Positions 1 through 64,000 of a DNA stretch of 64,000 bases are shown piece by piece (positions within the stretch are counted from its first letter, which is position 1; each line of letters starts with the position of its first letter). Source of the DNA: Hadesarchaea archaeon (GTDB lineage: Archaea > Hadarchaeota > Hadarchaeia > Hadarchaeales > Hadarchaeaceae). A model generated the notes under the pieces. It had not been told where the DNA came from. It did no database searches and worked only from the letters and a program-made list of their open reading frames with translations. The DNA lies in NCBI GenBank assembly GCA_029259175.1, contig JAPDJH010000015.1:1-64000 (forward strand), written 5' to 3'. The translations under genes were made by a program, and so were the position numbers.

Positions 1-1
1 C

Positions 2-3000
2 GGCGGCTCCTCCTCCGCCCCCTCCTGCCGCTTGCAAGTCGTAGTAGTTCGAATCATCCGCGTCTAGGTTGGCCGGGCTTCCTCCAACTTCGCTCCCGTT
101 CTCCAGCACGGTGTTCTCCTCGTAGTCCGTCTCGGTGCCCGAGCTTGTAGTGGCGATGGCCAGCGTGATTTGCCCCTCGGTGCTCGTGTCCACGTTCTCG
201 GAGGTGTCGTACTGGTTACCCCAGCTCCCGTCCGGGCCCCCCGGACCGCCGCTCCAGTCGGTCTGCGAGGCGGAACCCGAAGCACCGCCGCCAAGCGGGA
301 TCCCGTAGCGCAACCGGATGTTTTCGAGTTGCGGCGTAACGCTGGTGTCGGAGGTCTCTAGCACCACCTTGTACTGAGCGTAACGGGCGCGCACGTTAAG
401 CTTGTTCTCATTGTCCACTTGAATCCACGGTTGGCTCTGGATTCCAGACACGGTATTATCGAACCTCACATATACGGAGATAGAAGTTCCGGCTGGCGTC
501 GCGGCAGTCCAGTCTATGTAGTTCCATCGCGCATTTTCATTCGTGGTGTCGAAGACCGAAGAAGTGAACCATCCAGCCGATTTATAACTCATCGAGGCAT
601 TGGCCTCAACTCTCAGGTCGTCTATCTGGAAGTTCCTGTAGGCATCCCCGTTCGCGATAAACCTGATGTCCAGAGTTTGAACCGATCCGGGCACGTCGGT
701 GTAGGTCCACTGCTCCCACGTGTTTGCCGAGAGCTGGGTGGTGTTCTTGTTCTCCACCGTAACCCACCCGCCGCCGTCCTTCTGCACTTGGAAGGCTATC
801 CAAGCATCGGCGTCAGCCGTGTCGTCGTCCCGTGCCACCCACACGCTCACATTGCCGTTGTCATAGGATGAGAGATCCACGCTGCTAAAGGTGGCGGTCG
901 TGTTGTATGAGCTCGAACGGTACCACTCCAACAAATAGCTTCCCGAGTGTGGGTTCGTGCCGTCGGAACTCGTTACCTCGGAGAGGACTCCGGTGTCTCC
1001 GCTTTCGGTGTACGTCCAGTTGTCTCCAGACTCGAATCCCGTGCTCTTGACGGTTTCAACTGAGCCCTTTCCCGTATTTTCTAGCTCTATTATTCCGTCC
1101 TTCGACCAGTTCACGTTCTCATTTTCGTAGAACTTGGAATAGTCCGGGGTGAATGTTCCATTTTCTAAAGTGGGGTAAGTGGGTCCCTGAACCCAGTTTT
1201 CTTGCACCCACCAGTGCTGCTCTTCGGTCCAAGATTCCATCCGGATCACGATGTGATACGTGTTCCCCGCCGTGAGGGACACTCCGGAGCCGAACCCAAT
1301 GTACACCCACCCTGGGGCCGACCCTATGCTCACGGTGTTTTCGGGAATCAGGTTGTCCCCCGGGTTTCCACCTGAGTCGTCACAAATCGTTGCTACGAGA
1401 TCGGCGTACTTGTAGTTCTCCACGAAGACCCGCACACCGTACACGTCCACGTCCTCCGGGGCCCGGAAGCGCAGGCTGAGCTTCGAGGCGCTCGAATTCA
1501 GATTGTCAGAACTCAAAACGGAGTTCACCCGGAAGACGTTCCCAATCTGGCGGTTCTCGGGATCGGAGACGAGCACTAGATCGCCCACGCTCACCGTGCC
1601 GTCCAGATTCTCCGCCCAGTAATAGCGCGTGGAGTCCGACCACGCCAGCTGTCCGCTCCCGCCGCTCCAGTCCGTCTGGGTCCAGTAGTAGGTGGGAGTG
1701 GGTTGACCCAAGATGTAGGTGAGGCGAATCTCCCGGAATATCAGCGGCTGCGTGTTGTCCGCGCTCGCGTCGAACACCAGCTGGTACTGCACGTAGCGGT
1801 AGTAGTTCTCGAGCTCGGTTCCGTTGTCCACTTGCATCCACTCGCTCCACGTGCTGGCGTCGTTCGAGAACCGCAGGTAGGTGTAGATGCGATTCCCGGC
1901 GGGCTCCGTCTTATCGAGCTCCACACGGATAAAGGTGACCTGCTCGCCCATGTCGATGACGGGAGAGGTGTAGCGTCCGTAGTTGTAGTAAATCGGCGGT
2001 GCGAATCTCCAGAAATCGGTCGAGAACACGCTGCCGCCGCCTTTAGAGGTCCCATCGGGGAGCACATCGCTTCCGCCCTTGAGTACGTAGAGGTACCCGT
2101 CCAAATATATGAGGGAGCCGCCGTCGTCCATCCCGCCCAGCCGGTCCCAAGGCACGGGATCCATCTCAAACCACTGCCCCGCCGAAAGCGAATAATACAG
2201 GAAGCGGCCGTGATAATCGGATTCCGTATTGCTGGAAGTGTTGTGGAAGGAGTCATCGTATTCTTCATAGGAGCCGGGCACGTGATAGATTCGATCCCCT
2301 CCATCCCAAGCGAGCTGGGAGCCGTCGTCCGCCCCATACGGGTGGTCGGAGTCTGGCCCACACTTGGTCAGGAGCTCCCATGTTTCGGTGGTGAGATTAT
2401 AGCGGAAGAAGGCCGCTCCGCGATCCTCTGTGTTGAAACTTCCGTGATAGGCATCCCCATAGTGGTAGCGACCCACCATCACGTAGAGGTAGTTGTCTGG
2501 CTCGCCGATCGCCGATCCAGGGATGAAGACTGCGGCGTTTCCCGGACCCTGACCCACATCCAGCAAGTCGGTTGCTCCGTTCTTCCCTATCTCGCCGGCG
2601 TAGGTCCACGTGTCGTTGGAGATCGAGTAGTAGTAGAAGTCGCGCTGGTGGTCATTATATCCGCTGCCTGGAAAGAGATAGATACGATCTCCATGGTCCC
2701 AGACCAGGGTTGCGCCGTTGCGCGGATAAGTTTTAACTGCCGATCCGGACCATGGAATGTTATAGTTCAGTGTGTCGTCCCACCCCCCGCTCTCGGTGTA
2801 GCGGGCGAACCATGTGCCCTGTCCTGACCAGTAACCCTTGATGATGTAGAAGGCGTTCTCCCCGCTGGGTGTTTTGGCAACGCACGAGCCTATTCCATAC
2901 GCGCTGTAGAAGGGGGCGTCGGTCAGCTGGGTCCACTGGTCGGTCGATGGGTCGTAACAATAAAAGGCATACTGATTCGTCGCTGTGGTGGTGGTTCCGT

Positions 3001-5755
3001 TCTCACCACCGTAAGCCAGCCAGAAGTAAATCTTGCCGTTCATCGCGCCCATCCGGTGCCCGTTCTTGTCTCCCGGACCATACGGGGGCTGCGCGATGTC
3101 GGTCTCCCATCCGCCAGAAATCCGCTGGGGCTGGATCGAACCGCCCACCACCACGAGATTCTCCAGGGTGCCCTGCTCGAAGTCCCCCTTGGTGGTTTGC
3201 ACGTAGTGGAGGGGTAACGGGGGCCGCCACGTCCCTATCCCGTCGTAATAACGCACGGTGAGATTCCAGATCCGGGGCGTTACCGATGGATCCGACGTAC
3301 TCATGATCACACGGAACTGGAGAGCGCTAGCAATGGCATTAGCTTCACGCGTTTCAGCGTTTTCCTCATAATCAGTGCCGAACACGTCAGCCAAATCCTG
3401 ATTCCGCTGGATTTCTTTCCATTCGCTCCAACTGTAAGCTGGAGAATAGTCGGACACGTTTGGATCGTAGATCCGGGGCATATAACCGAGGCGAACTTCG
3501 ACTTTCAGGGACGTGCCCGCTGGAACATCCTGATCCCAATCGATATTAAGCCAGCGGACGCGGTGTCCGGGAGAAATGATCGGAGAGGTGTATGCCCCCA
3601 GGCTTCGGTGATTCGATAGTATCAGGCGGAACGGCAGATCCACGTTGTAATAGGGGGAAACGGCAACTGCTGCAGAATTGTCCAAGTTATCCGCTGAATA
3701 AGCCATGACCGCCTTGAAAGCGTGTGAGGTGGATCCGTCCCAGCTCACATTGGTCGGAAACGGACCGTCCGCGTTGTCCAGCGGAACAATATAATAGTCG
3801 TATTTGGTATAATTGCGCTCTCGCAGGTAGAGCCGGTAGTACCCGGGAGAGAGCACCACTGGAGAATCGAGTTCAAGCCGATACCAGCTGGGTTTGGTCT
3901 CCTTGCCCACTTGGGAGGGCTTCAGGGTGAAGACGTGTTGCCAAGTTGTGTTCTCCAGCACCACCTCGAGCGCGTAGGAGGGGCTTCCGTATTTGCGGAC
4001 AGGAATCTCGACAGCCATCAGGGTCATCGGGGAAGCAACGTAAAAGTTCTCACCCCACACGAAGTCGTTGTCATACCAACCGTCCGATTTAATTATGCCA
4101 GCGGAATACTCGTCGTCCGAATAGAGGAAGCTGATATAGAGTTCGTCGTCGCCATACGCGTTGATATCCCAATAGTAGTAACTGCTCGAGTAAAACTTGA
4201 AGCCGGGGTGGTAGGGGTTGCCGAAGTAAGTGTCATCGGCGTAGCGCACAACAAAAAGCGGCTCCACGTCGGAAAACGGATAGGAATACCCGAGCTCCAC
4301 CCAGTGAACGTTGACCTCGGAGGTCTCGCGGCCGTACCACAGGACCCCCCGGTCGCGCTGTGAAGGGGTGCCGTCTACCCACAACGGGTTGTGCGGACCC
4401 GTATGGGCAATTGAGTAGTAGGTGTACACGTTGGGGTAGTTGTAGGAAGCGTTGGGTGTGATGACCAAGTAATAGATGTTGTCCTTGTAGACTTGAGCGT
4501 GAAGGTTGTCAGCCCGAATCCAGCCAAAGTCGGCCCAGTTGGTGCAAGTCTCCCCATCGGGAAAACGCACGAGCACGGTGTTGCCAACCGAGGCGCCCGG
4601 GATGCCGTTTTGATCCTGGGCGATGTACACGTTGGCGGCGAGGTACTCGCGAGAACGGAAGTAAGCGCCCCAGCCGGTGGTCTCATCTTGGAGCTTCAGA
4701 CAGAGACTAGCGATTTTGTCACCGCTGTACTCGTTCTGGACGAAGCTCGTGACATCCCAGTAATAAGTGGCGTACCCGGAACTCACAAGCACGCTGTCAA
4801 GCGCAGTTGCATCGAATGCGGGTGCGTTGTTCCAAGTGATGGTGTCCTCCTGCCAAGAATCGTTAGTAACACTGTGGACTTCAACCGTGGGGTAGGTGCC
4901 CGTGCTGCTGGCATAAGCGGCGGAGCAAGAAAGGACGAGCTTGGCACTAGAAATAGACTTGCCAGTGGGGAGTTTAGAAAGATCGAACTTGAGATAGGAG
5001 CGGCGGATGTAGTCATACTTGGTGGAGTAGTAGACCTTGAGGGTGTCCTCGTCTCCAAAGTTTGTGTTGATCTCGTTTTTGTAATCCTCGTTGTCCACGT
5101 AAGCGTCCGCGCTGGCGTAGAGATAAATGTAGCTCCCGTCAGTGAAAGTCACTTTGAGGCTCGGGAACTCGGTGGCGTAGAGGTAGGCGTAGAACCACGC
5201 GTTCTCGATGTTCTCGGTTTTGGTTGCGCGGAAGCGGAAGGCCACTGAGAAGTTATAAGAGGTCATCTCGCCGGCTTTGATACGATGGGTGTTGGTATAC
5301 CACGGATTGCCCCACCACTCGTTCTCTAGGTGGATTTCGCCGTTTTCCTCGATCCGGATGTTCTCGTGGAGGCCGTTCTCCGTGGGGGGCATCCCCTGGA
5401 TGAGGGAGGTGCGGGTATTGAAAACCTCGGCTTTGAGTACCGGGCCCTCGTCGGCCACCGCCTCCACGTCGGAAGTCACGGGCAGGGCTCCGGCCGTGGT
5501 TTTTTCGAAGGCAGGGACGCTTATGGTGACGGTCTCATAGGGCTGGAGCTCCGGAGAGAGTATCTCCTCCTGAACGCTCAGCACGCTCTGCTTCACGAGG
5601 GATGAGTGAATGGATTCGCTGCGGTGCTGCAGGCGGGGGACCACAGTCATATAATAGAGAGATGTGGAGATTATGAAAATAGTAACCAACATGATTGCAG
5701 CTACGGATACCCATACTCCGCGCTCGTCTGGGACCAAATAGCGTGATCTGCCCAT
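2..5755 (-). CDS. Giant (>1918 aa, 3'-partial) surface/adhesin-like protein with class III (type IV pilin-like) signal peptide, DNRLRE-like domain, kelch beta-propeller and repeated beta-sandwich modules
   Basis: Hand translation from ATG 5755: MGRSRYLVPDERG/VWVSVAAIMLVTIFIISTSLYYMTVVPRLQHRSE. The frame stays open to the window edge (...DSNYYDLQAAGGGGGGAA), so it is absent from the ORF track. Motifs: ADAYVD..NFG..RSYLKFDLS (DNRLRE-like) and YDPSTDQWTQL / FYYYSISNDTWT / FRYNLTTETWE (kelch). Confidence 0.9.
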   Translation of the reverse strand, partial: MGRSRYLVPDERGVWVSVAAIMLVTIFIISTSLYYMTVVPRLQHRSESIHSSLVKQSVLSVQEEILSPELQPYETVTISVPAFEKTTAGALPVTSDVEAVADEGPVLKAEVFNTRTSLIQGMPPTENGLHENIRIEENGEIHLENEWWGNPWYTNTHRIKAGEMTSYNFSVAFRFRATKTENIENAWFYAYLYATEFPSLKVTFTDGSYIYLYASADAYVDNEDYKNEINTNFGDEDTLKVYYSTKYDYIRRSYLKFDLSKLPTGKSISSAKLVLSCSAAYASSTGTYPTVEVHSVTNDSWQEDTITWNNAPAFDATALDSVLVSSGYATYYWDVTSFVQNEYSGDKIASLCLKLQDETTGWGAYFRSREYLAANVYIAQDQNGIPGASVGNTVLVRFPDGETCTNWADFGWIRADNLHAQVYKDNIYYLVITPNASYNYPNVYTYYSIAHTGPHNPLWVDGTPSQRDRGVLWYGRETSEVNVHWVELGYSYPFSDVEPLFVVRYADDTYFGNPYHPGFKFYSSSYYYWDINAYGDDELYISFLYSDDEYSAGIIKSDGWYDNDFVWGENFYVASPMTLMAVEIPVRKYGSPSYALEVVLENTTWQHVFTLKPSQVGKETKPSWYRLELDSPVVLSPGYYRLYLRERNYTKYDYYIVPLDNADGPFPTNVSWDGSTSHAFKAVMAYSADNLDNSAAVAVSPYYNVDLPFRLILSNHRSLGAYTSPIISPGHRVRWLNIDWDQDVPAGTSLKVEVRLGYMPRIYDPNVSDYSPAYSWSEWKEIQRNQDLADVFGTDYEENAETREANAIASALQFRVIMSTSDPSVTPRIWNLTVRYYDGIGTWRPPLPLHYVQTTKGDFEQGTLENLVVVGGSIQPQRISGGWETDIAQPPYGPGDKNGHRMGAMNGKIYFWLAYGGENGTTTTATNQYAFYCYDPSTDQWTQLTDAPFYSAYGIGSCVAKTPSGENAFYIIKGYWSGQGTWFARYTESGGWDDTLNYNIPWSGSAVKTYPRNGATLVWDHGDRIYLFPGSGYNDHQRDFYYYSISNDTWTYAGEIGKNGATDLLDVGQGPGNAAVFIPGSAIGEPDNYLYVMVGRYHYGDAYHGSFNTEDRGAAFFRYNLTTETWELLTKCGPDSDHPYGADDGSQLAWDGGDRIYHVPGSYEEYDDSFHNTSSNTESDYHGRFLYYSLSAGQWFEMDPVPWDRLGGMDDGGSLIYLDGYLYVLKGGSDVLPDGTSKGGGSVFSTDFWRFAPPIYYNYGRYTSPVIDMGEQVTFIRVELDKTEPAGNRIYTYLRFSNDASTWSEWMQVDNGTELENYYRYVQYQLVFDASADNTQPLIFREIRLTYILGQPTPTYYWTQTDWSGGSGQLAWSDSTRYYWAENLDGTVSVGDLVLVSDPENRQIGNVFRVNSVLSSDNLNSSASKLSLRFRAPEDVDVYGVRVFVENYKYADLVATICDDSGGNPGDNLIPENTVSIGSAPGWVYIGFGSGVSLTAGNTYHIVIRMESWTEEQHWWVQENWVQGPTYPTLENGTFTPDYSKFYENENVNWSKDGIIELENTGKGSVETVKSTGFESGDNWTYTESGDTGVLSEVTSSDGTNPHSGSYLLEWYRSSSYNTTATFSSVDLSSYDNGNVSVWVARDDDTADADAWIAFQVQKDGGGWVTVENKNTTQLSANTWEQWTYTDVPGSVQTLDIRFIANGDAYRNFQIDDLRVEANASMSYKSAGWFTSSVFDTTNENARWNYIDWTAATPAGTSISVYVRFDNTVSGIQSQPWIQVDNENKLNVRARYAQYKVVLETSDTSVTPQLENIRLRYGIPLGGGASGSASQTDWSGGPGGPDGSWGNQYDTSENVDTSTEGQITLAIATTSSGTETDYEENTVLENGSEVGGSPANLDADDSNYYDLQAAGGGGGGAA

Positions 5756-5836
5756 TGCGGCCCCGAGTGGAGGTCGATGAGAGAGCACAAAAAGGGATTC
5801 TGTAATCTATGGATTTTTCACAAATACGTGAAAGGT

Positions 5837-6688
5837 TTAAAAGCCGGAGAGTCCGGAGAGCCTCACGTCGAGCACTACGTGGTAGCAGCGGGGGGCGTAG
5901 GAGCGCACTTTGCGGCAACTCAGGATCTCAGCAGAAAAACCATGGGCGGAGACGAATTCGCGGACGAAGGAAGCAGACGGGCCGAAGGGGTCGGGGTCGC
6001 TGCCGAAATCGTAGAAGTGGATCACTCCGCCGGTGGGCTTGAGGGCCTCCAAGGCAGTGGGGAGAAAGTCGCGGGCGAGTTCAGGGAGAGGCATGAGGAC
6101 GCGATCGGCGAGTCCGCGCAGGCGCGTCCGGACGAGGGCCCGGCAGTCCCCAAGCAGAGGGATCACGCGATCGCCAACGCGGTTTAGGCGGATGTTCTCC
6201 ACCATGAGCTCGTAGGCGGCAGGGTTGAGGTCGATGGAGTACACGCGGCGGGCCTGCGAGTGGCGGGCAATCTCGATCGAGTAGCAGCCCACGCCGGCGA
6301 AGAGGTTGGTCACCACCTCGCCGGGGCGGACGAGGCGGGCCACGCGCAGGCGCTCGGTTCCGAGGCGGGGGGAGAAGTAAACGCGGGACAGATCGACGCG
6401 GAAGACGCAGCCATTCTCGCGGTGGAGGGTGAGGGTGCGGTGCTCGCCGGCGATGTGCTCCAGCTGGCGGGTGCGAAAATCGCCGCTCACCGGGCCCACC
6501 TGGTTTAGAACGACGCGAACGTGGCGGTGCACGCGCATCAGCGCCTCTCCGATGGCGCAGGCGTAGGGGCGGAGTTCCGGGGGGAGGCGCAGGACGGCGA
6601 TGTCGCCGACGATGTCGAAGGCGCGCAGACGTCGGAGGAGCGGTTCCGGCACCCTGCCCGCGAGGGCCTCTCTCAGGCTTCTCGGCAT
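5837..6688 (-). CDS. trm5: Trm5/Met-10+ family SAM-dependent tRNA methyltransferase (short form, Trm5a/Taw21-like)
   Basis: FDIVGDIAV, ENGCVFRVDLSRVYFSPRL, NLFAGVG (motif I), IDLNP, DRVLMPLP. Confidence 0.85.
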   Translation of the reverse strand: MPRSLREALAGRVPEPLLRRLRAFDIVGDIAVLRLPPELRPYACAIGEALMRVHRHVRVVLNQVGPVSGDFRTRQLEHIAGEHRTLTLHRENGCVFRVDLSRVYFSPRLGTERLRVARLVRPGEVVTNLFAGVGCYSIEIARHSQARRVYSIDLNPAAYELMVENIRLNRVGDRVIPLLGDCRALVRTRLRGLADRVLMPLPELARDFLPTALEALKPTGGVIHFYDFGSDPDPFGPSASFVREFVSAHGFSAEILSCRKVRSYAPRCYHVVLDVRLSGLSGF

Positions 6689-6738
6689 CGTTACCTTTTC
6701 TGCTTCGTACACCAAAAAATAGCTGGGGATCGAGGCTC

Positions 6739-6878
6739 ATTTATCGTAGTTCTCCACAACTCAGGGGAGTCTACGATTTATCATAGTCAGCACAGCTCCG
6801 CCTGAAATCTATCCTCAGCTCTACGATTTATCGTAGTCTCGAAACCCGATCCCGGAACTCTACGATTTGTCGTAGTCC
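6739..6878. repeat. Array of 3 full and 1 partial ~20-bp palindromic repeats, consensus CTCTACGATTTATCGTAGTC
   Basis: Core CTACGAT-TT-ATCGTAG at 6771 (1 mismatch), 6821 (perfect) and 6860 (1 mismatch), with a half copy at 6739-6750. Unique intervening sequences of about 17, 30 and 19 bp. Confidence 0.85.
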
Positions 6879-7086
6879 TCCTTGCACTCGATCCTGGCCT
6901 CCTCCGCATCGAATACACTGACGTCCCGAACCCCGAAACGCCTGAGCATCCCCACGAGCGCACCACCTCGTCCTCCGCACACAGAACAACTGACCGCTGA
7001 ACCTACTCCCCGCCGACCGCCTTCAACTTCTCATAGTGCCACCCCGAAAGCCTCCTAGCGTGCTGATCAAACACGACCAAACGCAT
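6860..7086 (-). pseudogene. Cas2/VapD-like small ferredoxin-fold protein, pseudogenised (in-frame TAG plus -1 frameshift)
   Basis: ATG 7086: MRLVVFDQHARRLSGWHYEKLKAVGGE*VQRSVVLCAEDEV, then in the shifted frame at ~6961 ALVGMLRRFGVRDVSVFDAEEARIECKEDYDKS*. VVFD and VQRSV resemble the Cas2 'hhhYD' and 'VQxSVF' motifs. Confidence 0.55.
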
Positions 7087-7288
7087 GCCCTCTGCTAGCC
7101 ATTGCGCTTCGGCATTCCGCGCGGAATTCTCATCGCCCGAATCGACCACTGGGCGTCTCCGCTGGGCCGAGCTGGTGCCCGCCTATCTGTTTCTAGCGTC
7201 CCCCGCCAAAGCCGTCAGCTCCGCCCTCAGCCCGTCCCTGCGATGAATTTTATATGAACGCTCGTAATTGGAAAGAGGAGGTGAAGAA

Positions 7289-8317
7289 ATGGTGGACCTG
7301 TACGGGCGCGACTTCATCACCACCCAGGAGTGGACCATCGAAGAGCTGGAGTACACCATGGAAGTGGCACGAAAACTGCGCGAAACCGTGAAACGGGGCG
7401 ACAGACCAAAACCGGTGCTCGACCGCCGCAACTTCTTCATGGTGTTCTACGCCCCCTCGACTCGCACGCGCGGCGCCTTCGAAGCGGCCACCGCGATCCT
7501 CGGAGGCCACCCGGCGTTCATCGATGTGAGCACCACCCGCATCAAGGCGGGGGAGGCTGTGAAGGACGTGGCAGCCATGTATGACTCTTACGCCGACGGG
7601 ATCGGTGTCCGAATTCTCGACAAAGCCATCGATTTCGTGTACGGCGAAGGACACCGCGTGATCCGCGAATTCGCCGATACGGCAAAGGTGCCCGTCATCA
7701 ACATGGCGTGCTGCACCTACCACCCGACACAGGGGCTCGGAGACATGATCACCATTCAAGACCTCCTCGGCGACGTCAAGGGCAAGAAGTACACCATCAC
7801 GTGGGCCTACTCCAACCAGCCGCGCGGACGCTGCAGTATTCAAGAGGAAGTCCTCATCGCCACCCGCTTCGGCATGGACGTCACGCTCGCTCACCCAGAG
7901 GGCTTCGATCTCGACCCGCAAATCATTGAAGCGGCAAGGAAAAACGCCAAGGAATCCGGCGGAAGCTTCGAGATCGTTCACGACTTTGAAGAAGGACTGA
8001 AAGACGCCAACGTGGTGTTCCCGCGCAACTGGGCGAGTTCTGAGTTCCTGCGAGTCGGAGCGTCCAAATTCGGAGTCGAGCGAGAGGTCCAGACCTATCA
8101 GCGCTACAAGCACTGGTGCCTCGACCAGCACCACGTAAACGACCTAATGGCGAAACCGGCTTACGTCACCCACGTGCTCCCAGTGCTCCGCGGATACGAG
8201 GCCACGGACGCGGTGATGGATGGCCCCAACTCGGCAATATACAAGCAAGCCGACGACAACTTCTACGCCAAGATGGCCACCCTCGCCGTGACCATGTCCA
8301 AAGAGCTCCCAGTGTAA
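7289..8317 (+). CDS. Transcarbamylase, knotted type (N-acetylornithine carbamoyltransferase/YgeW-like), substrate uncertain
   Basis: PSTRTR and HPTQ carbamoyl-phosphate motifs; TWAYS..P, FPRNW, HVLPVLRGYEATDAVMD; RBS GGAGGTGA before ATG 7289. Confidence 0.85.
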   Translation: MVDLYGRDFITTQEWTIEELEYTMEVARKLRETVKRGDRPKPVLDRRNFFMVFYAPSTRTRGAFEAATAILGGHPAFIDVSTTRIKAGEAVKDVAAMYDSYADGIGVRILDKAIDFVYGEGHRVIREFADTAKVPVINMACCTYHPTQGLGDMITIQDLLGDVKGKKYTITWAYSNQPRGRCSIQEEVLIATRFGMDVTLAHPEGFDLDPQIIEAARKNAKESGGSFEIVHDFEEGLKDANVVFPRNWASSEFLRVGASKFGVEREVQTYQRYKHWCLDQHHVNDLMAKPAYVTHVLPVLRGYEATDAVMDGPNSAIYKQADDNFYAKMATLAVTMSKELPV

Positions 8318-8322
8318 AGCTC

Positions 8323-9678
8323 ATGCCCAAAAGTCCTACCCCGAGCACCCAGCTCTGGTGGCTGGGCCCCCTAGTGATCTTCATATGCATGCTGAGCGCA
8401 ATGCTGCTCGTCGGCACTTTAACCTCGGCTTTGGGAATGGGGGCCGCAGAAGGACGGCTACAGATCGTGATAGACGATAACGTGGAGCTCGAAGGGGGAG
8501 CCACCGGCGGATGGGATTGGACCATCGTCCGACTCGAAAACCTGCACTATTCGGGCCTCCACACACTCACCATCCGCTGGATCACTGTCGATCCCACATC
8601 TGGCACCCTTTACATCGACAACCTCTCCTTCAATGATACCACCGTGGAAGACTTCGAACAAGACCCGTCGAGCTCGCAGTGGCAGTATTCCGAGAACGAC
8701 CCCGAAAACGTCCTTGACCTTGCTTTGTGTTCCGATGCTGTCTCGGGCTCCGCTCTCTGGTGTTTCCAAGCCTTCAGCACTACAGCCCCTTATAGCAACG
8801 CCCAAATCAGCAAAGAATTCGACCTGACAGGCGTCGAAAACATCGCCGTGTGGACGCGTGGCTCATGGGACATGCGCGAGATCGCCGATGTCATCTCACA
8901 CGCCGTCACCTACTCGGTTGCTCTCCTCATCGCTTATCTCCACGTGACCCGCTTCGAACGTCGAAAACGCTTCTGGGAATCTGTTGGACTGCGTCGTGAG
9001 AATGCCCTCTGGAGCGTGGTGTGGGTCTTCGCTCTCTCCGTGATCTTCACAGCCCTACTCTATATTTACTGGCAGGCGATACAGCTCTTCACCGGCACCA
9101 ATCCCCAACAGGAAATCCAAGGATTTTTCTCCGGATCCGACGAGTGGTATTACGCATATCTCGGCTTCGCCTTCTTCTTTCCCGTCGCCTTCACTGAAGA
9201 AACCATTTTCCGTGGATTCATGATCGAACGCTTTCTAGTAAAGGGGCCAACAATTGCCATCGCGCTCAGTTCTTTGCTCTTTGCCTCCCTCCACCTCTGG
9301 TACGCCTCCTTCGGTTTAACCGCTCTCCCCTTGTACGGCGGACTCTTCCTGCTGGCGTTGTGGTGGGGCTTCGTGTATTACAAAACGCGCAATATCGTTG
9401 GACTCATCCTTTTCCACGGGCTATATAACTCCGGTTTGGTTGTAGAGCACTTCTGGTCGAGCTCGGCACGCGCGTTGCTGGAATCCGGAATATTCGTCTT
9501 CGGTGTGGCCTGCCTCGGATATCTCGCCTACCTGTACCTGCGCGGTCTGTTCACCGAAATCGAAGAGCTCGTCAAGCCTTGGGAGGAAAAACTCCAATCC
9601 AAAGGACTTGTCCAGCAAGTGGGTCACGGAATTTGGAAACGTGTGCGTCTCTCCCGTTGGATCAAGCAACTAAAGTAA
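8323..9678 (+). CDS. CPBP (Abi/CAAX-type) intramembrane metalloprotease with an extracytoplasmic beta-sandwich insert
   Basis: EETIFRG, FASLH and HGLYN motifs, multiple TM segments; likely start ATG 8323 after the upstream stop. Confidence 0.85.
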   Translation: MPKSPTPSTQLWWLGPLVIFICMLSAMLLVGTLTSALGMGAAEGRLQIVIDDNVELEGGATGGWDWTIVRLENLHYSGLHTLTIRWITVDPTSGTLYIDNLSFNDTTVEDFEQDPSSSQWQYSENDPENVLDLALCSDAVSGSALWCFQAFSTTAPYSNAQISKEFDLTGVENIAVWTRGSWDMREIADVISHAVTYSVALLIAYLHVTRFERRKRFWESVGLRRENALWSVVWVFALSVIFTALLYIYWQAIQLFTGTNPQQEIQGFFSGSDEWYYAYLGFAFFFPVAFTEETIFRGFMIERFLVKGPTIAIALSSLLFASLHLWYASFGLTALPLYGGLFLLALWWGFVYYKTRNIVGLILFHGLYNSGLVVEHFWSSSARALLESGIFVFGVACLGYLAYLYLRGLFTEIEELVKPWEEKLQSKGLVQQVGHGIWKRVRLSRWIKQLK

Positions 9679-9679
9679 T

Positions 9680-10792
9680 CTATGGAATTATCTCACAGCC
9701 GTTAAACTCCAAAAACTGGAAATCTTCATATTTGACTACACCACTCTTGATAAGTCCTCTTATCTGCGGAAGTGTACGTCTTAGTGAGTTTACAAGATTC
9801 TCCACAGTCTTGCACACCAAGCGATACGAGCTCCAACTCCAGCGCTTGAGAACATTAGCATAAAGACATCGTCCGCCACACCAACGATAGATATGACAAT
9901 CGTGACACCGATCACCAACAAATACTTCGGGAAGACCAATCGGGCTAGAGTTCCTGATATCTCCTAAATAGAACTCCCGCATCCCCCACATGCTCGGGCA
10001 GGGAATTATCCGTCCATCTGTCTGAATCGCATAATTGGCCCACCCAGCTCCACACCTGAGTTTGCTCGGCTTGCCTTCCAACAACGACTTGGCAATCCCT
10101 AAAAACGGGTAGATGCGCAGAACTTTTCCTTTCTTCATCTGGTCTACCCAAAACCGAACGAGCCTTCTAATCCCTGGATTGTAGCTGTCCTCAACCCATC
10201 GCTCAAAATCACGGCGCTCGAAATCGTTCCAGAACCCAGCGTTGAGCTGCCAGTGAACGGACGGAAAGCTGAACTCGTCGTTGTCGAGCAACCAGCGCAC
10301 CTCTTCATATATGTCCACGGGCTCCATCACAGTCATTCGCGCAATCAGCTCTCCCCCGAATCCCTGCTTCACAACGTGCCGAACGTTCATTATCACTTTC
10401 TTGAAAGTGCCCGCACCCCGGAAAAAATCGGTGGTGCTCTCGCGACCATCCACCGAAACCGCGATCGTGTGCAATCGCCTAATGTAGTTGGCATCCAGTT
10501 CGTGAAGCAGGGTTCCGTTGGTTTGGATCAGAAAGCGTTTGGCTGGGACGCGATCCATTATCTGTTTGATTCTATCGATCTGCAGGAGTGGTTCCCCCCC
10601 ATAAAATATCAACGAACAATCAGGATCCAGCGAGCAAAACCGTGCCAGATCATTCACATCATACGAGATCTCGGATGGCAAATCATAATCAAACGATACG
10701 CCCACATCAACACCGATATCGCGCACAGCTTCCTCATAACAATACTTGCACCGCAGATTGCAGTCGGTGGTGATGATCAAGTGAAAGAACAT
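9680..10792 (-). CDS. Radical SAM/SPASM protein, AF0577 (TIGR04084)-like putative peptide-modifying enzyme
   Basis: CNLRCKYC, FYGGEPLL, QTNG, SPASM cysteines CGAG...IPCP...CHDC..RWCGGRC. Confidence 0.85.
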   Translation of the reverse strand: MFFHLIITTDCNLRCKYCYEEAVRDIGVDVGVSFDYDLPSEISYDVNDLARFCSLDPDCSLIFYGGEPLLQIDRIKQIMDRVPAKRFLIQTNGTLLHELDANYIRRLHTIAVSVDGRESTTDFFRGAGTFKKVIMNVRHVVKQGFGGELIARMTVMEPVDIYEEVRWLLDNDEFSFPSVHWQLNAGFWNDFERRDFERWVEDSYNPGIRRLVRFWVDQMKKGKVLRIYPFLGIAKSLLEGKPSKLRCGAGWANYAIQTDGRIIPCPSMWGMREFYLGDIRNSSPIGLPEVFVGDRCHDCHIYRWCGGRCLYANVLKRWSWSSYRLVCKTVENLVNSLRRTLPQIRGLIKSGVVKYEDFQFLEFNGCEIIP

Positions 10793-13700
10793 TCATCCAC
10801 CTCGCGCCGTCTTTTTTTGTTCCTGAGCTTTTCTGCCAGCGGAAAGAGCAACTCATAGTATTCGTCAATAATCGTGCTTCTCCTGACGCTCGGGGCGGCT
10901 ATCTGGATCGGCTTCACCTTTCTCCGCATCCCAATCGAGCGACGCGTCACGAAATAGAGTGCCGCTACGCCGGATCCCATTCCGAACATGACCAAAACCG
11001 GCACGCCGCCGTCCGGGACAGAAGAGACCAGCTCCACCCGTTTCGAATCCAGCACCGCACCGGCCAGATCACTCAGAACCACCTCCGTCTCCCCCTGAAT
11101 CGTTTCCGGAAGGGGGAGGTAGATGCATCTCACCGAGTTTTCACCGGGCGCTGCTACAACCGAAAAGGAAACTTCAGCGTCCCCTACTTTCAGAACCAGC
11201 GTTCGCTCCACCGGGTGGTCTGAAGGATTCTGGACCAACACATCCAGACCGACGAAGCCATCTCGGATTTCGAGCGGCCCCCGGAGCAACAATGTGAACG
11301 ACGGAGCTGGAGCCGCAATGCCGATCGCGAACCGCGAAAAGGAGTGAACCGACGCCCGGTATCGGACCCGCTCGCGGTCCTGCCCAATGATTTCGGTCGG
11401 CAGCTCGATCACGTTGTTATCTCCGAGTTCGAAAAGATGTACATCTTCCGGATAACCACGCGCCTCGATCCACTCGCGCACAACCGTGAACTCGAGGCTT
11501 CCACCAGAATGCGTGATCCCAGAACCCAAAATTTCGAACACAGCATATGCCTCCAGCTCCGGGACACACCCGGCATTTTCCTCACCCACAAGCACCACCG
11601 AGCCTTGCCCGTCCACGGCGTCAATCATCAAAACCATTTTAGTGACCGCGTGATTAGAAAACTGGAGCTCGGCTTCGCCCATTGCTGTGACCAACTCCAC
11701 ATTGGGCAGGTCAACTGTAAAAGCCTCAAGCGCTACGGCAGAGTTCCCATGAACATCGCTTGCCGAAACCACCAATGAGTGGGGTCCCTCCGAGAGGTCA
11801 GAGAGCTCAGCAATCAGATGATCACCGGCCCATTCGAACCCGATCGGAGTGTTGTCGAGCATAACAACTATCGAATCCACGTCGATTTCGGAGTTGTCCT
11901 CTATCGTAACTTCAAGCGAAAACCGCATCGAACACAAGGTTTCGGGCAGATGGAACTCGAGTAGCGGAGATTCTGAATCCGAAACCGACGAGACTTCCAC
12001 GCCCGAGTTCGTGTCTCCAACGGATTGACTAGTTTCTGATTTCAAACTGAAGGACGCTAACACCCAATCAGACCATTCGAGCCCGTCGAATACGGACACG
12101 CCCGCGTAGTACACAACACCTCGGGAGAGATCCGGTCCTTGGTAACGGAGCGAGTTATCAAATCCTGATCCCTCATAAAACCACACGTCATCAGTCCCTG
12201 CCGAGGTCCCTACCTTCACCCGATATTTCATTTGCCGATCGTTATCGGCATCAGAATAGCTCCAGCTGAAAACGGGTTCTTGCGTTTCAAGCCCCGCGGG
12301 ATTGCTTTTGCCGTTCACCAAGAGTTCGCACACTTGAGGGAGCTGGTTTACGATGAAGGAAGCCCGCGTCCAACGCTCGGCGTTGTCGGCGTTCTGCCAC
12401 TCCAACTGTGAATCTCGAACAACCACGCGAACATAATAGGTTTGCCCGCGGATCAGTTCCAGTCCATCATAGATTTTTTCGTGCGTGGTGTGTCCCTCTC
12501 CGCTCCAATCCCACAGATCGTTGTTGTCCGGCGTGCTCCCGACCTGTATCCTGACACCAAGCTGCGAATCGTTTGGGTTATTATCGTGGAAAGACCAAGC
12601 AAAAGTCGGAGTGAGACCGACCTTAGCTGGCAAGAGCCTATTATCTGCTTTCAGCTCGGCGGCAATGGGGAGAATGTTAAACCGGAAAGTCTGGCTCCGA
12701 ACCTCCCAGAGCGGCCGATCTGCGTTATCAAAGACCGAAAGAGCCTTGTATCCTGATTCGATTTTTGCCGAGTGCGGCACGACGATAGTTCCGGATCCGT
12801 TCGAAATTGTCCCTCTTATCTCTGCGTTCTCTGGGAGGTAAACGGTACCATTCGCAGCACCGCCGTCGGATGCCCACTCTCCATCGAAAATCACTATCGT
12901 TCTGTCTTCTTCTCTATCCACTACATAATTGAGCAACCTCAGGTTGTCCCCTTCGACTTGGTAGGTGACGACCTGGGAAACACCATCGAGTACACCATCT
13001 CTAGCCCACGCGCAGATGCGTCCCTTATCTCCGCGACGCAAACGGACTGGCGAGACAAGCCCGTAGTCTTTGGAAAAAGAGTTGTCACCGAAATCCGCGA
13101 CGATCTCTCCTTGGTTGTTATCGGCGATCACTACATTGTTGAGGCTCGTAAGCTGGTTTTCATAAATCCTGAACGCGCTCCCGCTCACCTCGAGCTGCCA
13201 GATCGGAGTGTTGTCTGCGACGGATAGATCGACCCTCAAATCGTTCACGACGAACAGATCCGCACCCATCCCGTCGAAGTTCTCGTTATCAGTCGTCCCA
13301 TAATTGTCGGAAACCCACACCTGCACATCAAACAGACCCAGGGCCGCATCTGGAAGAGAGTCTGCCGGATCGTAGAGGTAATAGAACACCCGTGTGTTTT
13401 CATCCACTTCCGCGTAGTCTGAAAAGGCCACATTTTCCAATACTGGACGATTCCTCGCGTCTCGAATCCATATACGAACATTTTCGGGAGATAGAGTCGC
13501 GGCCCCGCCGCTGTCTTTCACCGTGACCGAAATCAGAGTAGCACCTGCTGCCCCTGAGGAATCAACTCTTCTGTCCACTACCTTGTTGTCACAGGCTATC
13601 GAAAGGATTTCAGGAGGAAAGCGCTCCAAACGAAAAGTCACGGAGGAATTTTCACCAAATTCTCTTATTGCTGTGACCTTCCAGAACAGGTCCCCCTCGG

Positions 13701-14853
13701 GAGGCGAAAGACTGAAAGAAGTTGAACCAACAACAAGATTCTCCACAACACTGGTGAAGGAGGGATCTCGTGCGATCGTCAACCTGTAATTGTCTGCACC
13801 TGCATCAGACCACGTGAACCGAACGGTTGGAGAATTGCAGATTGAGTTGTTTTCAGGCTCCAGCAAAAAGGGAGCTCCGCTAATATATACGGTTCCTTCG
13901 CTTCCGGGAGCACCCTTGGCCGAAGCACGCGAAGTGTTTCCGCTAGAACCGCCAGAAACATCGAGCGAGCCAGAAATGTCGAGCTGACCAGAAAATATTT
14001 TTATTCTGCCCCCGCCTCCTCCTCCACCAGAACCAGCGTATTGCCCAGCCGCAACCGAGCCGCCAGCCCCTCCCTTCGCACTGATGGCGCCCGAAATGTG
14101 TACCTCCTTTCCCTCAATCAATACTCCTCCTCCCGATCCACCTCCACCAGCGCAATACTCCAGTGGCGGACTCTTGCCCCCTGCCGCACCATCTGCGCTA
14201 ACCGTTCCATTAATGGTTAAATTTTCACTGGCGATCAGAACTATTTTTCCTCCCCCTCTTCCTCCAAGTGCCGAGTAGCCACTCCCGGCCAGGGTGGGAT
14301 CTGCAGAATCACCTCCTTGGCCTCCCGAACCACCATATCCTCCGCCCCCACCACCCCCAACATAGCGCACACCAGACTGACTCGAACTCCCTCCGCCCGA
14401 ACCCATCTCCACCTCGTGAGAAGAAAGAGAACCATAGGAGGATCCGCCACCGCCTCCGCCCCCTAACCCAGACACACTTTCTCCTGCTCCGGGACCGGAG
14501 GAACTAGAATAGCCCGCACCGCTCGCGCTTAGTGTTCCTTCAATCACTATGTTTTCGGCATGGATTTCTACCCATCCGTAATTCGTCCCATCGTACGCTG
14601 CAACCGTGACCGTGACCCCCGCCGCGATCTTGAACAGCCGGATGTTGTAGTGATTGCCAGCGATGGTCGTGTTTGACGTGATTATCCAGTCCTGCCCGCC
14701 GTGGTCGCCTCCATCCAGATAGGTCCAAGCACTAGCACTCGGAAGCGTCCAAAACTGCACAATCACTAAAAACAGCACGCCGCACCATATCGGCCTTGCA
14801 CCTCTAGCCTCGGATCTGCCTCCCATGAGCCCGCCTCGGAAGATTTTCCTCAT
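10777..14853 (-). CDS. 1358-aa exported surface protein: signal peptide, Gly-rich domain, Fn3-like repeats, PGF-pre-PGF-like domain, C-terminal TM anchor
   Basis: Signal ending PSASA/WTY; GGGGGGG runs; two PxFxWS...Q..Y.V.VG...D.W repeats; WIEARG...ELPTE...YRASVHSFSRFAIG; TM VPVLVMFGMGSGVAALYFV followed by RR. Start may be Met10 (14826). Confidence 0.85.
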   Translation of the reverse strand: MRKIFRGGLMGGRSEARGARPIWCGVLFLVIVQFWTLPSASAWTYLDGGDHGGQDWIITSNTTIAGNHYNIRLFKIAAGVTVTVAAYDGTNYGWVEIHAENIVIEGTLSASGAGYSSSSGPGAGESVSGLGGGGGGGSSYGSLSSHEVEMGSGGGSSSQSGVRYVGGGGGGGYGGSGGQGGDSADPTLAGSGYSALGGRGGGKIVLIASENLTINGTVSADGAAGGKSPPLEYCAGGGGSGGGVLIEGKEVHISGAISAKGGAGGSVAAGQYAGSGGGGGGGRIKIFSGQLDISGSLDVSGGSSGNTSRASAKGAPGSEGTVYISGAPFLLEPENNSICNSPTVRFTWSDAGADNYRLTIARDPSFTSVVENLVVGSTSFSLSPPEGDLFWKVTAIREFGENSSVTFRLERFPPEILSIACDNKVVDRRVDSSGAAGATLISVTVKDSGGAATLSPENVRIWIRDARNRPVLENVAFSDYAEVDENTRVFYYLYDPADSLPDAALGLFDVQVWVSDNYGTTDNENFDGMGADLFVVNDLRVDLSVADNTPIWQLEVSGSAFRIYENQLTSLNNVVIADNNQGEIVADFGDNSFSKDYGLVSPVRLRRGDKGRICAWARDGVLDGVSQVVTYQVEGDNLRLLNYVVDREEDRTIVIFDGEWASDGGAANGTVYLPENAEIRGTISNGSGTIVVPHSAKIESGYKALSVFDNADRPLWEVRSQTFRFNILPIAAELKADNRLLPAKVGLTPTFAWSFHDNNPNDSQLGVRIQVGSTPDNNDLWDWSGEGHTTHEKIYDGLELIRGQTYYVRVVVRDSQLEWQNADNAERWTRASFIVNQLPQVCELLVNGKSNPAGLETQEPVFSWSYSDADNDRQMKYRVKVGTSAGTDDVWFYEGSGFDNSLRYQGPDLSRGVVYYAGVSVFDGLEWSDWVLASFSLKSETSQSVGDTNSGVEVSSVSDSESPLLEFHLPETLCSMRFSLEVTIEDNSEIDVDSIVVMLDNTPIGFEWAGDHLIAELSDLSEGPHSLVVSASDVHGNSAVALEAFTVDLPNVELVTAMGEAELQFSNHAVTKMVLMIDAVDGQGSVVLVGEENAGCVPELEAYAVFEILGSGITHSGGSLEFTVVREWIEARGYPEDVHLFELGDNNVIELPTEIIGQDRERVRYRASVHSFSRFAIGIAAPAPSFTLLLRGPLEIRDGFVGLDVLVQNPSDHPVERTLVLKVGDAEVSFSVVAAPGENSVRCIYLPLPETIQGETEVVLSDLAGAVLDSKRVELVSSVPDGGVPVLVMFGMGSGVAALYFVTRRSIGMRRKVKPIQIAAPSVRRSTIIDEYYELLFPLAEKLRNKKRRREVDECSFT

Positions 14854-14896
14854 CGGCCAGCCCGATGAGACTAGAAAATTTTTAGTCCACCCCTAT

Positions 14897-15901
14897 TTAA
14901 ACCGTTTTGCTCTTCCACTTCCGAGGATAAGTCCCGGGCCGCATGACCACTCGCTCGGGTCTAGCCACTATCCCGTGTTCAGCCTCTAGCATTTGTTCCG
15001 AAGTCATTTGTGCTCTCGCCAACTCGATGAGTTCCCCTTTCAGCGTGAGCACTGCGATCAAATCTCCTCTTCTGATATCTGAACTCAGTTCCAGTACTCC
15101 GGGCGCCGCCAGCTCAGCCCCGTGACATAGTGCATCGACAGCACCGTCTCGCACAACGACTTTGGGCAGGTGCCGAACAGCCACCTCGATGGGGAGAATG
15201 ACACGTCTAAGGGGTTCTTCGCGTCCGTTTTCTTTCCAAGCCGCATAAGCGTCGGCCAAATCTTGAAGCTTTACACAATTTTCCTCAGAGAAAGGCCCCG
15301 TCCGAGTTCGGCGGAGTTCTTGCATGTGTGCGCCCACTCCTAGTGCTTCTCCAACATCGTGGCACAGTTTGCGCATGTAAGTGCCCGCTTCGCACCCCAC
15401 CCGCACCAAGACATTCCGACCTTCCCGTTCAAGCAGCTCGATGTAGTAAATATTTCTAATACGCAGTTTGCGTCTTACAGCTGCCCTCACCGGCGGGCGC
15501 TGATAAATCTCTCCAGTAAACTCTTTCAACACCTCTCTCAGCCGCTCCTCTCCCACATCCCCGTGAAGCTTCATCACACATACATACTCTTTCCCGGCCG
15601 GAAGCAGAACCTGAATTGCTTTCGTGGCGTCTTCCAGAGCCACCGGCAGAACCCCGCTAACCGCCGGATCCAAGGTGCCCCCGTGTCCCGCCTTCCGCAC
15701 TTGGAGGATTCGTTTTACCCAAGACACTATCTCATGTGAAGTGGGGCCCCGAGGTTTGTCCAGATTGATTACTCCAAGCCTCATCAACTCGTGAATATCG
15801 CGTTCCTCCGGTTTGCATCCATACCGCGAATCGGTCACATCAGACGCTTTAACTAACCGCTTCCGTTTTTTGTCGGACGGTAAGAAACCCAACCAAAACA
15901 C
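14897..15901 (-). CDS. cbf5: H/ACA RNA-guided pseudouridine synthase Cbf5
   Basis: LDKPRGPTSHE, GHGGTLDP, GTYMRKLCHD, C-terminal PUA domain. Confidence 0.97.
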   Translation of the reverse strand: MFWLGFLPSDKKRKRLVKASDVTDSRYGCKPEERDIHELMRLGVINLDKPRGPTSHEIVSWVKRILQVRKAGHGGTLDPAVSGVLPVALEDATKAIQVLLPAGKEYVCVMKLHGDVGEERLREVLKEFTGEIYQRPPVRAAVRRKLRIRNIYYIELLEREGRNVLVRVGCEAGTYMRKLCHDVGEALGVGAHMQELRRTRTGPFSEENCVKLQDLADAYAAWKENGREEPLRRVILPIEVAVRHLPKVVVRDGAVDALCHGAELAAPGVLELSSDIRRGDLIAVLTLKGELIELARAQMTSEQMLEAEHGIVARPERVVMRPGTYPRKWKSKTV

Positions 15902-15903
15902 CT

Positions 15904-16143
15904 TTAGTGTAGCCCTGCGCTCTCCATCGCTTGCTTGACCGTTGCGTCGTCAGCGCCTTTGGGGATATCCAACTTTTTGTCGGTGGGCTCCAAATGAGCA
16001 ATGTTGCATCTCCGTCTCCTCACCTTTGGACCCACAACCAACACAAAGTTCTGATCCAACACATCCACGACTACGCAGTACTCCCCTGCCTCCCGCCCAG
16101 CCGTCTTTACACACACCCTTCCAACTTCCAGCACCTCGTTCAC
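15904..16143 (-). CDS. rpl14e: 50S ribosomal protein eL14
   Basis: EVGRVCVKTAGREAG...VRRRRCNIAHLEPT. Confidence 0.95.
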   Translation of the reverse strand: MNEVLEVGRVCVKTAGREAGEYCVVVDVLDQNFVLVVGPKVRRRRCNIAHLEPTDKKLDIPKGADDATVKQAMESAGLH

Positions 16144-16673
16144 CTCCGCTTGACCTTTGTCGAAACCACCGTCTCAAGAATCTTCTTCATTTCCTTAATC
16201 GAGAATTTTTCAGTATTTAAAACTATATCGAACGGAGAGTAATCATTAGTATCTATTCGGTAGAAGCGCTTGAACCTCTTGGCTTCGCTTTTCTCACGAT
16301 ATCGCGTCTCTCTCATGACCTCCCGATACGACCGCCCCTCTCTTCTCGCGATCCGCTGAACCCGCACACGCAGGGGGGCTGTGAGCAAAATCTTCAAGTC
16401 GGCGTTTTTAGCCATCCACCCAGCAAGTTTTGCATCTATCAACACATTGTCGCCTTTGGCTTCCCGAACAGTCCGCTTGTCGATCATCAAATCGATTTCA
16501 GGATGACGCTCAGCATATTTGGAAAATTCTTCCAAGCTCATGCCTCGCTCAGCAGCCATCTTCCGAAAAACATCGCCGGCGCACACGTAACGCAGGCCAA
16601 ACTTCTTTGCTAGATATTTGGCCACCGTAGTTTTGCCGGCTCCGTGCAATCCGCTGATGGCGATGACCACCAT
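16140..16673 (-). CDS. cmk: Cytidylate kinase (archaeal)
   Basis: IAISGLHGAGKTT P-loop, AGDVFRKMA; true start ATG 16673; conserved position between eL34 and eL14. Confidence 0.93.
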   Translation of the reverse strand: MVVIAISGLHGAGKTTVAKYLAKKFGLRYVCAGDVFRKMAAERGMSLEEFSKYAERHPEIDLMIDKRTVREAKGDNVLIDAKLAGWMAKNADLKILLTAPLRVRVQRIARREGRSYREVMRETRYREKSEAKRFKRFYRIDTNDYSPFDIVLNTEKFSIKEMKKILETVVSTKVKRR

Positions 16674-16675
16674 CC

Positions 16676-16945
16676 CTATCCGGCCCGCACCTTCGCTTTT
16701 ATAACATTTCGCGCGCAAGATGGGCAAAGATTTCCACCATAAGGCCGGTTGGGACGGCGCGAGCTCCGGGCCAACGCTCTCAGCTTTGCCGGTCTCACAC
16801 GTGGTACACCACTGAGCGGACGACCACACATCCAGCACACCGGCGGCTTGGTCTTCTTCTGCCGATAGTGAACAACCGACCTGCCACCCGGTGTTCGCAC
16901 CCATACTCGTCTTACACCTTTCGTCCTCTGACTAGGTCGAGGCAC
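16676..16945 (-). CDS. rpl34e: 50S ribosomal protein eL34
   Basis: VRTPGG, CxxCG..L.GV, RPYGG.LCxxC. Confidence 0.96.
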   Translation of the reverse strand: MPRPSQRTKGVRRVWVRTPGGRSVVHYRQKKTKPPVCWMCGRPLSGVPRVRPAKLRALARSSRRPNRPYGGNLCPSCARNVIKAKVRAG

Positions 16946-17783
16946 TTTGCTCGCCTCCTTCAGCCTGCGGAGAAGGTGAGGCCTCTGGCAATAACAACGC
17001 GCGCAACACAGTTGAAAACATCAAGAAGGTGAGCAGATACCACCAGCCGAATCCGCACGCTACCCACTGCCCGTAGATCGGCAAAAGAATCGAGAAGGGA
17101 AGCCAAGCAACGACCCAGCCGCGGAACGTCCCTGCGAGCAAATACCACAAAACCATCAATGGTATAAAATAGTAGAACGCTGGCTTCATGGTCTCTGTCA
17201 TCACTACCATGTTTTTTTGCTGGATCTCCTTCAAGCGTGGCTCCAGCTTGTGTAATTTCTTTCGGTCTTGCCTTCGAAGGATTTCTCGGTATTCCTTCAT
17301 GAACTGAGAGACCTCAGCTCGGTAGCGATTAACAAGCTCCCAGTTGACCACTCGCTTGTTGAGCAGCGTTATCCCAAGAGAGAGCAGGAACGTTATCCCA
17401 GCAATAATAAAAATAGCGTAGCTGTACAGGGGGGAAACCGAAATCCCCAACAGTCCTGCAGCCTCGATCACGTCACGCTTTAGCGCGAAAATATTTTCCT
17501 CGCTCGGCGACTGCGAAACAGAATCAAATGAACTCAAAATCCTTTGATGAAGCTCGTTATCGATGTTTTCAACTGCTGCGAATTTTTCAGCGTACACACT
17601 TTTGGCATTCGAGATGAGAGAACCTGCCCCTCCCCCTTTCCGTAAAGCTACAACGGCGGAGTCGAGAGTTTTTACTATCGCTTCTAGATCTCCAGAATCT
17701 GCTTGCTGAGCAGCAGCTACCGGGAGCAACGGTATAATCAACACGATCGCGAGCACAGCTGCCCAGTATCGCATCCTTCTCAC
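16932..17783 (-). CDS. EMC3/TMCO1 (DUF106, Oxa1 superfamily) membrane insertase with N-terminal signal peptide and soluble extension
   Basis: TM, coiled coil (YRAEVSQFMKEYRE...), MKPAFYYFIP, LPF, GFGWWYLL; conserved position after adk. Confidence 0.85.
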   Translation of the reverse strand: MRRMRYWAAVLAIVLIIPLLPVAAAQQADSGDLEAIVKTLDSAVVALRKGGGAGSLISNAKSVYAEKFAAVENIDNELHQRILSSFDSVSQSPSEENIFALKRDVIEAAGLLGISVSPLYSYAIFIIAGITFLLSLGITLLNKRVVNWELVNRYRAEVSQFMKEYREILRRQDRKKLHKLEPRLKEIQQKNMVVMTETMKPAFYYFIPLMVLWYLLAGTFRGWVVAWLPFSILLPIYGQWVACGFGWWYLLTFLMFSTVLRALLLPEASPSPQAEGGEQSAST

Positions 17784-18355
17784 CTCAGCACTGAAACCAT
17801 TTGTTCCACCGCCTCATTTAACCTATCGTCGTGATTCGTCACTATCCGAACGGCGGCTCCCGAAATGGCAGAATAGGCCATCGCAACCATCCGATTGAAC
17901 TCTTGGTGCTCCTGTATGGATTGTTCTAACTCTTGATCCCGCTTTCTATCAGCGTCCAGCGTGCGCCTCCGCGCTATCTCTTGAGGTGTGGCTTCAACCA
18001 ACACCAAAACGTCCGGTCTCAGCTCCTGAAGCACCCACAGCGGCAAACCGGGATAATAACCCTCGGGTTTTTTCACAAAACAATGAGTGTCCACGATTAC
18101 TCGCTTTTGTTTTGCAATATCCGCAATCTTTTTCCCGGCCTCTCTCTGGATTTCTCTGTAAACTCCTGTGTCGATTTTCCGCATATCGTCGCGATGAGTC
18201 ACCCCCAGGCGTTCGCGCATTAACTCCAGCATCACGTCGCCATAGTTGACTACCTCGTACTCTATTCCCTGTTGCTTGAGTACCTCTAGCGCCTGCCTAA
18301 CTACTGTGGTTTTGCCTGAACCCGGAACCCCGGTTATTACCACAACTTTACTCAC
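17780..18355 (-). CDS. adkA: Adenylate kinase (archaeal)
   Basis: ITGVPGSGKTT, NYGDVM, RDDMRK, VDTH, GYYPGLP. Confidence 0.96.
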   Translation of the reverse strand: MSKVVVITGVPGSGKTTVVRQALEVLKQQGIEYEVVNYGDVMLELMRERLGVTHRDDMRKIDTGVYREIQREAGKKIADIAKQKRVIVDTHCFVKKPEGYYPGLPLWVLQELRPDVLVLVEATPQEIARRRTLDADRKRDQELEQSIQEHQEFNRMVAMAYSAISGAAVRIVTNHDDRLNEAVEQMVSVLR

Positions 18356-19679
18356 CGATCAACCTCCTCACAGCGGGGAACATTTCGGATACCTGCTCTC
18401 TGGCAATTTGCTCGTATAACGAATAAACAATACCCACAGTCAATAAAATACCTGTGCCGCTGCCCAACGCCCCCATAATGTCCGCACCGGCCGAAATCAA
18501 ACCTACGAACGCGCTGCCTAAGATCGTGGTCGGGATAATATAACGCCCGAGCACCTGCTCCATCACGCGGACATCTCTTCTATAACCTGGAATCATCATC
18601 CCTGCATCATCCAGCTGACGCGCTATATCGCGAGGACTCATGTTGGTCATGTAAATCCACATCCATCCAAATCCTACGGACAAAGCGACCAAAACCGCCA
18701 CGTAGATCACCGTTCGAAGAGGATCCGCCACCACGGATGCTAACCCATTGGGAGGTTGTGTGTAATAGGTCAACCACGGCACGTTGAAGAGTGCAGAAAC
18801 TATTCTGAAATTGGCGAAAACGGTCATTGCCAAAATCACTGGAATGTTAGAAGTGTAAAGGAATCTTATTGGATAACGCGCGCGGATGCCGCCATAGTGA
18901 GAGTAAGAGACGGGGATCTCGATCCTGAGCGTCTGCGTGTAGACTACTACAAAGAATATGATGACTGTGGCCACCAACCCAATCATGGTGTTCGGACCTC
19001 CAGCGAAAAACGCCGTTATGAAATCTTCACCGCGCCCCAGATCTCTTAGAAACACTGGGATCACCCCGCTACCGGGATTCAGCGCAAGCCAGAAAACTGT
19101 CATCGCCACACCTCCCGCTATAAACAAACTGACACCGCTACCAAATCCGTACTTCGACACAACCTCGTCCAAAAAGATCACAATGATCGCGCCTAGAGCC
19201 AGCTGGAACAATATGAATAAGCCTGGCGCCGAGCTAAACGGGACTCCATAGCGCCCGGACAATACGAGCATCGACCCCTCGAATACTGCAACCAGAATGG
19301 ACAGAAGTTTTTGAGTACTCGTGAACACCGCTCTGTCCTCCGGATCCGTGAGATCCAAATTTATTATTTTGCTTCCAACCAGTAGTTGCATTATGATACC
19401 TGCCGTAACAATCGGACCTATACCCAGTTCCATCAGTGTGCCGGCCTGGCTTGCAAAAATAAATCTCAGCTGGCCCAGTAACTCACTGACCTGCTGCCCA
19501 GTGGGTATGCCATACAGGGGGATCTGCGCCATCACAAAGAATAACGCCAGCGCAATAACTGTCCAAATAAATTTTTCTTTGAACGGAACATGGCGCTTGG
19601 GCACTGCAATTTCCGGCATACGGCGGAGAAGCGGCTCAAGCGCGTACAGTTTCGATCTCGGCTTGGGTATCTCCTCCAT
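18348..19679 (-). CDS. secY: Preprotein translocase SecY/Sec61-alpha
   Basis: GTLMELGIGPIVTAGII, GFGSGVSLFIA, FLYTSNIPVI, IPGYRR, SGTGILLTV. Confidence 0.98.
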   Translation of the reverse strand: MEEIPKPRSKLYALEPLLRRMPEIAVPKRHVPFKEKFIWTVIALALFFVMAQIPLYGIPTGQQVSELLGQLRFIFASQAGTLMELGIGPIVTAGIIMQLLVGSKIINLDLTDPEDRAVFTSTQKLLSILVAVFEGSMLVLSGRYGVPFSSAPGLFILFQLALGAIIVIFLDEVVSKYGFGSGVSLFIAGGVAMTVFWLALNPGSGVIPVFLRDLGRGEDFITAFFAGGPNTMIGLVATVIIFFVVVYTQTLRIEIPVSYSHYGGIRARYPIRFLYTSNIPVILAMTVFANFRIVSALFNVPWLTYYTQPPNGLASVVADPLRTVIYVAVLVALSVGFGWMWIYMTNMSPRDIARQLDDAGMMIPGYRRDVRVMEQVLGRYIIPTTILGSAFVGLISAGADIMGALGSGTGILLTVGIVYSLYEQIAREQVSEMFPAVRRLIGE

Positions 19680-20121
19680 CACCTTCACCGGAGATTATTC
19701 TGCCCCCTGCCTCCTCCACCTTCGCCTTCGCGCGCTCAGAAGCCTGTTCCACCCGGATCTCCATTTTTCGCGTAACCCTGCCGCGGCCAAGCAGTTTGGT
19801 GTAACCCAGCTGACCCAAATCTATTCTGTACATCTCGTCATGGCGCTGAATCAGATTTTGTTTTTCCCACTCCGGGATGCGTTCCTCGAGTTCCTCCAGA
19901 TTGATTTCACGCACAGATGACTTTGGGCCATGATACACGAAACCCCTTTTTCCAAAATAATCAGGCTCGTGCCGGATTACCCACGACCAAAGATGCTTGT
20001 GACGGCCGCTGGCTCCTTTTCCCCCTTTCTCCCCACTTCCTCTTCCCCGCTTCGCACATCCGCGTCCATGCGTGCGCGAGCCTCGTTTTTTCACGACTTT
20101 CTTTCTCTTCCTGACCACCAT
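19636..20121 (-). CDS. rpl15: 50S ribosomal protein uL15
   Basis: KKRGSRTHGRG, GGKGASG, YFGKRGF, KLLGRG. Confidence 0.96.
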   Translation of the reverse strand: MVVRKRKKVVKKRGSRTHGRGCAKRGRGSGEKGGKGASGRHKHLWSWVIRHEPDYFGKRGFVYHGPKSSVREINLEELEERIPEWEKQNLIQRHDEMYRIDLGQLGYTKLLGRGRVTRKMEIRVEQASERAKAKVEEAGGRIISGEGDGGDTQAEIETVRA

Positions 20122-20135
20122 GGGATATCCCACCT

Positions 20136-20600
20136 TCACATCATCCGCAATATCAATTCATTTATCTTCTCTCCCCGATAGCCGAGATCTCCGCCCTCAG
20201 CAACGGATTTTTTTGTGGATCGATATCCTTTTTTCGGGGGGTGAAGCCTGAAGACCTTTTTCAGGCCCGGAACATCTCTCAAGCTCGCCTTGCCAGCACA
20301 AACCGCTTCGGCGAACTCGCCAAACCCTCCCAATCCCAGCATCTGCAAAAGTTTTTCATCAAGTTTTTTGTCACCGATTAGTCTTCCCCGCTTGCGAAGC
20401 AACTTTTCGAGAGTCTGTGGAGTGATCTCCCCCCAAGTTATATAGTCTTTGCTCTTCTGAAGCATTCCGCGGATAGAAGGAGTGTTATCTACAACCACAC
20501 AATGATTTATCCGCGTGAGGCCCAACAACCTGAGCGTGTCCATCACGTCTTTGCGCCCACGCACCCCTCCTCGGACCCTAACCACTGCCAGCTTCACCAC
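20136..20600 (-). CDS. rpl30: 50S ribosomal protein uL30
   Basis: [29 protein letters not shown]. Confidence 0.96.
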
Positions 20601-21261
20601 TTACCTCACCGGCCTGACCAATCGTGACTTTCATGCGTGGCGGAAGAACTAAACGCGTCGTCTGCTTCAGCGCCTCAAACACAGCGAAAGCAAAATTGAC
20701 CGTTGTTCGTGTCTCTCCCCGCGATGTGACCCACGCATCTTTTATTCCCGCCAGTTTCAGGATAGTGCTTGGAACTTCGGCCCCTACCAAGCCAAGGCCT
20801 CTGGGTGCGGGTTTGATGGTCACTGAAACGCTTCCGCATTTCCCAGTGACTTCTGCTGGAACTGAATGTGGTCTGTTACATCCGCATTCCCAGCTTCCAC
20901 ACCCCCGTGCAACTGCAACAATGTTGAGTTTTGCACTTCCAATCGATTTCCTTATTGCTTGACCGATCTCTCTAGCCCTGCTTTTACCCACCCCCACTAT
21001 TCCATCACCGTTTCCCACCACCGACACCACACGATATCGAACCCGACGCCCCGACTTGTGCATGCGTTGCATGAGCCCTATCGACAGAATCTCCTCTTGA
21101 AGGTTGGGAACCAGCGCGTCGACAATCTCGATTTCCATTATTCGCTTCCCGCTCTTTAGGATGTCCAGAATGTTAGTGATCTTCCCCTCCTTCACCATTT
21201 GGCCAAGCTTCGTCCTAGGTGTCCACAAGTTTATGTCGAACTGCTCACCCGCTGGTCTCAT
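20578..21261 (-). CDS. rps5: 30S ribosomal protein uS5
   Basis: [27 protein letters not shown]. Confidence 0.97.
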
Positions 21262-21853
21262 CTTGGCTCCCTCCTCTCATTATCTGGTCTTTCACGGTCA
21301 TAAAGTGTGCTTCGAGTTCTTCTGGAGGCAGTCCTCGAGACAAATACTGGGAAAATCTTTTCTGATATTCCTCCGACTTCTGCTTCAGTTTTTTTGCATA
21401 TTCCACTATGTGGCGTCCAGCAATTCTGTCCTCACTGGGCAACACGCTGTCCTCATGTGGGATCTGCAGTCCCGCATCAAGAGCCCCCTTTAGTACAGCA
21501 AACACGCGGGCGCCCTTGCGAGCAGCGTGACGGCCGATATCCAGGACCGCTTCCGTAATGCCTCGTTGCAAAGCCTGCTTGCCACAGAGATATCCCACCA
21601 AATAAGCAGCAGGAGTGTTCTTCGTGCCCCCCTTCCAACCATACCGCTTGAGGTGCTCAGAAGTCACGTGGACAAGAGTGTAGTCTCCTATGCTAGAAGC
21701 CTTCGAAATCATCGCCTGTACCCGGTTCGCACTAACCCTCGCTACCAAACGTGGTTTTCCCGATTTGAGAAGCTTCAATCGCTTCCGATAATCCGTTTTT
21801 CCTTCCCTCTTCCTTCTAAACGGCACCCTATAGCGGGGACCAAACTTGGGCAT
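21245..21853 (-). CDS. rpl18: 50S ribosomal protein uL18
   Basis: [35 protein letters not shown]. Confidence 0.97.
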
Positions 21854-21857
21854 TCAC

Positions 21858-22304
21858 TCACCTCAGAATTCCTTTCTCCTTCAAGTAAGTCTCAAGGTGG
21901 GCCTTGCTCTTGAAAGCACCGCCCTTGGCCATCCGGTAAAGCCTTCGATACTGGGAGGTGCTCAAAACACCTGCTCGCTTTAGTTCTTGGAGTCTGTGGC
22001 GTAGCGGCCTGATAGTCTGGATCCACCTGCGCTTTCGCGGAGTCCTCGCTTTTTTCGCACCTTTCCTGCTTCCGGGGCCCACTCGTTTTCTCCGCTTGCG
22101 TTTCGCTGCCCGCTCCCGTGCTCGCACCCTGCTGGTCCCCCGCTCAGGTCTAGCTCGAATGACTCCCTTCTCGATGAGCTTTTTAATATCGGCATTTGTA
22201 AGTGCCGCGGCAACTTCCGATTGTCTAGAGGGGTCTATCCAAACGCGGTGAACGCCAACACCAAGCAGTTTCGCAGCCATCCGACGCTTTTTATCCAACT
22301 TCAT
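21858..22304 (-). CDS. rpl19e: 50S ribosomal protein eL19
   Basis: RVWIDP, GPGSRKG, YRMAKGG. Confidence 0.97.
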   Translation of the reverse strand: MKLDKKRRMAAKLLGVGVHRVWIDPSRQSEVAAALTNADIKKLIEKGVIRARPERGTSRVRARERAAKRKRRKRVGPGSRKGAKKARTPRKRRWIQTIRPLRHRLQELKRAGVLSTSQYRRLYRMAKGGAFKSKAHLETYLKEKGILR

Positions 22305-22639
22305 TTGGACACACCCGGATTGAGCACTTTTATTCCCCTCTTCTTTGCCTGCTCGAGTATCGCAAGCCTGAGCCTCCTACCAACCGAGCCCGCAATCCTC
22401 ACTGCTTGGGTTCTTGGATCAATCCTTTCCAGCTCCTTTAGATTCCTCACTAGAACTTCCTCGAAGCCAGACGGATGCTTGCCACGATCTTCACGGCTCG
22501 TTCGATATCCAACAGAAACAACCGGCGGCTTGCCCTTTATTCCCAGCCGCATCTTACTATCGGAGCCGCGAGGTCTGCGCCATTTCTCACCCAACCGCTT
22601 GTGTTTCCACCAGTGTTGCCGCTTAAATCGCTTGCTCAT
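22301..22639 (-). CDS. rpl32e: 50S ribosomal protein eL32
   Basis: FKRQ...WRRPRG.DSKMR, HPSGFEEVLV. Confidence 0.96.
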   Translation of the reverse strand: MSKRFKRQHWWKHKRLGEKWRRPRGSDSKMRLGIKGKPPVVSVGYRTSREDRGKHPSGFEEVLVRNLKELERIDPRTQAVRIAGSVGRRLRLAILEQAKKRGIKVLNPGVSK

Positions 22640-22640
22640 C

Positions 22641-23171
22641 TCATCCCCTCTCCACGATATAACAGCCGTCTTGGAAAATTCTGCGGTCTCGATGTCTCAC
22701 GGCCGTTGCCTGCTCTATGTTGATCGCTGTTTGTCCGACATCATCCTTGTTTATGCCCGACACGATGATTTCATCTCCATTAACCTCCACTTTGGTTTCT
22801 CCTACAATCTTGGCGATGCGCGGATATTTTTCACCCAGCAAGTTATGAATGTACACTTTGTCCTCCTTCACTTCTACTCTTATGGGAAAATGAGAGTAAA
22901 CGGCACGTAATTTGTAAGTGAAGCCTTCAGTAACGCCGCGAAACATGTTGCGGAGATGAGCGCGAACGGTCCCCACAGCTGCCTTTGTTTTTCGTCTCTC
23001 CGACTCAGCCTCTATGACAATCTTTCCGTTCTCGTTACGGATTTTAACATCAGGAAACTGAAAAGTACGCTTCAGAGTTCCCTTTTCCCCGCTAACCTCT
23101 ACTTGATTCCCATCCACCCTTACCTGAACATTCGGAGGGATTTCGATTGTGATCCGGAGCAGAACCGGCAT
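22641..23171 (-). CDS. rpl6: 50S ribosomal protein uL6
   Basis: YSHFPI, NLLGEK, DRRIFQDG.Y. Confidence 0.97.
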   Translation of the reverse strand: MPVLLRITIEIPPNVQVRVDGNQVEVSGEKGTLKRTFQFPDVKIRNENGKIVIEAESERRKTKAAVGTVRAHLRNMFRGVTEGFTYKLRAVYSHFPIRVEVKEDKVYIHNLLGEKYPRIAKIVGETKVEVNGDEIIVSGINKDDVGQTAINIEQATAVRHRDRRIFQDGCYIVERG

Positions 23172-23235
23172 TTTTTCTCCCGCCGAATTTCGATTTTCCC
23201 CATTAAAAGGTTATGTGCGCTGAGAACTCTCGGCT

Positions 23236-23628
23236 CTAAAACACGTACGCTAACAACCGTCCACCTAATCCCCGCTCGAGAGCCTCACGGTGGCTCATGA
23301 TCCCCTGCGATGTCGAAACAACGAGAATACCATAGCCTGCGGCGGGAAGAAATCGCTTTTCCCACTTCTCATACTCATCCTTTTTTACGGCGTAACGCGG
23401 CTTTATGGCTCCACACTCGTTAATTTTTCCGTGTAAATACACCTTGACGGCCCTACCATCTTCGATTGGCTCGTATTTCTGGATGTATCCCTCCTGCTGC
23501 ATTATATCGAGCGTGGCCCTGATGACCTTGGAGACAGGCGAAACGACCGTCTCCTTTTTTCTCGCCCACTCTGCGTTTTGGATCTTGGAAAGAGCGTTAG
23601 CGAGAGGATCAAGCAACACTCCGATCAC
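23236..23628 (-). CDS. rps8: 30S ribosomal protein uS8
   Basis: [29 protein letters not shown]. Confidence 0.97.
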
Positions 23629-23784
23629 CTATTGGTATTTTTTGAACCCCATTTTGGGTGCGAGTTCACGGAAACACCTCCTGCACAGCATCAACCCGTA
23701 GCACTGATAGACATAGCCGTGCCTCCCACAATTCCGGCACCGCCGGGCACCTTTCCCGAATTTGCGTGGCTTTTTTTCTTCCAT
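23629..23784 (-). CDS. rps14: 30S ribosomal protein uS14 (Zn-binding; not in ORF track)
   Basis: Hand translation [51 protein letters not shown], between uL5 and uS8. Confidence 0.96.
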
Positions 23785-24290
23785 CACACCAACTCCACAC
23801 CAAACTTGTTTTTAATAAATTCCATCGCCTCATCCCGGGTGATCGCATGAGAACGAGGTATTTTCTTCCTTGCTCGTCTCCGATACTTTATCCGATAACC
23901 GGCTCTAGCAAGTGAGACACTCACATCCATGCCCCACATCCCCACCCGGGGGTCATACTTGCAACCCGGAATATCGATGTGTTCCTTGACTCCGAAGGAA
24001 AAGTTACCGTGTCCATTAAATGAGTTCTTTTTAAGCTTGCGGCCAACTGCCTCGAGCAGTTTGTCCAAGAGTTCCTCAGCTCGGCGTCCTCTAAGAGTCA
24101 CCTTGCAGCCAATGGGGGCACCACGTTTAATTCCCCAATCACGTATGGTTTTCTTCGCAAGCGTGCGCGTTGGCTTCTGGCCCGCTATTTCCTGCAATAC
24201 TCGCTCAGCCGTGGCCAAGCGATCCCCGCCTTCACCCACACCGATGTTCAAAACCACTTTCTCTATTTTTATCTCCCTCATTGGATTCAA
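23784..24290 (-). CDS. rpl5: 50S ribosomal protein uL5
   Basis: [34 protein letters not shown]. Confidence 0.97.
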
Positions 24291-25009
24291 CTTGCACCAC
24301 CCGTACCAAGCAAGGTGATTAGGGGGGAGTCTTCCCCAATAACAAAAGCATATTCACTCGGAGCCTCCACCCGGGCACCGTCCGATTCTAAGATCACTGT
24401 AGTGTGTTTCCCAATCTTGCGAATTCCGACGATTTTTCCAACTATTCCAGGGTTTTTTCCTCTCACGATCAAACCCAAGTTGCCCTCTGCAAGTTTCAGG
24501 TGTTTGAGTACAGAACCATCTTCCAATGAAAGTTGAACCACGTCGCGTCGCTTCACTTCTCTAAAGTCTCCCACTACATTTCGTCCATCGTGCAAATTCA
24601 GCTGGATCTTCCCCCCTCGAACCACTTGCTTTCCTATGACCTGACACAGCTTGTACTTGGCCTCCTCGACGCCTATCTCCACCAAATCTAAACGACCGTG
24701 AGAATCAACGAGAATCCTATAATATTTCCCGAGCTTCGGAATGTGAATCACATCCATGAGTCCCACAGGAAACTTCGGATTTTTTCTGATTCTCCCGTCC
24801 ACTACCACCTCTCCCATAGCCACCACGCGATCAGCTTCCTTAGCATTACGGGCCAAACCCAAATAATCTCTAACAAGCACCCGCAACGGGATTGCGCGAT
24901 CAGCAGAATGCGGTCCGGGGTCGCTCTTGGTGACCCATGCGGCTTCCTTGATTGGTAGTTTCAAGGTCTTAGGCATCGCGTAACGCTTGAGCTGTTTTCG
25001 AGCACCCAT
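24287..25009 (-). CDS. rps4e: 30S ribosomal protein eS4
   Basis: LKRYAMP, PGPHS, VDGRIR..PKFPVGLMDVI, QLNLHDGRN. Confidence 0.97.
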   Translation of the reverse strand: MGARKQLKRYAMPKTLKLPIKEAAWVTKSDPGPHSADRAIPLRVLVRDYLGLARNAKEADRVVAMGEVVVDGRIRKNPKFPVGLMDVIHIPKLGKYYRILVDSHGRLDLVEIGVEEAKYKLCQVIGKQVVRGGKIQLNLHDGRNVVGDFREVKRRDVVQLSLEDGSVLKHLKLAEGNLGLIVRGKNPGIVGKIVGIRKIGKHTTVILESDGARVEAPSEYAFVIGEDSPLITLLGTGGAS

Positions 25010-25010
25010 C

Positions 25011-25373
25011 CTAGCCAGTGCCACCACCTCGTTGCAACACTTTGGTCCGCCAGCGATCTTCCGCCAGTCTCATCAGCGTCACTTTAGAGGGATTAATCGG
25101 CCTCTGGACTTGAGTTCCATCGGCCTTTGTAATTGACGCTCCTTCCACGTAAATAACCCCGCGCTTCGTGTCCACTCTGGTGACTTCGCCCTCCATTCCT
25201 TTGAAATCACCGCGCATTATTTTCACCCGATCGCCCTTTCTAACAGGAAGTGAGCGCCTATTATACTGGACCCGGAGCTCCCTGCTCAGAGGAGCCGCAA
25301 GAAACTTGTGTTTAACGTGTAACGGGGCTTGGTAGCGGGCTTTTCGTTGCTTCCGTGGAGATTTAGTGCTCAT
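25011..25373 (-). CDS. rpl24: 50S ribosomal protein uL24
   Basis: PRKQRK...APLH, VRKGDRVKIMRGDFKG. Confidence 0.97.
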   Translation of the reverse strand: MSTKSPRKQRKARYQAPLHVKHKFLAAPLSRELRVQYNRRSLPVRKGDRVKIMRGDFKGMEGEVTRVDTKRGVIYVEGASITKADGTQVQRPINPSKVTLMRLAEDRWRTKVLQRGGGTG

Positions 25374-25383
25374 TTTTTCACCC

Positions 25384-25809
25384 TTACACCACGATCGATG
25401 CTATTCCCGCAACTTTTGGCCATCTCTCCGCAGCCTCTCTGGCCATGGGTCCCTTGATTTCGGATCCCTTGGGCGCACCATCGGGCGTTACAACCACGGC
25501 GGCGTTGTCCTCGAATTTCACTCGCAGTCCGTCTGTTCTTCGGTACTCCTTCCGTTGCCTTATGATCACAGCCTGAACCAATTGCTTGCGCATCTCGGGC
25601 GTCCCCTTCTTTACAGAAACCACAACCCTATCACCTACGCCCGCTTTGGCCATCCGACGTCTGCTTCCGTGGTAACCAATAACACTAATTATCTGAAGCT
25701 CCTTAGCACCCGTGTTGTCCGCGCACACCAACCTAGCGCCTACCGGCAGAACACGCACCGGAGTAACAGGAGAAACCCCAAATGCCTCGCCAGCACCTTT
25801 CCGTCCCAT
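25384..25809 (-). CDS. rpl14: 50S ribosomal protein uL14
   Basis: [26 protein letters not shown]. Confidence 0.97.
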
Positions 25810-25812
25810 CTA

Positions 25813-26112
25813 TCATCTCCTCCTCTTCACCTCAACGACCACAAAAGACTTTGTTTTGCTTAACCTCCGGCATTCCATTATAACCACGTGATCGCCCTCC
25901 TTGGCATTTATACAGGCCGGATTGTGAGCATGGATTTTAGACGTCCTGCGCTCATAACGCTCGTACTTGGGCACATAGTGCATGCGCTCGATCTTCACCG
26001 TCACTGTTTTGTCCATCTTATCGCTCACCACCACTCCCTCCAGCTTTCTGCCTCTCACCCGCACCTCGCCGTGGAACGGGCATTTCTTGTCATTACACAC
26101 TTGAGGCTTCAT
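25813..26112 (-). CDS. rps17: 30S ribosomal protein uS17
   Basis: [25 protein letters not shown]. Confidence 0.97.
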
Positions 26113-26117
26113 CTCAC

Positions 26118-26378
26118 TCACCGCGTTTTTCGTATCCTATCTTCTAGTCTCCCTACGATTTTAACTCCATCTATTTTAATTTGGTTTCCATTTGGGAGAG
26201 TAATCTGGAAAACTGAGGTGTTCTTTGGTACCTTTTTATCACCCGACTTGGTCCGGATCACAAGCATGTTTTTCGTCTCGTCCACAACTTCTCCCTCAAT
26301 CCCTATAAGGCCCGGATGTGAACTCATCACAACACTAACTCGTGACCCAATCAAAGTCGTTTTCAAAAAGTCCTCCAA
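26118..26378 (-). CDS. rnp1: Ribonuclease P protein component 1 (Rpp29/Pop4)
   Basis: LIG.RV.V...[14 protein letters not shown]...VPK; conserved position. Confidence 0.92.
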
Positions 26379-26396
26379 AAGACCGCCTCCAAGGTT

Positions 26397-26705
26397 TTAC
26401 CGTATATCGATCATCTCAGGAGTAAATCCGCTCTCGATCAATATTTTTTTCACACGGTTTTTGTGGTCTCCCTGCAACTCAATTCTACCCTCTTTGGCTG
26501 TTCCACCACACGCCAGCCGCGATTTCAGTTTTTTAATCAATTCCCTCATCGAAGTGCTGGACTCGTTCAACCCGTCGATCACCGTAACCACCTTGCCAAA
26601 TTTGCGTTTCTCGGTGTAGATCGAAATGCGCTGTTGCTCTCTCGATATCTCTTGGCAGACACAGATATCCTTGGGGAGACCACAAACCTTGCATATCTCT
26701 TGCAG
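26397..26705 (-). CDS. sui1: Translation initiation factor aIF1 (SUI1), 102 aa, apparent CTG start
   Basis: (L/M)QEICKVCGLPKDICVCQEISREQQRISIYTEKRKFGKVVTVIDG...LACGGTAKEGRIELQGDH. The ORF track has only the last 64 aa. Confidence 0.93.
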   Translation of the reverse strand: MQEICKVCGLPKDICVCQEISREQQRISIYTEKRKFGKVVTVIDGLNESSTSMRELIKKLKSRLACGGTAKEGRIELQGDHKNRVKKILIESGFTPEMIDIR

Positions 26706-26708
26706 CTC

Positions 26709-26927
26709 TCACTCACCTCCACGAGATTTTTCGTGAATTATCGTCAAGATCCGTGCAATCGAGCGGCGCAAATCCCTGATCTTTATTGGGTTCTCCAACG
26801 TGCCTCCTGCCTTAATGGTTGCCTTCGCTCGAGCCAACTCTGCCCTCAGCTCACGGAGTTTCTCAATCATTTCCTCTCGCGTCATCGCTCGGATTTCACT
26901 GGGCTTCAGCCTCGCCACTCTCACCAC
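26709..26927 (-). CDS. rpl29: 50S ribosomal protein uL29
   Basis: EIRAMT.EE..EKL.ELRAEL...ENP.KIR.LRRSIARILT. Confidence 0.96.
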   Translation of the reverse strand: MVRVARLKPSEIRAMTREEMIEKLRELRAELARAKATIKAGGTLENPIKIRDLRRSIARILTIIHEKSRGGE

Positions 26928-27558
26928 CTGCGGTCTCCTCTACCGGTGATGGCTGCGGAGCAGAGGGTTCCGCAATTTTGACCTCGTCGGGCAGCGGAAC
27001 GTCTGGCGGCATGATGAAAACTTTAACTCCTATCACGCCTGGTTTTGTCTTCGCAATAGCGTAACCCCTGCTTAGGTACTTCTCCGCGGGATCTCCCGTT
27101 TTACACAAATACCCCTGATAAAACCTGACACGCTTTTTGCGCTCACCAGCGATTTTACCAGCAATTATTATTTCCACTCCTCTGGCCCCTGCGTTCATTA
27201 TCCGTCTTAACATTTGATAACCAACCCTTCTTATGTTTATCCCCCGCTCAATCGCAAAGGCTATGCGCTTAGCCATGATGGGCGCACAGAGCTCTGGATT
27301 CTTGATTTCTACGACCTCCACCTGCGGCTTGTCCAATCCAAATCTTTTCTCGAGCTCCTCAGTCAAGACGTTTATACTTCTCCCCTTTCTGCCGATGACC
27401 ATGCCAGGACGTTCAACAAAGAGGGTCACGCGTGTACCGATGGGCAAACGCCGTATTTCCACTCCCGCATAACCCGCGCGCCCCAACGTTTCCTCCAGAT
27501 AGCGCTCCAGCTCCACTCTCTTGAGACCCATAGAGATAAACTTGTCTTCGACCGGCAT
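26896..27558 (-). CDS. rps3: 30S ribosomal protein uS3
   Basis: AGYAGVEI, RPGMVIGRKG, GARGVEIII.GK, KPGVIGVKV. Confidence 0.97.
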   Translation of the reverse strand: MPVEDKFISMGLKRVELERYLEETLGRAGYAGVEIRRLPIGTRVTLFVERPGMVIGRKGRSINVLTEELEKRFGLDKPQVEVVEIKNPELCAPIMAKRIAFAIERGINIRRVGYQMLRRIMNAGARGVEIIIAGKIAGERKKRVRFYQGYLCKTGDPAEKYLSRGYAIAKTKPGVIGVKVFIMPPDVPLPDEVKIAEPSAPQPSPVEETAGGESGEAEAQ

Positions 27559-27559
27559 C

Positions 27560-28012
27560 TCAGCTCTCCTCTTTCACTATTATTTCCACATTCGTAAGGG
27601 GTTTGTTAGCAGGGGTGGCTCTGCCAAAGGCTCGCGGCATGATTCCAGGCACTATTATTCCTTTGTACGCGCTGGCATGAACTATCCGCAACCGCTCAAC
27701 GTCTAGTCCTTTGTACTTGGCATTTTCCTCCACATTTTTGAGCACTTTCAAGAGTTCCTTAGCCGCTTTGACAGGATATGCACCTGCTCCAGGAATCCCC
27801 CGCTTATGGGCTAACTTCTTCTTGTGTGTCCGATAAGGAACTGGCACTTTCTTCTTCTGAACTTTCTGGAGGAACTGCTTGGCATTCTCCAACTTCATCC
27901 CTTTAATGACCCGACAGATCTCGACAGCATCCTTGGGAGAAATTCTCAACTCCCTGCCGTAAGCTTTTGCACAAGGTTCATCGATTCGAGCAGAATAACC
28001 AAACCTTGGCAT
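27560..28012 (-). CDS. rpl22: 50S ribosomal protein uL22
   Basis: ISPKDAVEIC, YPVKAA, PRAFGRA. Confidence 0.97.
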   Translation of the reverse strand: MPRFGYSARIDEPCAKAYGRELRISPKDAVEICRVIKGMKLENAKQFLQKVQKKKVPVPYRTHKKKLAHKRGIPGAGAYPVKAAKELLKVLKNVEENAKYKGLDVERLRIVHASAYKGIIVPGIMPRAFGRATPANKPLTNVEIIVKEES

Positions 28013-28018
28013 GTCAGC

Positions 28019-28414
28019 TCACTTCAACGGGACATACATCGAGCTTCTTGTTGCACCCACTCCCGGTGCACTGTGAACCACGCGCTTTCGAGTCAGTGCA
28101 AAATCTCCAAGCCTGTGACCTATCATCTCCGGCACTATCTCTACCACAATAAACTCTTTCCCATTGTGCACGGCAAATTTCATTCCTACCATCTCCGGCA
28201 AAATTATCATATCGCGCAAGTGGGTCCGTATTGGCTTGTCGATTTTCTTTTCTTTCCACTTCCGGATTTTTTCTAAAAGCCGCTTGTGCTTCGGGGAAAA
28301 CCCTCTCATGATGGTTCTCCGCTCCCGAGCTGATAGGAGCTTGGCAAACTCTGTGAGAGGCATTTTACGCAACTCTTCGAGCGTGTATCCCCTATAGGTG
28401 AACACTCGGGGCAT
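28019..28414 (-). CDS. rps19: 30S ribosomal protein uS19
   Basis: [29 protein letters not shown]. Confidence 0.97.
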
Positions 28415-28419
28415 CCTCT

Positions 28420-29124
28420 CTACCTCTTACCCGTTCTTCTTGCCGCTATTAAACCCACCTTCTGTCCAGGGGGCGCTCCGCGAGCTACGGTCTTGGGCCT
28501 TCCGGCGTGTTTTCGACGTCCACCGCCGAAGGGATGATCCACCACGTTCATAGCGACGCCGCGGACCCGTGGGTAGTGCTTCCCCTTGGCGAGCATTGCA
28601 TGATGCTTTTTCCCAGCCTTGAGAAATGGCTTTTCACCTTTACCTCCACCAGCCACCACTCCAATGGTGGCTCTGCAAGACGGATCGAACTCTTTTAACT
28701 CGCCGGAAGGGAGCTGGACCACCGCTCGCCCCACATCATGAGCAATTAAGATTCCGTATGTGCCAGCCGCTCTTACAAACTTTCCTCCATCGCCCGGCTT
28801 GCTCTCAATGTTGTGAATGAGAGTTCCTTCGGGGATTTCCGCGAGCGACAACACGTTTCCGGGTTCAATCGGTGCCGACACAGAAGCCCGAATCCGATCG
28901 CCGACCTTTATTCCCTCTGGTGCTAGAACCAAACGCTCTTCACCATCTGCATATCTGATTCGGGCCACGGGAGCATTTCTCCCGGGGTCGTGTAAAATAT
29001 CTACAACCACCGCCTCTCCTTCTCTTAGGGGTGGAAGCTCGATTTTTCCCACTCTACGCCAAGACTTCGCTCGATAGGTGGGCGAACCCTTTCCTATGCG
29101 CTGAGCTCTTATGCGCTTTCCCAT
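28420..29124 (-). CDS. rpl2: 50S ribosomal protein uL2
   Basis: [34 protein letters not shown]. Confidence 0.98.
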
Positions 29125-29387
29125 CAGATCAACCCCAGTCTGGTGGCGAGTTCTACTGCAGAGTACTCGGGCTTCAACCGCACATAGGCCCGTTTTTCTC
29201 CCCGTGGTGTGCGAACTATGTTTACCTTGTCCACCTTCACTTGGTATAAAATCTCCACGGCCCGCTTCACATCGACTTTGTTGGCATCGTCAGCTACTGC
29301 GAATACTAGCTTGTTCTCAGACTCGATTAAATTCACAGCCTTCTCAGTTGCCTTCGGAAATCTAAGAACTTTTTGCGGATCCTTCAT
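29124..29387 (-). CDS. rpl23: 50S ribosomal protein uL23
   Basis: [23 protein letters not shown]. Confidence 0.96.
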
Positions 29388-30172
29388 TGCTCAAACCTCC
29401 TTTCAACCTCTCTAAGTGCGTTTTCACTCCACATGGTTAATCGCCCGGGCACGCCGCCCGGCGCGAGACGGGAAACGCTGAGCCCAGCGACAGTACACAC
29501 TTCTACACCCGGGATGTTTCTCGCTGCCTTCACGATACCGCGATCTTCGCTTATCACCAACAAGGGACCGACCGCCCGCTTATATTTTCGTCCTCGCATT
29601 TTTCCCCTACCCGCTCGGATTTTTTTGCTTCTCGCGACTCTTTCCACATCCTTCATCACACTAAGCTTTTGGAGCACGGACAACACCTCCTTTGTTTTAG
29701 ACATCTTCTCGATATCAGACGACACCACAACTGGGAACTCAGAAATCCCATCAATTATGTGACCGCGTGACCGAACCAGCTTCGGGTTTGCAGTGGCTGA
29801 TATAGCAGATTGGAGAGCCAAACGTTTCTCTTTTTTATTTATTTTTTCCCTGAGCACTTTCTCAGTCTTTGGCGGATGAGCTCTTCGACCACCTACTGCG
29901 TGGGGAACAAACGCCGCTCTTCCAGCTGCGTGATAACGTGTGCCCTTTATACGAGGAACTCGAGATACTCCATAGCCCTTTCCCCACGGCTCAGCAGTTG
30001 TGCGTTTCCCAGCCATCGGATCTGGGCCCCAAGGCTGGATCCTAGCGCTGTGCTCTGCCAAAAAAGCCCGGCGAATTAAATCTGGGCGGACTTCCAACCT
30101 AAACACGGATGGCAGCTCGATTTCTCCAACCGGCTGACCATCTAATCCCAGTACCTTCACCATTGCTCTCAC
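29384..30172 (-). CDS. rpl4: 50S ribosomal protein uL4
   Basis: [36 protein letters not shown]. Confidence 0.97.
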
Positions 30173-31173
30173 ACTCCTTGTTGAGACACCGTGCTGATAT
30201 GGGTGATTGTCGGCGTAGATATTTCAGCGGTTTTCGGACGGATTGCCTGCCGCAAGTGAACCAAACGCTTAGTCGGCCCGGGTACCGACCCGGCCAAAAC
30301 CACATAATCGCTTCTTATGGGGCCGTAACGCAGAAAGCCACCACGGGGGGTTACTTCCTTTCCATCATCGCCGATCTTCAGAATTCGCTTGTTGTACTCA
30401 GTCCGCTGGTGATATCCCATCTGGCCAGCCATGGGAACTGTCCACATGATGCGTGCTGGAGTCCACGGACCTATCGAACCCACCTGCCTCCTGCCTTTGC
30501 GGGTCTTCCGTGGTAGAATCTTGATTCCCCACCGTTTTACGGGGCCCTGAAAGCCCTTTCCCTTAGTTATAGCACTCACATCCACATACTCGCCTTCTTT
30601 AAACACCTCTGACACCCGCACTTCCTTTCCCAACAAGCTCTTCCCGTATTCCCATCGTTCCTGAACGGACTTGCCTCCCACTCTTACTTCCATGAGCTCG
30701 GGCTTTTTCTTCGGAACATTGGCTTTCCATGGCTGAGAAGACACTATCGCAGTAATCTCCACCACTTGGTTCGCTTCTATCAGCTTTTGTGCTTTTTCGA
30801 GCGCCCTATTCGAGTCGTACTTTTTCGGTAACTTGATTTTTCTCGCCAGCTCTTTGGGTAGGTCTTTGACCCACACCTCCGTCAGAGCCCGAAGGCCTTT
30901 TGGGTCCTTACCATAAAGACGGATCCCGCATACAAAAACGGGAGGCACTTCAATTACCGTGGCTGGAACAGCGATTTCCTGTCCAGAAGTCAAGCTGGTC
31001 TTGCGGTCATCTATCATGAAAACCTGAGTCATGCCCGCCTTATATCCTACAAATCCCTGCAAACGCACTTCCTCGCTCTCGGGCCAGGAACGTATTCGCG
31101 GATAGGGCCGTCTAGCCCGCACTCTAGGTGAAAACGCCAACGAGCCCCTGCGCGGCTTGCTCGCCTTCGCCAT
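30169..31173 (-). CDS. rpl3: 50S ribosomal protein uL3
   Basis: PRRGSL, GYKAGMT, TKGKGFQGPVKRWG, GQMGYHQRTEYNK. Confidence 0.98.
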   Translation of the reverse strand: MAKASKPRRGSLAFSPRVRARRPYPRIRSWPESEEVRLQGFVGYKAGMTQVFMIDDRKTSLTSGQEIAVPATVIEVPPVFVCGIRLYGKDPKGLRALTEVWVKDLPKELARKIKLPKKYDSNRALEKAQKLIEANQVVEITAIVSSQPWKANVPKKKPELMEVRVGGKSVQERWEYGKSLLGKEVRVSEVFKEGEYVDVSAITKGKGFQGPVKRWGIKILPRKTRKGRRQVGSIGPWTPARIMWTVPMAGQMGYHQRTEYNKRILKIGDDGKEVTPRGGFLRYGPIRSDYVVLAGSVPGPTKRLVHLRQAIRPKTAEISTPTITHISTVSQQGV

Positions 31174-31174
31174 C

Positions 31175-32011
31175 TCACTCCCTTCCCATTATATTTATCA
31201 GAGCCAGCGTGGCGATGAGGGCCTCCTCAGTCCTTACCGTTGCGACCCCTTGGTTCGGGATCGTGTTGACGGCCGCATCGAAGATCTCCGATGCTGTGCA
31301 GCCCTGACGCTTGCAGATCTCGGGAATCCCTGCGTACGGACCTCCGAACGCCACAGCCAGCTTGCTGCTATTCTTTATCTTCTCAATTACCCCATATAAA
31401 GGACTGCCCACCCGGGAGGTGGCGAGCTTGAAGTCCGCTCTTGATTCGCGAACAGCTGCCAGCAGACTATTCGCGGTATGAACTCGAAAACCCCAATATT
31501 CGCCCGTGCTTTCTGGATCCACAAGTTTAGCCAAATAGAAGTTTCTATCCGAACGAACGATCTGAACGGTGCAACGCTGCCCCTCCTCCAATTTCGCGTT
31601 AACAAACGCCTTCTTTTTGAGACCGATCTCCACCACACATCCGTTTTCTCGCATTCCTATGACCACACCCTCTCGAATCGATCCCGGAGTTGTCCTTTCG
31701 TGAATCAGGGGATGGTGCGGCGTCCGGAGGGGGAGAAGCATTCCTGCATATTTTAACACCGGATTCTTAGGGAACAACAATTTTCTGAGATACTGGGGTG
31801 TCTCCATATATCGAAGAATTGTGGTTACTAGCTCTCGCTCCTTCGATTTATGTTTGACCTTTGGCTCATTGTCATCGTAAATCCAAACTTCGTCGACTCG
31901 AAAAATGGCTAGAGCACGTCCCACTTGGCCTATCTTTAGCGTTTTCTGCATCATATCTGGTAGATCTGCAGCAAGAGACACCGGTAGCAAAACAGACAGC
32001 TTCATCTTCAT
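31175..32011 (-). CDS. SPOUT-class putative RNA methyltransferase (DUF171/MTH1 family)
   Basis: [47 protein letters not shown]; usual position upstream of uL3. Confidence 0.92.
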
Positions 32012-33459
32012 CCTTTAGCAACACCTATCGGAACTAGACGAGCGACTTTTCGAGCAATTCCGGCACGGTGTGAAACTTCGACCACGCGGTCCACATCCTT
32101 GTAGGCATCTGGGGCCTCCTCAGCGATCACCGAGAGCTTGGCCGCACGAACATAGATACCTCGGGACTGTAAAGCACTACGAACGTTTTCAGCGCGGAAG
32201 TTTCTTAGTGCTGCATGTCTGCTCAAATGACGTCCAGCTCCGTGAGCAGTCGATCCAAAGGTCTCGTTCATCGCGGTCTCCGTTCCCACCAACACGTAAG
32301 AGGCCGATCCCATATCTCCCGGAATGAGAACCGGTTGTCCGATTTCCCGATAGAGAGCCGGCAGGGCTTCGTGTCCTGGTGGGAAAGCACGTGTTGCCCC
32401 CTTACGATGCACCACCACCCGCCGGCTTTCTCCATTAATCTTATGTTCCTCAACCTTTGCGATGTTGTGAGCTACATCGTAGACAATGTGGAGGCCCAGC
32501 GACTCGGCGTCCTTACCGAAGACTTGCTCGAAAGACTGGCGGACCCAGTGCACGATCATCTGCCGGTTCGCCCACGCATAGTTGGCGGCGCACTTCATGG
32601 CTGAGAAATAATCCTGACCGTCGGGCGAGTTGAACGGAACGTTCACGAGTTCGCGATCCAAAAGGCGGATATTGTACTGCCTGACCGCTCGCTCCATCCG
32701 GCGAAGATAATCAGAACAAACCTGGTGTCCCAAACCACGAGATCCCGTGTGGATCATCACGGTAACTTGTCCTTCATGTGTTATTCCGAAGGCCTTGGCA
32801 ATCGCAGGCTCATAGATTTTATCTACCACTTGGACTTCCAGAAAGTGATTTCCACTCCCAAGGCTACCGAGCTGGGGGAGTCCCCGATTTTTCGCCTGTG
32901 GGCTGACCTTCGAGGCCAAAGCCCCCTCCATACACCCATTCTCTTCCAGCCGCTCCAAGTCCTCCTGCCATCCATATCCGTTCTCCACAGCCCACCGGGC
33001 ACCGTGCTCGAGCACCTCATCGAGCTGTGAAATGGAGAGACGGATCTTACCGCGGCTCCCGAGGCCCGACGGAACGTTTTGAAATAGGGTGTCTACTAGT
33101 TGGCGTAGCTTTGGTTCAACGTCCTTTCTATCTAGCTCGGTGCGTAAAAGCCTGACGCCGCAGTTGATGTCGTAGCCCACTCCCCCTGGCGAGATGACCC
33201 CGGTCTCCGCATCGGTTGCCGCGACTCCTCCTATCGGGAAGCCGTAGCCCTGGTGCCCGTCTGGCAGGATGATGGAGTACTTGTATATGCCGTTGAGGGA
33301 GGCCACGTTCGCCCCCTGCTCCAGCGTCAGGTCCTTGCCCATCTCCTGCAGGAGCTCCCGGTCCGCGTAGATCCGGGCCGGGACGCGCATCCCGGGTTTG
33401 TAGTCGGTCGGGATCTCCCAGCGGACCTCGTCTATCTGTTTGACTTTCGGTATCGGCAT
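32008..33459 (-). CDS. rtcB: tRNA-splicing ligase RtcB (no intein)
   Basis: [43 protein letters not shown]. Confidence 0.98.
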
Positions 33460-33502
33460 GGTCTCTATATGAATTATTAGAAGTGCTATTTATGCTAAGC
33501 GC

Positions 33503-33928
33503 TCAGATATCCACCACTGCCTGAATCCAACAATTCCCCGGCTCTTCGTGGATCTCCATCAGATGGTATGTCATGGCCTTGACTGCGGTTCGTTCTGGGT
33601 GCCTGCCAGGATCGAAACGCTCTCCCCAGACCTCAGCCTCCAGCTGATAGCCCTCCGCGGTTTTGCTTATCTCCACTCGGAACTGCGAGCACACAATTCC
33701 CTCGCTGTCGTAGAGAGCTATCAAGCGGTCGAGCCAGTCGTAAAGCAAGGCACCGAGATCCTCAGCACTTATCGACACATTTTTCTTGATTTTTGGCTCC
33801 ACTTTTGCGGTGTCCACCATTATCTCGAAAAGCGCCAGCGCAGCATTTTCGAAAGCTTCGGAGATGGTTTTCCCATAAGCCCGAAAGCCGACATCGCTCG
33901 GATGCTCAATCCATTCAAATTTTTTCAT
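33503..33928 (-). CDS. Archease
   Basis: EHPSDVGFRAYG, VKAMTYH, C-terminal VVDI; adjacent to rtcB. Confidence 0.95.
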   Translation of the reverse strand: MKKFEWIEHPSDVGFRAYGKTISEAFENAALALFEIMVDTAKVEPKIKKNVSISAEDLGALLYDWLDRLIALYDSEGIVCSQFRVEISKTAEGYQLEAEVWGERFDPGRHPERTAVKAMTYHLMEIHEEPGNCWIQAVVDI

Positions 33929-33992
33929 TTCAACACCTCTCAGAAAGTAAAGAATAAAATGGTTTCTCAGACCAAAAAAAGAGGGGTGAAAA

Positions 33993-35117
33993 ATGCAGAT
34001 TGGCTACGTGTCGACTTTTCTTCCCCAGCGGTGCGGAATCGCCACTTATCTCGATTATCTTACTAACCCGCTCAGAAAACTCGGAGTCGACATCAAAATC
34101 ATCGCGGAAAAAGAGGCTGCAGCACGCGCGGAGAATGGCTTTGAAGTGATCCCGTGTTGGGGACGAAAGGAGAACTATGTAGAGCAGATTCTACACCACG
34201 CTCAGACAGTAGATGTGCTCCACATCCAGCATGAGTATTCCATTTATGGCTTTGACGATCGGTTACCCACGTTGCTTCGAACCCTAGAGGGCAAAGTGAA
34301 GCGAGTCGTGACCATCCACTGTATTCGGCCAGCACAGTTCAGCGAACGAGGAGCCGTCGACGAGCAATACGCGAAAAGGATTGCCGAACTCGCGGACGCG
34401 GTCATCGTGCATCTTGAAACGCAACGAGATATCCTGAGAAGATTAGGAATCCCAGCAGAGAAAATCAACGTCATCCCACACGGGAGTGAATTAATCAAGG
34501 TGGACCAAATAGAATCTCGCAAAAAACTAGGCCTGCCGCTTGATGCAAAACTCATGCTAATGTTTGGGTTCATCAAGCCACACAAGTGTTTGCATGTAGT
34601 AATCGAAGCCATGCCCACAATCTTGGAGAAGGTGCCCAACGCGATTCTCTTTGTCGCCGGAGGTCTTGCACCCACAGCTCCACCAGAGCACCAGGCTTAC
34701 GTGCAGCGGATAGAAAAACAAATAAGCGAACTCGGGATTCAAGCCCACGTTATTCTGCCGAACAAATTCTTTCCCAACGAAGATGTTCCGCATCTCTTTG
34801 GAGCTGTAGACGTTGTCTTGTTCCCATACTATGAGGAAGATCGATCGGCTTCTGGATCTTTTCATCTCGCATTGGGTGCTGGAAAACCCATCGTGGCTTC
34901 GAGAATCCCAAAATTTGAAGAACTAAAAAATGTGTGCGACGAATTGCTAATTTTGCCTCACAACTCCAGCGGCCTCGCAAACGTGGTGGTGCGATTGTTC
35001 ACGGATACTGCTTTTCGAAACTTCGTGGAAACTCGAACCAAAACATATGCAGAAAAAACATCGTGGGAAAACACAGCTAAAAAACATCTAGATCTCTATA
35101 CAAAAATTGCGGGGTAA
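33993..35117 (+). CDS. Glycosyltransferase family 4
   Basis: PQRCGIATY, HIQHEY, VIPHG, FGFIKPHK, SASG...ALGAGKPIV. Confidence 0.92.
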   Translation: MQIGYVSTFLPQRCGIATYLDYLTNPLRKLGVDIKIIAEKEAAARAENGFEVIPCWGRKENYVEQILHHAQTVDVLHIQHEYSIYGFDDRLPTLLRTLEGKVKRVVTIHCIRPAQFSERGAVDEQYAKRIAELADAVIVHLETQRDILRRLGIPAEKINVIPHGSELIKVDQIESRKKLGLPLDAKLMLMFGFIKPHKCLHVVIEAMPTILEKVPNAILFVAGGLAPTAPPEHQAYVQRIEKQISELGIQAHVILPNKFFPNEDVPHLFGAVDVVLFPYYEEDRSASGSFHLALGAGKPIVASRIPKFEELKNVCDELLILPHNSSGLANVVVRLFTDTAFRNFVETRTKTYAEKTSWENTAKKHLDLYTKIAG

Positions 35118-35120
35118 AAA

Positions 35121-36278
35121 ATGAAAATCAAAAACACCATCGGAGACGGAAAAGTTGTCGTCACTGAGCGCGGACACCATATCTTTCAACTAGAATCTCA
35201 TGCGAACAACCCTGTTGTAGGGCCGCGAGATCTGGGCTTGGTGTGGCACGAAAACGGTAAAGAAAAACTTGGGGCGGTGTTTAACGGTGGAGCAATCTAC
35301 TATAAAAACCACGTGTGGCTGACCCCAAGATGTCACCAGCGTTATTATAAAACGACCTTCTTTGATCCAAAGCTCCAACGTGAGCGTGTGTGTTTAGAGA
35401 ACTATGTCTCCGAAGTGCGCGTCCTGAAAAGCGAAAACGGAATTCGCTTCCGACCCACTGGCGTCACGATCTACGGGGACGGACGAGATCATGATGACTT
35501 CAAATATGGGATTGAAGACATCCGCATCATTCCATGTAACGATTTCTTTGTAATGGTTGGTTGTGGCAAAACCGGGCCGCCGTTCAAAGCCTCTGGAGCC
35601 GATCGGATAGCAGTGTACACAACCACAGATTTTAGAAAAATCGAATATCGGGGAATCGTGGATGTGTTCGATAGCAGAAATGCTATTCCTCTTTTCACTG
35701 ATACACGCGATTACATTTTTCTGAGATTTCATCCAAACATCCACGTAGAAGTCTTAGAAGGTGGACGCGAACAACTACTGAATCCAAGAAAATATCGAGA
35801 AAAGTGGATTGAAATCTACAATCGCCGAGAGCGCACTCTGCTCTTTAGAGCGGGAGACTTTCCCCACGAGCGAGAAAAGATAGGACCATCAACTCCGCTA
35901 ATCGAAACCGAAGCGGGCTGGTTGTTTTTGTATCATGGTGTGGGGGAAATCTTCGCCGATATTGCCAAAACCTACGGTCTGAGCCAAGGAATCGAGAGAG
36001 GATATTCTGTCTGTGCTGCTTTGCTTGATCGAGAGGATCCGAGTCGAGTGCTTTACCGATCCAAGTGGCCCATCTACATCCCGCATCACCCTTGGGAACT
36101 CTGGGGAAACGAGCAGTTCCCGGTCGACGTGCCAGCAGTAGTGTTTCCCGTCGGAGCCTTTACTTTGGACAAAAAATTGATGGTCTATGCGGGAGCTGGA
36201 GACAAATACGAGACACTTTTGGGATGTGAACTAAAAGCTCTCGTCGATTATCTAATAGAATACGGCCAACCCCACTAA
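35121..36278 (+). CDS. GH130-like beta-propeller glycosidase/phosphorylase
   Basis: AVFNGGA, GIEDIRI, KIGPS.P.IET..GWLFLYHGV, LLD.EDPS.V, VVFPVGA, YAGAGD. Confidence 0.88.
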   Translation: MKIKNTIGDGKVVVTERGHHIFQLESHANNPVVGPRDLGLVWHENGKEKLGAVFNGGAIYYKNHVWLTPRCHQRYYKTTFFDPKLQRERVCLENYVSEVRVLKSENGIRFRPTGVTIYGDGRDHDDFKYGIEDIRIIPCNDFFVMVGCGKTGPPFKASGADRIAVYTTTDFRKIEYRGIVDVFDSRNAIPLFTDTRDYIFLRFHPNIHVEVLEGGREQLLNPRKYREKWIEIYNRRERTLLFRAGDFPHEREKIGPSTPLIETEAGWLFLYHGVGEIFADIAKTYGLSQGIERGYSVCAALLDREDPSRVLYRSKWPIYIPHHPWELWGNEQFPVDVPAVVFPVGAFTLDKKLMVYAGAGDKYETLLGCELKALVDYLIEYGQPH

Positions 36279-37543
36279 CTTATCACTTGGTAAACTCTGA
36301 GATTTTCGTATGAGAAAGCCAAAGGGAACCCTAGTTCCACTAGGTAGTTCTCTTCTGGGGATTGCTGGTATACCATGACAAAACTTGCGTTTTCGCTTAG
36401 CAACAGGTCATAATATTCCGCGGCATTTTCATATGAGGAAAACTCGTGTAGTTCCACTCCCGAATTGGAGAATCGTACACCACCAAATGGAAGAACGTAA
36501 AGAGCGGAACCATCGCCAGAGTACCGAACATATCCATCAGTGAGAATCTCCAAAATCTCGTTCTCAGCAAGCAGATTTTCGTAGACCTCTGGGTTGTCTG
36601 CACGCGCGAGAGTTGGATTCAAACAAACCATGAAAACCGAAATGACCATGGCAAAAGCCGAGACAGGGCAAACAACTTGTCTCAATCTGGAACCCACCAG
36701 CTCAACGTAGAACGGAATGGAGATGAAAATGACAAACCAAGCCATTCGCTCAAAATAAGCTGTGGGAGCATAACCGGCCGCCAGACTTATTGCGAGGGCT
36801 GCCAAAGCTATCGCACAGGGCACTCTAGAACTCTGACGTGTAGCGAACAATGTTATCAGCGAGCTAACGAGCAAAAGGGTGGGAGGAAGGTAAATCTGAC
36901 CACCACCCTCAGAGCCGCCCAAAAAGAAAACAGCTTGTACCCCGGAAAGAACACAAACCGGGAGATAATACTTCAACCAGTTTTTAAGGTCAAACCTCAG
37001 CATAAGAATGGCAGCCAACAAACCTATGCACAACGGATGGGTAATGATCGAAATCGCACCCAAAACTGCGGCAACAACGCGCTTTCCCTCTAAGTAGTAG
37101 TTCAAAGAGAGAACCCCGAAGACCACACCCCACAAAAAGGGCATTTTTGTCGTTACAAAAAGCATTACTGTCAACGGATTCAGCAGCACAATGATTGTTG
37201 CCAAGCGTGCTATTCTCGCTGTGGCCAGCTTAGAGAACAATTGCTGGGAAAAATACCATAAAAGGCAGAAAGCGATTACAAGCAGAACCGCTACCGTATA
37301 AACCCTAAAGACTGGGTAAATCAGAACTCCCAACAGAAGGGGAATCGCCCCGTATTTTAACGTGAACTCAGTTCCGTGACTGAGATAAGGATCGGTAATG
37401 TAGTAGCCCTGAGTCAAAGCCCAGATCCTGTGAAGGTGATAGGGGTAATCTGTATCAGCAGTTAGATTTTGCCAAAAAATCCAGCCGAAGAGAACGGCAT
37501 AAAACACGATAGAAACTGCCACAAGCTTTCTCCAGAAATCCAT
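36275..37543 (-). CDS. Polytopic membrane protein with GT-C-like N-terminal loop and C-terminal extracytoplasmic domain
   Basis: TM then D.DYPYHL.R...DPY...G....Y (pattern of GT-C/PTPS-related membrane proteins), about 11 TMs; start ATG 37543 with RBS GGAGGAGG. Confidence 0.65.
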   Translation of the reverse strand: MDFWRKLVAVSIVFYAVLFGWIFWQNLTADTDYPYHLHRIWALTQGYYITDPYLSHGTEFTLKYGAIPLLLGVLIYPVFRVYTVAVLLVIAFCLLWYFSQQLFSKLATARIARLATIIVLLNPLTVMLFVTTKMPFLWGVVFGVLSLNYYLEGKRVVAAVLGAISIITHPLCIGLLAAILMLRFDLKNWLKYYLPVCVLSGVQAVFFLGGSEGGGQIYLPPTLLLVSSLITLFATRQSSRVPCAIALAALAISLAAGYAPTAYFERMAWFVIFISIPFYVELVGSRLRQVVCPVSAFAMVISVFMVCLNPTLARADNPEVYENLLAENEILEILTDGYVRYSGDGSALYVLPFGGVRFSNSGVELHEFSSYENAAEYYDLLLSENASFVMVYQQSPEENYLVELGFPLAFSYENLRVYQVIS

Positions 37544-37615
37544 GTCCTCCTCCCTTGAAAGTGAGTAAGGAGGTTTAAAAATTTGTTCAAGGCCAACGCA
37601 AGCGGACCCTACACA

Positions 37616-37703
37616 TGGCGCCGGGGGAGGGATTTGAACCCTCGAGGCCCAGAGGGCCACGGGCTCTCAAGGCCCGCGCGCTTCCTGGCTACGCCACCCC
37701 GGC
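37616..37703 (-). tRNA. tRNA-Ser(TGA), long variable arm, CCA encoded
   Basis: GCCGGGG acceptor/CCCCGGC-G-CCA; anticodon arm CGGGC-CTTGAGA-GCCCG; T arm GAGGG-TTCAAAT-CCCTC. Confidence 0.96.
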
Positions 37704-37749
37704 CCGAACAAAACTGAATCGTTTGCGAGTTAATAATTTCCTCTGCCGG

Positions 37750-37902
37750 CTAATCCTCTAGATCAAAAGCTTCGGGAACGGCGCAAGCTGTGTCGACCAT
37801 CGCACACTCGTCACACTGACCAGCGTTCGCCTCGTATTCTTCTTTTGAAATCTCCCTATCGCAGGTAATGCACCGGTAAGTCCGCTTCGATTTCGACACC
37901 AT
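37750..37902 (-). CDS. Small CxxC-x15-CxxC zinc-finger protein (50 aa; not in ORF track)
   Basis: MVSKSKRTYRCITCDREISKEEYEANAGQCDECAMVDTACAVPEAFDLED*. Confidence 0.7.
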   Translation of the reverse strand: MVSKSKRTYRCITCDREISKEEYEANAGQCDECAMVDTACAVPEAFDLED

Positions 37903-37930
37903 CTAACACGCCATTTTCTCTATGGTTTTC

Positions 37931-38875
37931 CTAAACTTTAAACTTAGGAGATTGGTTCAAAATCTTGCCTAACACGAGCTCTGCCCGCCTACAAAATGCA
38001 CACACCTCACCCGATGTGGGCATTCCGCATTTTTTACACTCTTTTAGGGGTGGAGCAGTTATCGATCTCTCCAGAGCCGGCAGAAGTTTGCGCATGTGAG
38101 AACTCAGAAAAACATGTCTGAAATTGGGAATGTGCTCTACAAGAGAGGACAAGTATCGTTTCTGTTCCAAGCTTCGTGCACCCTTAGCTAACGGGCAGCC
38201 GACCGTGCGCACAGGGAGCTCGTTGTACGTGGCATAGAACAGGTTTTCCTGTTCAGTCACGTTCCAGAGCGGTTTAATTTTGGCTACAAACTTCGGGTGG
38301 GTCGACGGAAGAACTGGCTTCAGTCGCACTATCTGCTCCACATCGCCGTGCAGATAGCTGTTGAATAGGGTTTCCACAATGTCGTCCATGTGGTGGCCCG
38401 TCGCGAGTTTAGAAAATCCTTGCTCCACAGCAATTTTATTCATCAAATATCGCTTGATCGTGCCACAAGGCGAACACAACCGACGTCGATAGACCGTCCG
38501 ACGAAAATCGGGAATGGAGAACCCCAGCTCCCGTTTGAGATCAAAAACTAATGACTCTACTCCGAGAACTTCAGTTATTTTTTTGAATTTTTCTTCGCAG
38601 TGATCGGAGTACTGCGGTATTCCCAAGTTGATATATAACGCCGTCATTTCCACATCTGGAAGCAACTTGCGTAACACTGCCAACAAGCTCGCGCTGTCCT
38701 TTCCGCCGGAAACCGCTACCAAAACCCGATCGTTCGGTTTTATCATTTTGAAGCGCTGAATGGTTGCTCTCACCTTGCGCTCGTAATAGTCGTTGAAACA
38801 TCTAGGACACAAGTACGTTCTACTATAGTCCAAGTATGCCTCGGCCGGTGCTCCACAAACTCTGCATTTTGCCAT
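37931..38875 (-). CDS. tRNA 2-thiolation protein, TtuA/NcsA (TIGR00269-like PP-loop ATPase)
   Basis: N-terminal CxxC..CxxC, SGGKDS, CSPC, GHHMDD, CP, C-terminal CxxC..CxxC. Confidence 0.88.
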   Translation of the reverse strand: MAKCRVCGAPAEAYLDYSRTYLCPRCFNDYYERKVRATIQRFKMIKPNDRVLVAVSGGKDSASLLAVLRKLLPDVEMTALYINLGIPQYSDHCEEKFKKITEVLGVESLVFDLKRELGFSIPDFRRTVYRRRLCSPCGTIKRYLMNKIAVEQGFSKLATGHHMDDIVETLFNSYLHGDVEQIVRLKPVLPSTHPKFVAKIKPLWNVTEQENLFYATYNELPVRTVGCPLAKGARSLEQKRYLSSLVEHIPNFRHVFLSSHMRKLLPALERSITAPPLKECKKCGMPTSGEVCAFCRRAELVLGKILNQSPKFKV

Positions 38876-38945
38876 CTTTACACCTCCAAATTATAACACG
38901 ACGTAAACTTTTATGGGAGAGGCGGTCGAATCATCAGGGGTCTGG

Positions 38946-39527
38946 ATGGTCGTCCTCTCAGGAGACCAAATCAAGGAATACATCAAACTAGGAAGAATTG
39001 TGATTGATCCGTTTGACGAAAAACTCGTTGGCCCAAGCCAAGTGGATCTGCGACTTGGCACCAAGTTCAGAATATTCAAGCAACTGAACTTGGTAGATCC
39101 ATATGATCCTAAAACACTGGAGAAAAACACCAAGCTGGTTGATACAAAAGGAAAACCGTTTATTATTCAACCGCAACAGCTCGTGCTCGGGGTCACCATG
39201 GAGAAACTCTCCATTCCCAACGATCTTGTGGCTTCGATCGAAGGTCGGTCATCAATCGCGCGAATGGGTGTTTTCATCCACATCTCTTCAGGCCATGTGA
39301 ACCCCGGATCTGGATCGAGAAAACCCATTCCTGTCACTTTGGAGATTCTGAACATGAACCCCTCTCCCGTTAAGCTCTATCCTGGGATGAGAATCTGCCA
39401 GTTGCTCTTCTACACTATGGATCGAGGAGTTAAACGTGGATACGATATCTTAGGTGGAAAATACGCTGGCAAAACAGAGCCATCACAAAGCCTTGTGTTC
39501 AAAGACAATGTCCACAGGAAGAGCTGA
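38946..39527 (+). CDS. dcd: dCTP deaminase family protein
   Basis: VDLRLG, EGRSSIARMG, TLEILN, LYPGMRICQL. Confidence 0.9.
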   Translation: MVVLSGDQIKEYIKLGRIVIDPFDEKLVGPSQVDLRLGTKFRIFKQLNLVDPYDPKTLEKNTKLVDTKGKPFIIQPQQLVLGVTMEKLSIPNDLVASIEGRSSIARMGVFIHISSGHVNPGSGSRKPIPVTLEILNMNPSPVKLYPGMRICQLLFYTMDRGVKRGYDILGGKYAGKTEPSQSLVFKDNVHRKS

Positions 39528-40068
39528 TGAAATGCATGTGAGAATTCCAAAGGATAGAATCGGCGCACTCATAGGTCCCGAAGGAAAAACAAAACACGAA
39601 CTAGAAAAACGAACAGGTGTAAAGCTCCACATAGACAGTGAAACTGGAGAGGTCGAAATTGAAAGCAAAGACAACCCTCTCGGAGTCCTGCAAGCAAGAG
39701 ATGTTGTAAAAGCTATAGGGCGTGGATTCAGCCCCGAAAGAGCCATGAGATTGCTTCAAGAAAACCAGTATCTGGATATGGTGGATATTCGCGAGTTTGC
39801 CGGAACATCGGAAAAAGCCATGCGAAGACTTCGAGGACGTGTTATCGGAGAAAATGGAAAAACCAGAGAGACCATCGAAAGGCTCTCGGGTGCCTATGTG
39901 TCTGTGTACGGAAAGACCGTGGCTCTCATCGGAAGCGCGGAGGAACTACGTGTCGCCCGAGCGGCGGTAGAGATGTTGCTGAGGGGGGCTCAACACTCTT
40001 CGGTGTATCGATACTTGGAAAGACGGAGGAAGGGAATGAAGCCGGGGTGGGCACAACCGTGGAAATAG
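39508..40068 (+). CDS. KH-domain RNA-processing protein (Dim2/Pno1-like)
   Basis: RIGALIGPEGKTK, AIGRGFSPE, GRVIGENGKTR; conserved upstream of top6B. Confidence 0.93.
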   Translation: MSTGRADEMHVRIPKDRIGALIGPEGKTKHELEKRTGVKLHIDSETGEVEIESKDNPLGVLQARDVVKAIGRGFSPERAMRLLQENQYLDMVDIREFAGTSEKAMRRLRGRVIGENGKTRETIERLSGAYVSVYGKTVALIGSAEELRVARAAVEMLLRGAQHSSVYRYLERRRKGMKPGWAQPWK

Positions 40069-40131
40069 TTTCAGCCCGCTCTCCCCACCAATCACTTAAA
40101 TTCTGAGCAATCCATGTTGGTTGGTGTGTGA

Positions 40132-43100
40132 ATGTCGACGCTGGCAGACAAGATATTCGAAGAGTTCAGGGAACACAGTGTTAGCGAGTTCTTTAGAAAA
40201 AATGCAGCCATGTTAGGATATACGGGTAAAATTCGCTCGCTTACCACCATCATCCATGAGGGGGTCACTAACTCCATCGATGCTGCGGAAGAAGCGGGAA
40301 TTCTCCCACGCGTCTATGTAGCTATAAGAAATGCGAGCACCAGCCCGGAGCACTACCGGGTGATAATCGAAGACAACGCAACGGGGATTCCGGAGGAACA
40401 CATAGCCAGTGTCTTCGGGAAGATGCTGGCCGGGACCAAGCTCCACCGCTACATGCAGCAGCGTGGCCAACAGGGGATTGGAGTCTGTATGACTGGAGAT
40501 ACAAAAGTTCCAATGGCAGATGGTTCGATAAAACGGATAGATGAAATAGTTTCCAATGATCTGAGAGGCAAACAAGTTTTGACATTAGGGCCAGATTTCA
40601 AACTCCGGCCGTCCAAAATTATAAAATGTTGGAAGATTCCGGCCCCACAGCATTTAGTTGAGCTAAAACTTCTTACGGGAAAAACGATTAAGCTCACCCC
40701 TGAAAACCCCGTTCTCGTTTTTCGTGATGGGCAGGCTGAGTGGGTAAAAGCGAAAGACATCAAAAAAGGGATGTTCGTTGGGATTTCAAAACGTCTGCCA
40801 GCGAGCTCGTCAAAGATACCTCGAGTTTTAGATATTATAAGGAAGGAAGGGCTACGCGTAGACGCGCCTGAGACGACTTCAAAATTCATAGATATTCTCA
40901 TAAAAAAACACGGAAGTCTAAAAAAGGTGTCCAAACAAATCGGAATTTCTTACGATCGGCTCAGAAATTGGACGAGACGGATGCCGAATGGAAATCCACG
41001 CGGTAGGCCAACCGTCAACGAATTCCAGATTCTTGCCAAGGCTGCCGGAGAAAATGATAGTTCAAGGCTGATAACTCGAGTGGGTAGAAATGGCTTTTAC
41101 GTAAACATCCCCCAGACGGTAAACGCAGATTTGATGTGGTTTGTGGGAGCGATGGCTGGCGATGGACATATCGGAAGCCCTGAGAACAAAAGGTGGGGTC
41201 ATGCTCTGTTTTTCCACAACAAAGATTTGGAATTATTAAATCGCGCTGAGCGCATCCTCAAGAATGTTTTCGGTTTGAGAGTAAAGCGGTATTTCGATGT
41301 GAGAAGGGGAACTTTCACATTGGAGACGTCTTCTTCGGTGGTGGCGGAAATCCTACGATATTTTGGGGTTCCCGCGGGCAACAAGACACTGACGTTGAGT
41401 ATACCCGATTCAGTATCTCGACTCCCAAACGATTTGCTCGCGGCATACTTGCGTGGTTTCTTCGACACCGATGGAGGGCTTTCTCGCCGATATCGCGAAA
41501 TCACTTTTGGTTTGATAAACAAGGAAGTGGTGGAATGCATGGCCCTTCTGCTCTTAAGATTTGGTATTTTCTCTAGGTTCAGAGTGAACAAAGAAGGCCA
41601 CAAAGTAAGTTATCAATTGGTTGTGAGCGGCAAGGAGAATCTCGTTCGTTTTGCAGAGGTTATCGGGTTTACCTCAGCGAAAAAGCAAAAGCAACTCCAA
41701 GAGTTCATCCAATCCTTTAAAGGTTCCTCCCAAAATGCATTTTTCTTCCCAGGCATACAAGCCCAGATAAGACGCCTATATCGAGCCCGCAATATCCCGT
41801 ACCATAAAATTCCATCTCGGGTGTGGAGTTCCTTCTATGCTCAGGGAATGACCCCCGGTTCTCTCACCGCGGCTTTGGACGTGCTTGAGGATCTCAACTC
41901 CTGGACTGATGTGGAATATCTGAAGGCGTTGGCTGAGGGAGATGTAGCTTGGGTAAGGGTAGTGGAGTCCAAGCTTGTTCCCGCCCAAGTGGAATATGTT
42001 TATGATTTGACTGTCGAGAACTCGCACAACTTCGTGGCAAATGGGATAATAGTCCACAATAGTGGCGCCACTATGTTTGCCCAGATGACCAGCGGAAAAC
42101 CAGTCAAAGTGACTACTTCCACCGGGAGCGGAGAAATAGTGGAAGCCGATGTGATGATCGATGTCACCAAAAACGAAGGGAAGATAGTGAGCATCAAGAA
42201 GAGGAAGGGGAGGTGGCGTGGTACCCGGGTCGAATTCGAGGTCAAGGAAGTCGTATACGTGCGCTCCCGCTACGGGCCCTTCAACTATCTGCGGATGACC
42301 GCCATAGCAAATCCGCACGTTTACATTCGATTTGACGAGCCGGATGGAGTAGTCACCATCTTCGAAAACGCCGTCACAGAGGTTCCCAAGCCGCCCAAAC
42401 CAATGAAGCCGCATCCTTGGGGAATGATGGCTGACGACTTGCTAAGACTAGCCAAACAGAGTAAAGCAAAAAAAATTACTTCTTTTCTGGCTTCGGATCT
42501 AGCCCGAGTCAGCTCCGCAAAAGCAAAACAGGTTTGCAAGCTGGCCGGAGTGGCTGAGAACAGATCACCTGGTGAACTAACGTGGGAGGAGGCTGAACGG
42601 TTGATAAAAGCTTTCAAGCAGGTAAAACTGCTTGCCCCTCCATCCGAAGGTTTGCGACCCATCGGAGCTGAAAACATCATAAGCGGGATGCGTCAGGTCT
42701 TGAAACCGGAATTCGTGCATGCCATTACACGTCCGCCCAAGGTATACAGAGGAGGGGTGCCATTCTTGGTAGAAGTGGGAATTGCGTACGGAGGAGAGGC
42801 CGGAAAAAGAACCGCCGAAGAAGTTGGGGAGGAGCAAGGTATCGAGCTAATTCGCTTTGCCAATCGTGCTCCGCTCATCTTCGACCAAGGAGCTTGTGCC
42901 ATAACAACGGCGATGCGCTCAGTCGATTGGAGGCGATACGGTATCGACATAGCAAGCTCGCCGGTGACCCTCTTCGTCAATGTGGTTTCCGCTTATGTGC
43001 CCTACACGTCAGCAGGAAAACAATCCATCGCAGAGGAGCCAGAAATAGTGGCTGAACTCAGAGCAGCCATGATGGAAGTGGCCCGAGAACTAAGACTCTT

Positions 43101-43284
43101 CCTAAATCGGAAGATAAGAATAAAGGAGAAAAAAGAGCGGGCGAAAGTGTTCGAGCGCTATCTCCCAATAATTGCGCAGAAAGCTGCTCGACTGGCGAGG
43201 ACCCGGCCGCCCGAAATAGGTAAGCTTCTCAGAAAAATTGCGGGTGAGTTGAATGACGCAGGTGAAGGGAAGCAAGAAAGCTAG
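40132..43284 (+). CDS. top6B: DNA topoisomerase VI subunit B (intein-containing)
   Basis: [53 protein letters not shown]. Confidence 0.97.
40486..42060 (+). mobile_element. Intein (525 aa) with LAGLIDADG homing endonuclease in top6B
   Basis: QQGIGV|CMTGDT...[21 protein letters not shown]|SGA; endonuclease blocks [10 protein letters not shown] and [11 protein letters not shown]; AT-richer than the exteins. Confidence 0.96.
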
Positions 43285-44320
43285 AGAGCAGCTAGCCCAT
43301 CTGGGACGGGATGTGCTAAACGCAATTCAGAAAGGAGAAGCGCCGAAACTCAAGATCCCCTCTCGAACCACGTCGAACATAGTATATGACCCAAAACACC
43401 GCTACTATGTGCTCGGTACAAAATTCAGCTTAAGAACGGCAGCAAGCATGAAGCAAGTAAAAAAATTTGCCCAGCTGATGTGTGTTGCCGATTTCGCCGC
43501 CGAACTCATCGAAAGAGGCAAGTTCGCAACACTCCGAGAAATGTACTATACAGCTGAAGGATGGGAGACCGGGCCCTTTGCCGATCAATCCGAATCGGAT
43601 TTGCTCGTAGAAGATCTTGAAGCGATGTTTGGACTAAAACGAGAAAACCTCGGACTTATGCCGGAAGAAGACGGTGCTGCCGTGTTCGGTGAATTGGTAG
43701 TTCAAGAAGGAAATGTGAGGATCGATGCAACCAAGGCGGGAAGAGCTGGATACACCATCCCCCCGACGATTGACGACGTGGAATTTGTGAAATGTAAAGC
43801 CAAGCGAGTTATCGCGGTCGAAACCATGGGTATGTATCACCGCCTCGTACAGGAAGAGGCATGGAAAAAATTCGATGCCCTAATAGTGGGGCTCAAAGGA
43901 CAAGCAGCACGAGCGACACGCCGATTTCTCAAACGGGCAAACGAAGAGCTCGGATTGCCCGTGTACCTCTTCACGGACGGTGATCCCTTCGGCTTTCACA
44001 TTGCGATGGTCATCATCTCCGGGAGTGCCAAACTGGCTTACATAAACCACGAACTCGCTGTTCCGAATGCGCAGTTCATTGGGGTCACAGCCAGCGATAT
44101 TGTCGAATACAACTTGCCCACTGACAAATTGCGCGAGTTGGATGTGACTAGATTAAAACAGTTATTGAGGGATCCACGGTACAACAACGAGTTCTGGCAG
44201 AAGGAGATAAAGAAAATGCTTGAACTGGGTAAAAAAGCCGAACAACAGGCATTCGCCAAATACGGCTTGGAATACGTTGTGAAGGAGTACTTGCCAGCCA
44301 AGCTCGGGCTGAAGGGTTAA
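43253..44320 (+). CDS. top6A: DNA topoisomerase VI subunit A
   Basis: TLREMYY, QSESD...EDLE, VET.GM, KGQ..RATR, TDGDPFG, KAEQQA. Confidence 0.97.
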
Positions 44321-44394
44321 GAATTTTAAGTGGCTTCCTCCATTATTTTTTGGTTCTGTCGTTCTGCACTCGTCTTGTTTATGAGGTGGTTCAA

Positions 44395-45747
44395 ATGGAA
44401 AAACCCCCCGTGGTAATTTTAGCCGCGGGAGAAGGAAGGCGATTATCGCTAGGAAAGGGTGTGCCGAAACCGCTTACCAAATTCGCCGGTTTGACTTTGC
44501 TAGAACGGGCTGTCCGCATGTGGCATAAGTTTGGATTCACCAAGTTCTACGTTGTGGTAGGACACGCAAAAGAAGAGGTAACCGAGGGCGCAAAGAAAAT
44601 TGCTGCCAAATTGGGAGTGGAAATTATTCCGGTGGAAAACAATGAGTGGCCTATGGGGAACGGGACCTCAGTTCTCGCAGCTTCACAGTTGATTGATCGC
44701 CCGTTTTTTCTTCAGATGGTAGATCATGTCTTTGATGCTAAAACATTGCAGGAGTTCCTCAAAAAAACAGAAAACGCTGAAATAACAGTCCTAGCTATTG
44801 ATCCGCGTGTAGATTCTGTCTTGGATATCGAAGACGCCACAAAAGTCAAGCTTGAAGGAGAGCACATTTTGGACATCGGGAAGTCATTGCGGGAGTACGA
44901 TGCTATCGACATGGGGCTGTTCTTCTGTACTCCTGAAATTTTCGAAAGTCTACGGAAAAGCAGAGAACAAAATGGAGGAAAATTATCTGACGGAGTAAGA
45001 TGGTTGGCCAACAATCGGAGGATTAAAGCCGTTGTGTTGAGCACGGGTCAATGGTTCGATATTGACAAACCAGAGATTCTGAGAGCAGCTGAGCAGGATC
45101 TCTTTGAAAGAATCAAAAAATCTGAGGACGGGCTCGTATCCAAGCACCTCAATCGCCAAATCTCGTTTCGGATTTCAAAACGATTGTCCTCTCTTCTCTC
45201 GCCTAATCCCACTACCGGGATCGCGTTCTGTGTAGCATTGCTGGGTGCGCTTTTGTTCACAAGCGGTTCGTATCTGGCCACGGCACTAGCAGGGGTGTTG
45301 ATCCAGCTTTCGTCCATACTGGATGGCTGCGACGGTGAAATTGCTCGGATACGGCTCGAGGCCTCGGCGCGCGGCGCATGGTTTGACACGGTGTTAGACC
45401 GGTATGCAGATGCACTCATCTCCCTTGCCGTTACGTACAACATGTGGATGCAGATGCGAACTGTGTGGGTTTGGCTGGGGGGATTTCTGGCCCTTTTCGC
45501 TTTTGTTGGGGTGAGCTACATCAAAAAGGAGTTCAAGCTCCGCACAGGGCAAGAAGTAAAATCATCGGTGTTCGAAAAACTCACCAAGCGGGATCTAAGA
45601 TTGTTCGGAATATTCGTTGGAGCCATAGCAGGCTTGCCCTACCATGCTATGTTAGTCATAGCATTCATTACTCATCTCTGGATGCTCCACTTCATCTGGA
45701 CGGAAATGAGAGAGAAGTTTAAGAAAGGTCAAGAGAAATCATTCTGA
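44395..45747 (+). CDS. Bifunctional IPCT/DIPPS (inositol-1-phosphate cytidylyltransferase / di-myo-inositol-phosphate-phosphate synthase)
   Basis: N-terminal ILAAGEGRRL..PKPL, GNGTS, EDATKV; C-terminal CDP-alcohol phosphotransferase DGCDGEIAR...GAWFD.VLDRYAD. Confidence 0.88.
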   Translation: MEKPPVVILAAGEGRRLSLGKGVPKPLTKFAGLTLLERAVRMWHKFGFTKFYVVVGHAKEEVTEGAKKIAAKLGVEIIPVENNEWPMGNGTSVLAASQLIDRPFFLQMVDHVFDAKTLQEFLKKTENAEITVLAIDPRVDSVLDIEDATKVKLEGEHILDIGKSLREYDAIDMGLFFCTPEIFESLRKSREQNGGKLSDGVRWLANNRRIKAVVLSTGQWFDIDKPEILRAAEQDLFERIKKSEDGLVSKHLNRQISFRISKRLSSLLSPNPTTGIAFCVALLGALLFTSGSYLATALAGVLIQLSSILDGCDGEIARIRLEASARGAWFDTVLDRYADALISLAVTYNMWMQMRTVWVWLGGFLALFAFVGVSYIKKEFKLRTGQEVKSSVFEKLTKRDLRLFGIFVGAIAGLPYHAMLVIAFITHLWMLHFIWTEMREKFKKGQEKSF

Positions 45748-46643
45748 TGCAAGAAAGGACAGAAGCGCTGATAGAAGCGCTGATGGAAGCCCGGCCCTAC
45801 ATCCAAGAATTTCACGGAAAAACGTTTGTGATCAAGATAGGGGGCCGGATTCTAGAAAACGAGAAAAAACTCGATTCGCTGGTAAGTGACATCGTCCTGC
45901 TCCATCTGCTGGGGATGAAAACCGTGATCGTTCATGGCGGTGGCCCCGAGATAAGCGAGGAAATGCGAAAAATGGGGATCAAGCCAAAATTCGTGGAGGG
46001 TCTTCGGGTGACCGATGAACAGACCATGGAGATCCTCTACGAGCAGCTCGCAGGCAAACTCAACAAACAAATCGTTCGCATGATCAATTTCCATGGAGGG
46101 AAAGCATGGGGCGCCACAGGGATGGACGGAAAGCTCATCAGAGCGCGCAAGATAACTTACAAGACGACAACCAGCAAGGGCAAGGAAGTAGAGATAGACT
46201 TGGGCTTGGTGGGAGAGGTGGAAAAAATCGACCCTTCGGGCATCCACAGTCTGCTCAAAAGCGGATGCATACCTGTAATCGCACCCATCGGAGTGGATAG
46301 TGAGGGGCGCAGCCTCAATATAAATGCAGACACGGTAGCCGCAGAGCTTGCCATCGCGTTGAAAGCGAAAAAGCTCATCTTGCTCACCGACGTTATAGGG
46401 ATATTGCGGGATCCAAACGATCCCAAAACCCTCATTTCTACTCTCACGGTGGATGAAGCTCAAGAACTGGTTAAATCGGGTGTGATCAAAAAAGGAATGA
46501 TCCCAAAAGTGGAAGCTTGTATCCGTGCGATCCAAGGAGGAGTAGACCGCTGCCACATCCTGAGCGGCATAATGGATCACGCACTGCTCATAGAGATTCT
46601 GACAAATGCTGGTGCCGGAACAATGATCGTGAGAGGAAAATGA
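45747..46643 (+). CDS. argB: Acetylglutamate kinase
   Basis: PYIQEFHGKTFVIKIGG, VHGGGPEI, GLRVTD, NINADTVA, GMIPKVEAC. Confidence 0.95.
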   Translation: MQERTEALIEALMEARPYIQEFHGKTFVIKIGGRILENEKKLDSLVSDIVLLHLLGMKTVIVHGGGPEISEEMRKMGIKPKFVEGLRVTDEQTMEILYEQLAGKLNKQIVRMINFHGGKAWGATGMDGKLIRARKITYKTTTSKGKEVEIDLGLVGEVEKIDPSGIHSLLKSGCIPVIAPIGVDSEGRSLNINADTVAAELAIALKAKKLILLTDVIGILRDPNDPKTLISTLTVDEAQELVKSGVIKKGMIPKVEACIRAIQGGVDRCHILSGIMDHALLIEILTNAGAGTMIVRGK

Positions 46644-47827
46644 TGAAGCGGGTGGAAGAGTTATTCGAAGAACACGTTGCAAACACGTACAAGCGCCAAC
46701 CGCTGGCTCTGGTTTCGGGACAGGGAATGATAGTCGAGGATGTGCGAGGAAAGCGCTACATTGACTTCGTTGGAGGAATAGCTGTATGCGCTTTGGGACA
46801 CTCGCACCCAGCAGTTGTTAGGGCGATTTCGGAACAAGCACGAAAGCTCATGCACGTATCTAATCTATATTATATCCCACAGCAAGGCCAGCTCGCAGAA
46901 CTGTTGGCCCAGATCACGCCTAAAACCATCGAGAAATTCTTCTTTTGCAACTCGGGGGCTGAAGCCAATGAGGGGGCTCTAAAGCTGGCTATAAAACACA
47001 CGAAGAAAAAGCGGATTATCGTTATGGAAGGTTCGTTTCACGGGCGAACAGCTCTCACCGTCGGGGCCACGTGGAAAAGCTCCTACCGAAGCCCGTTTAC
47101 CGCACTCATCCCGCCTGTGTTCGATTTCGTCCCCTATGGGAATCTGAGCAGTGTGGAAATGGCGATAAGGGAAGACACAGCTGCGATATTGGTGGAGCCC
47201 ATTCAGGGAGAGGGAGGGGTACGTATTCCTCCAGATGACTTTTTACCCGGACTGAGAAAACTGTGTGACGAACATGGGCTCTTGCTCATCATCGACGAAA
47301 TCCAGACGGGAATGGGAAGAACCGGACGTTGGTTTGCTTGCGAACATTGGAAAACTAATCCAGACATACTTACCGTAGCAAAGGCGCTCGGAAATGGTTT
47401 TCCAATCGGTTGCTTGGGGGCCGCAGCAGAGATTATGAGCTCGTTTACACCTGGAGATCACGCGTCCACTTTTGGGGGAAATCCGCTGGCTTGCGCAGCA
47501 GCCATGGCGACCATTAAAACCATGCGAAGACTGAAGCTCCCTCAGCGAGCCGCGAGAACAGGTGAATACTTCCTCAAACGATTGAAGGAACTGGAAAGCA
47601 CACACTCGTGTGTGGCTGAAGCGAGAGGAAAGGGTCTTCTGCTGGGTCTCGAGCTAAACTCAAGCGAGACTGCCAAGAAGACCGTAGAACTCATGAGGGA
47701 GAGAGGATTTCTCATCAATTTGACGGCGGATCGGGTGCTTCGCTTCACCCCACCACTTATCGTGGAACGATATCACATCGATGCCTTAGTAGAGGCTCTC
47801 GCTCGCATTCTCAAAGAACTCGAATAA
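46640..47827 (+). CDS. argD: Acetylornithine aminotransferase (class III PLP)
   Basis: HVSNLY, NSGAEANE, FHGRT, EPIQGEGG, DEIQTGMGRTG, AKALGNG, STFGGNPL. Confidence 0.92.
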   Translation: MMKRVEELFEEHVANTYKRQPLALVSGQGMIVEDVRGKRYIDFVGGIAVCALGHSHPAVVRAISEQARKLMHVSNLYYIPQQGQLAELLAQITPKTIEKFFFCNSGAEANEGALKLAIKHTKKKRIIVMEGSFHGRTALTVGATWKSSYRSPFTALIPPVFDFVPYGNLSSVEMAIREDTAAILVEPIQGEGGVRIPPDDFLPGLRKLCDEHGLLLIIDEIQTGMGRTGRWFACEHWKTNPDILTVAKALGNGFPIGCLGAAAEIMSSFTPGDHASTFGGNPLACAAAMATIKTMRRLKLPQRAARTGEYFLKRLKELESTHSCVAEARGKGLLLGLELNSSETAKKTVELMRERGFLINLTADRVLRFTPPLIVERYHIDALVEALARILKELE

Positions 47828-47858
47828 AAAACATTTTAAAAATGAGTAGTGGGGATAT

Positions 47859-48791
47859 GTGGAGGTGACTGATTTGAACAAACGAGACTTGTTGGGAATG
47901 GGAGACCTCGAGCCAGCGGAGGTTACCCGGCTGATCCAAGCAGCGGAACGATATAAGCGAAATCGTGGTGCAAAAAGCAACGAACTCTCTAACAAGACCA
48001 TTGCTCTCATCTTCGAAAAACCGTCAACTCGAACAAGGGTATCGTTCGAAGTTGCGATAAGAGAGATGGGAGGAGAGTCCCTCTTTTTGAGCTCCCAGGA
48101 ACTCCAGTTGGCCAGAGGTGAAACAATCGCCGATACCGCACGAACTTTGAGCCGGTATGTTCACGGACTGGTGGCAAGAGTTAGATCGCATGACTCTCTG
48201 GTGGAGCTCGCGCGTTACAGTTCTGTTCCGGTAATCAACGCGCTCAGTCCGCTTGAGCATCCATGCCAGACACTAGCAGATCTGCTGACCATCTGGGAGA
48301 AGAAAAAACGGCTGCAAGGAGTGAAGGTCGCATGGGTTGGAGATGGGAATAACGTGTGTAACTCGCTGGCTCTGGGATGCACGATGGTCGGCGCAGACAT
48401 CAGCCTAGCGATTCCAAAGGGGTACGAACCACCACGCGAGATTTTAGAAAAAGCTCAGGCGTACGCATCAAAGTCCGGAAGCAAGATCACGCTCACCTCC
48501 AATCCCGAGCAAGCGGTCGCAGATGCGGACGTGGTCTACACGGATGTGTTTGTCTCAATGGGACAGGAGAGCGAAAGAGAGAAAAGGATGAAAGACTTCG
48601 ATGGATTTCAGGTCACGGGCGAACTCATGAAGCTGGCTAAGCCGAACGCGATCTTTATGCATTGCCTGCCGGCTCACCGCGGGGAAGAAGTCACGGAAGA
48701 AGTCATCGATGGGCCCCAATCGGTGGTGTTCGATCAGGCCGAAAACAGGCTTCACGCTCAGAAAGCGGTTTTGGCGTTTTTTGTCGGGTGA
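47859..48791 (+). CDS. argF: Ornithine carbamoyltransferase
   Basis: FEKPSTRTR, HPCQ, GDGNNV, TDVFVSMGQE, HCLP, QAENRLH. Confidence 0.97.
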   Translation: MEVTDLNKRDLLGMGDLEPAEVTRLIQAAERYKRNRGAKSNELSNKTIALIFEKPSTRTRVSFEVAIREMGGESLFLSSQELQLARGETIADTARTLSRYVHGLVARVRSHDSLVELARYSSVPVINALSPLEHPCQTLADLLTIWEKKKRLQGVKVAWVGDGNNVCNSLALGCTMVGADISLAIPKGYEPPREILEKAQAYASKSGSKITLTSNPEQAVADADVVYTDVFVSMGQESEREKRMKDFDGFQVTGELMKLAKPNAIFMHCLPAHRGEEVTEEVIDGPQSVVFDQAENRLHAQKAVLAFFVG

Positions 48792-48831
48792 AATTTTATA
48801 AGCGGGCAGATGGTTGGTTTGAAGGGATAGG

Positions 48832-49797
48832 ATGAGATTGGTTGTCGCATTGGGAGGCAACGCCATCAAGCAGGCGCACGAAAAAGGAACAACCCTGGAG
48901 CAATTTCTAAACTGCAAACGAACTGCCCGTCTGCTTGCCAAGGTCGTTCAGCGAATGTCACCAAACGACCGATTGGTGATCACCCATGGGAACGGGCCCC
49001 AAGTGGGGAATCTGGCAGTGCAGCAAGACATGGCCAAGGAGGTGGTCCCCCCTCAAGATCTGGATGTGCTAGGGGCGATGACCCAAGGGCAAATAGGGTA
49101 TATGTTGCAGCAAATGCTGGACAACCAGCTGAGAGATCTCGGGTTGAAAGTACCCGTGGTAGCCATTATCAACCGTGTGCAGGTCAGCCGTGATGACCCA
49201 GAGTTTCAGGATGAAAACGCGTCCAAACCGGTGGGAAACTTCCTTACTGAGGAGGAAGTGAGGGAACTGAAGAAAAAGTATCCCAACTACATTTACAAGA
49301 AAGTGAAGCCTGGAGAAGGAAGAGTGTGGAGAAGAGTAGTTCCGTCTCCCGATCCCATCGCAAACGTAGAGGCAGAGGTGATAAAACGAATGGTGGATGC
49401 GGGAATCATCGTTATCGCTTCGGGTGGTGGTGGCATACCGGTAGTGCTGGATCCGGATGGACACCACCGAGGAGTGGAGGCCGTAATAGACAAGGATCTA
49501 GCGGGGGAGAAGCTGGCAGAGGTGATAAACGCCGACACCTTCCTCATCCTCACCGATGTGGAAAAGGTGAAGCTAAACTTCGGAAAACCTGATGAAAAAC
49601 CCATAGACCGAATGACGGTTTCAGAAGCAAAGCGGTACCTGAAGGAGGGCCACTTCCTCCCGGGAAGCATGGGGCCGAAGGTGAAGGCCTGTATCAGGTT
49701 CATTGAGTGGGGAGGAAAGCGCGCCATTATATCCTCGCTAGACAAGGTTTTGGAGGCCCTCGAGGGAAAGACGGGAACTGAAGTAGTACCAGACTGA
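48832..49797 (+). CDS. arcC: Carbamate kinase
   Basis: VALGGNA, HGNGPQVG, QGQIGY, RRVVPSP, GGGGIPV, EAVIDKD, GSMGPKV. Confidence 0.96.
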   Translation: MRLVVALGGNAIKQAHEKGTTLEQFLNCKRTARLLAKVVQRMSPNDRLVITHGNGPQVGNLAVQQDMAKEVVPPQDLDVLGAMTQGQIGYMLQQMLDNQLRDLGLKVPVVAIINRVQVSRDDPEFQDENASKPVGNFLTEEEVRELKKKYPNYIYKKVKPGEGRVWRRVVPSPDPIANVEAEVIKRMVDAGIIVIASGGGGIPVVLDPDGHHRGVEAVIDKDLAGEKLAEVINADTFLILTDVEKVKLNFGKPDEKPIDRMTVSEAKRYLKEGHFLPGSMGPKVKACIRFIEWGGKRAIISSLDKVLEALEGKTGTEVVPD

Positions 49798-49841
49798 AAG
49801 CATGATCTTTTAATCCGCTTGCAGATTTTTTCTTGGAGACG

Positions 49842-50444
49842 ATGGCGGCCAAAGAGAGGGGACCTCTTCCGAAATTTGGTGAAGTCCATGTTCGTCGAAC
49901 TCTGGAGCTTTTGCAAAGGTATCGAAGGATTGGGCGCAAGCGGCTGGCGGAAAAGCTGGGGATAGGCGAGGGAAGCGTTCGCACCATTCTGAAAAAGCTA
50001 AAACGTGAAGGGTTGATTCGTGGTTCACACGGTGGGCATACGCTAACCCGAGCCGGGGAACGACGACTCGGCAAACCACCAGAACTCCTGCCGATTGATG
50101 CGGGCCCGCTGACAGTCGGGAGGTGCAACGTTGCAACGGTAGTGCGCGGTGCCGCTGGACGAGTAAGGAACGGAATCGAGCAACGGGACGAGGCGATAAA
50201 GGTAGGTGCTGACGGGGCCACTGTGCTGGTCTTCAGAAGGGGGAGATTGCAGTTCCCCGACGGATTTGCAGATATTGAAAAAAAGCTGAGCGAGTCGCTC
50301 ATCCGGGCTTTCGCACTCCGCGATGGAGATGTCGTCATAATTGGGACTGCCGGAAAGCTAAGGAAAGCAGAGGAAGGCGCGAGGGCGGCTGCGCGCTCGC
50401 TTATGGAGGGGCCGGAGTCTACCAGGAAGGTACCTCATAGCTGA
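49842..50444 (+). CDS. Winged-HTH DUF4443-like protein
   Basis: IGRKRLAEKLGIGEGSVRTIL, G.EQRDEAIKVGADGAT. Confidence 0.8.
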   Translation: MAAKERGPLPKFGEVHVRRTLELLQRYRRIGRKRLAEKLGIGEGSVRTILKKLKREGLIRGSHGGHTLTRAGERRLGKPPELLPIDAGPLTVGRCNVATVVRGAAGRVRNGIEQRDEAIKVGADGATVLVFRRGRLQFPDGFADIEKKLSESLIRAFALRDGDVVIIGTAGKLRKAEEGARAAARSLMEGPESTRKVPHS

Positions 50445-50901
50445 ACTTGATGTTATCGTCATCCCTCAGCTCATAGGAGCCCGCCCCCACCGGTGCCAGC
50501 ACCCATACACCGTTTTCCTCGATGTACCACATCCAAAATTTATTTGCGTCAACATTCTCTTGCAGGCCGTTAATCGAGACTATATATTCTCCCAGTCCCG
50601 GGTAGAACTGGGTTTGGACTACTGCGACCCTGCGAAGGGCGTCCAAGGCTGTCGCTCCCTTGGTCAGGTACACCGTGTGCGTGGTGCTCTCCGTGCCGTT
50701 GTCTATAGTTACATAGCATTCGACGATGAGGTTTTCGAGTTCGTTTATGCGGTGGTACAGAGTTTCCACGAGCACGCCGGTAGTTTCCTGCAGATCATTC
50801 ACTTGCTCCTGTAGAAGCCGCTGCTGGTTGACAGTATACGCGAGGCCCGAGGCGAGGATTATAAACACGACGATTATCGCCTGCATTTCCTTTCTGATCA
50901 T
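50419..50901 (-). CDS. Membrane-anchored DUF4430 (transcobalamin C-terminal-like) protein
   Basis: N-terminal TM; GATALDAL, G.YIVSINGL, FWMWY, VGAGSYEL.D.D.I.F.Y. Confidence 0.8.
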   Translation of the reverse strand: MIRKEMQAIIVVFIILASGLAYTVNQQRLLQEQVNDLQETTGVLVETLYHRINELENLIVECYVTIDNGTESTTHTVYLTKGATALDALRRVAVVQTQFYPGLGEYIVSINGLQENVDANKFWMWYIEENGVWVLAPVGAGSYELRDDDNIKFSYEVPSW

Positions 50902-50906
50902 TTTTC

Positions 50907-51545
50907 TTACCTCCACTCGCTTGATGATACGCTTGCTTTGATCGGGATCGCGACTGGAACGGGAATCTTTACCAGCAGCTTAACGAGTCCGACCAGCGGC
51001 GGGATGAACACCAAGGAGCAGAGATGGTAGAATGTAAACGGTATCTGCGCAAAGAAGGCGGTCGCCCAAGTTGCAAGAGAGGTAGCTGGGCCATACCATC
51101 CCTCAAGGGAGACGCCGATGATTCCCGTCCAGAAGTCAAACAGTAGGATGGCGGTAGCTCCGGTGAGTAATGTATGGCCGAGCAACTTGCGGAAGCCGTC
51201 GAAGGGAGAAAGCTTATTACGAGTTCCCAGCAGCCAACAAAACACGAACCCGGACCACGTAAAAACATAAATCGGGAGGAGTCCCCAGAAGACCACGTCT
51301 ATTATAAACACGCTAAATAAGGCAATGATCCCGAAATACCGGGTGAATCTTCTCCAAAAAGCGGAGCTACCGCAGGGAAGTGAAAGCGAGCCCACGACTA
51401 CTAGTGTTGGAATTATCAATTCGAGGTTGGGGAAAGTCACACCGCGCAAATACAGCAATTTGCTCATGGCTATCAGAACGGCTGCTATCAAGACGAAAAG
51501 TCTAATCCGCTGTGAAAGCACACGATGAGGGGAGATTTGGTGCAT
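50907..51545 (-). CDS. Integral membrane protein, ECF S-component/DUF6580-like putative vitamin transporter
   Basis: About 6 TMs, PNLE near the N-terminus, LFDFWT, AQIPF..YHL; co-oriented with DUF4430. Confidence 0.55.
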   Translation of the reverse strand: MHQISPHRVLSQRIRLFVLIAAVLIAMSKLLYLRGVTFPNLELIIPTLVVVGSLSLPCGSSAFWRRFTRYFGIIALFSVFIIDVVFWGLLPIYVFTWSGFVFCWLLGTRNKLSPFDGFRKLLGHTLLTGATAILLFDFWTGIIGVSLEGWYGPATSLATWATAFFAQIPFTFYHLCSLVFIPPLVGLVKLLVKIPVPVAIPIKASVSSSEWR

Positions 51546-51548
51546 CAG

Positions 51549-51573
51549 TTGGATATATTATCCAATATATAAA
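51549..51573 (-). promoter_or_regulatory. TATA box plus perfect inverted repeat (candidate repressor operator)
   Basis: TTGGATA-TAT-TATCCAA at 51549-51565, between minus-strand TTTATATA (51573-51566) and ATG 51545. Confidence 0.6.
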
Positions 51574-51625
51574 TAGCTTTCGGAACCCAAAAAGGCGATA
51601 CAAGGAACGAGAAACGATAACGAAA

Positions 51626-51745
51626 TCAACCGAGACGTCCAAGTTTCCTGCGCTTTAACCGTCGCATTTTGCGTCGCATGCGCTTGCGTACCCACTTCCA
51701 GCGCATCCGGTGCCTTTTCTTCCACTTGCGCGGACGTTTTCCCAA
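51626..51745 (-). CDS. rpl41e: Ribosomal protein eL41 (eS32), long archaeal form (not in ORF track)
   Basis: TTG start: MGKRPRKWKKRHRMRWKWVRKRMRRKMRRLKRRKLGRLG*. Confidence 0.9.
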   Translation of the reverse strand: MGKRPRKWKKRHRMRWKWVRKRMRRKMRRLKRRKLGRLG

Positions 51746-51771
51746 GCAAGCACCCTTTCCTTATAATGACC

Positions 51772-52377
51772 TCAAATTAAATCCTTTTTCGAAGCTCGAA
51801 AAAGAACCAGGCGTTCGAAGAAGAGAGGTCTCTCCACCACCTCCACACAAAAGTCCTGCGCGGACAACTTTCGGAGCGTTTTCTGCGGATCAGAAAACGA
51901 GGAGTGAACCAAGAGTATGCGCCCACGAAACGACAGATAGCGGGAAAACTCATCCAAAAACCGATCGATGAGCAGACGGCCGTCCGCGCCTCCCTCGCAA
52001 CTCAAGCCGGTGGGATCTCCATCAAGCACCCCCGACCTCGGCAGGTAGGGAGGATTAAAAACTATCAAATCAAACTCCTCACCTTTTACTGGTTCAAAAA
52101 GATCACCCACTTCAAATTTCATCCGATCAGCCACTTTGTGGTGTGTCGCGTTCTGTTTAGCACACTCTATGGCGGCCGGATTGATGTCAGTAGCTGTCAC
52201 CTTTCCATCCTGCAACGCGCCCAGAATTCCTAAAATGCCACACCCAGTTCCCAAATCCAACACGCGCTCCCCTGCTCGGATCTTCAGATTATCTGCGATT
52301 AGAAAAGTATCCTCGGCTGGTTCATAAACTCCCGGTGACACGTCGAATTTCAAACCTCGATAAAACACTCTAACCAT
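51772..52377 (-). CDS. HemK2/MTQ2-family protein methyltransferase
   Basis: VYEPAEDT, LDLGTGCG, DINP, FNPPY, GGADGR. Confidence 0.9.
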   Translation of the reverse strand: MVRVFYRGLKFDVSPGVYEPAEDTFLIADNLKIRAGERVLDLGTGCGILGILGALQDGKVTATDINPAAIECAKQNATHHKVADRMKFEVGDLFEPVKGEEFDLIVFNPPYLPRSGVLDGDPTGLSCEGGADGRLLIDRFLDEFSRYLSFRGRILLVHSSFSDPQKTLRKLSAQDFCVEVVERPLFFERLVLFRASKKDLI

Positions 52378-52439
52378 CACATTCTGGTTTGAAAAACGTT
52401 TTTAATAAACTGCTTCCAGTCATATGCGGAGGTGAATGA

Positions 52440-52688
52440 ATGGCCGAAAAAAGGACTCCACAGGAACTTCTAGCCCTCGGATTCAACGTCGCCGGTGCCG
52501 TTCTAATAATCATTGGACTCATATCGCTGGCACTCAGTGGCGCTGCTCGTATCAGCAATGAGGAGATAACCTGGGTGCAGCAACTCCCATCCATCGTGGT
52601 CTCCATATTTCTCATTGCCGTTGGTGTTGTCTTCGCGGGCGTTGGGTTCTTCGCCTACGGCAAAACCGGCGGTGGAAAAAAGCGCTAA
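52440..52688 (+). CDS. Small two-TM membrane protein
   Basis: RBS GGAGGTGA, two hydrophobic segments, basic tail. Confidence 0.7.
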   Translation: MAEKRTPQELLALGFNVAGAVLIIIGLISLALSGAARISNEEITWVQQLPSIVVSIFLIAVGVVFAGVGFFAYGKTGGGKKR

Positions 52689-52737
52689 ACCACCCACTTT
52701 AAAACAGTGCGGGCGTAAATATAGTGGAGGTGAGTGA

Positions 52738-53091
52738 TTGGCCAAAAAAATGACTGAGCTGATAGGCCCCATTGCTTTCTACATAGGTCTGTTGATCGCA
52801 TTGGTCACGGCTTTCATTGAACCCTCACGCTGGCTCTACGTTGGACTTGCGGTGGTCGGTGTCGTCGTCAGCGTGCTGAATATTACAGCGGAAGAGGTGG
52901 GACCGTATCTTTTTGCTTCAATCGCTTTCATCGTCTCGGTGCTCGGAATGCAACAGTTAATACCAGCAGCTTCCGGTGGAAACATTCCGATCGAACTGAC
53001 GCGTCTTGCAGCGAACATCACCGTGCTCGTCGGTGCCGGTGCAATGCTTATCGCTCTGAAGGCCATCTACGCAATGGCGAAAAGCAAATAA
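52738..53091 (+). CDS. Small four-TM membrane protein
   Basis: RBS GGAGGTGA, LNITAEE...L.ASIAF, hydrophobic throughout. Confidence 0.75.
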   Translation: MAKKMTELIGPIAFYIGLLIALVTAFIEPSRWLYVGLAVVGVVVSVLNITAEEVGPYLFASIAFIVSVLGMQQLIPAASGGNIPIELTRLAANITVLVGAGAMLIALKAIYAMAKSK

Positions 53092-53095
53092 GCCC

Positions 53096-53117
53096 TTTTT
53101 CTTTTTTTGTTTTCTTT
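53096..53117 (+). terminator. Archaeal U-rich terminator
   Basis: TTTTTCTTTTTTTGTTTTCTTT directly after the stop codon. Confidence 0.6.
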
Positions 53118-53171
53118 ACTAACTAATCCACAATTTATTTATTACAGGTCTGGATAAACGTATGGAAGAAC

Positions 53172-54041
53172 ATGGATGCTCCCATGAAAGTCATCCCTGA
53201 AATCGATCGAAAAGCTGGAAAACTAAATCTGAGCCCGGAAGAGCTCGCCCAGATGATAGACCACACTCAGCTTTCACCATACAAACAACAGCGCTCGCTT
53301 GAAAAACTCTGTAATGAAGCCAAAGCGTACAATTTCGGGTTCGTGTGTGTGCACCCTTATTGGACGCGTTTTTGTGTTGAGCAGCTGAAGGGGACTGACA
53401 TCCAAGTGGCAACTGTCGTGGGCTTTCCAATGGGACAAAACACACCAGACGCAAAAGCGATGGAAACAAAGAAGGCGATCGAAGACGGGGCAACCGAAAT
53501 CGACATGGTAATGAACGTCTCGGCCTTCAAAGACAAGCGATACGATTTTGTAAAAGAAGACATTCAAGCAGTTGTGGAAGCCGCCCAAGGCAACGTGGTG
53601 AAAGTCATCTTGGAAACAGGTTATTTGACCTACGAAGAAATCGTCACGGCGTGTAAGCTGGTCAAGGAAGCGGGAGCACACTTCGTCAAGACATCTACCG
53701 GATATGGGCCGATGGGCGCCACCATTCCGCATGTGTATCTCATGCGCCAAACCGTAGGTTCGGACTACGGGGTAAAAGCAGCGGGCGGTATCTACAATTT
53801 CCGGGATGCGCTTCGGATGATTGCAGCTGGAGCAAACCGGATAGGAACGAGCGCTGGCGTGAAAATCATGGACAGCTACGCGTGGGCGCGCCACACCGAC
53901 TGGCACATCGAAGAAATCCCATGCAGGCTATGCCCGAGTCGAAAGGCCAACTTTGACAAGATGCCGAAAGCCGTGTTCGCATACTATAAATCCAAGTGTG
54001 TCGATTGCCCGTATAGGGAATTCAACAGGTTCTACGAGTGA
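53172..54041 (+). CDS. deoC: Deoxyribose-phosphate aldolase with C-terminal Cys-rich extension
   Basis: IDHTQL, VVGFPMG, GATEIDMV, KVILETG, FVKTSTG, VKAAGGI, RIGTS. Confidence 0.95.
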   Translation: MDAPMKVIPEIDRKAGKLNLSPEELAQMIDHTQLSPYKQQRSLEKLCNEAKAYNFGFVCVHPYWTRFCVEQLKGTDIQVATVVGFPMGQNTPDAKAMETKKAIEDGATEIDMVMNVSAFKDKRYDFVKEDIQAVVEAAQGNVVKVILETGYLTYEEIVTACKLVKEAGAHFVKTSTGYGPMGATIPHVYLMRQTVGSDYGVKAAGGIYNFRDALRMIAAGANRIGTSAGVKIMDSYAWARHTDWHIEEIPCRLCPSRKANFDKMPKAVFAYYKSKCVDCPYREFNRFYE

Positions 54042-54051
54042 GGTGTACGAA

Positions 54052-55818
54052 ATGGAAGGAAAACTCCTGAGAATAAATCTAACGACCAACAAGATTTCGG
54101 AAGAAGAAATCAAGCCGGAAATCTTGGAAATGTTCGTTGGAGGACGCGGGCTCGGAGTAAAAATTCTCTCGGATGAAGTTGACCCCACGATCGACCCGCT
54201 TTCTGAGAAAAACAAGCTGATCTTTGCTGTTGGTCCGCTCACCGGTACTGCCGCCCCGACTTCTGGACGGTACGAAGTGATCTTCAAATCCCCACTTACG
54301 GGAACGATCTGTAATTCTAACTCCGGAGGATACTTTGCCCCCATGATCCGAAAGCTCGGATATCTCGCAATCGTGATTGAAGGCAAAAGCAAAGATCCCG
54401 TGTATGTATGGGCGAGCGAGAATGGAGTGGAAATTCGGGACGCTTCCAAGCTGTGGGGCAAGGACACTGAAGAAACAACGAAAGCTTTGCTGAAGGAAAC
54501 CGACGAGCGCGCAAGGGTCGCATGTATCGGACCAGCTGGAGAACGACTGGTACGGATGGCTGCAATAATCAACGACGAACACCGGGCAGCGGGACGCGGT
54601 GGCGGTGGAGCGGTAATGGGCTCCAAGCGGCTCAAAGCTCTCGTCTTGTATGGTAAACAAAAACCCAAAGTGGCCGACAACCAGCGATTCATGAAAATCG
54701 TGAAAGGGTGCCTGATGACTTTGGACAAAAATCCTGTGACTAAGGATTCTCTCCGAATATTTGGGACCAATGTGCTCGTGGACATCATAAACGAGATCGG
54801 GGCGTTTCCCACTCGAAACTTCCAGGAGGGTTATTTTGAGGAAGCTGACGGAATCAGTGGACCCAAATATCTTGAACGAATCTTCGTCAAGGCATACAAC
54901 TGCGCCGGATGCCCCATAGGTTGTGGTAGGTTGACCAAAGCAAATGGGGAGGAGGGAGGGGGGCCAGAGTACGAAACTGTATGGGCGTTTGGTGCTGCAT
55001 GCGGGAACAGCAATATTGAAGATATTGCGAAGGCGAACTACATGGCAAACCGATTGGGGCTCGACACGATCTCCACCGGAGTAACCATCGCATGCGCCAT
55101 GGAAATGAGCGAGCGCGGGATTTTGAAAGAGTCGGTTCGTTTTGGAGATTCCGAACAAATTATCGAACTCGTGCGAAAAATCGGCTACCGCGAAGGAATC
55201 GGTGATGATCTCGCTGAGGGGTCGAAGCGGTTTGCAGAAAAACACGGATGTCCGGAGCTAGCCATGCAGATAAAAGGTTTAGAAATACCAGCGTACGATC
55301 CGCGCGGAGTTCAGGGGCACGCACTCGGATATGCGACTTCGAACAGAGGAGGATGCCATCTGCGTGCGTACATGATTGCTCCCGAAGTGTTGGGAATCCC
55401 AGTAATGGTCGATCGCTTCAAGCCAGAAGGAAAAGCCTCAATCGTAAAGCTGCTTCAGGACGTCTCGGCCGCAGTGGATACGCTCGTTCTGTGCCGGTTC
55501 ACCCAGTTCGCTCTCCGGATAGACCAATACGCCGGTTTGCTTTCCGCAGCAGTTGGGCGAACCTACACTGAGGACGACTTCAAACGAGTCGGTGAGCGCG
55601 TGTGGAACTTGGAACGTCTGTTCAATGTCAAAGCAGGGTTTTCACGTAAAGACGACACATTACCACCACGTTTTCTGCAAGAGCCCCTGAAAGAGGGAAA
55701 CTCACGAGGCAGGGTGGTTGAACTCGACAAAATGTTGCCCGAATATTATAAGATACGAGGATGGGACGAGGAAGGCAGGCCCACAGCTGAAAAACTCAAA
55801 GAGCTAGGGCTTTGCTGA
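54052..55818 (+). CDS. aor: Tungsten-type aldehyde:ferredoxin oxidoreductase
   Basis: KSPLTG, IGPAGE, AAGRGG.GAVMGSK, C.GCPIGC, EYET, GLDTIS, RGGCH. Confidence 0.95.
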   Translation: MEGKLLRINLTTNKISEEEIKPEILEMFVGGRGLGVKILSDEVDPTIDPLSEKNKLIFAVGPLTGTAAPTSGRYEVIFKSPLTGTICNSNSGGYFAPMIRKLGYLAIVIEGKSKDPVYVWASENGVEIRDASKLWGKDTEETTKALLKETDERARVACIGPAGERLVRMAAIINDEHRAAGRGGGGAVMGSKRLKALVLYGKQKPKVADNQRFMKIVKGCLMTLDKNPVTKDSLRIFGTNVLVDIINEIGAFPTRNFQEGYFEEADGISGPKYLERIFVKAYNCAGCPIGCGRLTKANGEEGGGPEYETVWAFGAACGNSNIEDIAKANYMANRLGLDTISTGVTIACAMEMSERGILKESVRFGDSEQIIELVRKIGYREGIGDDLAEGSKRFAEKHGCPELAMQIKGLEIPAYDPRGVQGHALGYATSNRGGCHLRAYMIAPEVLGIPVMVDRFKPEGKASIVKLLQDVSAAVDTLVLCRFTQFALRIDQYAGLLSAAVGRTYTEDDFKRVGERVWNLERLFNVKAGFSRKDDTLPPRFLQEPLKEGNSRGRVVELDKMLPEYYKIRGWDEEGRPTAEKLKELGLC

Positions 55819-56055
55819 TTTTCGAGATCTCAACGTGTTGGCCACATAAGCTCGGAGACGCTCAGTGGTTCTCTCTACGTGTTCGGTATGTTTTTCTAAC
55901 TCACGCACGTGAGCATCAAGCCTTTCCACGTGACGATCTAACATCTTGGTGTGAGCATCTAACCGCTTGAAGTGGCTCAGCAACACGAAAATGACGACCA
56001 ACTCAACAAACAAGACCATGAGTTCGAGGAAAAACAAAGCAAATTCGAACGACAT
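55804..56055 (-). CDS. Small membrane-anchored coiled-coil protein with His heptads
   Basis: N-terminal TM then LLSHFKR-LDAHTKM-LDRHVER-LDAHVRE-LEKHTEH. Confidence 0.75.
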   Translation of the reverse strand: MSFEFALFFLELMVLFVELVVIFVLLSHFKRLDAHTKMLDRHVERLDAHVRELEKHTEHVERTTERLRAYVANTLRSRKSAKP

Positions 56056-57195
56056 TCAGCTCACCGGTTGTCCACCTTCCATTATGACCTCGTCATCCGC
56101 ATAGACCACTCCATCCCCCATGTCCTTGATCATGTCTAGATGACAGGAGGCCTTGTTCCGTCCGTGATACGCTCCTCGATTGTTCCCTATTGCGATGTGA
56201 ACGGTTCCAAAAATCTTTTCGTCGATAATTATGCTTCCACCCGTGTATCGGGCGCCCGGATTGGTCCCTATACCGAATTCCGCGATTCTGTCTTTTTCGC
56301 CCGTGTTTGCCCGCAGGAACTTTTTGAATCGCTGAACGCCCTGCTTGGCCCGAGCCGACACCACTTTGCCTCGTCGGAACTCCAGTTTCAAGTCGCGGAT
56401 TTTACCAAAGCCTGGAATTGCTACCTTCTCAAAGGTGATGAATCCTTCGGCGGAATACTCCAGCGGTGCAACAAAAACTTCCCCGGCCGGGATGTTCACG
56501 CCCACGTCTCCTCTGCGAATGTCTTCATCGGATAGAAAGCCGTCGTCTACGAGAATCGGCCGGCCAGTTATACGAAACTTCAAATCCGTGTCGAAGCCAG
56601 ATATTATTCTGATCTCACGTTTTCCCTGCAATAGTTGCTCATAAATTGCACACAGCTTTTGCACTTTTGGGCCGAAAGTCTGCCGAATGCTGTCGAAAAA
56701 CACCCGCCGGAAAAAGCCGAGATCGCAGCCATATGCACGCGCAGCTCCTGGAATGGGCCACCCAAAGTACGCCCATCGAACTTTTCTTCTATCTAAAATC
56801 TCTCGGAGGTGCTGCCTTATTGGAGCTGTCAGCTTTATTCGAGATGAGAGCCCACGCGCCCAGTTCGGATCATCGTCTTCCCCGATGAACACGGTGACAT
56901 CTACCTTCCTAGCTATCGCCTCGGCGAAGGGGCTGATCTGGCGAAGAGACTCTGTGGGTTTTAACAAATACCCCAAACGCTCGCGCGAAGAAGCGTAATG
57001 AAGCATGAGAGTATGGGCCCCACGGCGCCAGCACTCTTCTTCCACGTACTGGGCAAATCGCTCACAGGATGGATCGGTGCGGTTGTACAAGATCCGGACG
57101 GCATCAAACGATCCATCAGATTTTTTTCCTATACACATCGAACGACGGACAAATATTCGGGCGATCCTTCTCATTTCTGAGACAGATAGTTCCAT
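56056..57195 (-). CDS. Aminopeptidase, M29 (thermophilic metalloprotease) family
   Basis: NIPAGEVFVAP, IAEFGIGTN, DEKIFGTVHIAIG, HLDM. Confidence 0.9.
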   Translation of the reverse strand: MELSVSEMRRIARIFVRRSMCIGKKSDGSFDAVRILYNRTDPSCERFAQYVEEECWRRGAHTLMLHYASSRERLGYLLKPTESLRQISPFAEAIARKVDVTVFIGEDDDPNWARGLSSRIKLTAPIRQHLREILDRRKVRWAYFGWPIPGAARAYGCDLGFFRRVFFDSIRQTFGPKVQKLCAIYEQLLQGKREIRIISGFDTDLKFRITGRPILVDDGFLSDEDIRRGDVGVNIPAGEVFVAPLEYSAEGFITFEKVAIPGFGKIRDLKLEFRRGKVVSARAKQGVQRFKKFLRANTGEKDRIAEFGIGTNPGARYTGGSIIIDEKIFGTVHIAIGNNRGAYHGRNKASCHLDMIKDMGDGVVYADDEVIMEGGQPVS

Positions 57196-57199
57196 GGTA

Positions 57200-57919
57200 T
57201 CATCCAATGTAGGTTGGACGTTCTTCTGAAGCACTTTCAGAAAAGAACTGCAGGCTCTCGGGGTTCTCCTCTAGCAGCTCGGTTGTGTTAATGGTGATCC
57301 CAAGCAGGTTTGAAAGCGCATTAAGAACATTGGCCGAAGCCGGAGGATCCAAGATTCCTCCTCCCGTGGTTCCGAGCAAACAAAAACCGTCGATCCCGCG
57401 GAGAGACGCTAGCGCGGGCAATATGCCGTTCATTCCAACGATTACCCCGCCGTTGAGCAGTTCTACGCCGCTCTGCTCAAGTTTTTTTGCTAGGCTCTTG
57501 CTCGTGGCTGCTCCCACCACCGGCTTTTTTCGGGTCTCGTCTGGGGCTAAAACATATGCAGCCATTGTGCCAACAAGCGATACGCCAAATTCCTGGACTA
57601 TATCTAAAATCTCCCCCGTGAGGATGTACTGACCCTCAGGTGAGGCGGCTTGAGCGTCTGCTGACAGAAGAATCAGGTGTCGATTCAGATCAGCTGGCTT
57701 TGCATAGTAGAACTCGAGCTTCAAAGGTCTTATGCCACCATATTCCGGAATGGCCCACTCCGGCAGGTACTCCGACTGAAGTTCGATGAACTTCCGGGCC
57801 CGAAGCTGTCGTAATAAGAACTCCACCGCCAGTTTGCCCACATTTGCGATGCCAGGCAAGCCAGCAATCAAGTATGGAGATTTTAGACGTGGTTTGCGCA
57901 GGTACTCTATGCGCGACAT
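57200..57919 (-). CDS. PAC2-family proteasome assembly chaperone
   Basis: LIAGLPGIANVGKLA, DAQ, GVIVGMNG.L, CLLG.T...DP.AS. Confidence 0.88.
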   Translation of the reverse strand: MSRIEYLRKPRLKSPYLIAGLPGIANVGKLAVEFLLRQLRARKFIELQSEYLPEWAIPEYGGIRPLKLEFYYAKPADLNRHLILLSADAQAASPEGQYILTGEILDIVQEFGVSLVGTMAAYVLAPDETRKKPVVGAATSKSLAKKLEQSGVELLNGGVIVGMNGILPALASLRGIDGFCLLGTTGGGILDPPASANVLNALSNLLGITINTTELLEENPESLQFFSESASEERPTYIG

Positions 57920-57961
57920 CTATCAGATATAACTGTGCAGGAATTTATATGTGTGGATTTG

Positions 57962-58942
57962 ATGGAAAAAACAAAACCGCTAGACATCGATGGGGGGGTC
58001 GTCCGCGTCTACCCGCTCGCCTTCGAGAGTTTTGGTGTTCGGGGAATGGCCACTTACATCGAGACGGACGATGTAAAAATTGTGGCCGATCCAGGATCTG
58101 CGCTTGGACCGCGCTTCGGCCTGCTCCCGCACGAACTGGAGTACATCGCGCTTGCTCGCTCGAAAGACAGAATTCTGGACTTCTGCCGCAGAGCCGATGT
58201 GTTGACAATCAGTCACTATCACTTTGACCATTTTATCCCCTTTTTCGAAAACTGGACTTGGATATGGTGTTCGGACGAACTGGCGGAACGTGCATATCGC
58301 GGAAAACTTGTGCTTGCCAAGGATCCCACCAGTCACATAAACGTGAGTCAGCGGCGGCGTGGCTATCTTTTCTGGAAGCGGTGCACTCAGGTGGCTGACC
58401 TCCAGATTGCGGATGGTAGAGCTTTCAAGTTTGGAGACACGATTCTCCGATTCAGCAAACCGGTGCCGCACGGGCCAAGGGGTTCCAACATCGGATTGGT
58501 GGTGATGCTCGAAGTTCGAGTCGGCAAGACGAGTGTGGTGCACGCCTCCGATGTTCAGGGACCAATCGAAAGAGAAACCCTTCAATGGCTCGTGAAAGAG
58601 AAGCCAAGCGCCGTGCTGGTGGGGGGCCCTCCGCTCTATCTGAAAGGGTTCAGAATCGAGGAAGAAGCACTTGAACTCGCGAGACAGAACATGATTGAGC
58701 TGGCAAAACACGTTCGCACCATTATAATCGACCACCACTTGTTACGGAGTACCGAATATGTAGAGTTTCTCCAGCCCGTTGTGGCACAGAGCAAAAAAGC
58801 GGGCCACCAGATCTTCACGGCTTCGGAAGCGATTGGGAAAAAACCCGAGCTACTGGAGGCTAGACGGCGGGAGTTGCACGCGGAAAAGCCGATGAAGCGG
58901 GAGTGGTACAAACAACTGGAGAGCGGAGGGATCGAGCTGTGA
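57962..58942 (+). CDS. MBL-fold metallo-hydrolase (UPF0282-like)
   Basis: LAFESFGVRGMA, DPGSALGPR, ISHYHFDH, HASDVQG, DHHLLR. Confidence 0.88.
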   Translation: MEKTKPLDIDGGVVRVYPLAFESFGVRGMATYIETDDVKIVADPGSALGPRFGLLPHELEYIALARSKDRILDFCRRADVLTISHYHFDHFIPFFENWTWIWCSDELAERAYRGKLVLAKDPTSHINVSQRRRGYLFWKRCTQVADLQIADGRAFKFGDTILRFSKPVPHGPRGSNIGLVVMLEVRVGKTSVVHASDVQGPIERETLQWLVKEKPSAVLVGGPPLYLKGFRIEEEALELARQNMIELAKHVRTIIIDHHLLRSTEYVEFLQPVVAQSKKAGHQIFTASEAIGKKPELLEARRRELHAEKPMKREWYKQLESGGIEL

Positions 58943-58943
58943 A

Positions 58944-60806
58944 TCACATCCGTTCTGGAGCCGGAATCCCCATGAGAGACAGGGCGTTTCGAAGCACCAC
59001 GCGCGTACAGTTCACCAATCGCAAGCGGGCCGATCGGACATCGGGGGTTTCCGCGGTGAGAACGGGACACGCCTCGTAAAACGTGTTGAAAGCCAAGGCA
59101 ACAGCAGCGGCGTGTTGAGCCAGCAGATGAGGCTGAAAGTTCAAACCGGCGTCGGCCACAACCTCCGGAAAGCGGGCGAGCAACTTGATTAGTGTGGCCT
59201 CTTCGACGCTCTGAAGCACTTCTGCCGGTGCGCGCTTTCTAACTTTGCCAGCTTTTCTCAAGATGCTACAAGCACGCGCGTGAGCGTACTGAATGGCCGG
59301 ACCGCTGTTGCGCTGGAAATCCAGAGCTTCTTCCCATCGGAACACTATGCGCTTTTCTGGAGAGGTGGCGAGCAAAGAGTAGCGAACGGCTGCTATCCCC
59401 ACAGACTCTGCGGCCTGCTTCCAAAAAGCCGGGGAAGCCTTCGGAGCGTGCTCCTTAACGATTTGATATGCGCGAGCCACGGCGTCTTCGACCACATCGT
59501 CCACGGAGTGGCCCACCCAAGTACCCTTGCGGCCAGAAAATCTTCCGGTGGGGAGCCACACGTGCTCGTAGGCAAGGTGGTGAGAGTTCTGGAACTCCTG
59601 CTCGTATCCCAGCAAGCGAAGGGCGGCAAAAACCACCTGCTGTGGGAAGCGCTGCTCGGCCCCCACCACGTTGACGACTATGTCCGCGCCTCCAAAGGAG
59701 TCAGATTTTCCTGTGGAGGTGCTCGTGTAGGTGCGCGTCCCGTCCGGGCGGCGGGAGTGGAGCTTGAACTTCAACTTTTGTTTGGTCTTGCCGAACTTCC
59801 AGAGCTGGTAGGCGATATCACGCGCGGTATAGACGGCCGTGCCGTCCGAGCGTACGAGCACTTTATCGCTCATGCCGAAATCGGAAAGTTTGAGAACCAG
59901 AGTTCCCGCGCGCTCTCCCGTTCCGGGAACCAGCTTGGAACTCTCCCGGAGGGCGTTGAGAGCCTCCTCTACGATTCCCGAGCGGGCCAGATCGCTTTCC
60001 CAGACAAGCACATCATATGAGATCCCGAGCCGGTCCGTGGTCTCCAAATTCGCCTTCACGCAGCGCTCAGCGAGCTGGCGGGCCCTTCGAGCGAGCGTGC
60101 CACGTCCCTTCTCCAATTCCTTGAGGACCGATCTGACTTCGGACTCGAGTTTTTCGCTCTCGGATACGCGCTTGTGAAACTCGGCGTAGAGCAGGCCGAG
60201 CACGTGATCGAACTTCGCGCGGGGCCTCTTTCTTATGCGGGTGTAGGCCAATAGGGTCTCGGCCATCTGACGCCCCATGTCGTCGATGTAGTTGTGGACT
60301 TCCACTTGAAAGCCCAAAAACCGGAGCACGCGAGCGATCGTGTCGCCAAGCACAGCATTCCGACCATGACCGATATGGAGGGGCTTGGTGGGATTCACGC
60401 TGGTGTGTTCCACGATGACTTTCTTGTTTTTGGGGCTCTGGGCACCGTAGCGCTCGTCAAGCTTTTCGATGGCGTCGAAGGTGATGCGGGTGAGCTCCGA
60501 AAGGTTGACGAAGAAATTGATGTAGTTGTTGGCGGTTTCCACCTTGCTTATCAGCGGAGAGGGCTTGAGGTGCTGCGTGATCTCGTTGGCGATCCAGCTC
60601 GGGGTCTTGTGGAGCGTGCGCGCGAGCTCGAAACACACGGTGGTGGCGAGGTCACCGAGCTTGGGATCGGGCGGGACTTCCAAGGTCTCGAGAAGCGGGC
60701 GAGGAGAATCAAAGCTAGCGGCACGCATCGCTGCGGAGAGGGCGCGTTCTACCTCGTGCTTGAACACGCGCCACGGGTTTTCGGCCGTCGGAGGTTTGCC
60801 CCGCAT
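58944..60806 (-). CDS. argS: Arginine--tRNA ligase
   Basis: EHTSVNPTKPLHIGHGRN, RSDGT..Y..RDIAY, FSGRKG, QYAHARACSILRK; start ATG 60806. Confidence 0.97.
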   Translation of the reverse strand: MRGKPPTAENPWRVFKHEVERALSAAMRAASFDSPRPLLETLEVPPDPKLGDLATTVCFELARTLHKTPSWIANEITQHLKPSPLISKVETANNYINFFVNLSELTRITFDAIEKLDERYGAQSPKNKKVIVEHTSVNPTKPLHIGHGRNAVLGDTIARVLRFLGFQVEVHNYIDDMGRQMAETLLAYTRIRKRPRAKFDHVLGLLYAEFHKRVSESEKLESEVRSVLKELEKGRGTLARRARQLAERCVKANLETTDRLGISYDVLVWESDLARSGIVEEALNALRESSKLVPGTGERAGTLVLKLSDFGMSDKVLVRSDGTAVYTARDIAYQLWKFGKTKQKLKFKLHSRRPDGTRTYTSTSTGKSDSFGGADIVVNVVGAEQRFPQQVVFAALRLLGYEQEFQNSHHLAYEHVWLPTGRFSGRKGTWVGHSVDDVVEDAVARAYQIVKEHAPKASPAFWKQAAESVGIAAVRYSLLATSPEKRIVFRWEEALDFQRNSGPAIQYAHARACSILRKAGKVRKRAPAEVLQSVEEATLIKLLARFPEVVADAGLNFQPHLLAQHAAAVALAFNTFYEACPVLTAETPDVRSARLRLVNCTRVVLRNALSLMGIPAPERM

Positions 60807-60843
60807 CCAATAACTTAAGTTTTCAGCATTAATAGGAATGTTT
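60807..60843. promoter_or_regulatory. 37-bp AT-rich divergent promoter region shared by argS and tRNA-Arg
   Basis: CCAATAACTTAAGTTTTCAGCATTAATAGGAATGTTT, with TATA-like elements on both strands. Confidence 0.5.
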
Positions 60844-60918
60844 GGGCCCGTGGCGCAGCCAGGATAGCGCGACAGGCTTCGGACCTGTAGGTCGCGGGTT
60901 CGAATCCCGCCGGGCCCG
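60844..60918 (+). tRNA. tRNA-Arg(TCG), CCA not encoded
   Basis: GGGCCCG/CGGGCCC-G acceptor; ACAGG-CTTCGGA-CCTGT anticodon arm; GCGGG-TTCGAAT-CCCGC T arm. Confidence 0.96.
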
Positions 60919-61014
60919 CTTGTTTTGTTTCGAGGATTAATGTTGCCCCTTTTCTCCTTATAAACAACCTTCGTGCAAAGCGAAAGCGAGAAATGCCCAC
61001 AAGGTGAAAAAGCA

Positions 61015-61416
61015 ATGGGTGTGATGGCGGCGCTCACGGCCGTGCTGACGATAACCCTGCCGATAATCGTAACCGTGGTGCTGAGCAATTATCAGACGCA
61101 GCGAATAATTCAAGCTACGATTGAGACCTCGAACCGGCAAACCCGGCGCATCATTCGGAACTCCAACCGGCAGACCCAGCGTATCCTCCGGAAGCTCGAG
61201 CGCTGCTTGGTCAAGATCAGCCGGACCCAGGAGGAGATCAAACGGATTCAGGCCGACACCAACTGCTTGCTGCGTAAGCTTGACTTCGGATTGCGCGCAA
61301 ACGCCCTCATGCACGGGTGGCGACGCACGGACGGGATCACGCCCGAGCGAGCCAAGCGTCTTCCCGAACCTAAAATTTACGACGAGGCACTGCGCATCTG
61401 TTATTACCGGGCGTGA
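61015..61416 (+). CDS. Hypothetical membrane-anchored coiled-coil protein with SNxQTxRI repeats
   Basis: RBS AGGTGA, N-terminal TM, three SN(Y/R)QT(Q/R)RI repeats. Confidence 0.7.
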   Translation: MGVMAALTAVLTITLPIIVTVVLSNYQTQRIIQATIETSNRQTRRIIRNSNRQTQRILRKLERCLVKISRTQEEIKRIQADTNCLLRKLDFGLRANALMHGWRRTDGITPERAKRLPEPKIYDEALRICYYRA

Positions 61417-61513
61417 TGGTTCACCAATTTCTAGCCAATTTGTTTCCAAAAATCGGCTGCTTATTCGCTCCGCGAGTCATCCAATGCAGAACTGCCAAAG
61501 GGTTCTTCAAAAC

Positions 61514-61972
61514 TCACAGGCCGTGTAAAATCGGAGCCTGGGGCTGATTCTTAATCACGCTGTGCACTATGAAGGTCTCCGTGTCACGCACGCCTCTGAG
61601 CCTATGGATTCGCTTTACCAAATGGGCGAGTTCGGTGCTGTCCCTCACAAGCACCTCCACCACGGCGCTGTAACGTCCGAACAGCCGGTAGAACTCGGAT
61701 ACCTGTGGAAGCTTCCGGATCTCTGCCTCGCTGCGCCTCCGGAGTTCCGGATCGGGTTCCTCGTGCAAAAACACATAGGCCTTGGTACTAAGGCCAAAAC
61801 GCAAGGGATCAATCCGAATGGTGAACTGCTCAATCACGCCACTCCGCTTTAGATTCTCTATTCGCTTTGCCACGGTCTGACGCGTAACTCCAAGCTCGGA
61901 CGCGATCTGCACGACCGGCTTGCTACTGTCCTCCAGCAGTTTTTTTATAATTTTTCTGTCGAGTTCATCCAT
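61514..61972 (-). CDS. Lrp/AsnC-family transcriptional regulator
   Basis: MDELDRKII..L.EDS....IA.ELGV...TV..RI..L...GVI, G.YS...V, TETFIV. Confidence 0.93.
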   Translation of the reverse strand: MDELDRKIIKKLLEDSSKPVVQIASELGVTRQTVAKRIENLKRSGVIEQFTIRIDPLRFGLSTKAYVFLHEEPDPELRRRSEAEIRKLPQVSEFYRLFGRYSAVVEVLVRDSTELAHLVKRIHRLRGVRDTETFIVHSVIKNQPQAPILHGL

Positions 61973-62040
61973 TTTATCATTAACATTTTGTTAACAAAAA
62001 ACTTAAAAACTTAATCGTATGGTGTGTGTAGGGACTGTAA

Positions 62041-63924
62041 ATGCAACCGCTGGAGTGGCTGAAATCCCGCATGGGCGCGCGGGAGTTCGAAAAGCTAGCA
62101 CGAATCCCAGATCCTAGGGTTCATCAGTTTGTGGCCGAATCAGCAGAACTGTGCAATCCCAGCGAGATCTTTGTGTGCACTAATTCGCCCGACGACATCC
62201 GACACATCCGAGAACAAGCTTTGGCGACGGGAGAAGAAAAGGCGCTCAACATACCCGGACACACATATCACTTCGACGGACCCACCGATCAGGGCAGGGA
62301 CCGAAAGGCCACGAAGTACTTGGTCCCGCGCGGAGACTACCTGAACCCTGCTCTCAACCAAATCGAGCGGGAGCAGGGGCTGAGCGAAGTAAAGGGGTTG
62401 CTCCGGAACTCCATGGAAGGGAAAACCATGGTGGTGCTCTTCCTCTGTCTCGGCCCCAAGAACTCGGTGTTCACCATTCCGTGTATGGAGTGCACTGATT
62501 CGTGGTATGTTGCACACTCTGTCAACTTGCTCTACCGAACAGCTTACGAGATGTTCGCCGCAGGAGAAACCGCCAATCAAGAACTCTTCCGGGTGCTTCA
62601 CTCCGCAGGCAAGCTGGACGAGCGAATGGTGAGTGCGGAGCCATCCAAGAGACGCATTTACATCGACTACACCGAAAATGTGGTCTACAGTGTCAACACC
62701 CAGTACGCAGGCAACAGTGTTGGGTTCAAAAAACTGGCCTTGCGCTTAGCCATCCGGAAGGCACACCGCGAAGGGTGGCTTGCCGAACACATGATGCTCA
62801 CAGGGGTGCGCGGTCCAAACGGGCGCAGGACCTATCTGGCCGGAGCATTTCCGAGCGCGTGCGGCAAAACTTCTACCGCCATGATCCCGGGCAACACCAT
62901 TCTGGGAGACGATCTTGCCTATCTCCGCAACATTGATGGTGTATGCAGGGCCGTCAACGTCGAGTCCGGAATCTTTGGGATTCTAAAAGGTGTGAACGAA
63001 CGGGACGACCCGCTCATCTGGAAGATTCTGCACAGTCCAGGAGAGGTGATCTTCTCAAACGTGCTCGTCAAAGACGGGCGGCCCTACTGGCTGGATATGG
63101 GGATCGAGCTGCCCAAAGAGGGCGAGAACTTCACCGGCAAATGGTGGGAAGGCAAAACAGACGAAGAAGGAAATCCAATACCAGCTGCACACAAAAACGC
63201 TCGATACACGGTTGCGCTAGAGGCTCTGGAAAACTGCGATCCAGAGCTTCACAATCCTCAGGGCGTAGAGCTCGGTGGAATAATCTTCGGCGGTCGGGAC
63301 TCTCGGGCCTATCCCCCAGTGCAACAGGGCTACGACTGGGTTCACGGCGTCATGGCGTACGGGGCGGCGCTCGAAACGGAGACCACATTTGCCATTGTCG
63401 AGGAGGAAGGCAAATACGAAATCAACCTCATGAGCATTCAGGACTTCATCTCCATCCCGCTAGGGCAGTACCTGAAGAACTACATCGAATTCGGGCGCAA
63501 GTTGCAGAAAGCACCAGCCGTGTTTGGAGTCAACTATTTTCTGCGTGATCTGAAAACGGGTGAGTTCGTGAACAACCGTCAGGACAAGTACGTGTGGGTC
63601 GCGTGGATGGAACGCAGAGTTCACGGAGAAGCCGGAGCGCTGAAGGGACCAACCGGGCTCCTCCCCACCTATGAAGACCTCAGGCGCCTTTTCAAGGAAG
63701 TTCGAGGACTAGACTATCCGAGGGAGGAGTACACGCGCCACTTCACTATACGCGTGCGGGAAAACCTGCGGAAGATCGAGCGCGTGGTGCAGTACTATAA
63801 ACGAGAAGTGCCGGACGCGCCCCCGGAATTGTATCAGGTGTTAGAAGAGCAGCAAAAGCGGTTGTTGAAAGTACAAGCCGAAGCTGGAGATTTTGCTTCC
63901 CCCGACATGTTCGAGGAAGTGTAA
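62041..63924 (+). CDS. pckG: Phosphoenolpyruvate carboxykinase (GTP)
   Basis: QYAGNS.G.KKLALR, WLAEHM, AFPSACGKT, GDDLAY, H.NARYT, IFGGRD, FGVNYF. Confidence 0.96.
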   Translation: MQPLEWLKSRMGAREFEKLARIPDPRVHQFVAESAELCNPSEIFVCTNSPDDIRHIREQALATGEEKALNIPGHTYHFDGPTDQGRDRKATKYLVPRGDYLNPALNQIEREQGLSEVKGLLRNSMEGKTMVVLFLCLGPKNSVFTIPCMECTDSWYVAHSVNLLYRTAYEMFAAGETANQELFRVLHSAGKLDERMVSAEPSKRRIYIDYTENVVYSVNTQYAGNSVGFKKLALRLAIRKAHREGWLAEHMMLTGVRGPNGRRTYLAGAFPSACGKTSTAMIPGNTILGDDLAYLRNIDGVCRAVNVESGIFGILKGVNERDDPLIWKILHSPGEVIFSNVLVKDGRPYWLDMGIELPKEGENFTGKWWEGKTDEEGNPIPAAHKNARYTVALEALENCDPELHNPQGVELGGIIFGGRDSRAYPPVQQGYDWVHGVMAYGAALETETTFAIVEEEGKYEINLMSIQDFISIPLGQYLKNYIEFGRKLQKAPAVFGVNYFLRDLKTGEFVNNRQDKYVWVAWMERRVHGEAGALKGPTGLLPTYEDLRRLFKEVRGLDYPREEYTRHFTIRVRENLRKIERVVQYYKREVPDAPPELYQVLEEQQKRLLKVQAEAGDFASPDMFEEV

Positions 63925-63957
63925 AGTTTTTTGTGCTGACTCGTCATAAGGGTGTCG

Positions 63958-64000
63958 ATGAGCGGGCCCACTGTTGCAGTTGGATCGACCAATCCGACCA
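63958..64000 (+). CDS. Probable inosine/xanthosine triphosphatase (YjjX-like), 5' fragment
   Basis: MSGPTVAVGSTNPT at the window edge matches the VAVGSTNP start motif; only 14 codons visible. Confidence 0.55.
   Translation, partial: MSGPTVAVGSTNPT

What the first reader, a model, noticed from the sequence alone, without database searches (positions are those of the whole stretch)
10777..14853. Exported domains across the window carry a strong [DE]-N dipeptide bias that is not N-X-S/T: candidate undescribed surface-protein modification motif
Seen (hand counts): in the 1358-aa surface protein, 31 of 62 Asn follow Asp/Glu (AENI, ADNY, TDNENF, GDNL, PDNN...), and only 3 of those 31 have S/T at +2. 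The bias recurs in unrelated extracytoplasmic domains: CPBP protease insert 6/8, C-terminal domain of the 36275-37543 membrane protein 7/8, EMC3 N-terminal extension 3/4, DUF4430 protein 5/10, and roughly 40-45 occurrences in the giant pilin-like protein (TENGLHENIRIEENGEIHLENEW). Cytoplasmic controls sit near the expected D+E frequency: AOR 2/22, PckG 4/29, RtcB 3/18. Established: archaeal AglB glycosylates N-X-S/T, and bacterial PglB adds D/E at -2, not -1. Inference: selection for a lineage-specific D/E-N acceptor site used outside the membrane, such as non-canonical N-glycosylation by a divergent oligosaccharyltransferase/GT-C enzyme or another Asn modification.
Basis: partly seen in the sequence, partly recalled or inferred. 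Interest (0 to 1): 0.85.

Follow-up and report, generated by a model that had tools for sequence, protein, structure and literature searches.

The report
Surface proteins favour acid-Asn; odd glycosyltransferase
In this uncultured archaeon and its whole order, proteins exported from the cell carry about three times too many Asp/Glu-Asn pairs, while the only enzyme that attaches sugars to Asn has lost the motif that normally reads the universal Asn-X-Ser/Thr signal, which suggests a rewritten glycosylation code.

Summary
In the 1358-aa protein, 31 of 62 Asn follow D/E. Across the 1.3-Mb genome, a Hadarchaeota MAG, [DE]N in the mature parts of 143 exported proteins is 676 observed against 240.3 expected (2.81x). 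In 1003 cytoplasmic proteins it is 875 against 843.9 (1.04x). EN and DN are the two most over-represented of all 400 dipeptides. S/T at +2 is not enriched, and N[DE] is not enriched.

At [DE]N sites Pro at +1 is depleted (0.37x). At other Asn it is enriched (1.68x). Pro exclusion at +1 is a hallmark of oligosaccharyltransferase sequons.

The single STT3/AglB homologue has QWSFG where WWDYG, the Ser/Thr-binding motif, should be. The variant was seen in every homologue whose motif I read in the order. Six other ingroup genomes show the bias (1.66-3.45x). The one out-of-order genome of the phylum has WWDYG and no bias (0.99x).

Best reading (about 0.6): an AglB that recognises [DE]-N-{P} instead of N-X-S/T. 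No modification has been shown, and the comparison rests on one evolutionary transition. It would be a new variant of a known system, of high interest.

The parts
10777..14853 (-). 1358-aa exported surface protein with an N-terminal hydrophobic segment, a Gly-rich beta-helix-like part, Ig-like domains and a C-terminal membrane anchor. 31 of 62 Asn are in [DE]N.
   Evidence: Pfam Ig_Rha78A_N. In the orthologues of G034 and G031 (55-56% identity), 18 (plus 1 shifted) and 15 of the 26 aligned [DE]N sites are kept, with D/E swaps (hand count).
2..5788 (-). Giant exported protein that runs off the contig (1929 aa seen). 45 of 113 Asn are in [DE]N. None of the 45 has Pro at +1; 5 of the other 68 Asn do.
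   Evidence: hand count. This ORF was not part of the genome-wide set, so it is an independent sample.
8116..9678 (+). CPBP/Rce1-like membrane protease with an extracytoplasmic insert after the first membrane segment. 6 of the insert's 8 Asn are in [DE]N.
   Evidence: PF02517; hand count.
16932..17783 (-). EMC3/DUF106-type insertase with a signal peptide and an N-terminal extracytoplasmic extension. 3 of 4 Asn are in [DE]N. The pattern recurs at the same places in G003 and G034, and the out-of-order genome lacks the extension.
   Evidence: (PF01956).
36275..37660 (-). Multi-pass membrane protein with no Pfam family, next to GT4 and GH130 genes. 7 of the 9 Asn in its C-terminal domain are in [DE]N. 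It is a substrate-like carrier of the bias, not the responsible enzyme.
   Evidence: Found in only 14 of 66 phylum genomes.

Best explanation
The order to which this Hadarchaeota genome belongs has changed its N-glycosylation acceptor motif. Its only oligosaccharyltransferase is an AglB/STT3 homologue at G000:C2:47725-49938, outside the window. It keeps the GT-C fold and the acidic catalytic motifs, but has [QE]WS[FY]G where WWDYG should be. WWDYG is the motif that binds the +2 Ser/Thr of N-X-S/T.

I infer that this enzyme selects Asn by an acidic residue at -1 and still rejects Pro at +1, giving the motif [DE]-N-{P}. Selection for glycan attachment sites would then have filled exported proteins and extracytoplasmic domains with [DE]N.

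Shown here: the bias, its confinement to exported proteins, its restriction to the lineage, the Pro exclusion, and the altered motif in the sole OST. Inferred: that these Asn are glycosylated, that AglB does it, and how the -1 carboxylate is read.
For: 1. Exported proteins show [DE]N at 676 observed against 240.3 expected, cytoplasmic proteins at 875 against 843.9. EN (3.07x) and DN (2.57x) are the top two of 400 dipeptides in exported proteins. The next dipeptide with more than 10 expected is 1.89x.
2. The signal is directional. N[DE] is 0.76-0.93x in the two exported classes, and -2 D/E are 0.88x and 0.81x.
3. N-X-S/T is not enriched in exported proteins (0.95x, against 0.94x cytoplasmic).
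4. Pro at +1 is 0.37x at 675 [DE]N sites and 1.68x at 1121 other Asn. In the independent giant protein it is 0 of 45 against 5 of 68. Strict Pro exclusion at +1 is an OST property (PMC8342417, title and abstract).
5. One STT3 hit was found in the genome, with a Pfam STT3 score of 29.4 bits against a cut-off of 24.5. The AF2 model has pLDDT 85.1. The top 19 listed Foldseek PDB rows are all STT3, PglB or AglB (E 1.5e-15 to 2.5e-11).
6. A profile alignment puts ...WSyGH... opposite the WWDYGY of human STT3A. WWDYG and the DK/MI motif form the Ser/Thr pocket (PMC8342417, passages read).
7. Acidic motifs are kept: TTSDSG, GAFDRE (aligned to GSYDNE of STT3A) and YASEM.
8. 29 relatives' homologues, plus those of G038 and G033, carry xWS[FYH]GH. 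A scan of GTDB species genomes found the pattern in 44 loci. 40 of these have Hadarchaeota-type titles, 2 are 'uncultured archaeon', 1 is 'Methanobacteriota archaeon' and 1 is 'Hodarchaeaceae'.
9. Ingroup samples show 3.33, 1.87, 2.59, 3.45, 1.66 and 2.26x with cytoplasmic values of 0.89-1.08. The out-of-order genome G041 has WWDYGY and 79 observed against 79.6 expected (0.99x).
10. The canonical G041 AglB finds only the variant gene, weakly (best 8e-20), in the other 65 phylum genomes.
11. [DE]N sites are kept in orthologues more often than the 55-56% identity would give for two residues, and D/E swap with each other.
12. A Wzx-type flippase gene lies about 5 kb from aglB.
Against: - No glycan, mass shift or enzyme assay exists; everything here is sequence statistics.
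- The AglB variant and the bias arose on the same branch, so the comparison is one evolutionary event with a single outgroup genome.
- My inside/outside test on multi-pass proteins did not separate the sides: 37 against 18.2 (2.04x) for loops called inside and 75 against 28.7 (2.61x) for loops called outside. The topology method was crude.
- The enrichment varies from 1.66 to 3.45x among ingroup genomes, with no explanation from the AglB motif.
- AglB's own sequence has only 3 [DE]N among about 31 Asn (hand count).
- I could not name the residue that would read the -1 carboxylate. The invariant R533/R534 lie in a low-confidence loop (pLDDT below 50 at 525-534), and no coordinates were available to me.
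- Export was called by hydrophobicity only. At least one cytoplasmic protein (ArgRS with a wrong start) was in the 'exported' set.
Confidence: 0.6

Rival explanations
1. [DE]-N is a physico-chemical or structural adaptation of exported proteins in this lineage, with no covalent modification. It might serve hydration, cation binding or protection of Asn in hot fluids. On this reading the AglB change is unrelated or reflects a decaying glycosylation system.
For: No modification has been shown. At [DE]N sites bulky residues are favoured at +1 (I 1.58x, F 1.43x) and G and N are disfavoured (0.75x, 0.63x). From my own knowledge, not a call, that context slows Asn deamidation. In the confident parts of a poor model, 4 of 6 sites lie in loops, 3 of them just before strands. 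AglB's own sequence is not enriched.
Against: - The reverse dipeptide N[DE] is not enriched, which argues against simple cation binding or charge effects.
- Pro at +1 blocks succinimide formation (recalled), yet it is depleted rather than favoured.
- Asn is more frequent in exported proteins (4.5% against 2.6%), which is not what avoidance of a labile residue predicts.
- The bias occurs in all-helical proteins (9 of 11) as well as beta-rich ones.
- The sister lineage shows none.
- The catalytic motifs of AglB are invariant across the order, which implies an active enzyme.
Confidence: 0.2
2. [DE]-N is the acceptor or recognition motif of a different extracytoplasmic enzyme: another Asn- or Asp/Glu-modifying activity, or a GT-C other than AglB. 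The variant AglB would have some other specificity.
For: The link between AglB and the motif is only a co-occurrence on one branch. A multi-pass protein of unknown family sits in the window next to GT4 and GH130 genes. DPY19, a GT-C with a non-Asn acceptor, is the next-best fold match after the OSTs.
Against: - The window's multi-pass protein was found in 14 of 66 genomes. It was not found in G001-G003, G025 or G034, and the three of these that were sampled (G003, G025, G034) show the bias.
- Only one STT3-family gene was found.
- Pro exclusion at +1 and loss of the +2 pocket fit an OST in particular.
- I ran no genome-wide search for other candidate enzymes restricted to the order, so this rival is under-tested.
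Confidence: 0.15
3. The bias is an artefact of gene calling, protein classification, a few repeat-rich giant proteins, or a nucleotide word.
For: The ORF caller and export classifier were home-made. Giant repetitive proteins contribute many sites (97 in a single 5142-aa protein).
Against: O/E is 2.80 without the 10 largest proteins and 2.86 for small ones. 81 of 119 exported proteins exceed 1.5. All 8 codon pairs are used. The same pipeline gives 0.99 in G041 and about 1.0 in all cytoplasmic sets. Hand counts agree.
Confidence: 0.02

Closest known systems
Archaeal AglB / eukaryotic STT3 (oligosaccharyltransferase, GT-C, N-X-S/T sequon)
   Same: Pfam STT3 score above the cut-off. The profile matches STT3A at E 1e-19 over positions 82-483. 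The model's best fold matches are all OST catalytic subunits. The DxE-type motif GAFDRE, an SVSE/TIXE-like YASEM and a DG after the motif helix are conserved. It is a single copy in the genome.
   Different: WWDYG is replaced by [QE]WS[FY]G(H) throughout the order. The first Trp and the Asp of the Ser/Thr pocket are gone. In the proteome N-X-S/T is not enriched in exported proteins, while [DE]-N is.
Bacterial PglB with the extended sequon D/E-X-N-X-S/T
   Same: An acidic residue upstream of the Asn is part of the acceptor motif (PMC4894442, abstract start in the listing). The fold is the same (6gxc, 5ogl and 3rce among the top hits).
   Different: In PglB the acid is at -2 and the +2 S/T is still required. 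Here the acid is at -1, -2 D/E are slightly depleted (0.88x, 0.81x) and +2 S/T are neutral (0.96x, 1.02x).
DPY19 C-mannosyltransferase and other GT-C enzymes with their own acceptor motifs
   Same: The GT-C fold. DPY19 gives the next fold matches after the OSTs (E 7.5e-10). It shows that the scaffold can evolve other peptide acceptor motifs.
   Different: Sequence and fold place the Hadarchaeal enzyme with the OSTs, not with DPY19. The selected residue here is Asn.
Sequon-independent N-glycosylation at Asn-2 of the Halobacterium salinarum S-layer protein
   Same: It would be an archaeal precedent for Asn glycosylation that does not depend on +2 S/T.
   Different: It concerns one site and one glycan type, not a proteome-wide motif with an acid at -1. 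I did not verify this in any paper here.

Membership tests
STT3/AglB/PglB oligosaccharyltransferases | Match to the Pfam STT3 (PF02516) N-terminal membrane domain above the gathering score | tested here: met
   29.4 bits against a cut-off of 24.5, residues 63-286. One match in the genome.
STT3/AglB/PglB oligosaccharyltransferases | GT-C fold: a multi-helix membrane domain plus a C-terminal globular domain resembling solved OSTs | tested here: met
   AF2 model with pLDDT 85.1 and pTM 0.82. Foldseek PDB listed rows 1-19 are all STT3, PglB or AglB, TM about 0.5-0.6.
STT3/AglB/PglB oligosaccharyltransferases | Second acidic motif (DXD/DxE) in the membrane domain | tested here: met
   GAFD151RE is aligned to GSYDNE of STT3A. 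D151 is invariant and R152 nearly so in 17 sequences.
STT3/AglB/PglB oligosaccharyltransferases | First acidic residue in external loop 1, and the TIXE/SVSE motif in EL5 | tested here: inconclusive
   TTSD38SG and YASE298M are invariant or nearly so. The HMM alignment to STT3A did not cover EL1 and placed the EL5 motif ambiguously. No structural superposition was available.
STT3/AglB/PglB oligosaccharyltransferases | WWDYG (WWDXG) motif forming the +2 Ser/Thr pocket | tested here: not met
   QWSFG in G000. [QEP]WS[FYH]G in the 29 relatives' homologues and in G038 and G033. Aligned to the WWDYG of STT3A. The outgroup G041 has WWDYG.
STT3/AglB/PglB oligosaccharyltransferases | DK or MI motif helix completing the Ser/Thr pocket | tested here: inconclusive
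   The family consensus has D-V-Q-R-x-P-x-M after the invariant GRR. G000 has D536-I-Q-F. The match to DxxKxxxM is by spacing only.
Canonical N-X-S/T N-glycosylation system | The acceptor Asn is defined by S/T at +2, so sequons are expected to be favoured in exported proteins | tested here: not met
   +2 S 0.96x and T 1.02x. N-X-S/T O/E is 0.95 in exported and 0.94 in cytoplasmic proteins.
Canonical N-X-S/T N-glycosylation system | Exclusion of Pro at +1 of the acceptor Asn | tested here: met
   Pro at +1 is 0.37x at [DE]N sites against 1.68x at other Asn. 0 of 45 against 5 of 68 in the giant protein. One exception, ADNP, occurs in the 36275-37660 protein.
PglB-type extended sequon | An acidic residue at -2 | tested here: not met
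   -2 D 0.88x and E 0.81x, against -1 D 2.60x and E 3.05x.
Any protein N-glycosylation | A glycan covalently attached to the Asn | not testable with these tools
   The organism is known only from metagenome bins. No proteomic data were available.

The most novel reading that the evidence does not exclude
Hadarchaeales carry the first natural oligosaccharyltransferase whose sequon is not N-X-S/T. Recognition has moved from the +2 hydroxyl to a -1 carboxylate ([DE]-N-{P}), and the whole exported proteome has been rewritten to match. A wider, still unplaced clade of WWD-less OST homologues has HWELG, DWEIG, PWPVG, DWYLG or PFGIG at the motif position, so further private sequons may exist in uncultured archaea.
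Probability: 0.5. Interest if true: 0.92.

Novelty: new variant of a known kind. Interest (0 to 1): 0.85.

Why it matters
N-X-S/T is treated as the universal N-glycosylation code in all three domains, and WWDXG as an invariant part of the enzyme (PMC11407970, passage read; PMC8342417, passages read). A whole archaeal order that has swapped the code would show that the sequon can evolve. It would give a natural experiment on how OST reads its substrate, and it would mean that sequon-based glycosite prediction fails for such lineages. It could also supply a glyco-engineering enzyme with an orthogonal two-residue tag. The claim is directly testable with a synthetic gene and short peptides.

Tried and rejected
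- Topology test on multi-pass proteins (positive-inside rule, 68 proteins). Loops called inside gave 2.04x and loops called outside 2.61x, which does not discriminate. I could not redo it because the script machine was lost.
- In-situ sequon swap. I looked for outgroup (G041) orthologues of [DE]N-rich exported proteins, to see whether N-X-S/T sits where the ingroup has [DE]N. None was found for the DUF5667 protein or the transglutaminase-like protein. The EMC3 extension is absent in G041. The test was therefore not possible.
- Archaellins as classical glycoprotein reporters. There was no PF01917 match in G000, G003, G025, G034 or G041.
- Structure mapping. The AF2 model of P0001 residues 320-960 from a 3-sequence alignment was poor (pLDDT 50.4). 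Only 6 sites fell in confident parts: 4 in loops, 1 at a strand start and 1 inside a strand. This is uninformative.
- The multi-pass protein at 36275-37660 as the responsible GT-C. Rejected because of its patchy distribution.
- A DNA-word explanation. Rejected because all 8 codon pairs contribute.
- Literature. Searches found no report of a D/E-N sequon, of WWD-less AglB, or of glycosylation in Hadarchaeota. This covers only the held library; supplements were not consulted.
- Complex prediction was not used, because an enzyme with a short substrate is a poor case for it.
Full report
**What was checked first.** The ORF at window 10777-14853 (minus strand) encodes a 1358-aa protein. It has an N-terminal hydrophobic segment, a glycine-rich part, Ig-like domains (Pfam Ig_Rha78A_N) and a C-terminal membrane anchor. 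A script counted 62 Asn, of which 31 are preceded by Asp (18) or Glu (13). D+E are 12.9% of residues, so about 8 would be expected. Only 3 of the 31 have S/T at +2.

- CPBP protease insert: 6 of 8.
- C-terminal domain of the 36275-37660 membrane protein: 7 of 9, or 7 of 8 if the Asn at the membrane edge is left out.
- EMC3 N-terminal extension: 3 of 4.
- Giant protein at window 2-5788: 45 [DE]N among 113 Asn.

I did not re-count the DUF4430 protein, AOR, PckG or RtcB.

**Genome-wide test.** The window is contig C7 of a 1.306-Mb, 23-contig genome that is 90.9% complete. I called 1343-1354 genes with a codon-usage-scored ORF picker. I classed proteins by Kyte-Doolittle hydrophobic segments. Expected [DE]N was computed per protein from its own composition.

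| Class | Proteins | [DE]N O/E |
|---|---|---|
| Cytoplasmic | 993 | 1.04 |
| N-terminal segment only | 107 | 2.59 |
| N- and C-terminal segments | 35 | 3.43 |
| Multi-pass | 120 | 2.51 |
| C-terminal segment only | 27 | 1.43 |
| One internal segment | 61 | 1.68 |

In the mature parts of exported proteins, EN (409 observed against 133.1 expected) and DN (272 against 105.8) are the two most over-represented of all 400 dipeptides. The next one with more than 10 expected is 1.89x. In cytoplasmic proteins DN is 0.74x and EN 1.18x.

No other position around Asn stands out. +2 S and T are 0.96x and 1.02x. -2 D and E are 0.88x and 0.81x. The reverse dipeptide N[DE] is 0.76-0.93x in the two exported classes. 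N-X-S/T is 0.95x in exported and 0.94x in cytoplasmic proteins.

The bias is spread widely:
- 81 of 119 exported proteins exceed 1.5x.
- 37 of 119 are individually significant at p<0.01, against 7 of 1003 cytoplasmic proteins.
- O/E is 2.80 without the ten largest proteins and 2.86 for mature parts under 300 aa.
- All eight codon pairs contribute.
- A helical DUF5667 protein has 9 of 11 Asn in [DE]N, so the bias is not tied to beta-rich folds.

**A second signature.** At the 675 [DE]N sites of exported proteins, Pro at +1 is 0.37x. At the other 1121 Asn it is 1.68x, as in cytoplasmic proteins (NP 1.76x). The giant protein was not in that data set because it runs off the contig. It shows 0 of 45 against 5 of 68. 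One exception (ADNP) exists.

Strict exclusion of Pro at +1 is a defining property of the oligosaccharyltransferase sequon (PMC8342417, title and abstract). Weaker preferences also appear: R, T, Q and H are depleted at -2, and I and W are enriched at +3.

**The enzyme.** A search of the genome with Pfam STT3 finds one gene, G000:C2:47725-49938, encoding 737 aa. Evidence that it belongs to the OST family:
- A profile of 17 homologues matches human STT3A at E 1e-19 over positions 82-483.
- The AF2 model is confident (pLDDT 85.1, pTM 0.82).
- Its 19 best listed Foldseek matches in the PDB are all OST catalytic subunits (yeast and human STT3, PglB, A. fulgidus AglB), followed by DPY19.

The acidic motifs are conserved: TTSDSG, GAFDRE (aligned to GSYDNE of STT3A) and YASEM. 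Where every described OST has WWDYG/WWDXG, this protein has QWSFG(H). The flanks align residue for residue with STT3A and with the canonical AglB of the outgroup. According to the passages I read, WWDYG together with the DK/MI motif forms the binding site for the +2 Ser/Thr (PMC8342417). A 2024 review states that AglB contains WWDXG with variation only at the fourth position (PMC11407970).

**Lineage distribution.** Titles of related contigs identify the organism as Hadarchaeota. 29 homologues recovered from 40 relatives of the order, plus those of G038 and G033, carry [QEP]WS[FYH]GH. The peptide pattern occurs in 44 loci of the GTDB species genomes. 40 of them have Hadarchaeota-type titles, 2 are 'uncultured archaeon', 1 is 'Methanobacteriota archaeon' and 1 is 'Hodarchaeaceae'.

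The phylum sample holds one genome outside the order, G041. Its AglB has WWDYGY. Used as a query, that canonical protein hits only the variant gene, and only weakly (best 8e-20), in the other 65 genomes. No canonical AglB was therefore found in the ingroup genomes searched.

In 1.84 billion representative proteins, the profile finds 57 proteins at E<=1e-30 and then a gap to ordinary STT3/AglB at about 1e-29.

**The comparative test.** I fetched 200-400 kb from each of seven genomes and ran the same pipeline.

| Genome | Relation | Exported [DE]N obs/exp | O/E |
|---|---|---|---|
| G003 | same genus | 177/53.1 | 3.33 |
| G010 | same family | 50/26.7 | 1.87 |
| G025 | family f2 | 58/22.4 | 2.59 |
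| G034 | family f5 | 61/17.7 | 3.45 |
| G038 | family f4 | 76/45.8 | 1.66 |
| G033 | family f4 | 72/31.9 | 2.26 |
| G041 | out of order, WWDYG | 79/79.6 | 0.99 |

Cytoplasmic sets are 0.86-1.08 everywhere. The bias tracks the AglB variant. Because both arose on one branch and there is only one outgroup genome, this is a single evolutionary coincidence, not a replicated correlation.

**Site conservation.** The best homologues of the 1358-aa protein are in family f5 (G034 and G031, 55-56% identity). Of the 26 [DE]N sites in the aligned part, 18 (plus one shifted by a residue) and 15 remain [DE]N. D and E swap at several of them (hand count). Two independent residues at 55% identity would both be kept about 30% of the time. 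In the EMC3 extension the motif recurs at the same places in G003 and G034. One G038 copy has N-S-T there, and G041 lacks the extension.

**What speaks against the reading, or is missing.**
- Nothing shows a glycan.
- My inside/outside loop test on 68 multi-pass proteins gave 2.04x against 2.61x, which does not discriminate. The topology call was crude, and I could not repeat it because the script machine was lost.
- The strength of the bias varies among ingroup genomes without explanation.
- AglB's own sequence is not enriched (3 of about 31 Asn).
- I could not identify the residue that reads the -1 acid. The invariant R533/R534 just before a DK-like helix are candidates, but they lie in a low-confidence loop.
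- The model of the surface protein was too poor for site mapping (pLDDT 50.4).
- No outgroup orthologues of exported proteins were found for an in-situ comparison.
- No archaellins were found.

**Other candidate enzyme.** The multi-pass protein at 36275-37660, next to GT4 and GH130 genes, was found in only 14 of 66 phylum genomes. It was not found in G001-G003, G025 or G034, and the three of these that I sampled (G003, G025, G034) all show the bias. It is therefore not responsible.

**Conclusion.** The best-supported explanation (about 0.6) is that Hadarchaeales AglB has exchanged the N-X-S/T sequon for [DE]-N-{P}. The rivals are:
- a non-modification adaptation (about 0.2);
- another enzyme (about 0.15);
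- an artefact (about 0.02).

By membership the enzyme belongs to the STT3/AglB family in fold and catalytic motifs but fails the WWDYG criterion, so I file it as a new variant of a known kind. Searches of the held literature found no report of such a sequon, of WWD-less AglB, or of glycosylation in Hadarchaeota. Supplements were not available.

Noticed in passing
P0048, P0049, P0054, P0055, P0059, P0062: More distant members of the same OST subfamily (E 1e-75 to 1e-39) have yet other residues at the WWDYG position: HWELG, DWEIG, PWPVG, DWYLG, PFGIG and HWEMG. P0055 has no closer homologue than the known aglB in the 66 phylum genomes, so these come from an unidentified lineage.
   Followed up: partly
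window 40132-43284 (+): The topoisomerase VI B subunit gene is interrupted by an intein with a LAGLIDADG homing-endonuclease domain (Pfam Intein_splicing and LAGLIDADG_3 within a 1050-aa ORF).
   Followed up: no
window 33993-37660: A cluster of a GT4 glycosyltransferase, a GH130 mannoside phosphorylase-like gene and a multi-pass membrane protein with no Pfam family. The membrane protein is patchily distributed (14 of 66 genomes), so this may be a mobile or accessory glycan module.
   Followed up: partly
window 10777-14853 vs L205 (G034) and L206 (G031): The closest homologues of the 1358-aa surface protein (55% identity) are in another family (f5) of the order. Same-genus genomes have only partial or weak matches. 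This suggests transfer among Hadarchaeales, or rapid turnover of surface proteins.
   Followed up: no
L004, L005, L029 and others: In several relatives the aglB open frame is 1100-1180 aa, so the variant AglB carries a long extra C-terminal extension in some genera. Many homologues appear to start with TTG, but the starts were not verified.
   Followed up: no
window 58944-61088 (-): The arginyl-tRNA synthetase ORF, read from its longest TTG start, gains a hydrophobic N-terminus and was mis-classed as exported. It has 2 [DE]N of 25 Asn, as expected for a cytoplasmic protein.
   Followed up: yes
L197 and L199 (G038:C3:66775-68416): G038 has two tandem EMC3-like genes. One copy has N-S-T where the others have [DE]N. 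G038 also has the weakest bias (1.66x) and a PWSYGH motif.
   Followed up: no
G000:C2:54783-56342 (L188:4845-6404): A Wzx/MurJ-type polysaccharide flippase gene lies about 5 kb from aglB, followed by two further ORFs that I did not annotate.
   Followed up: no
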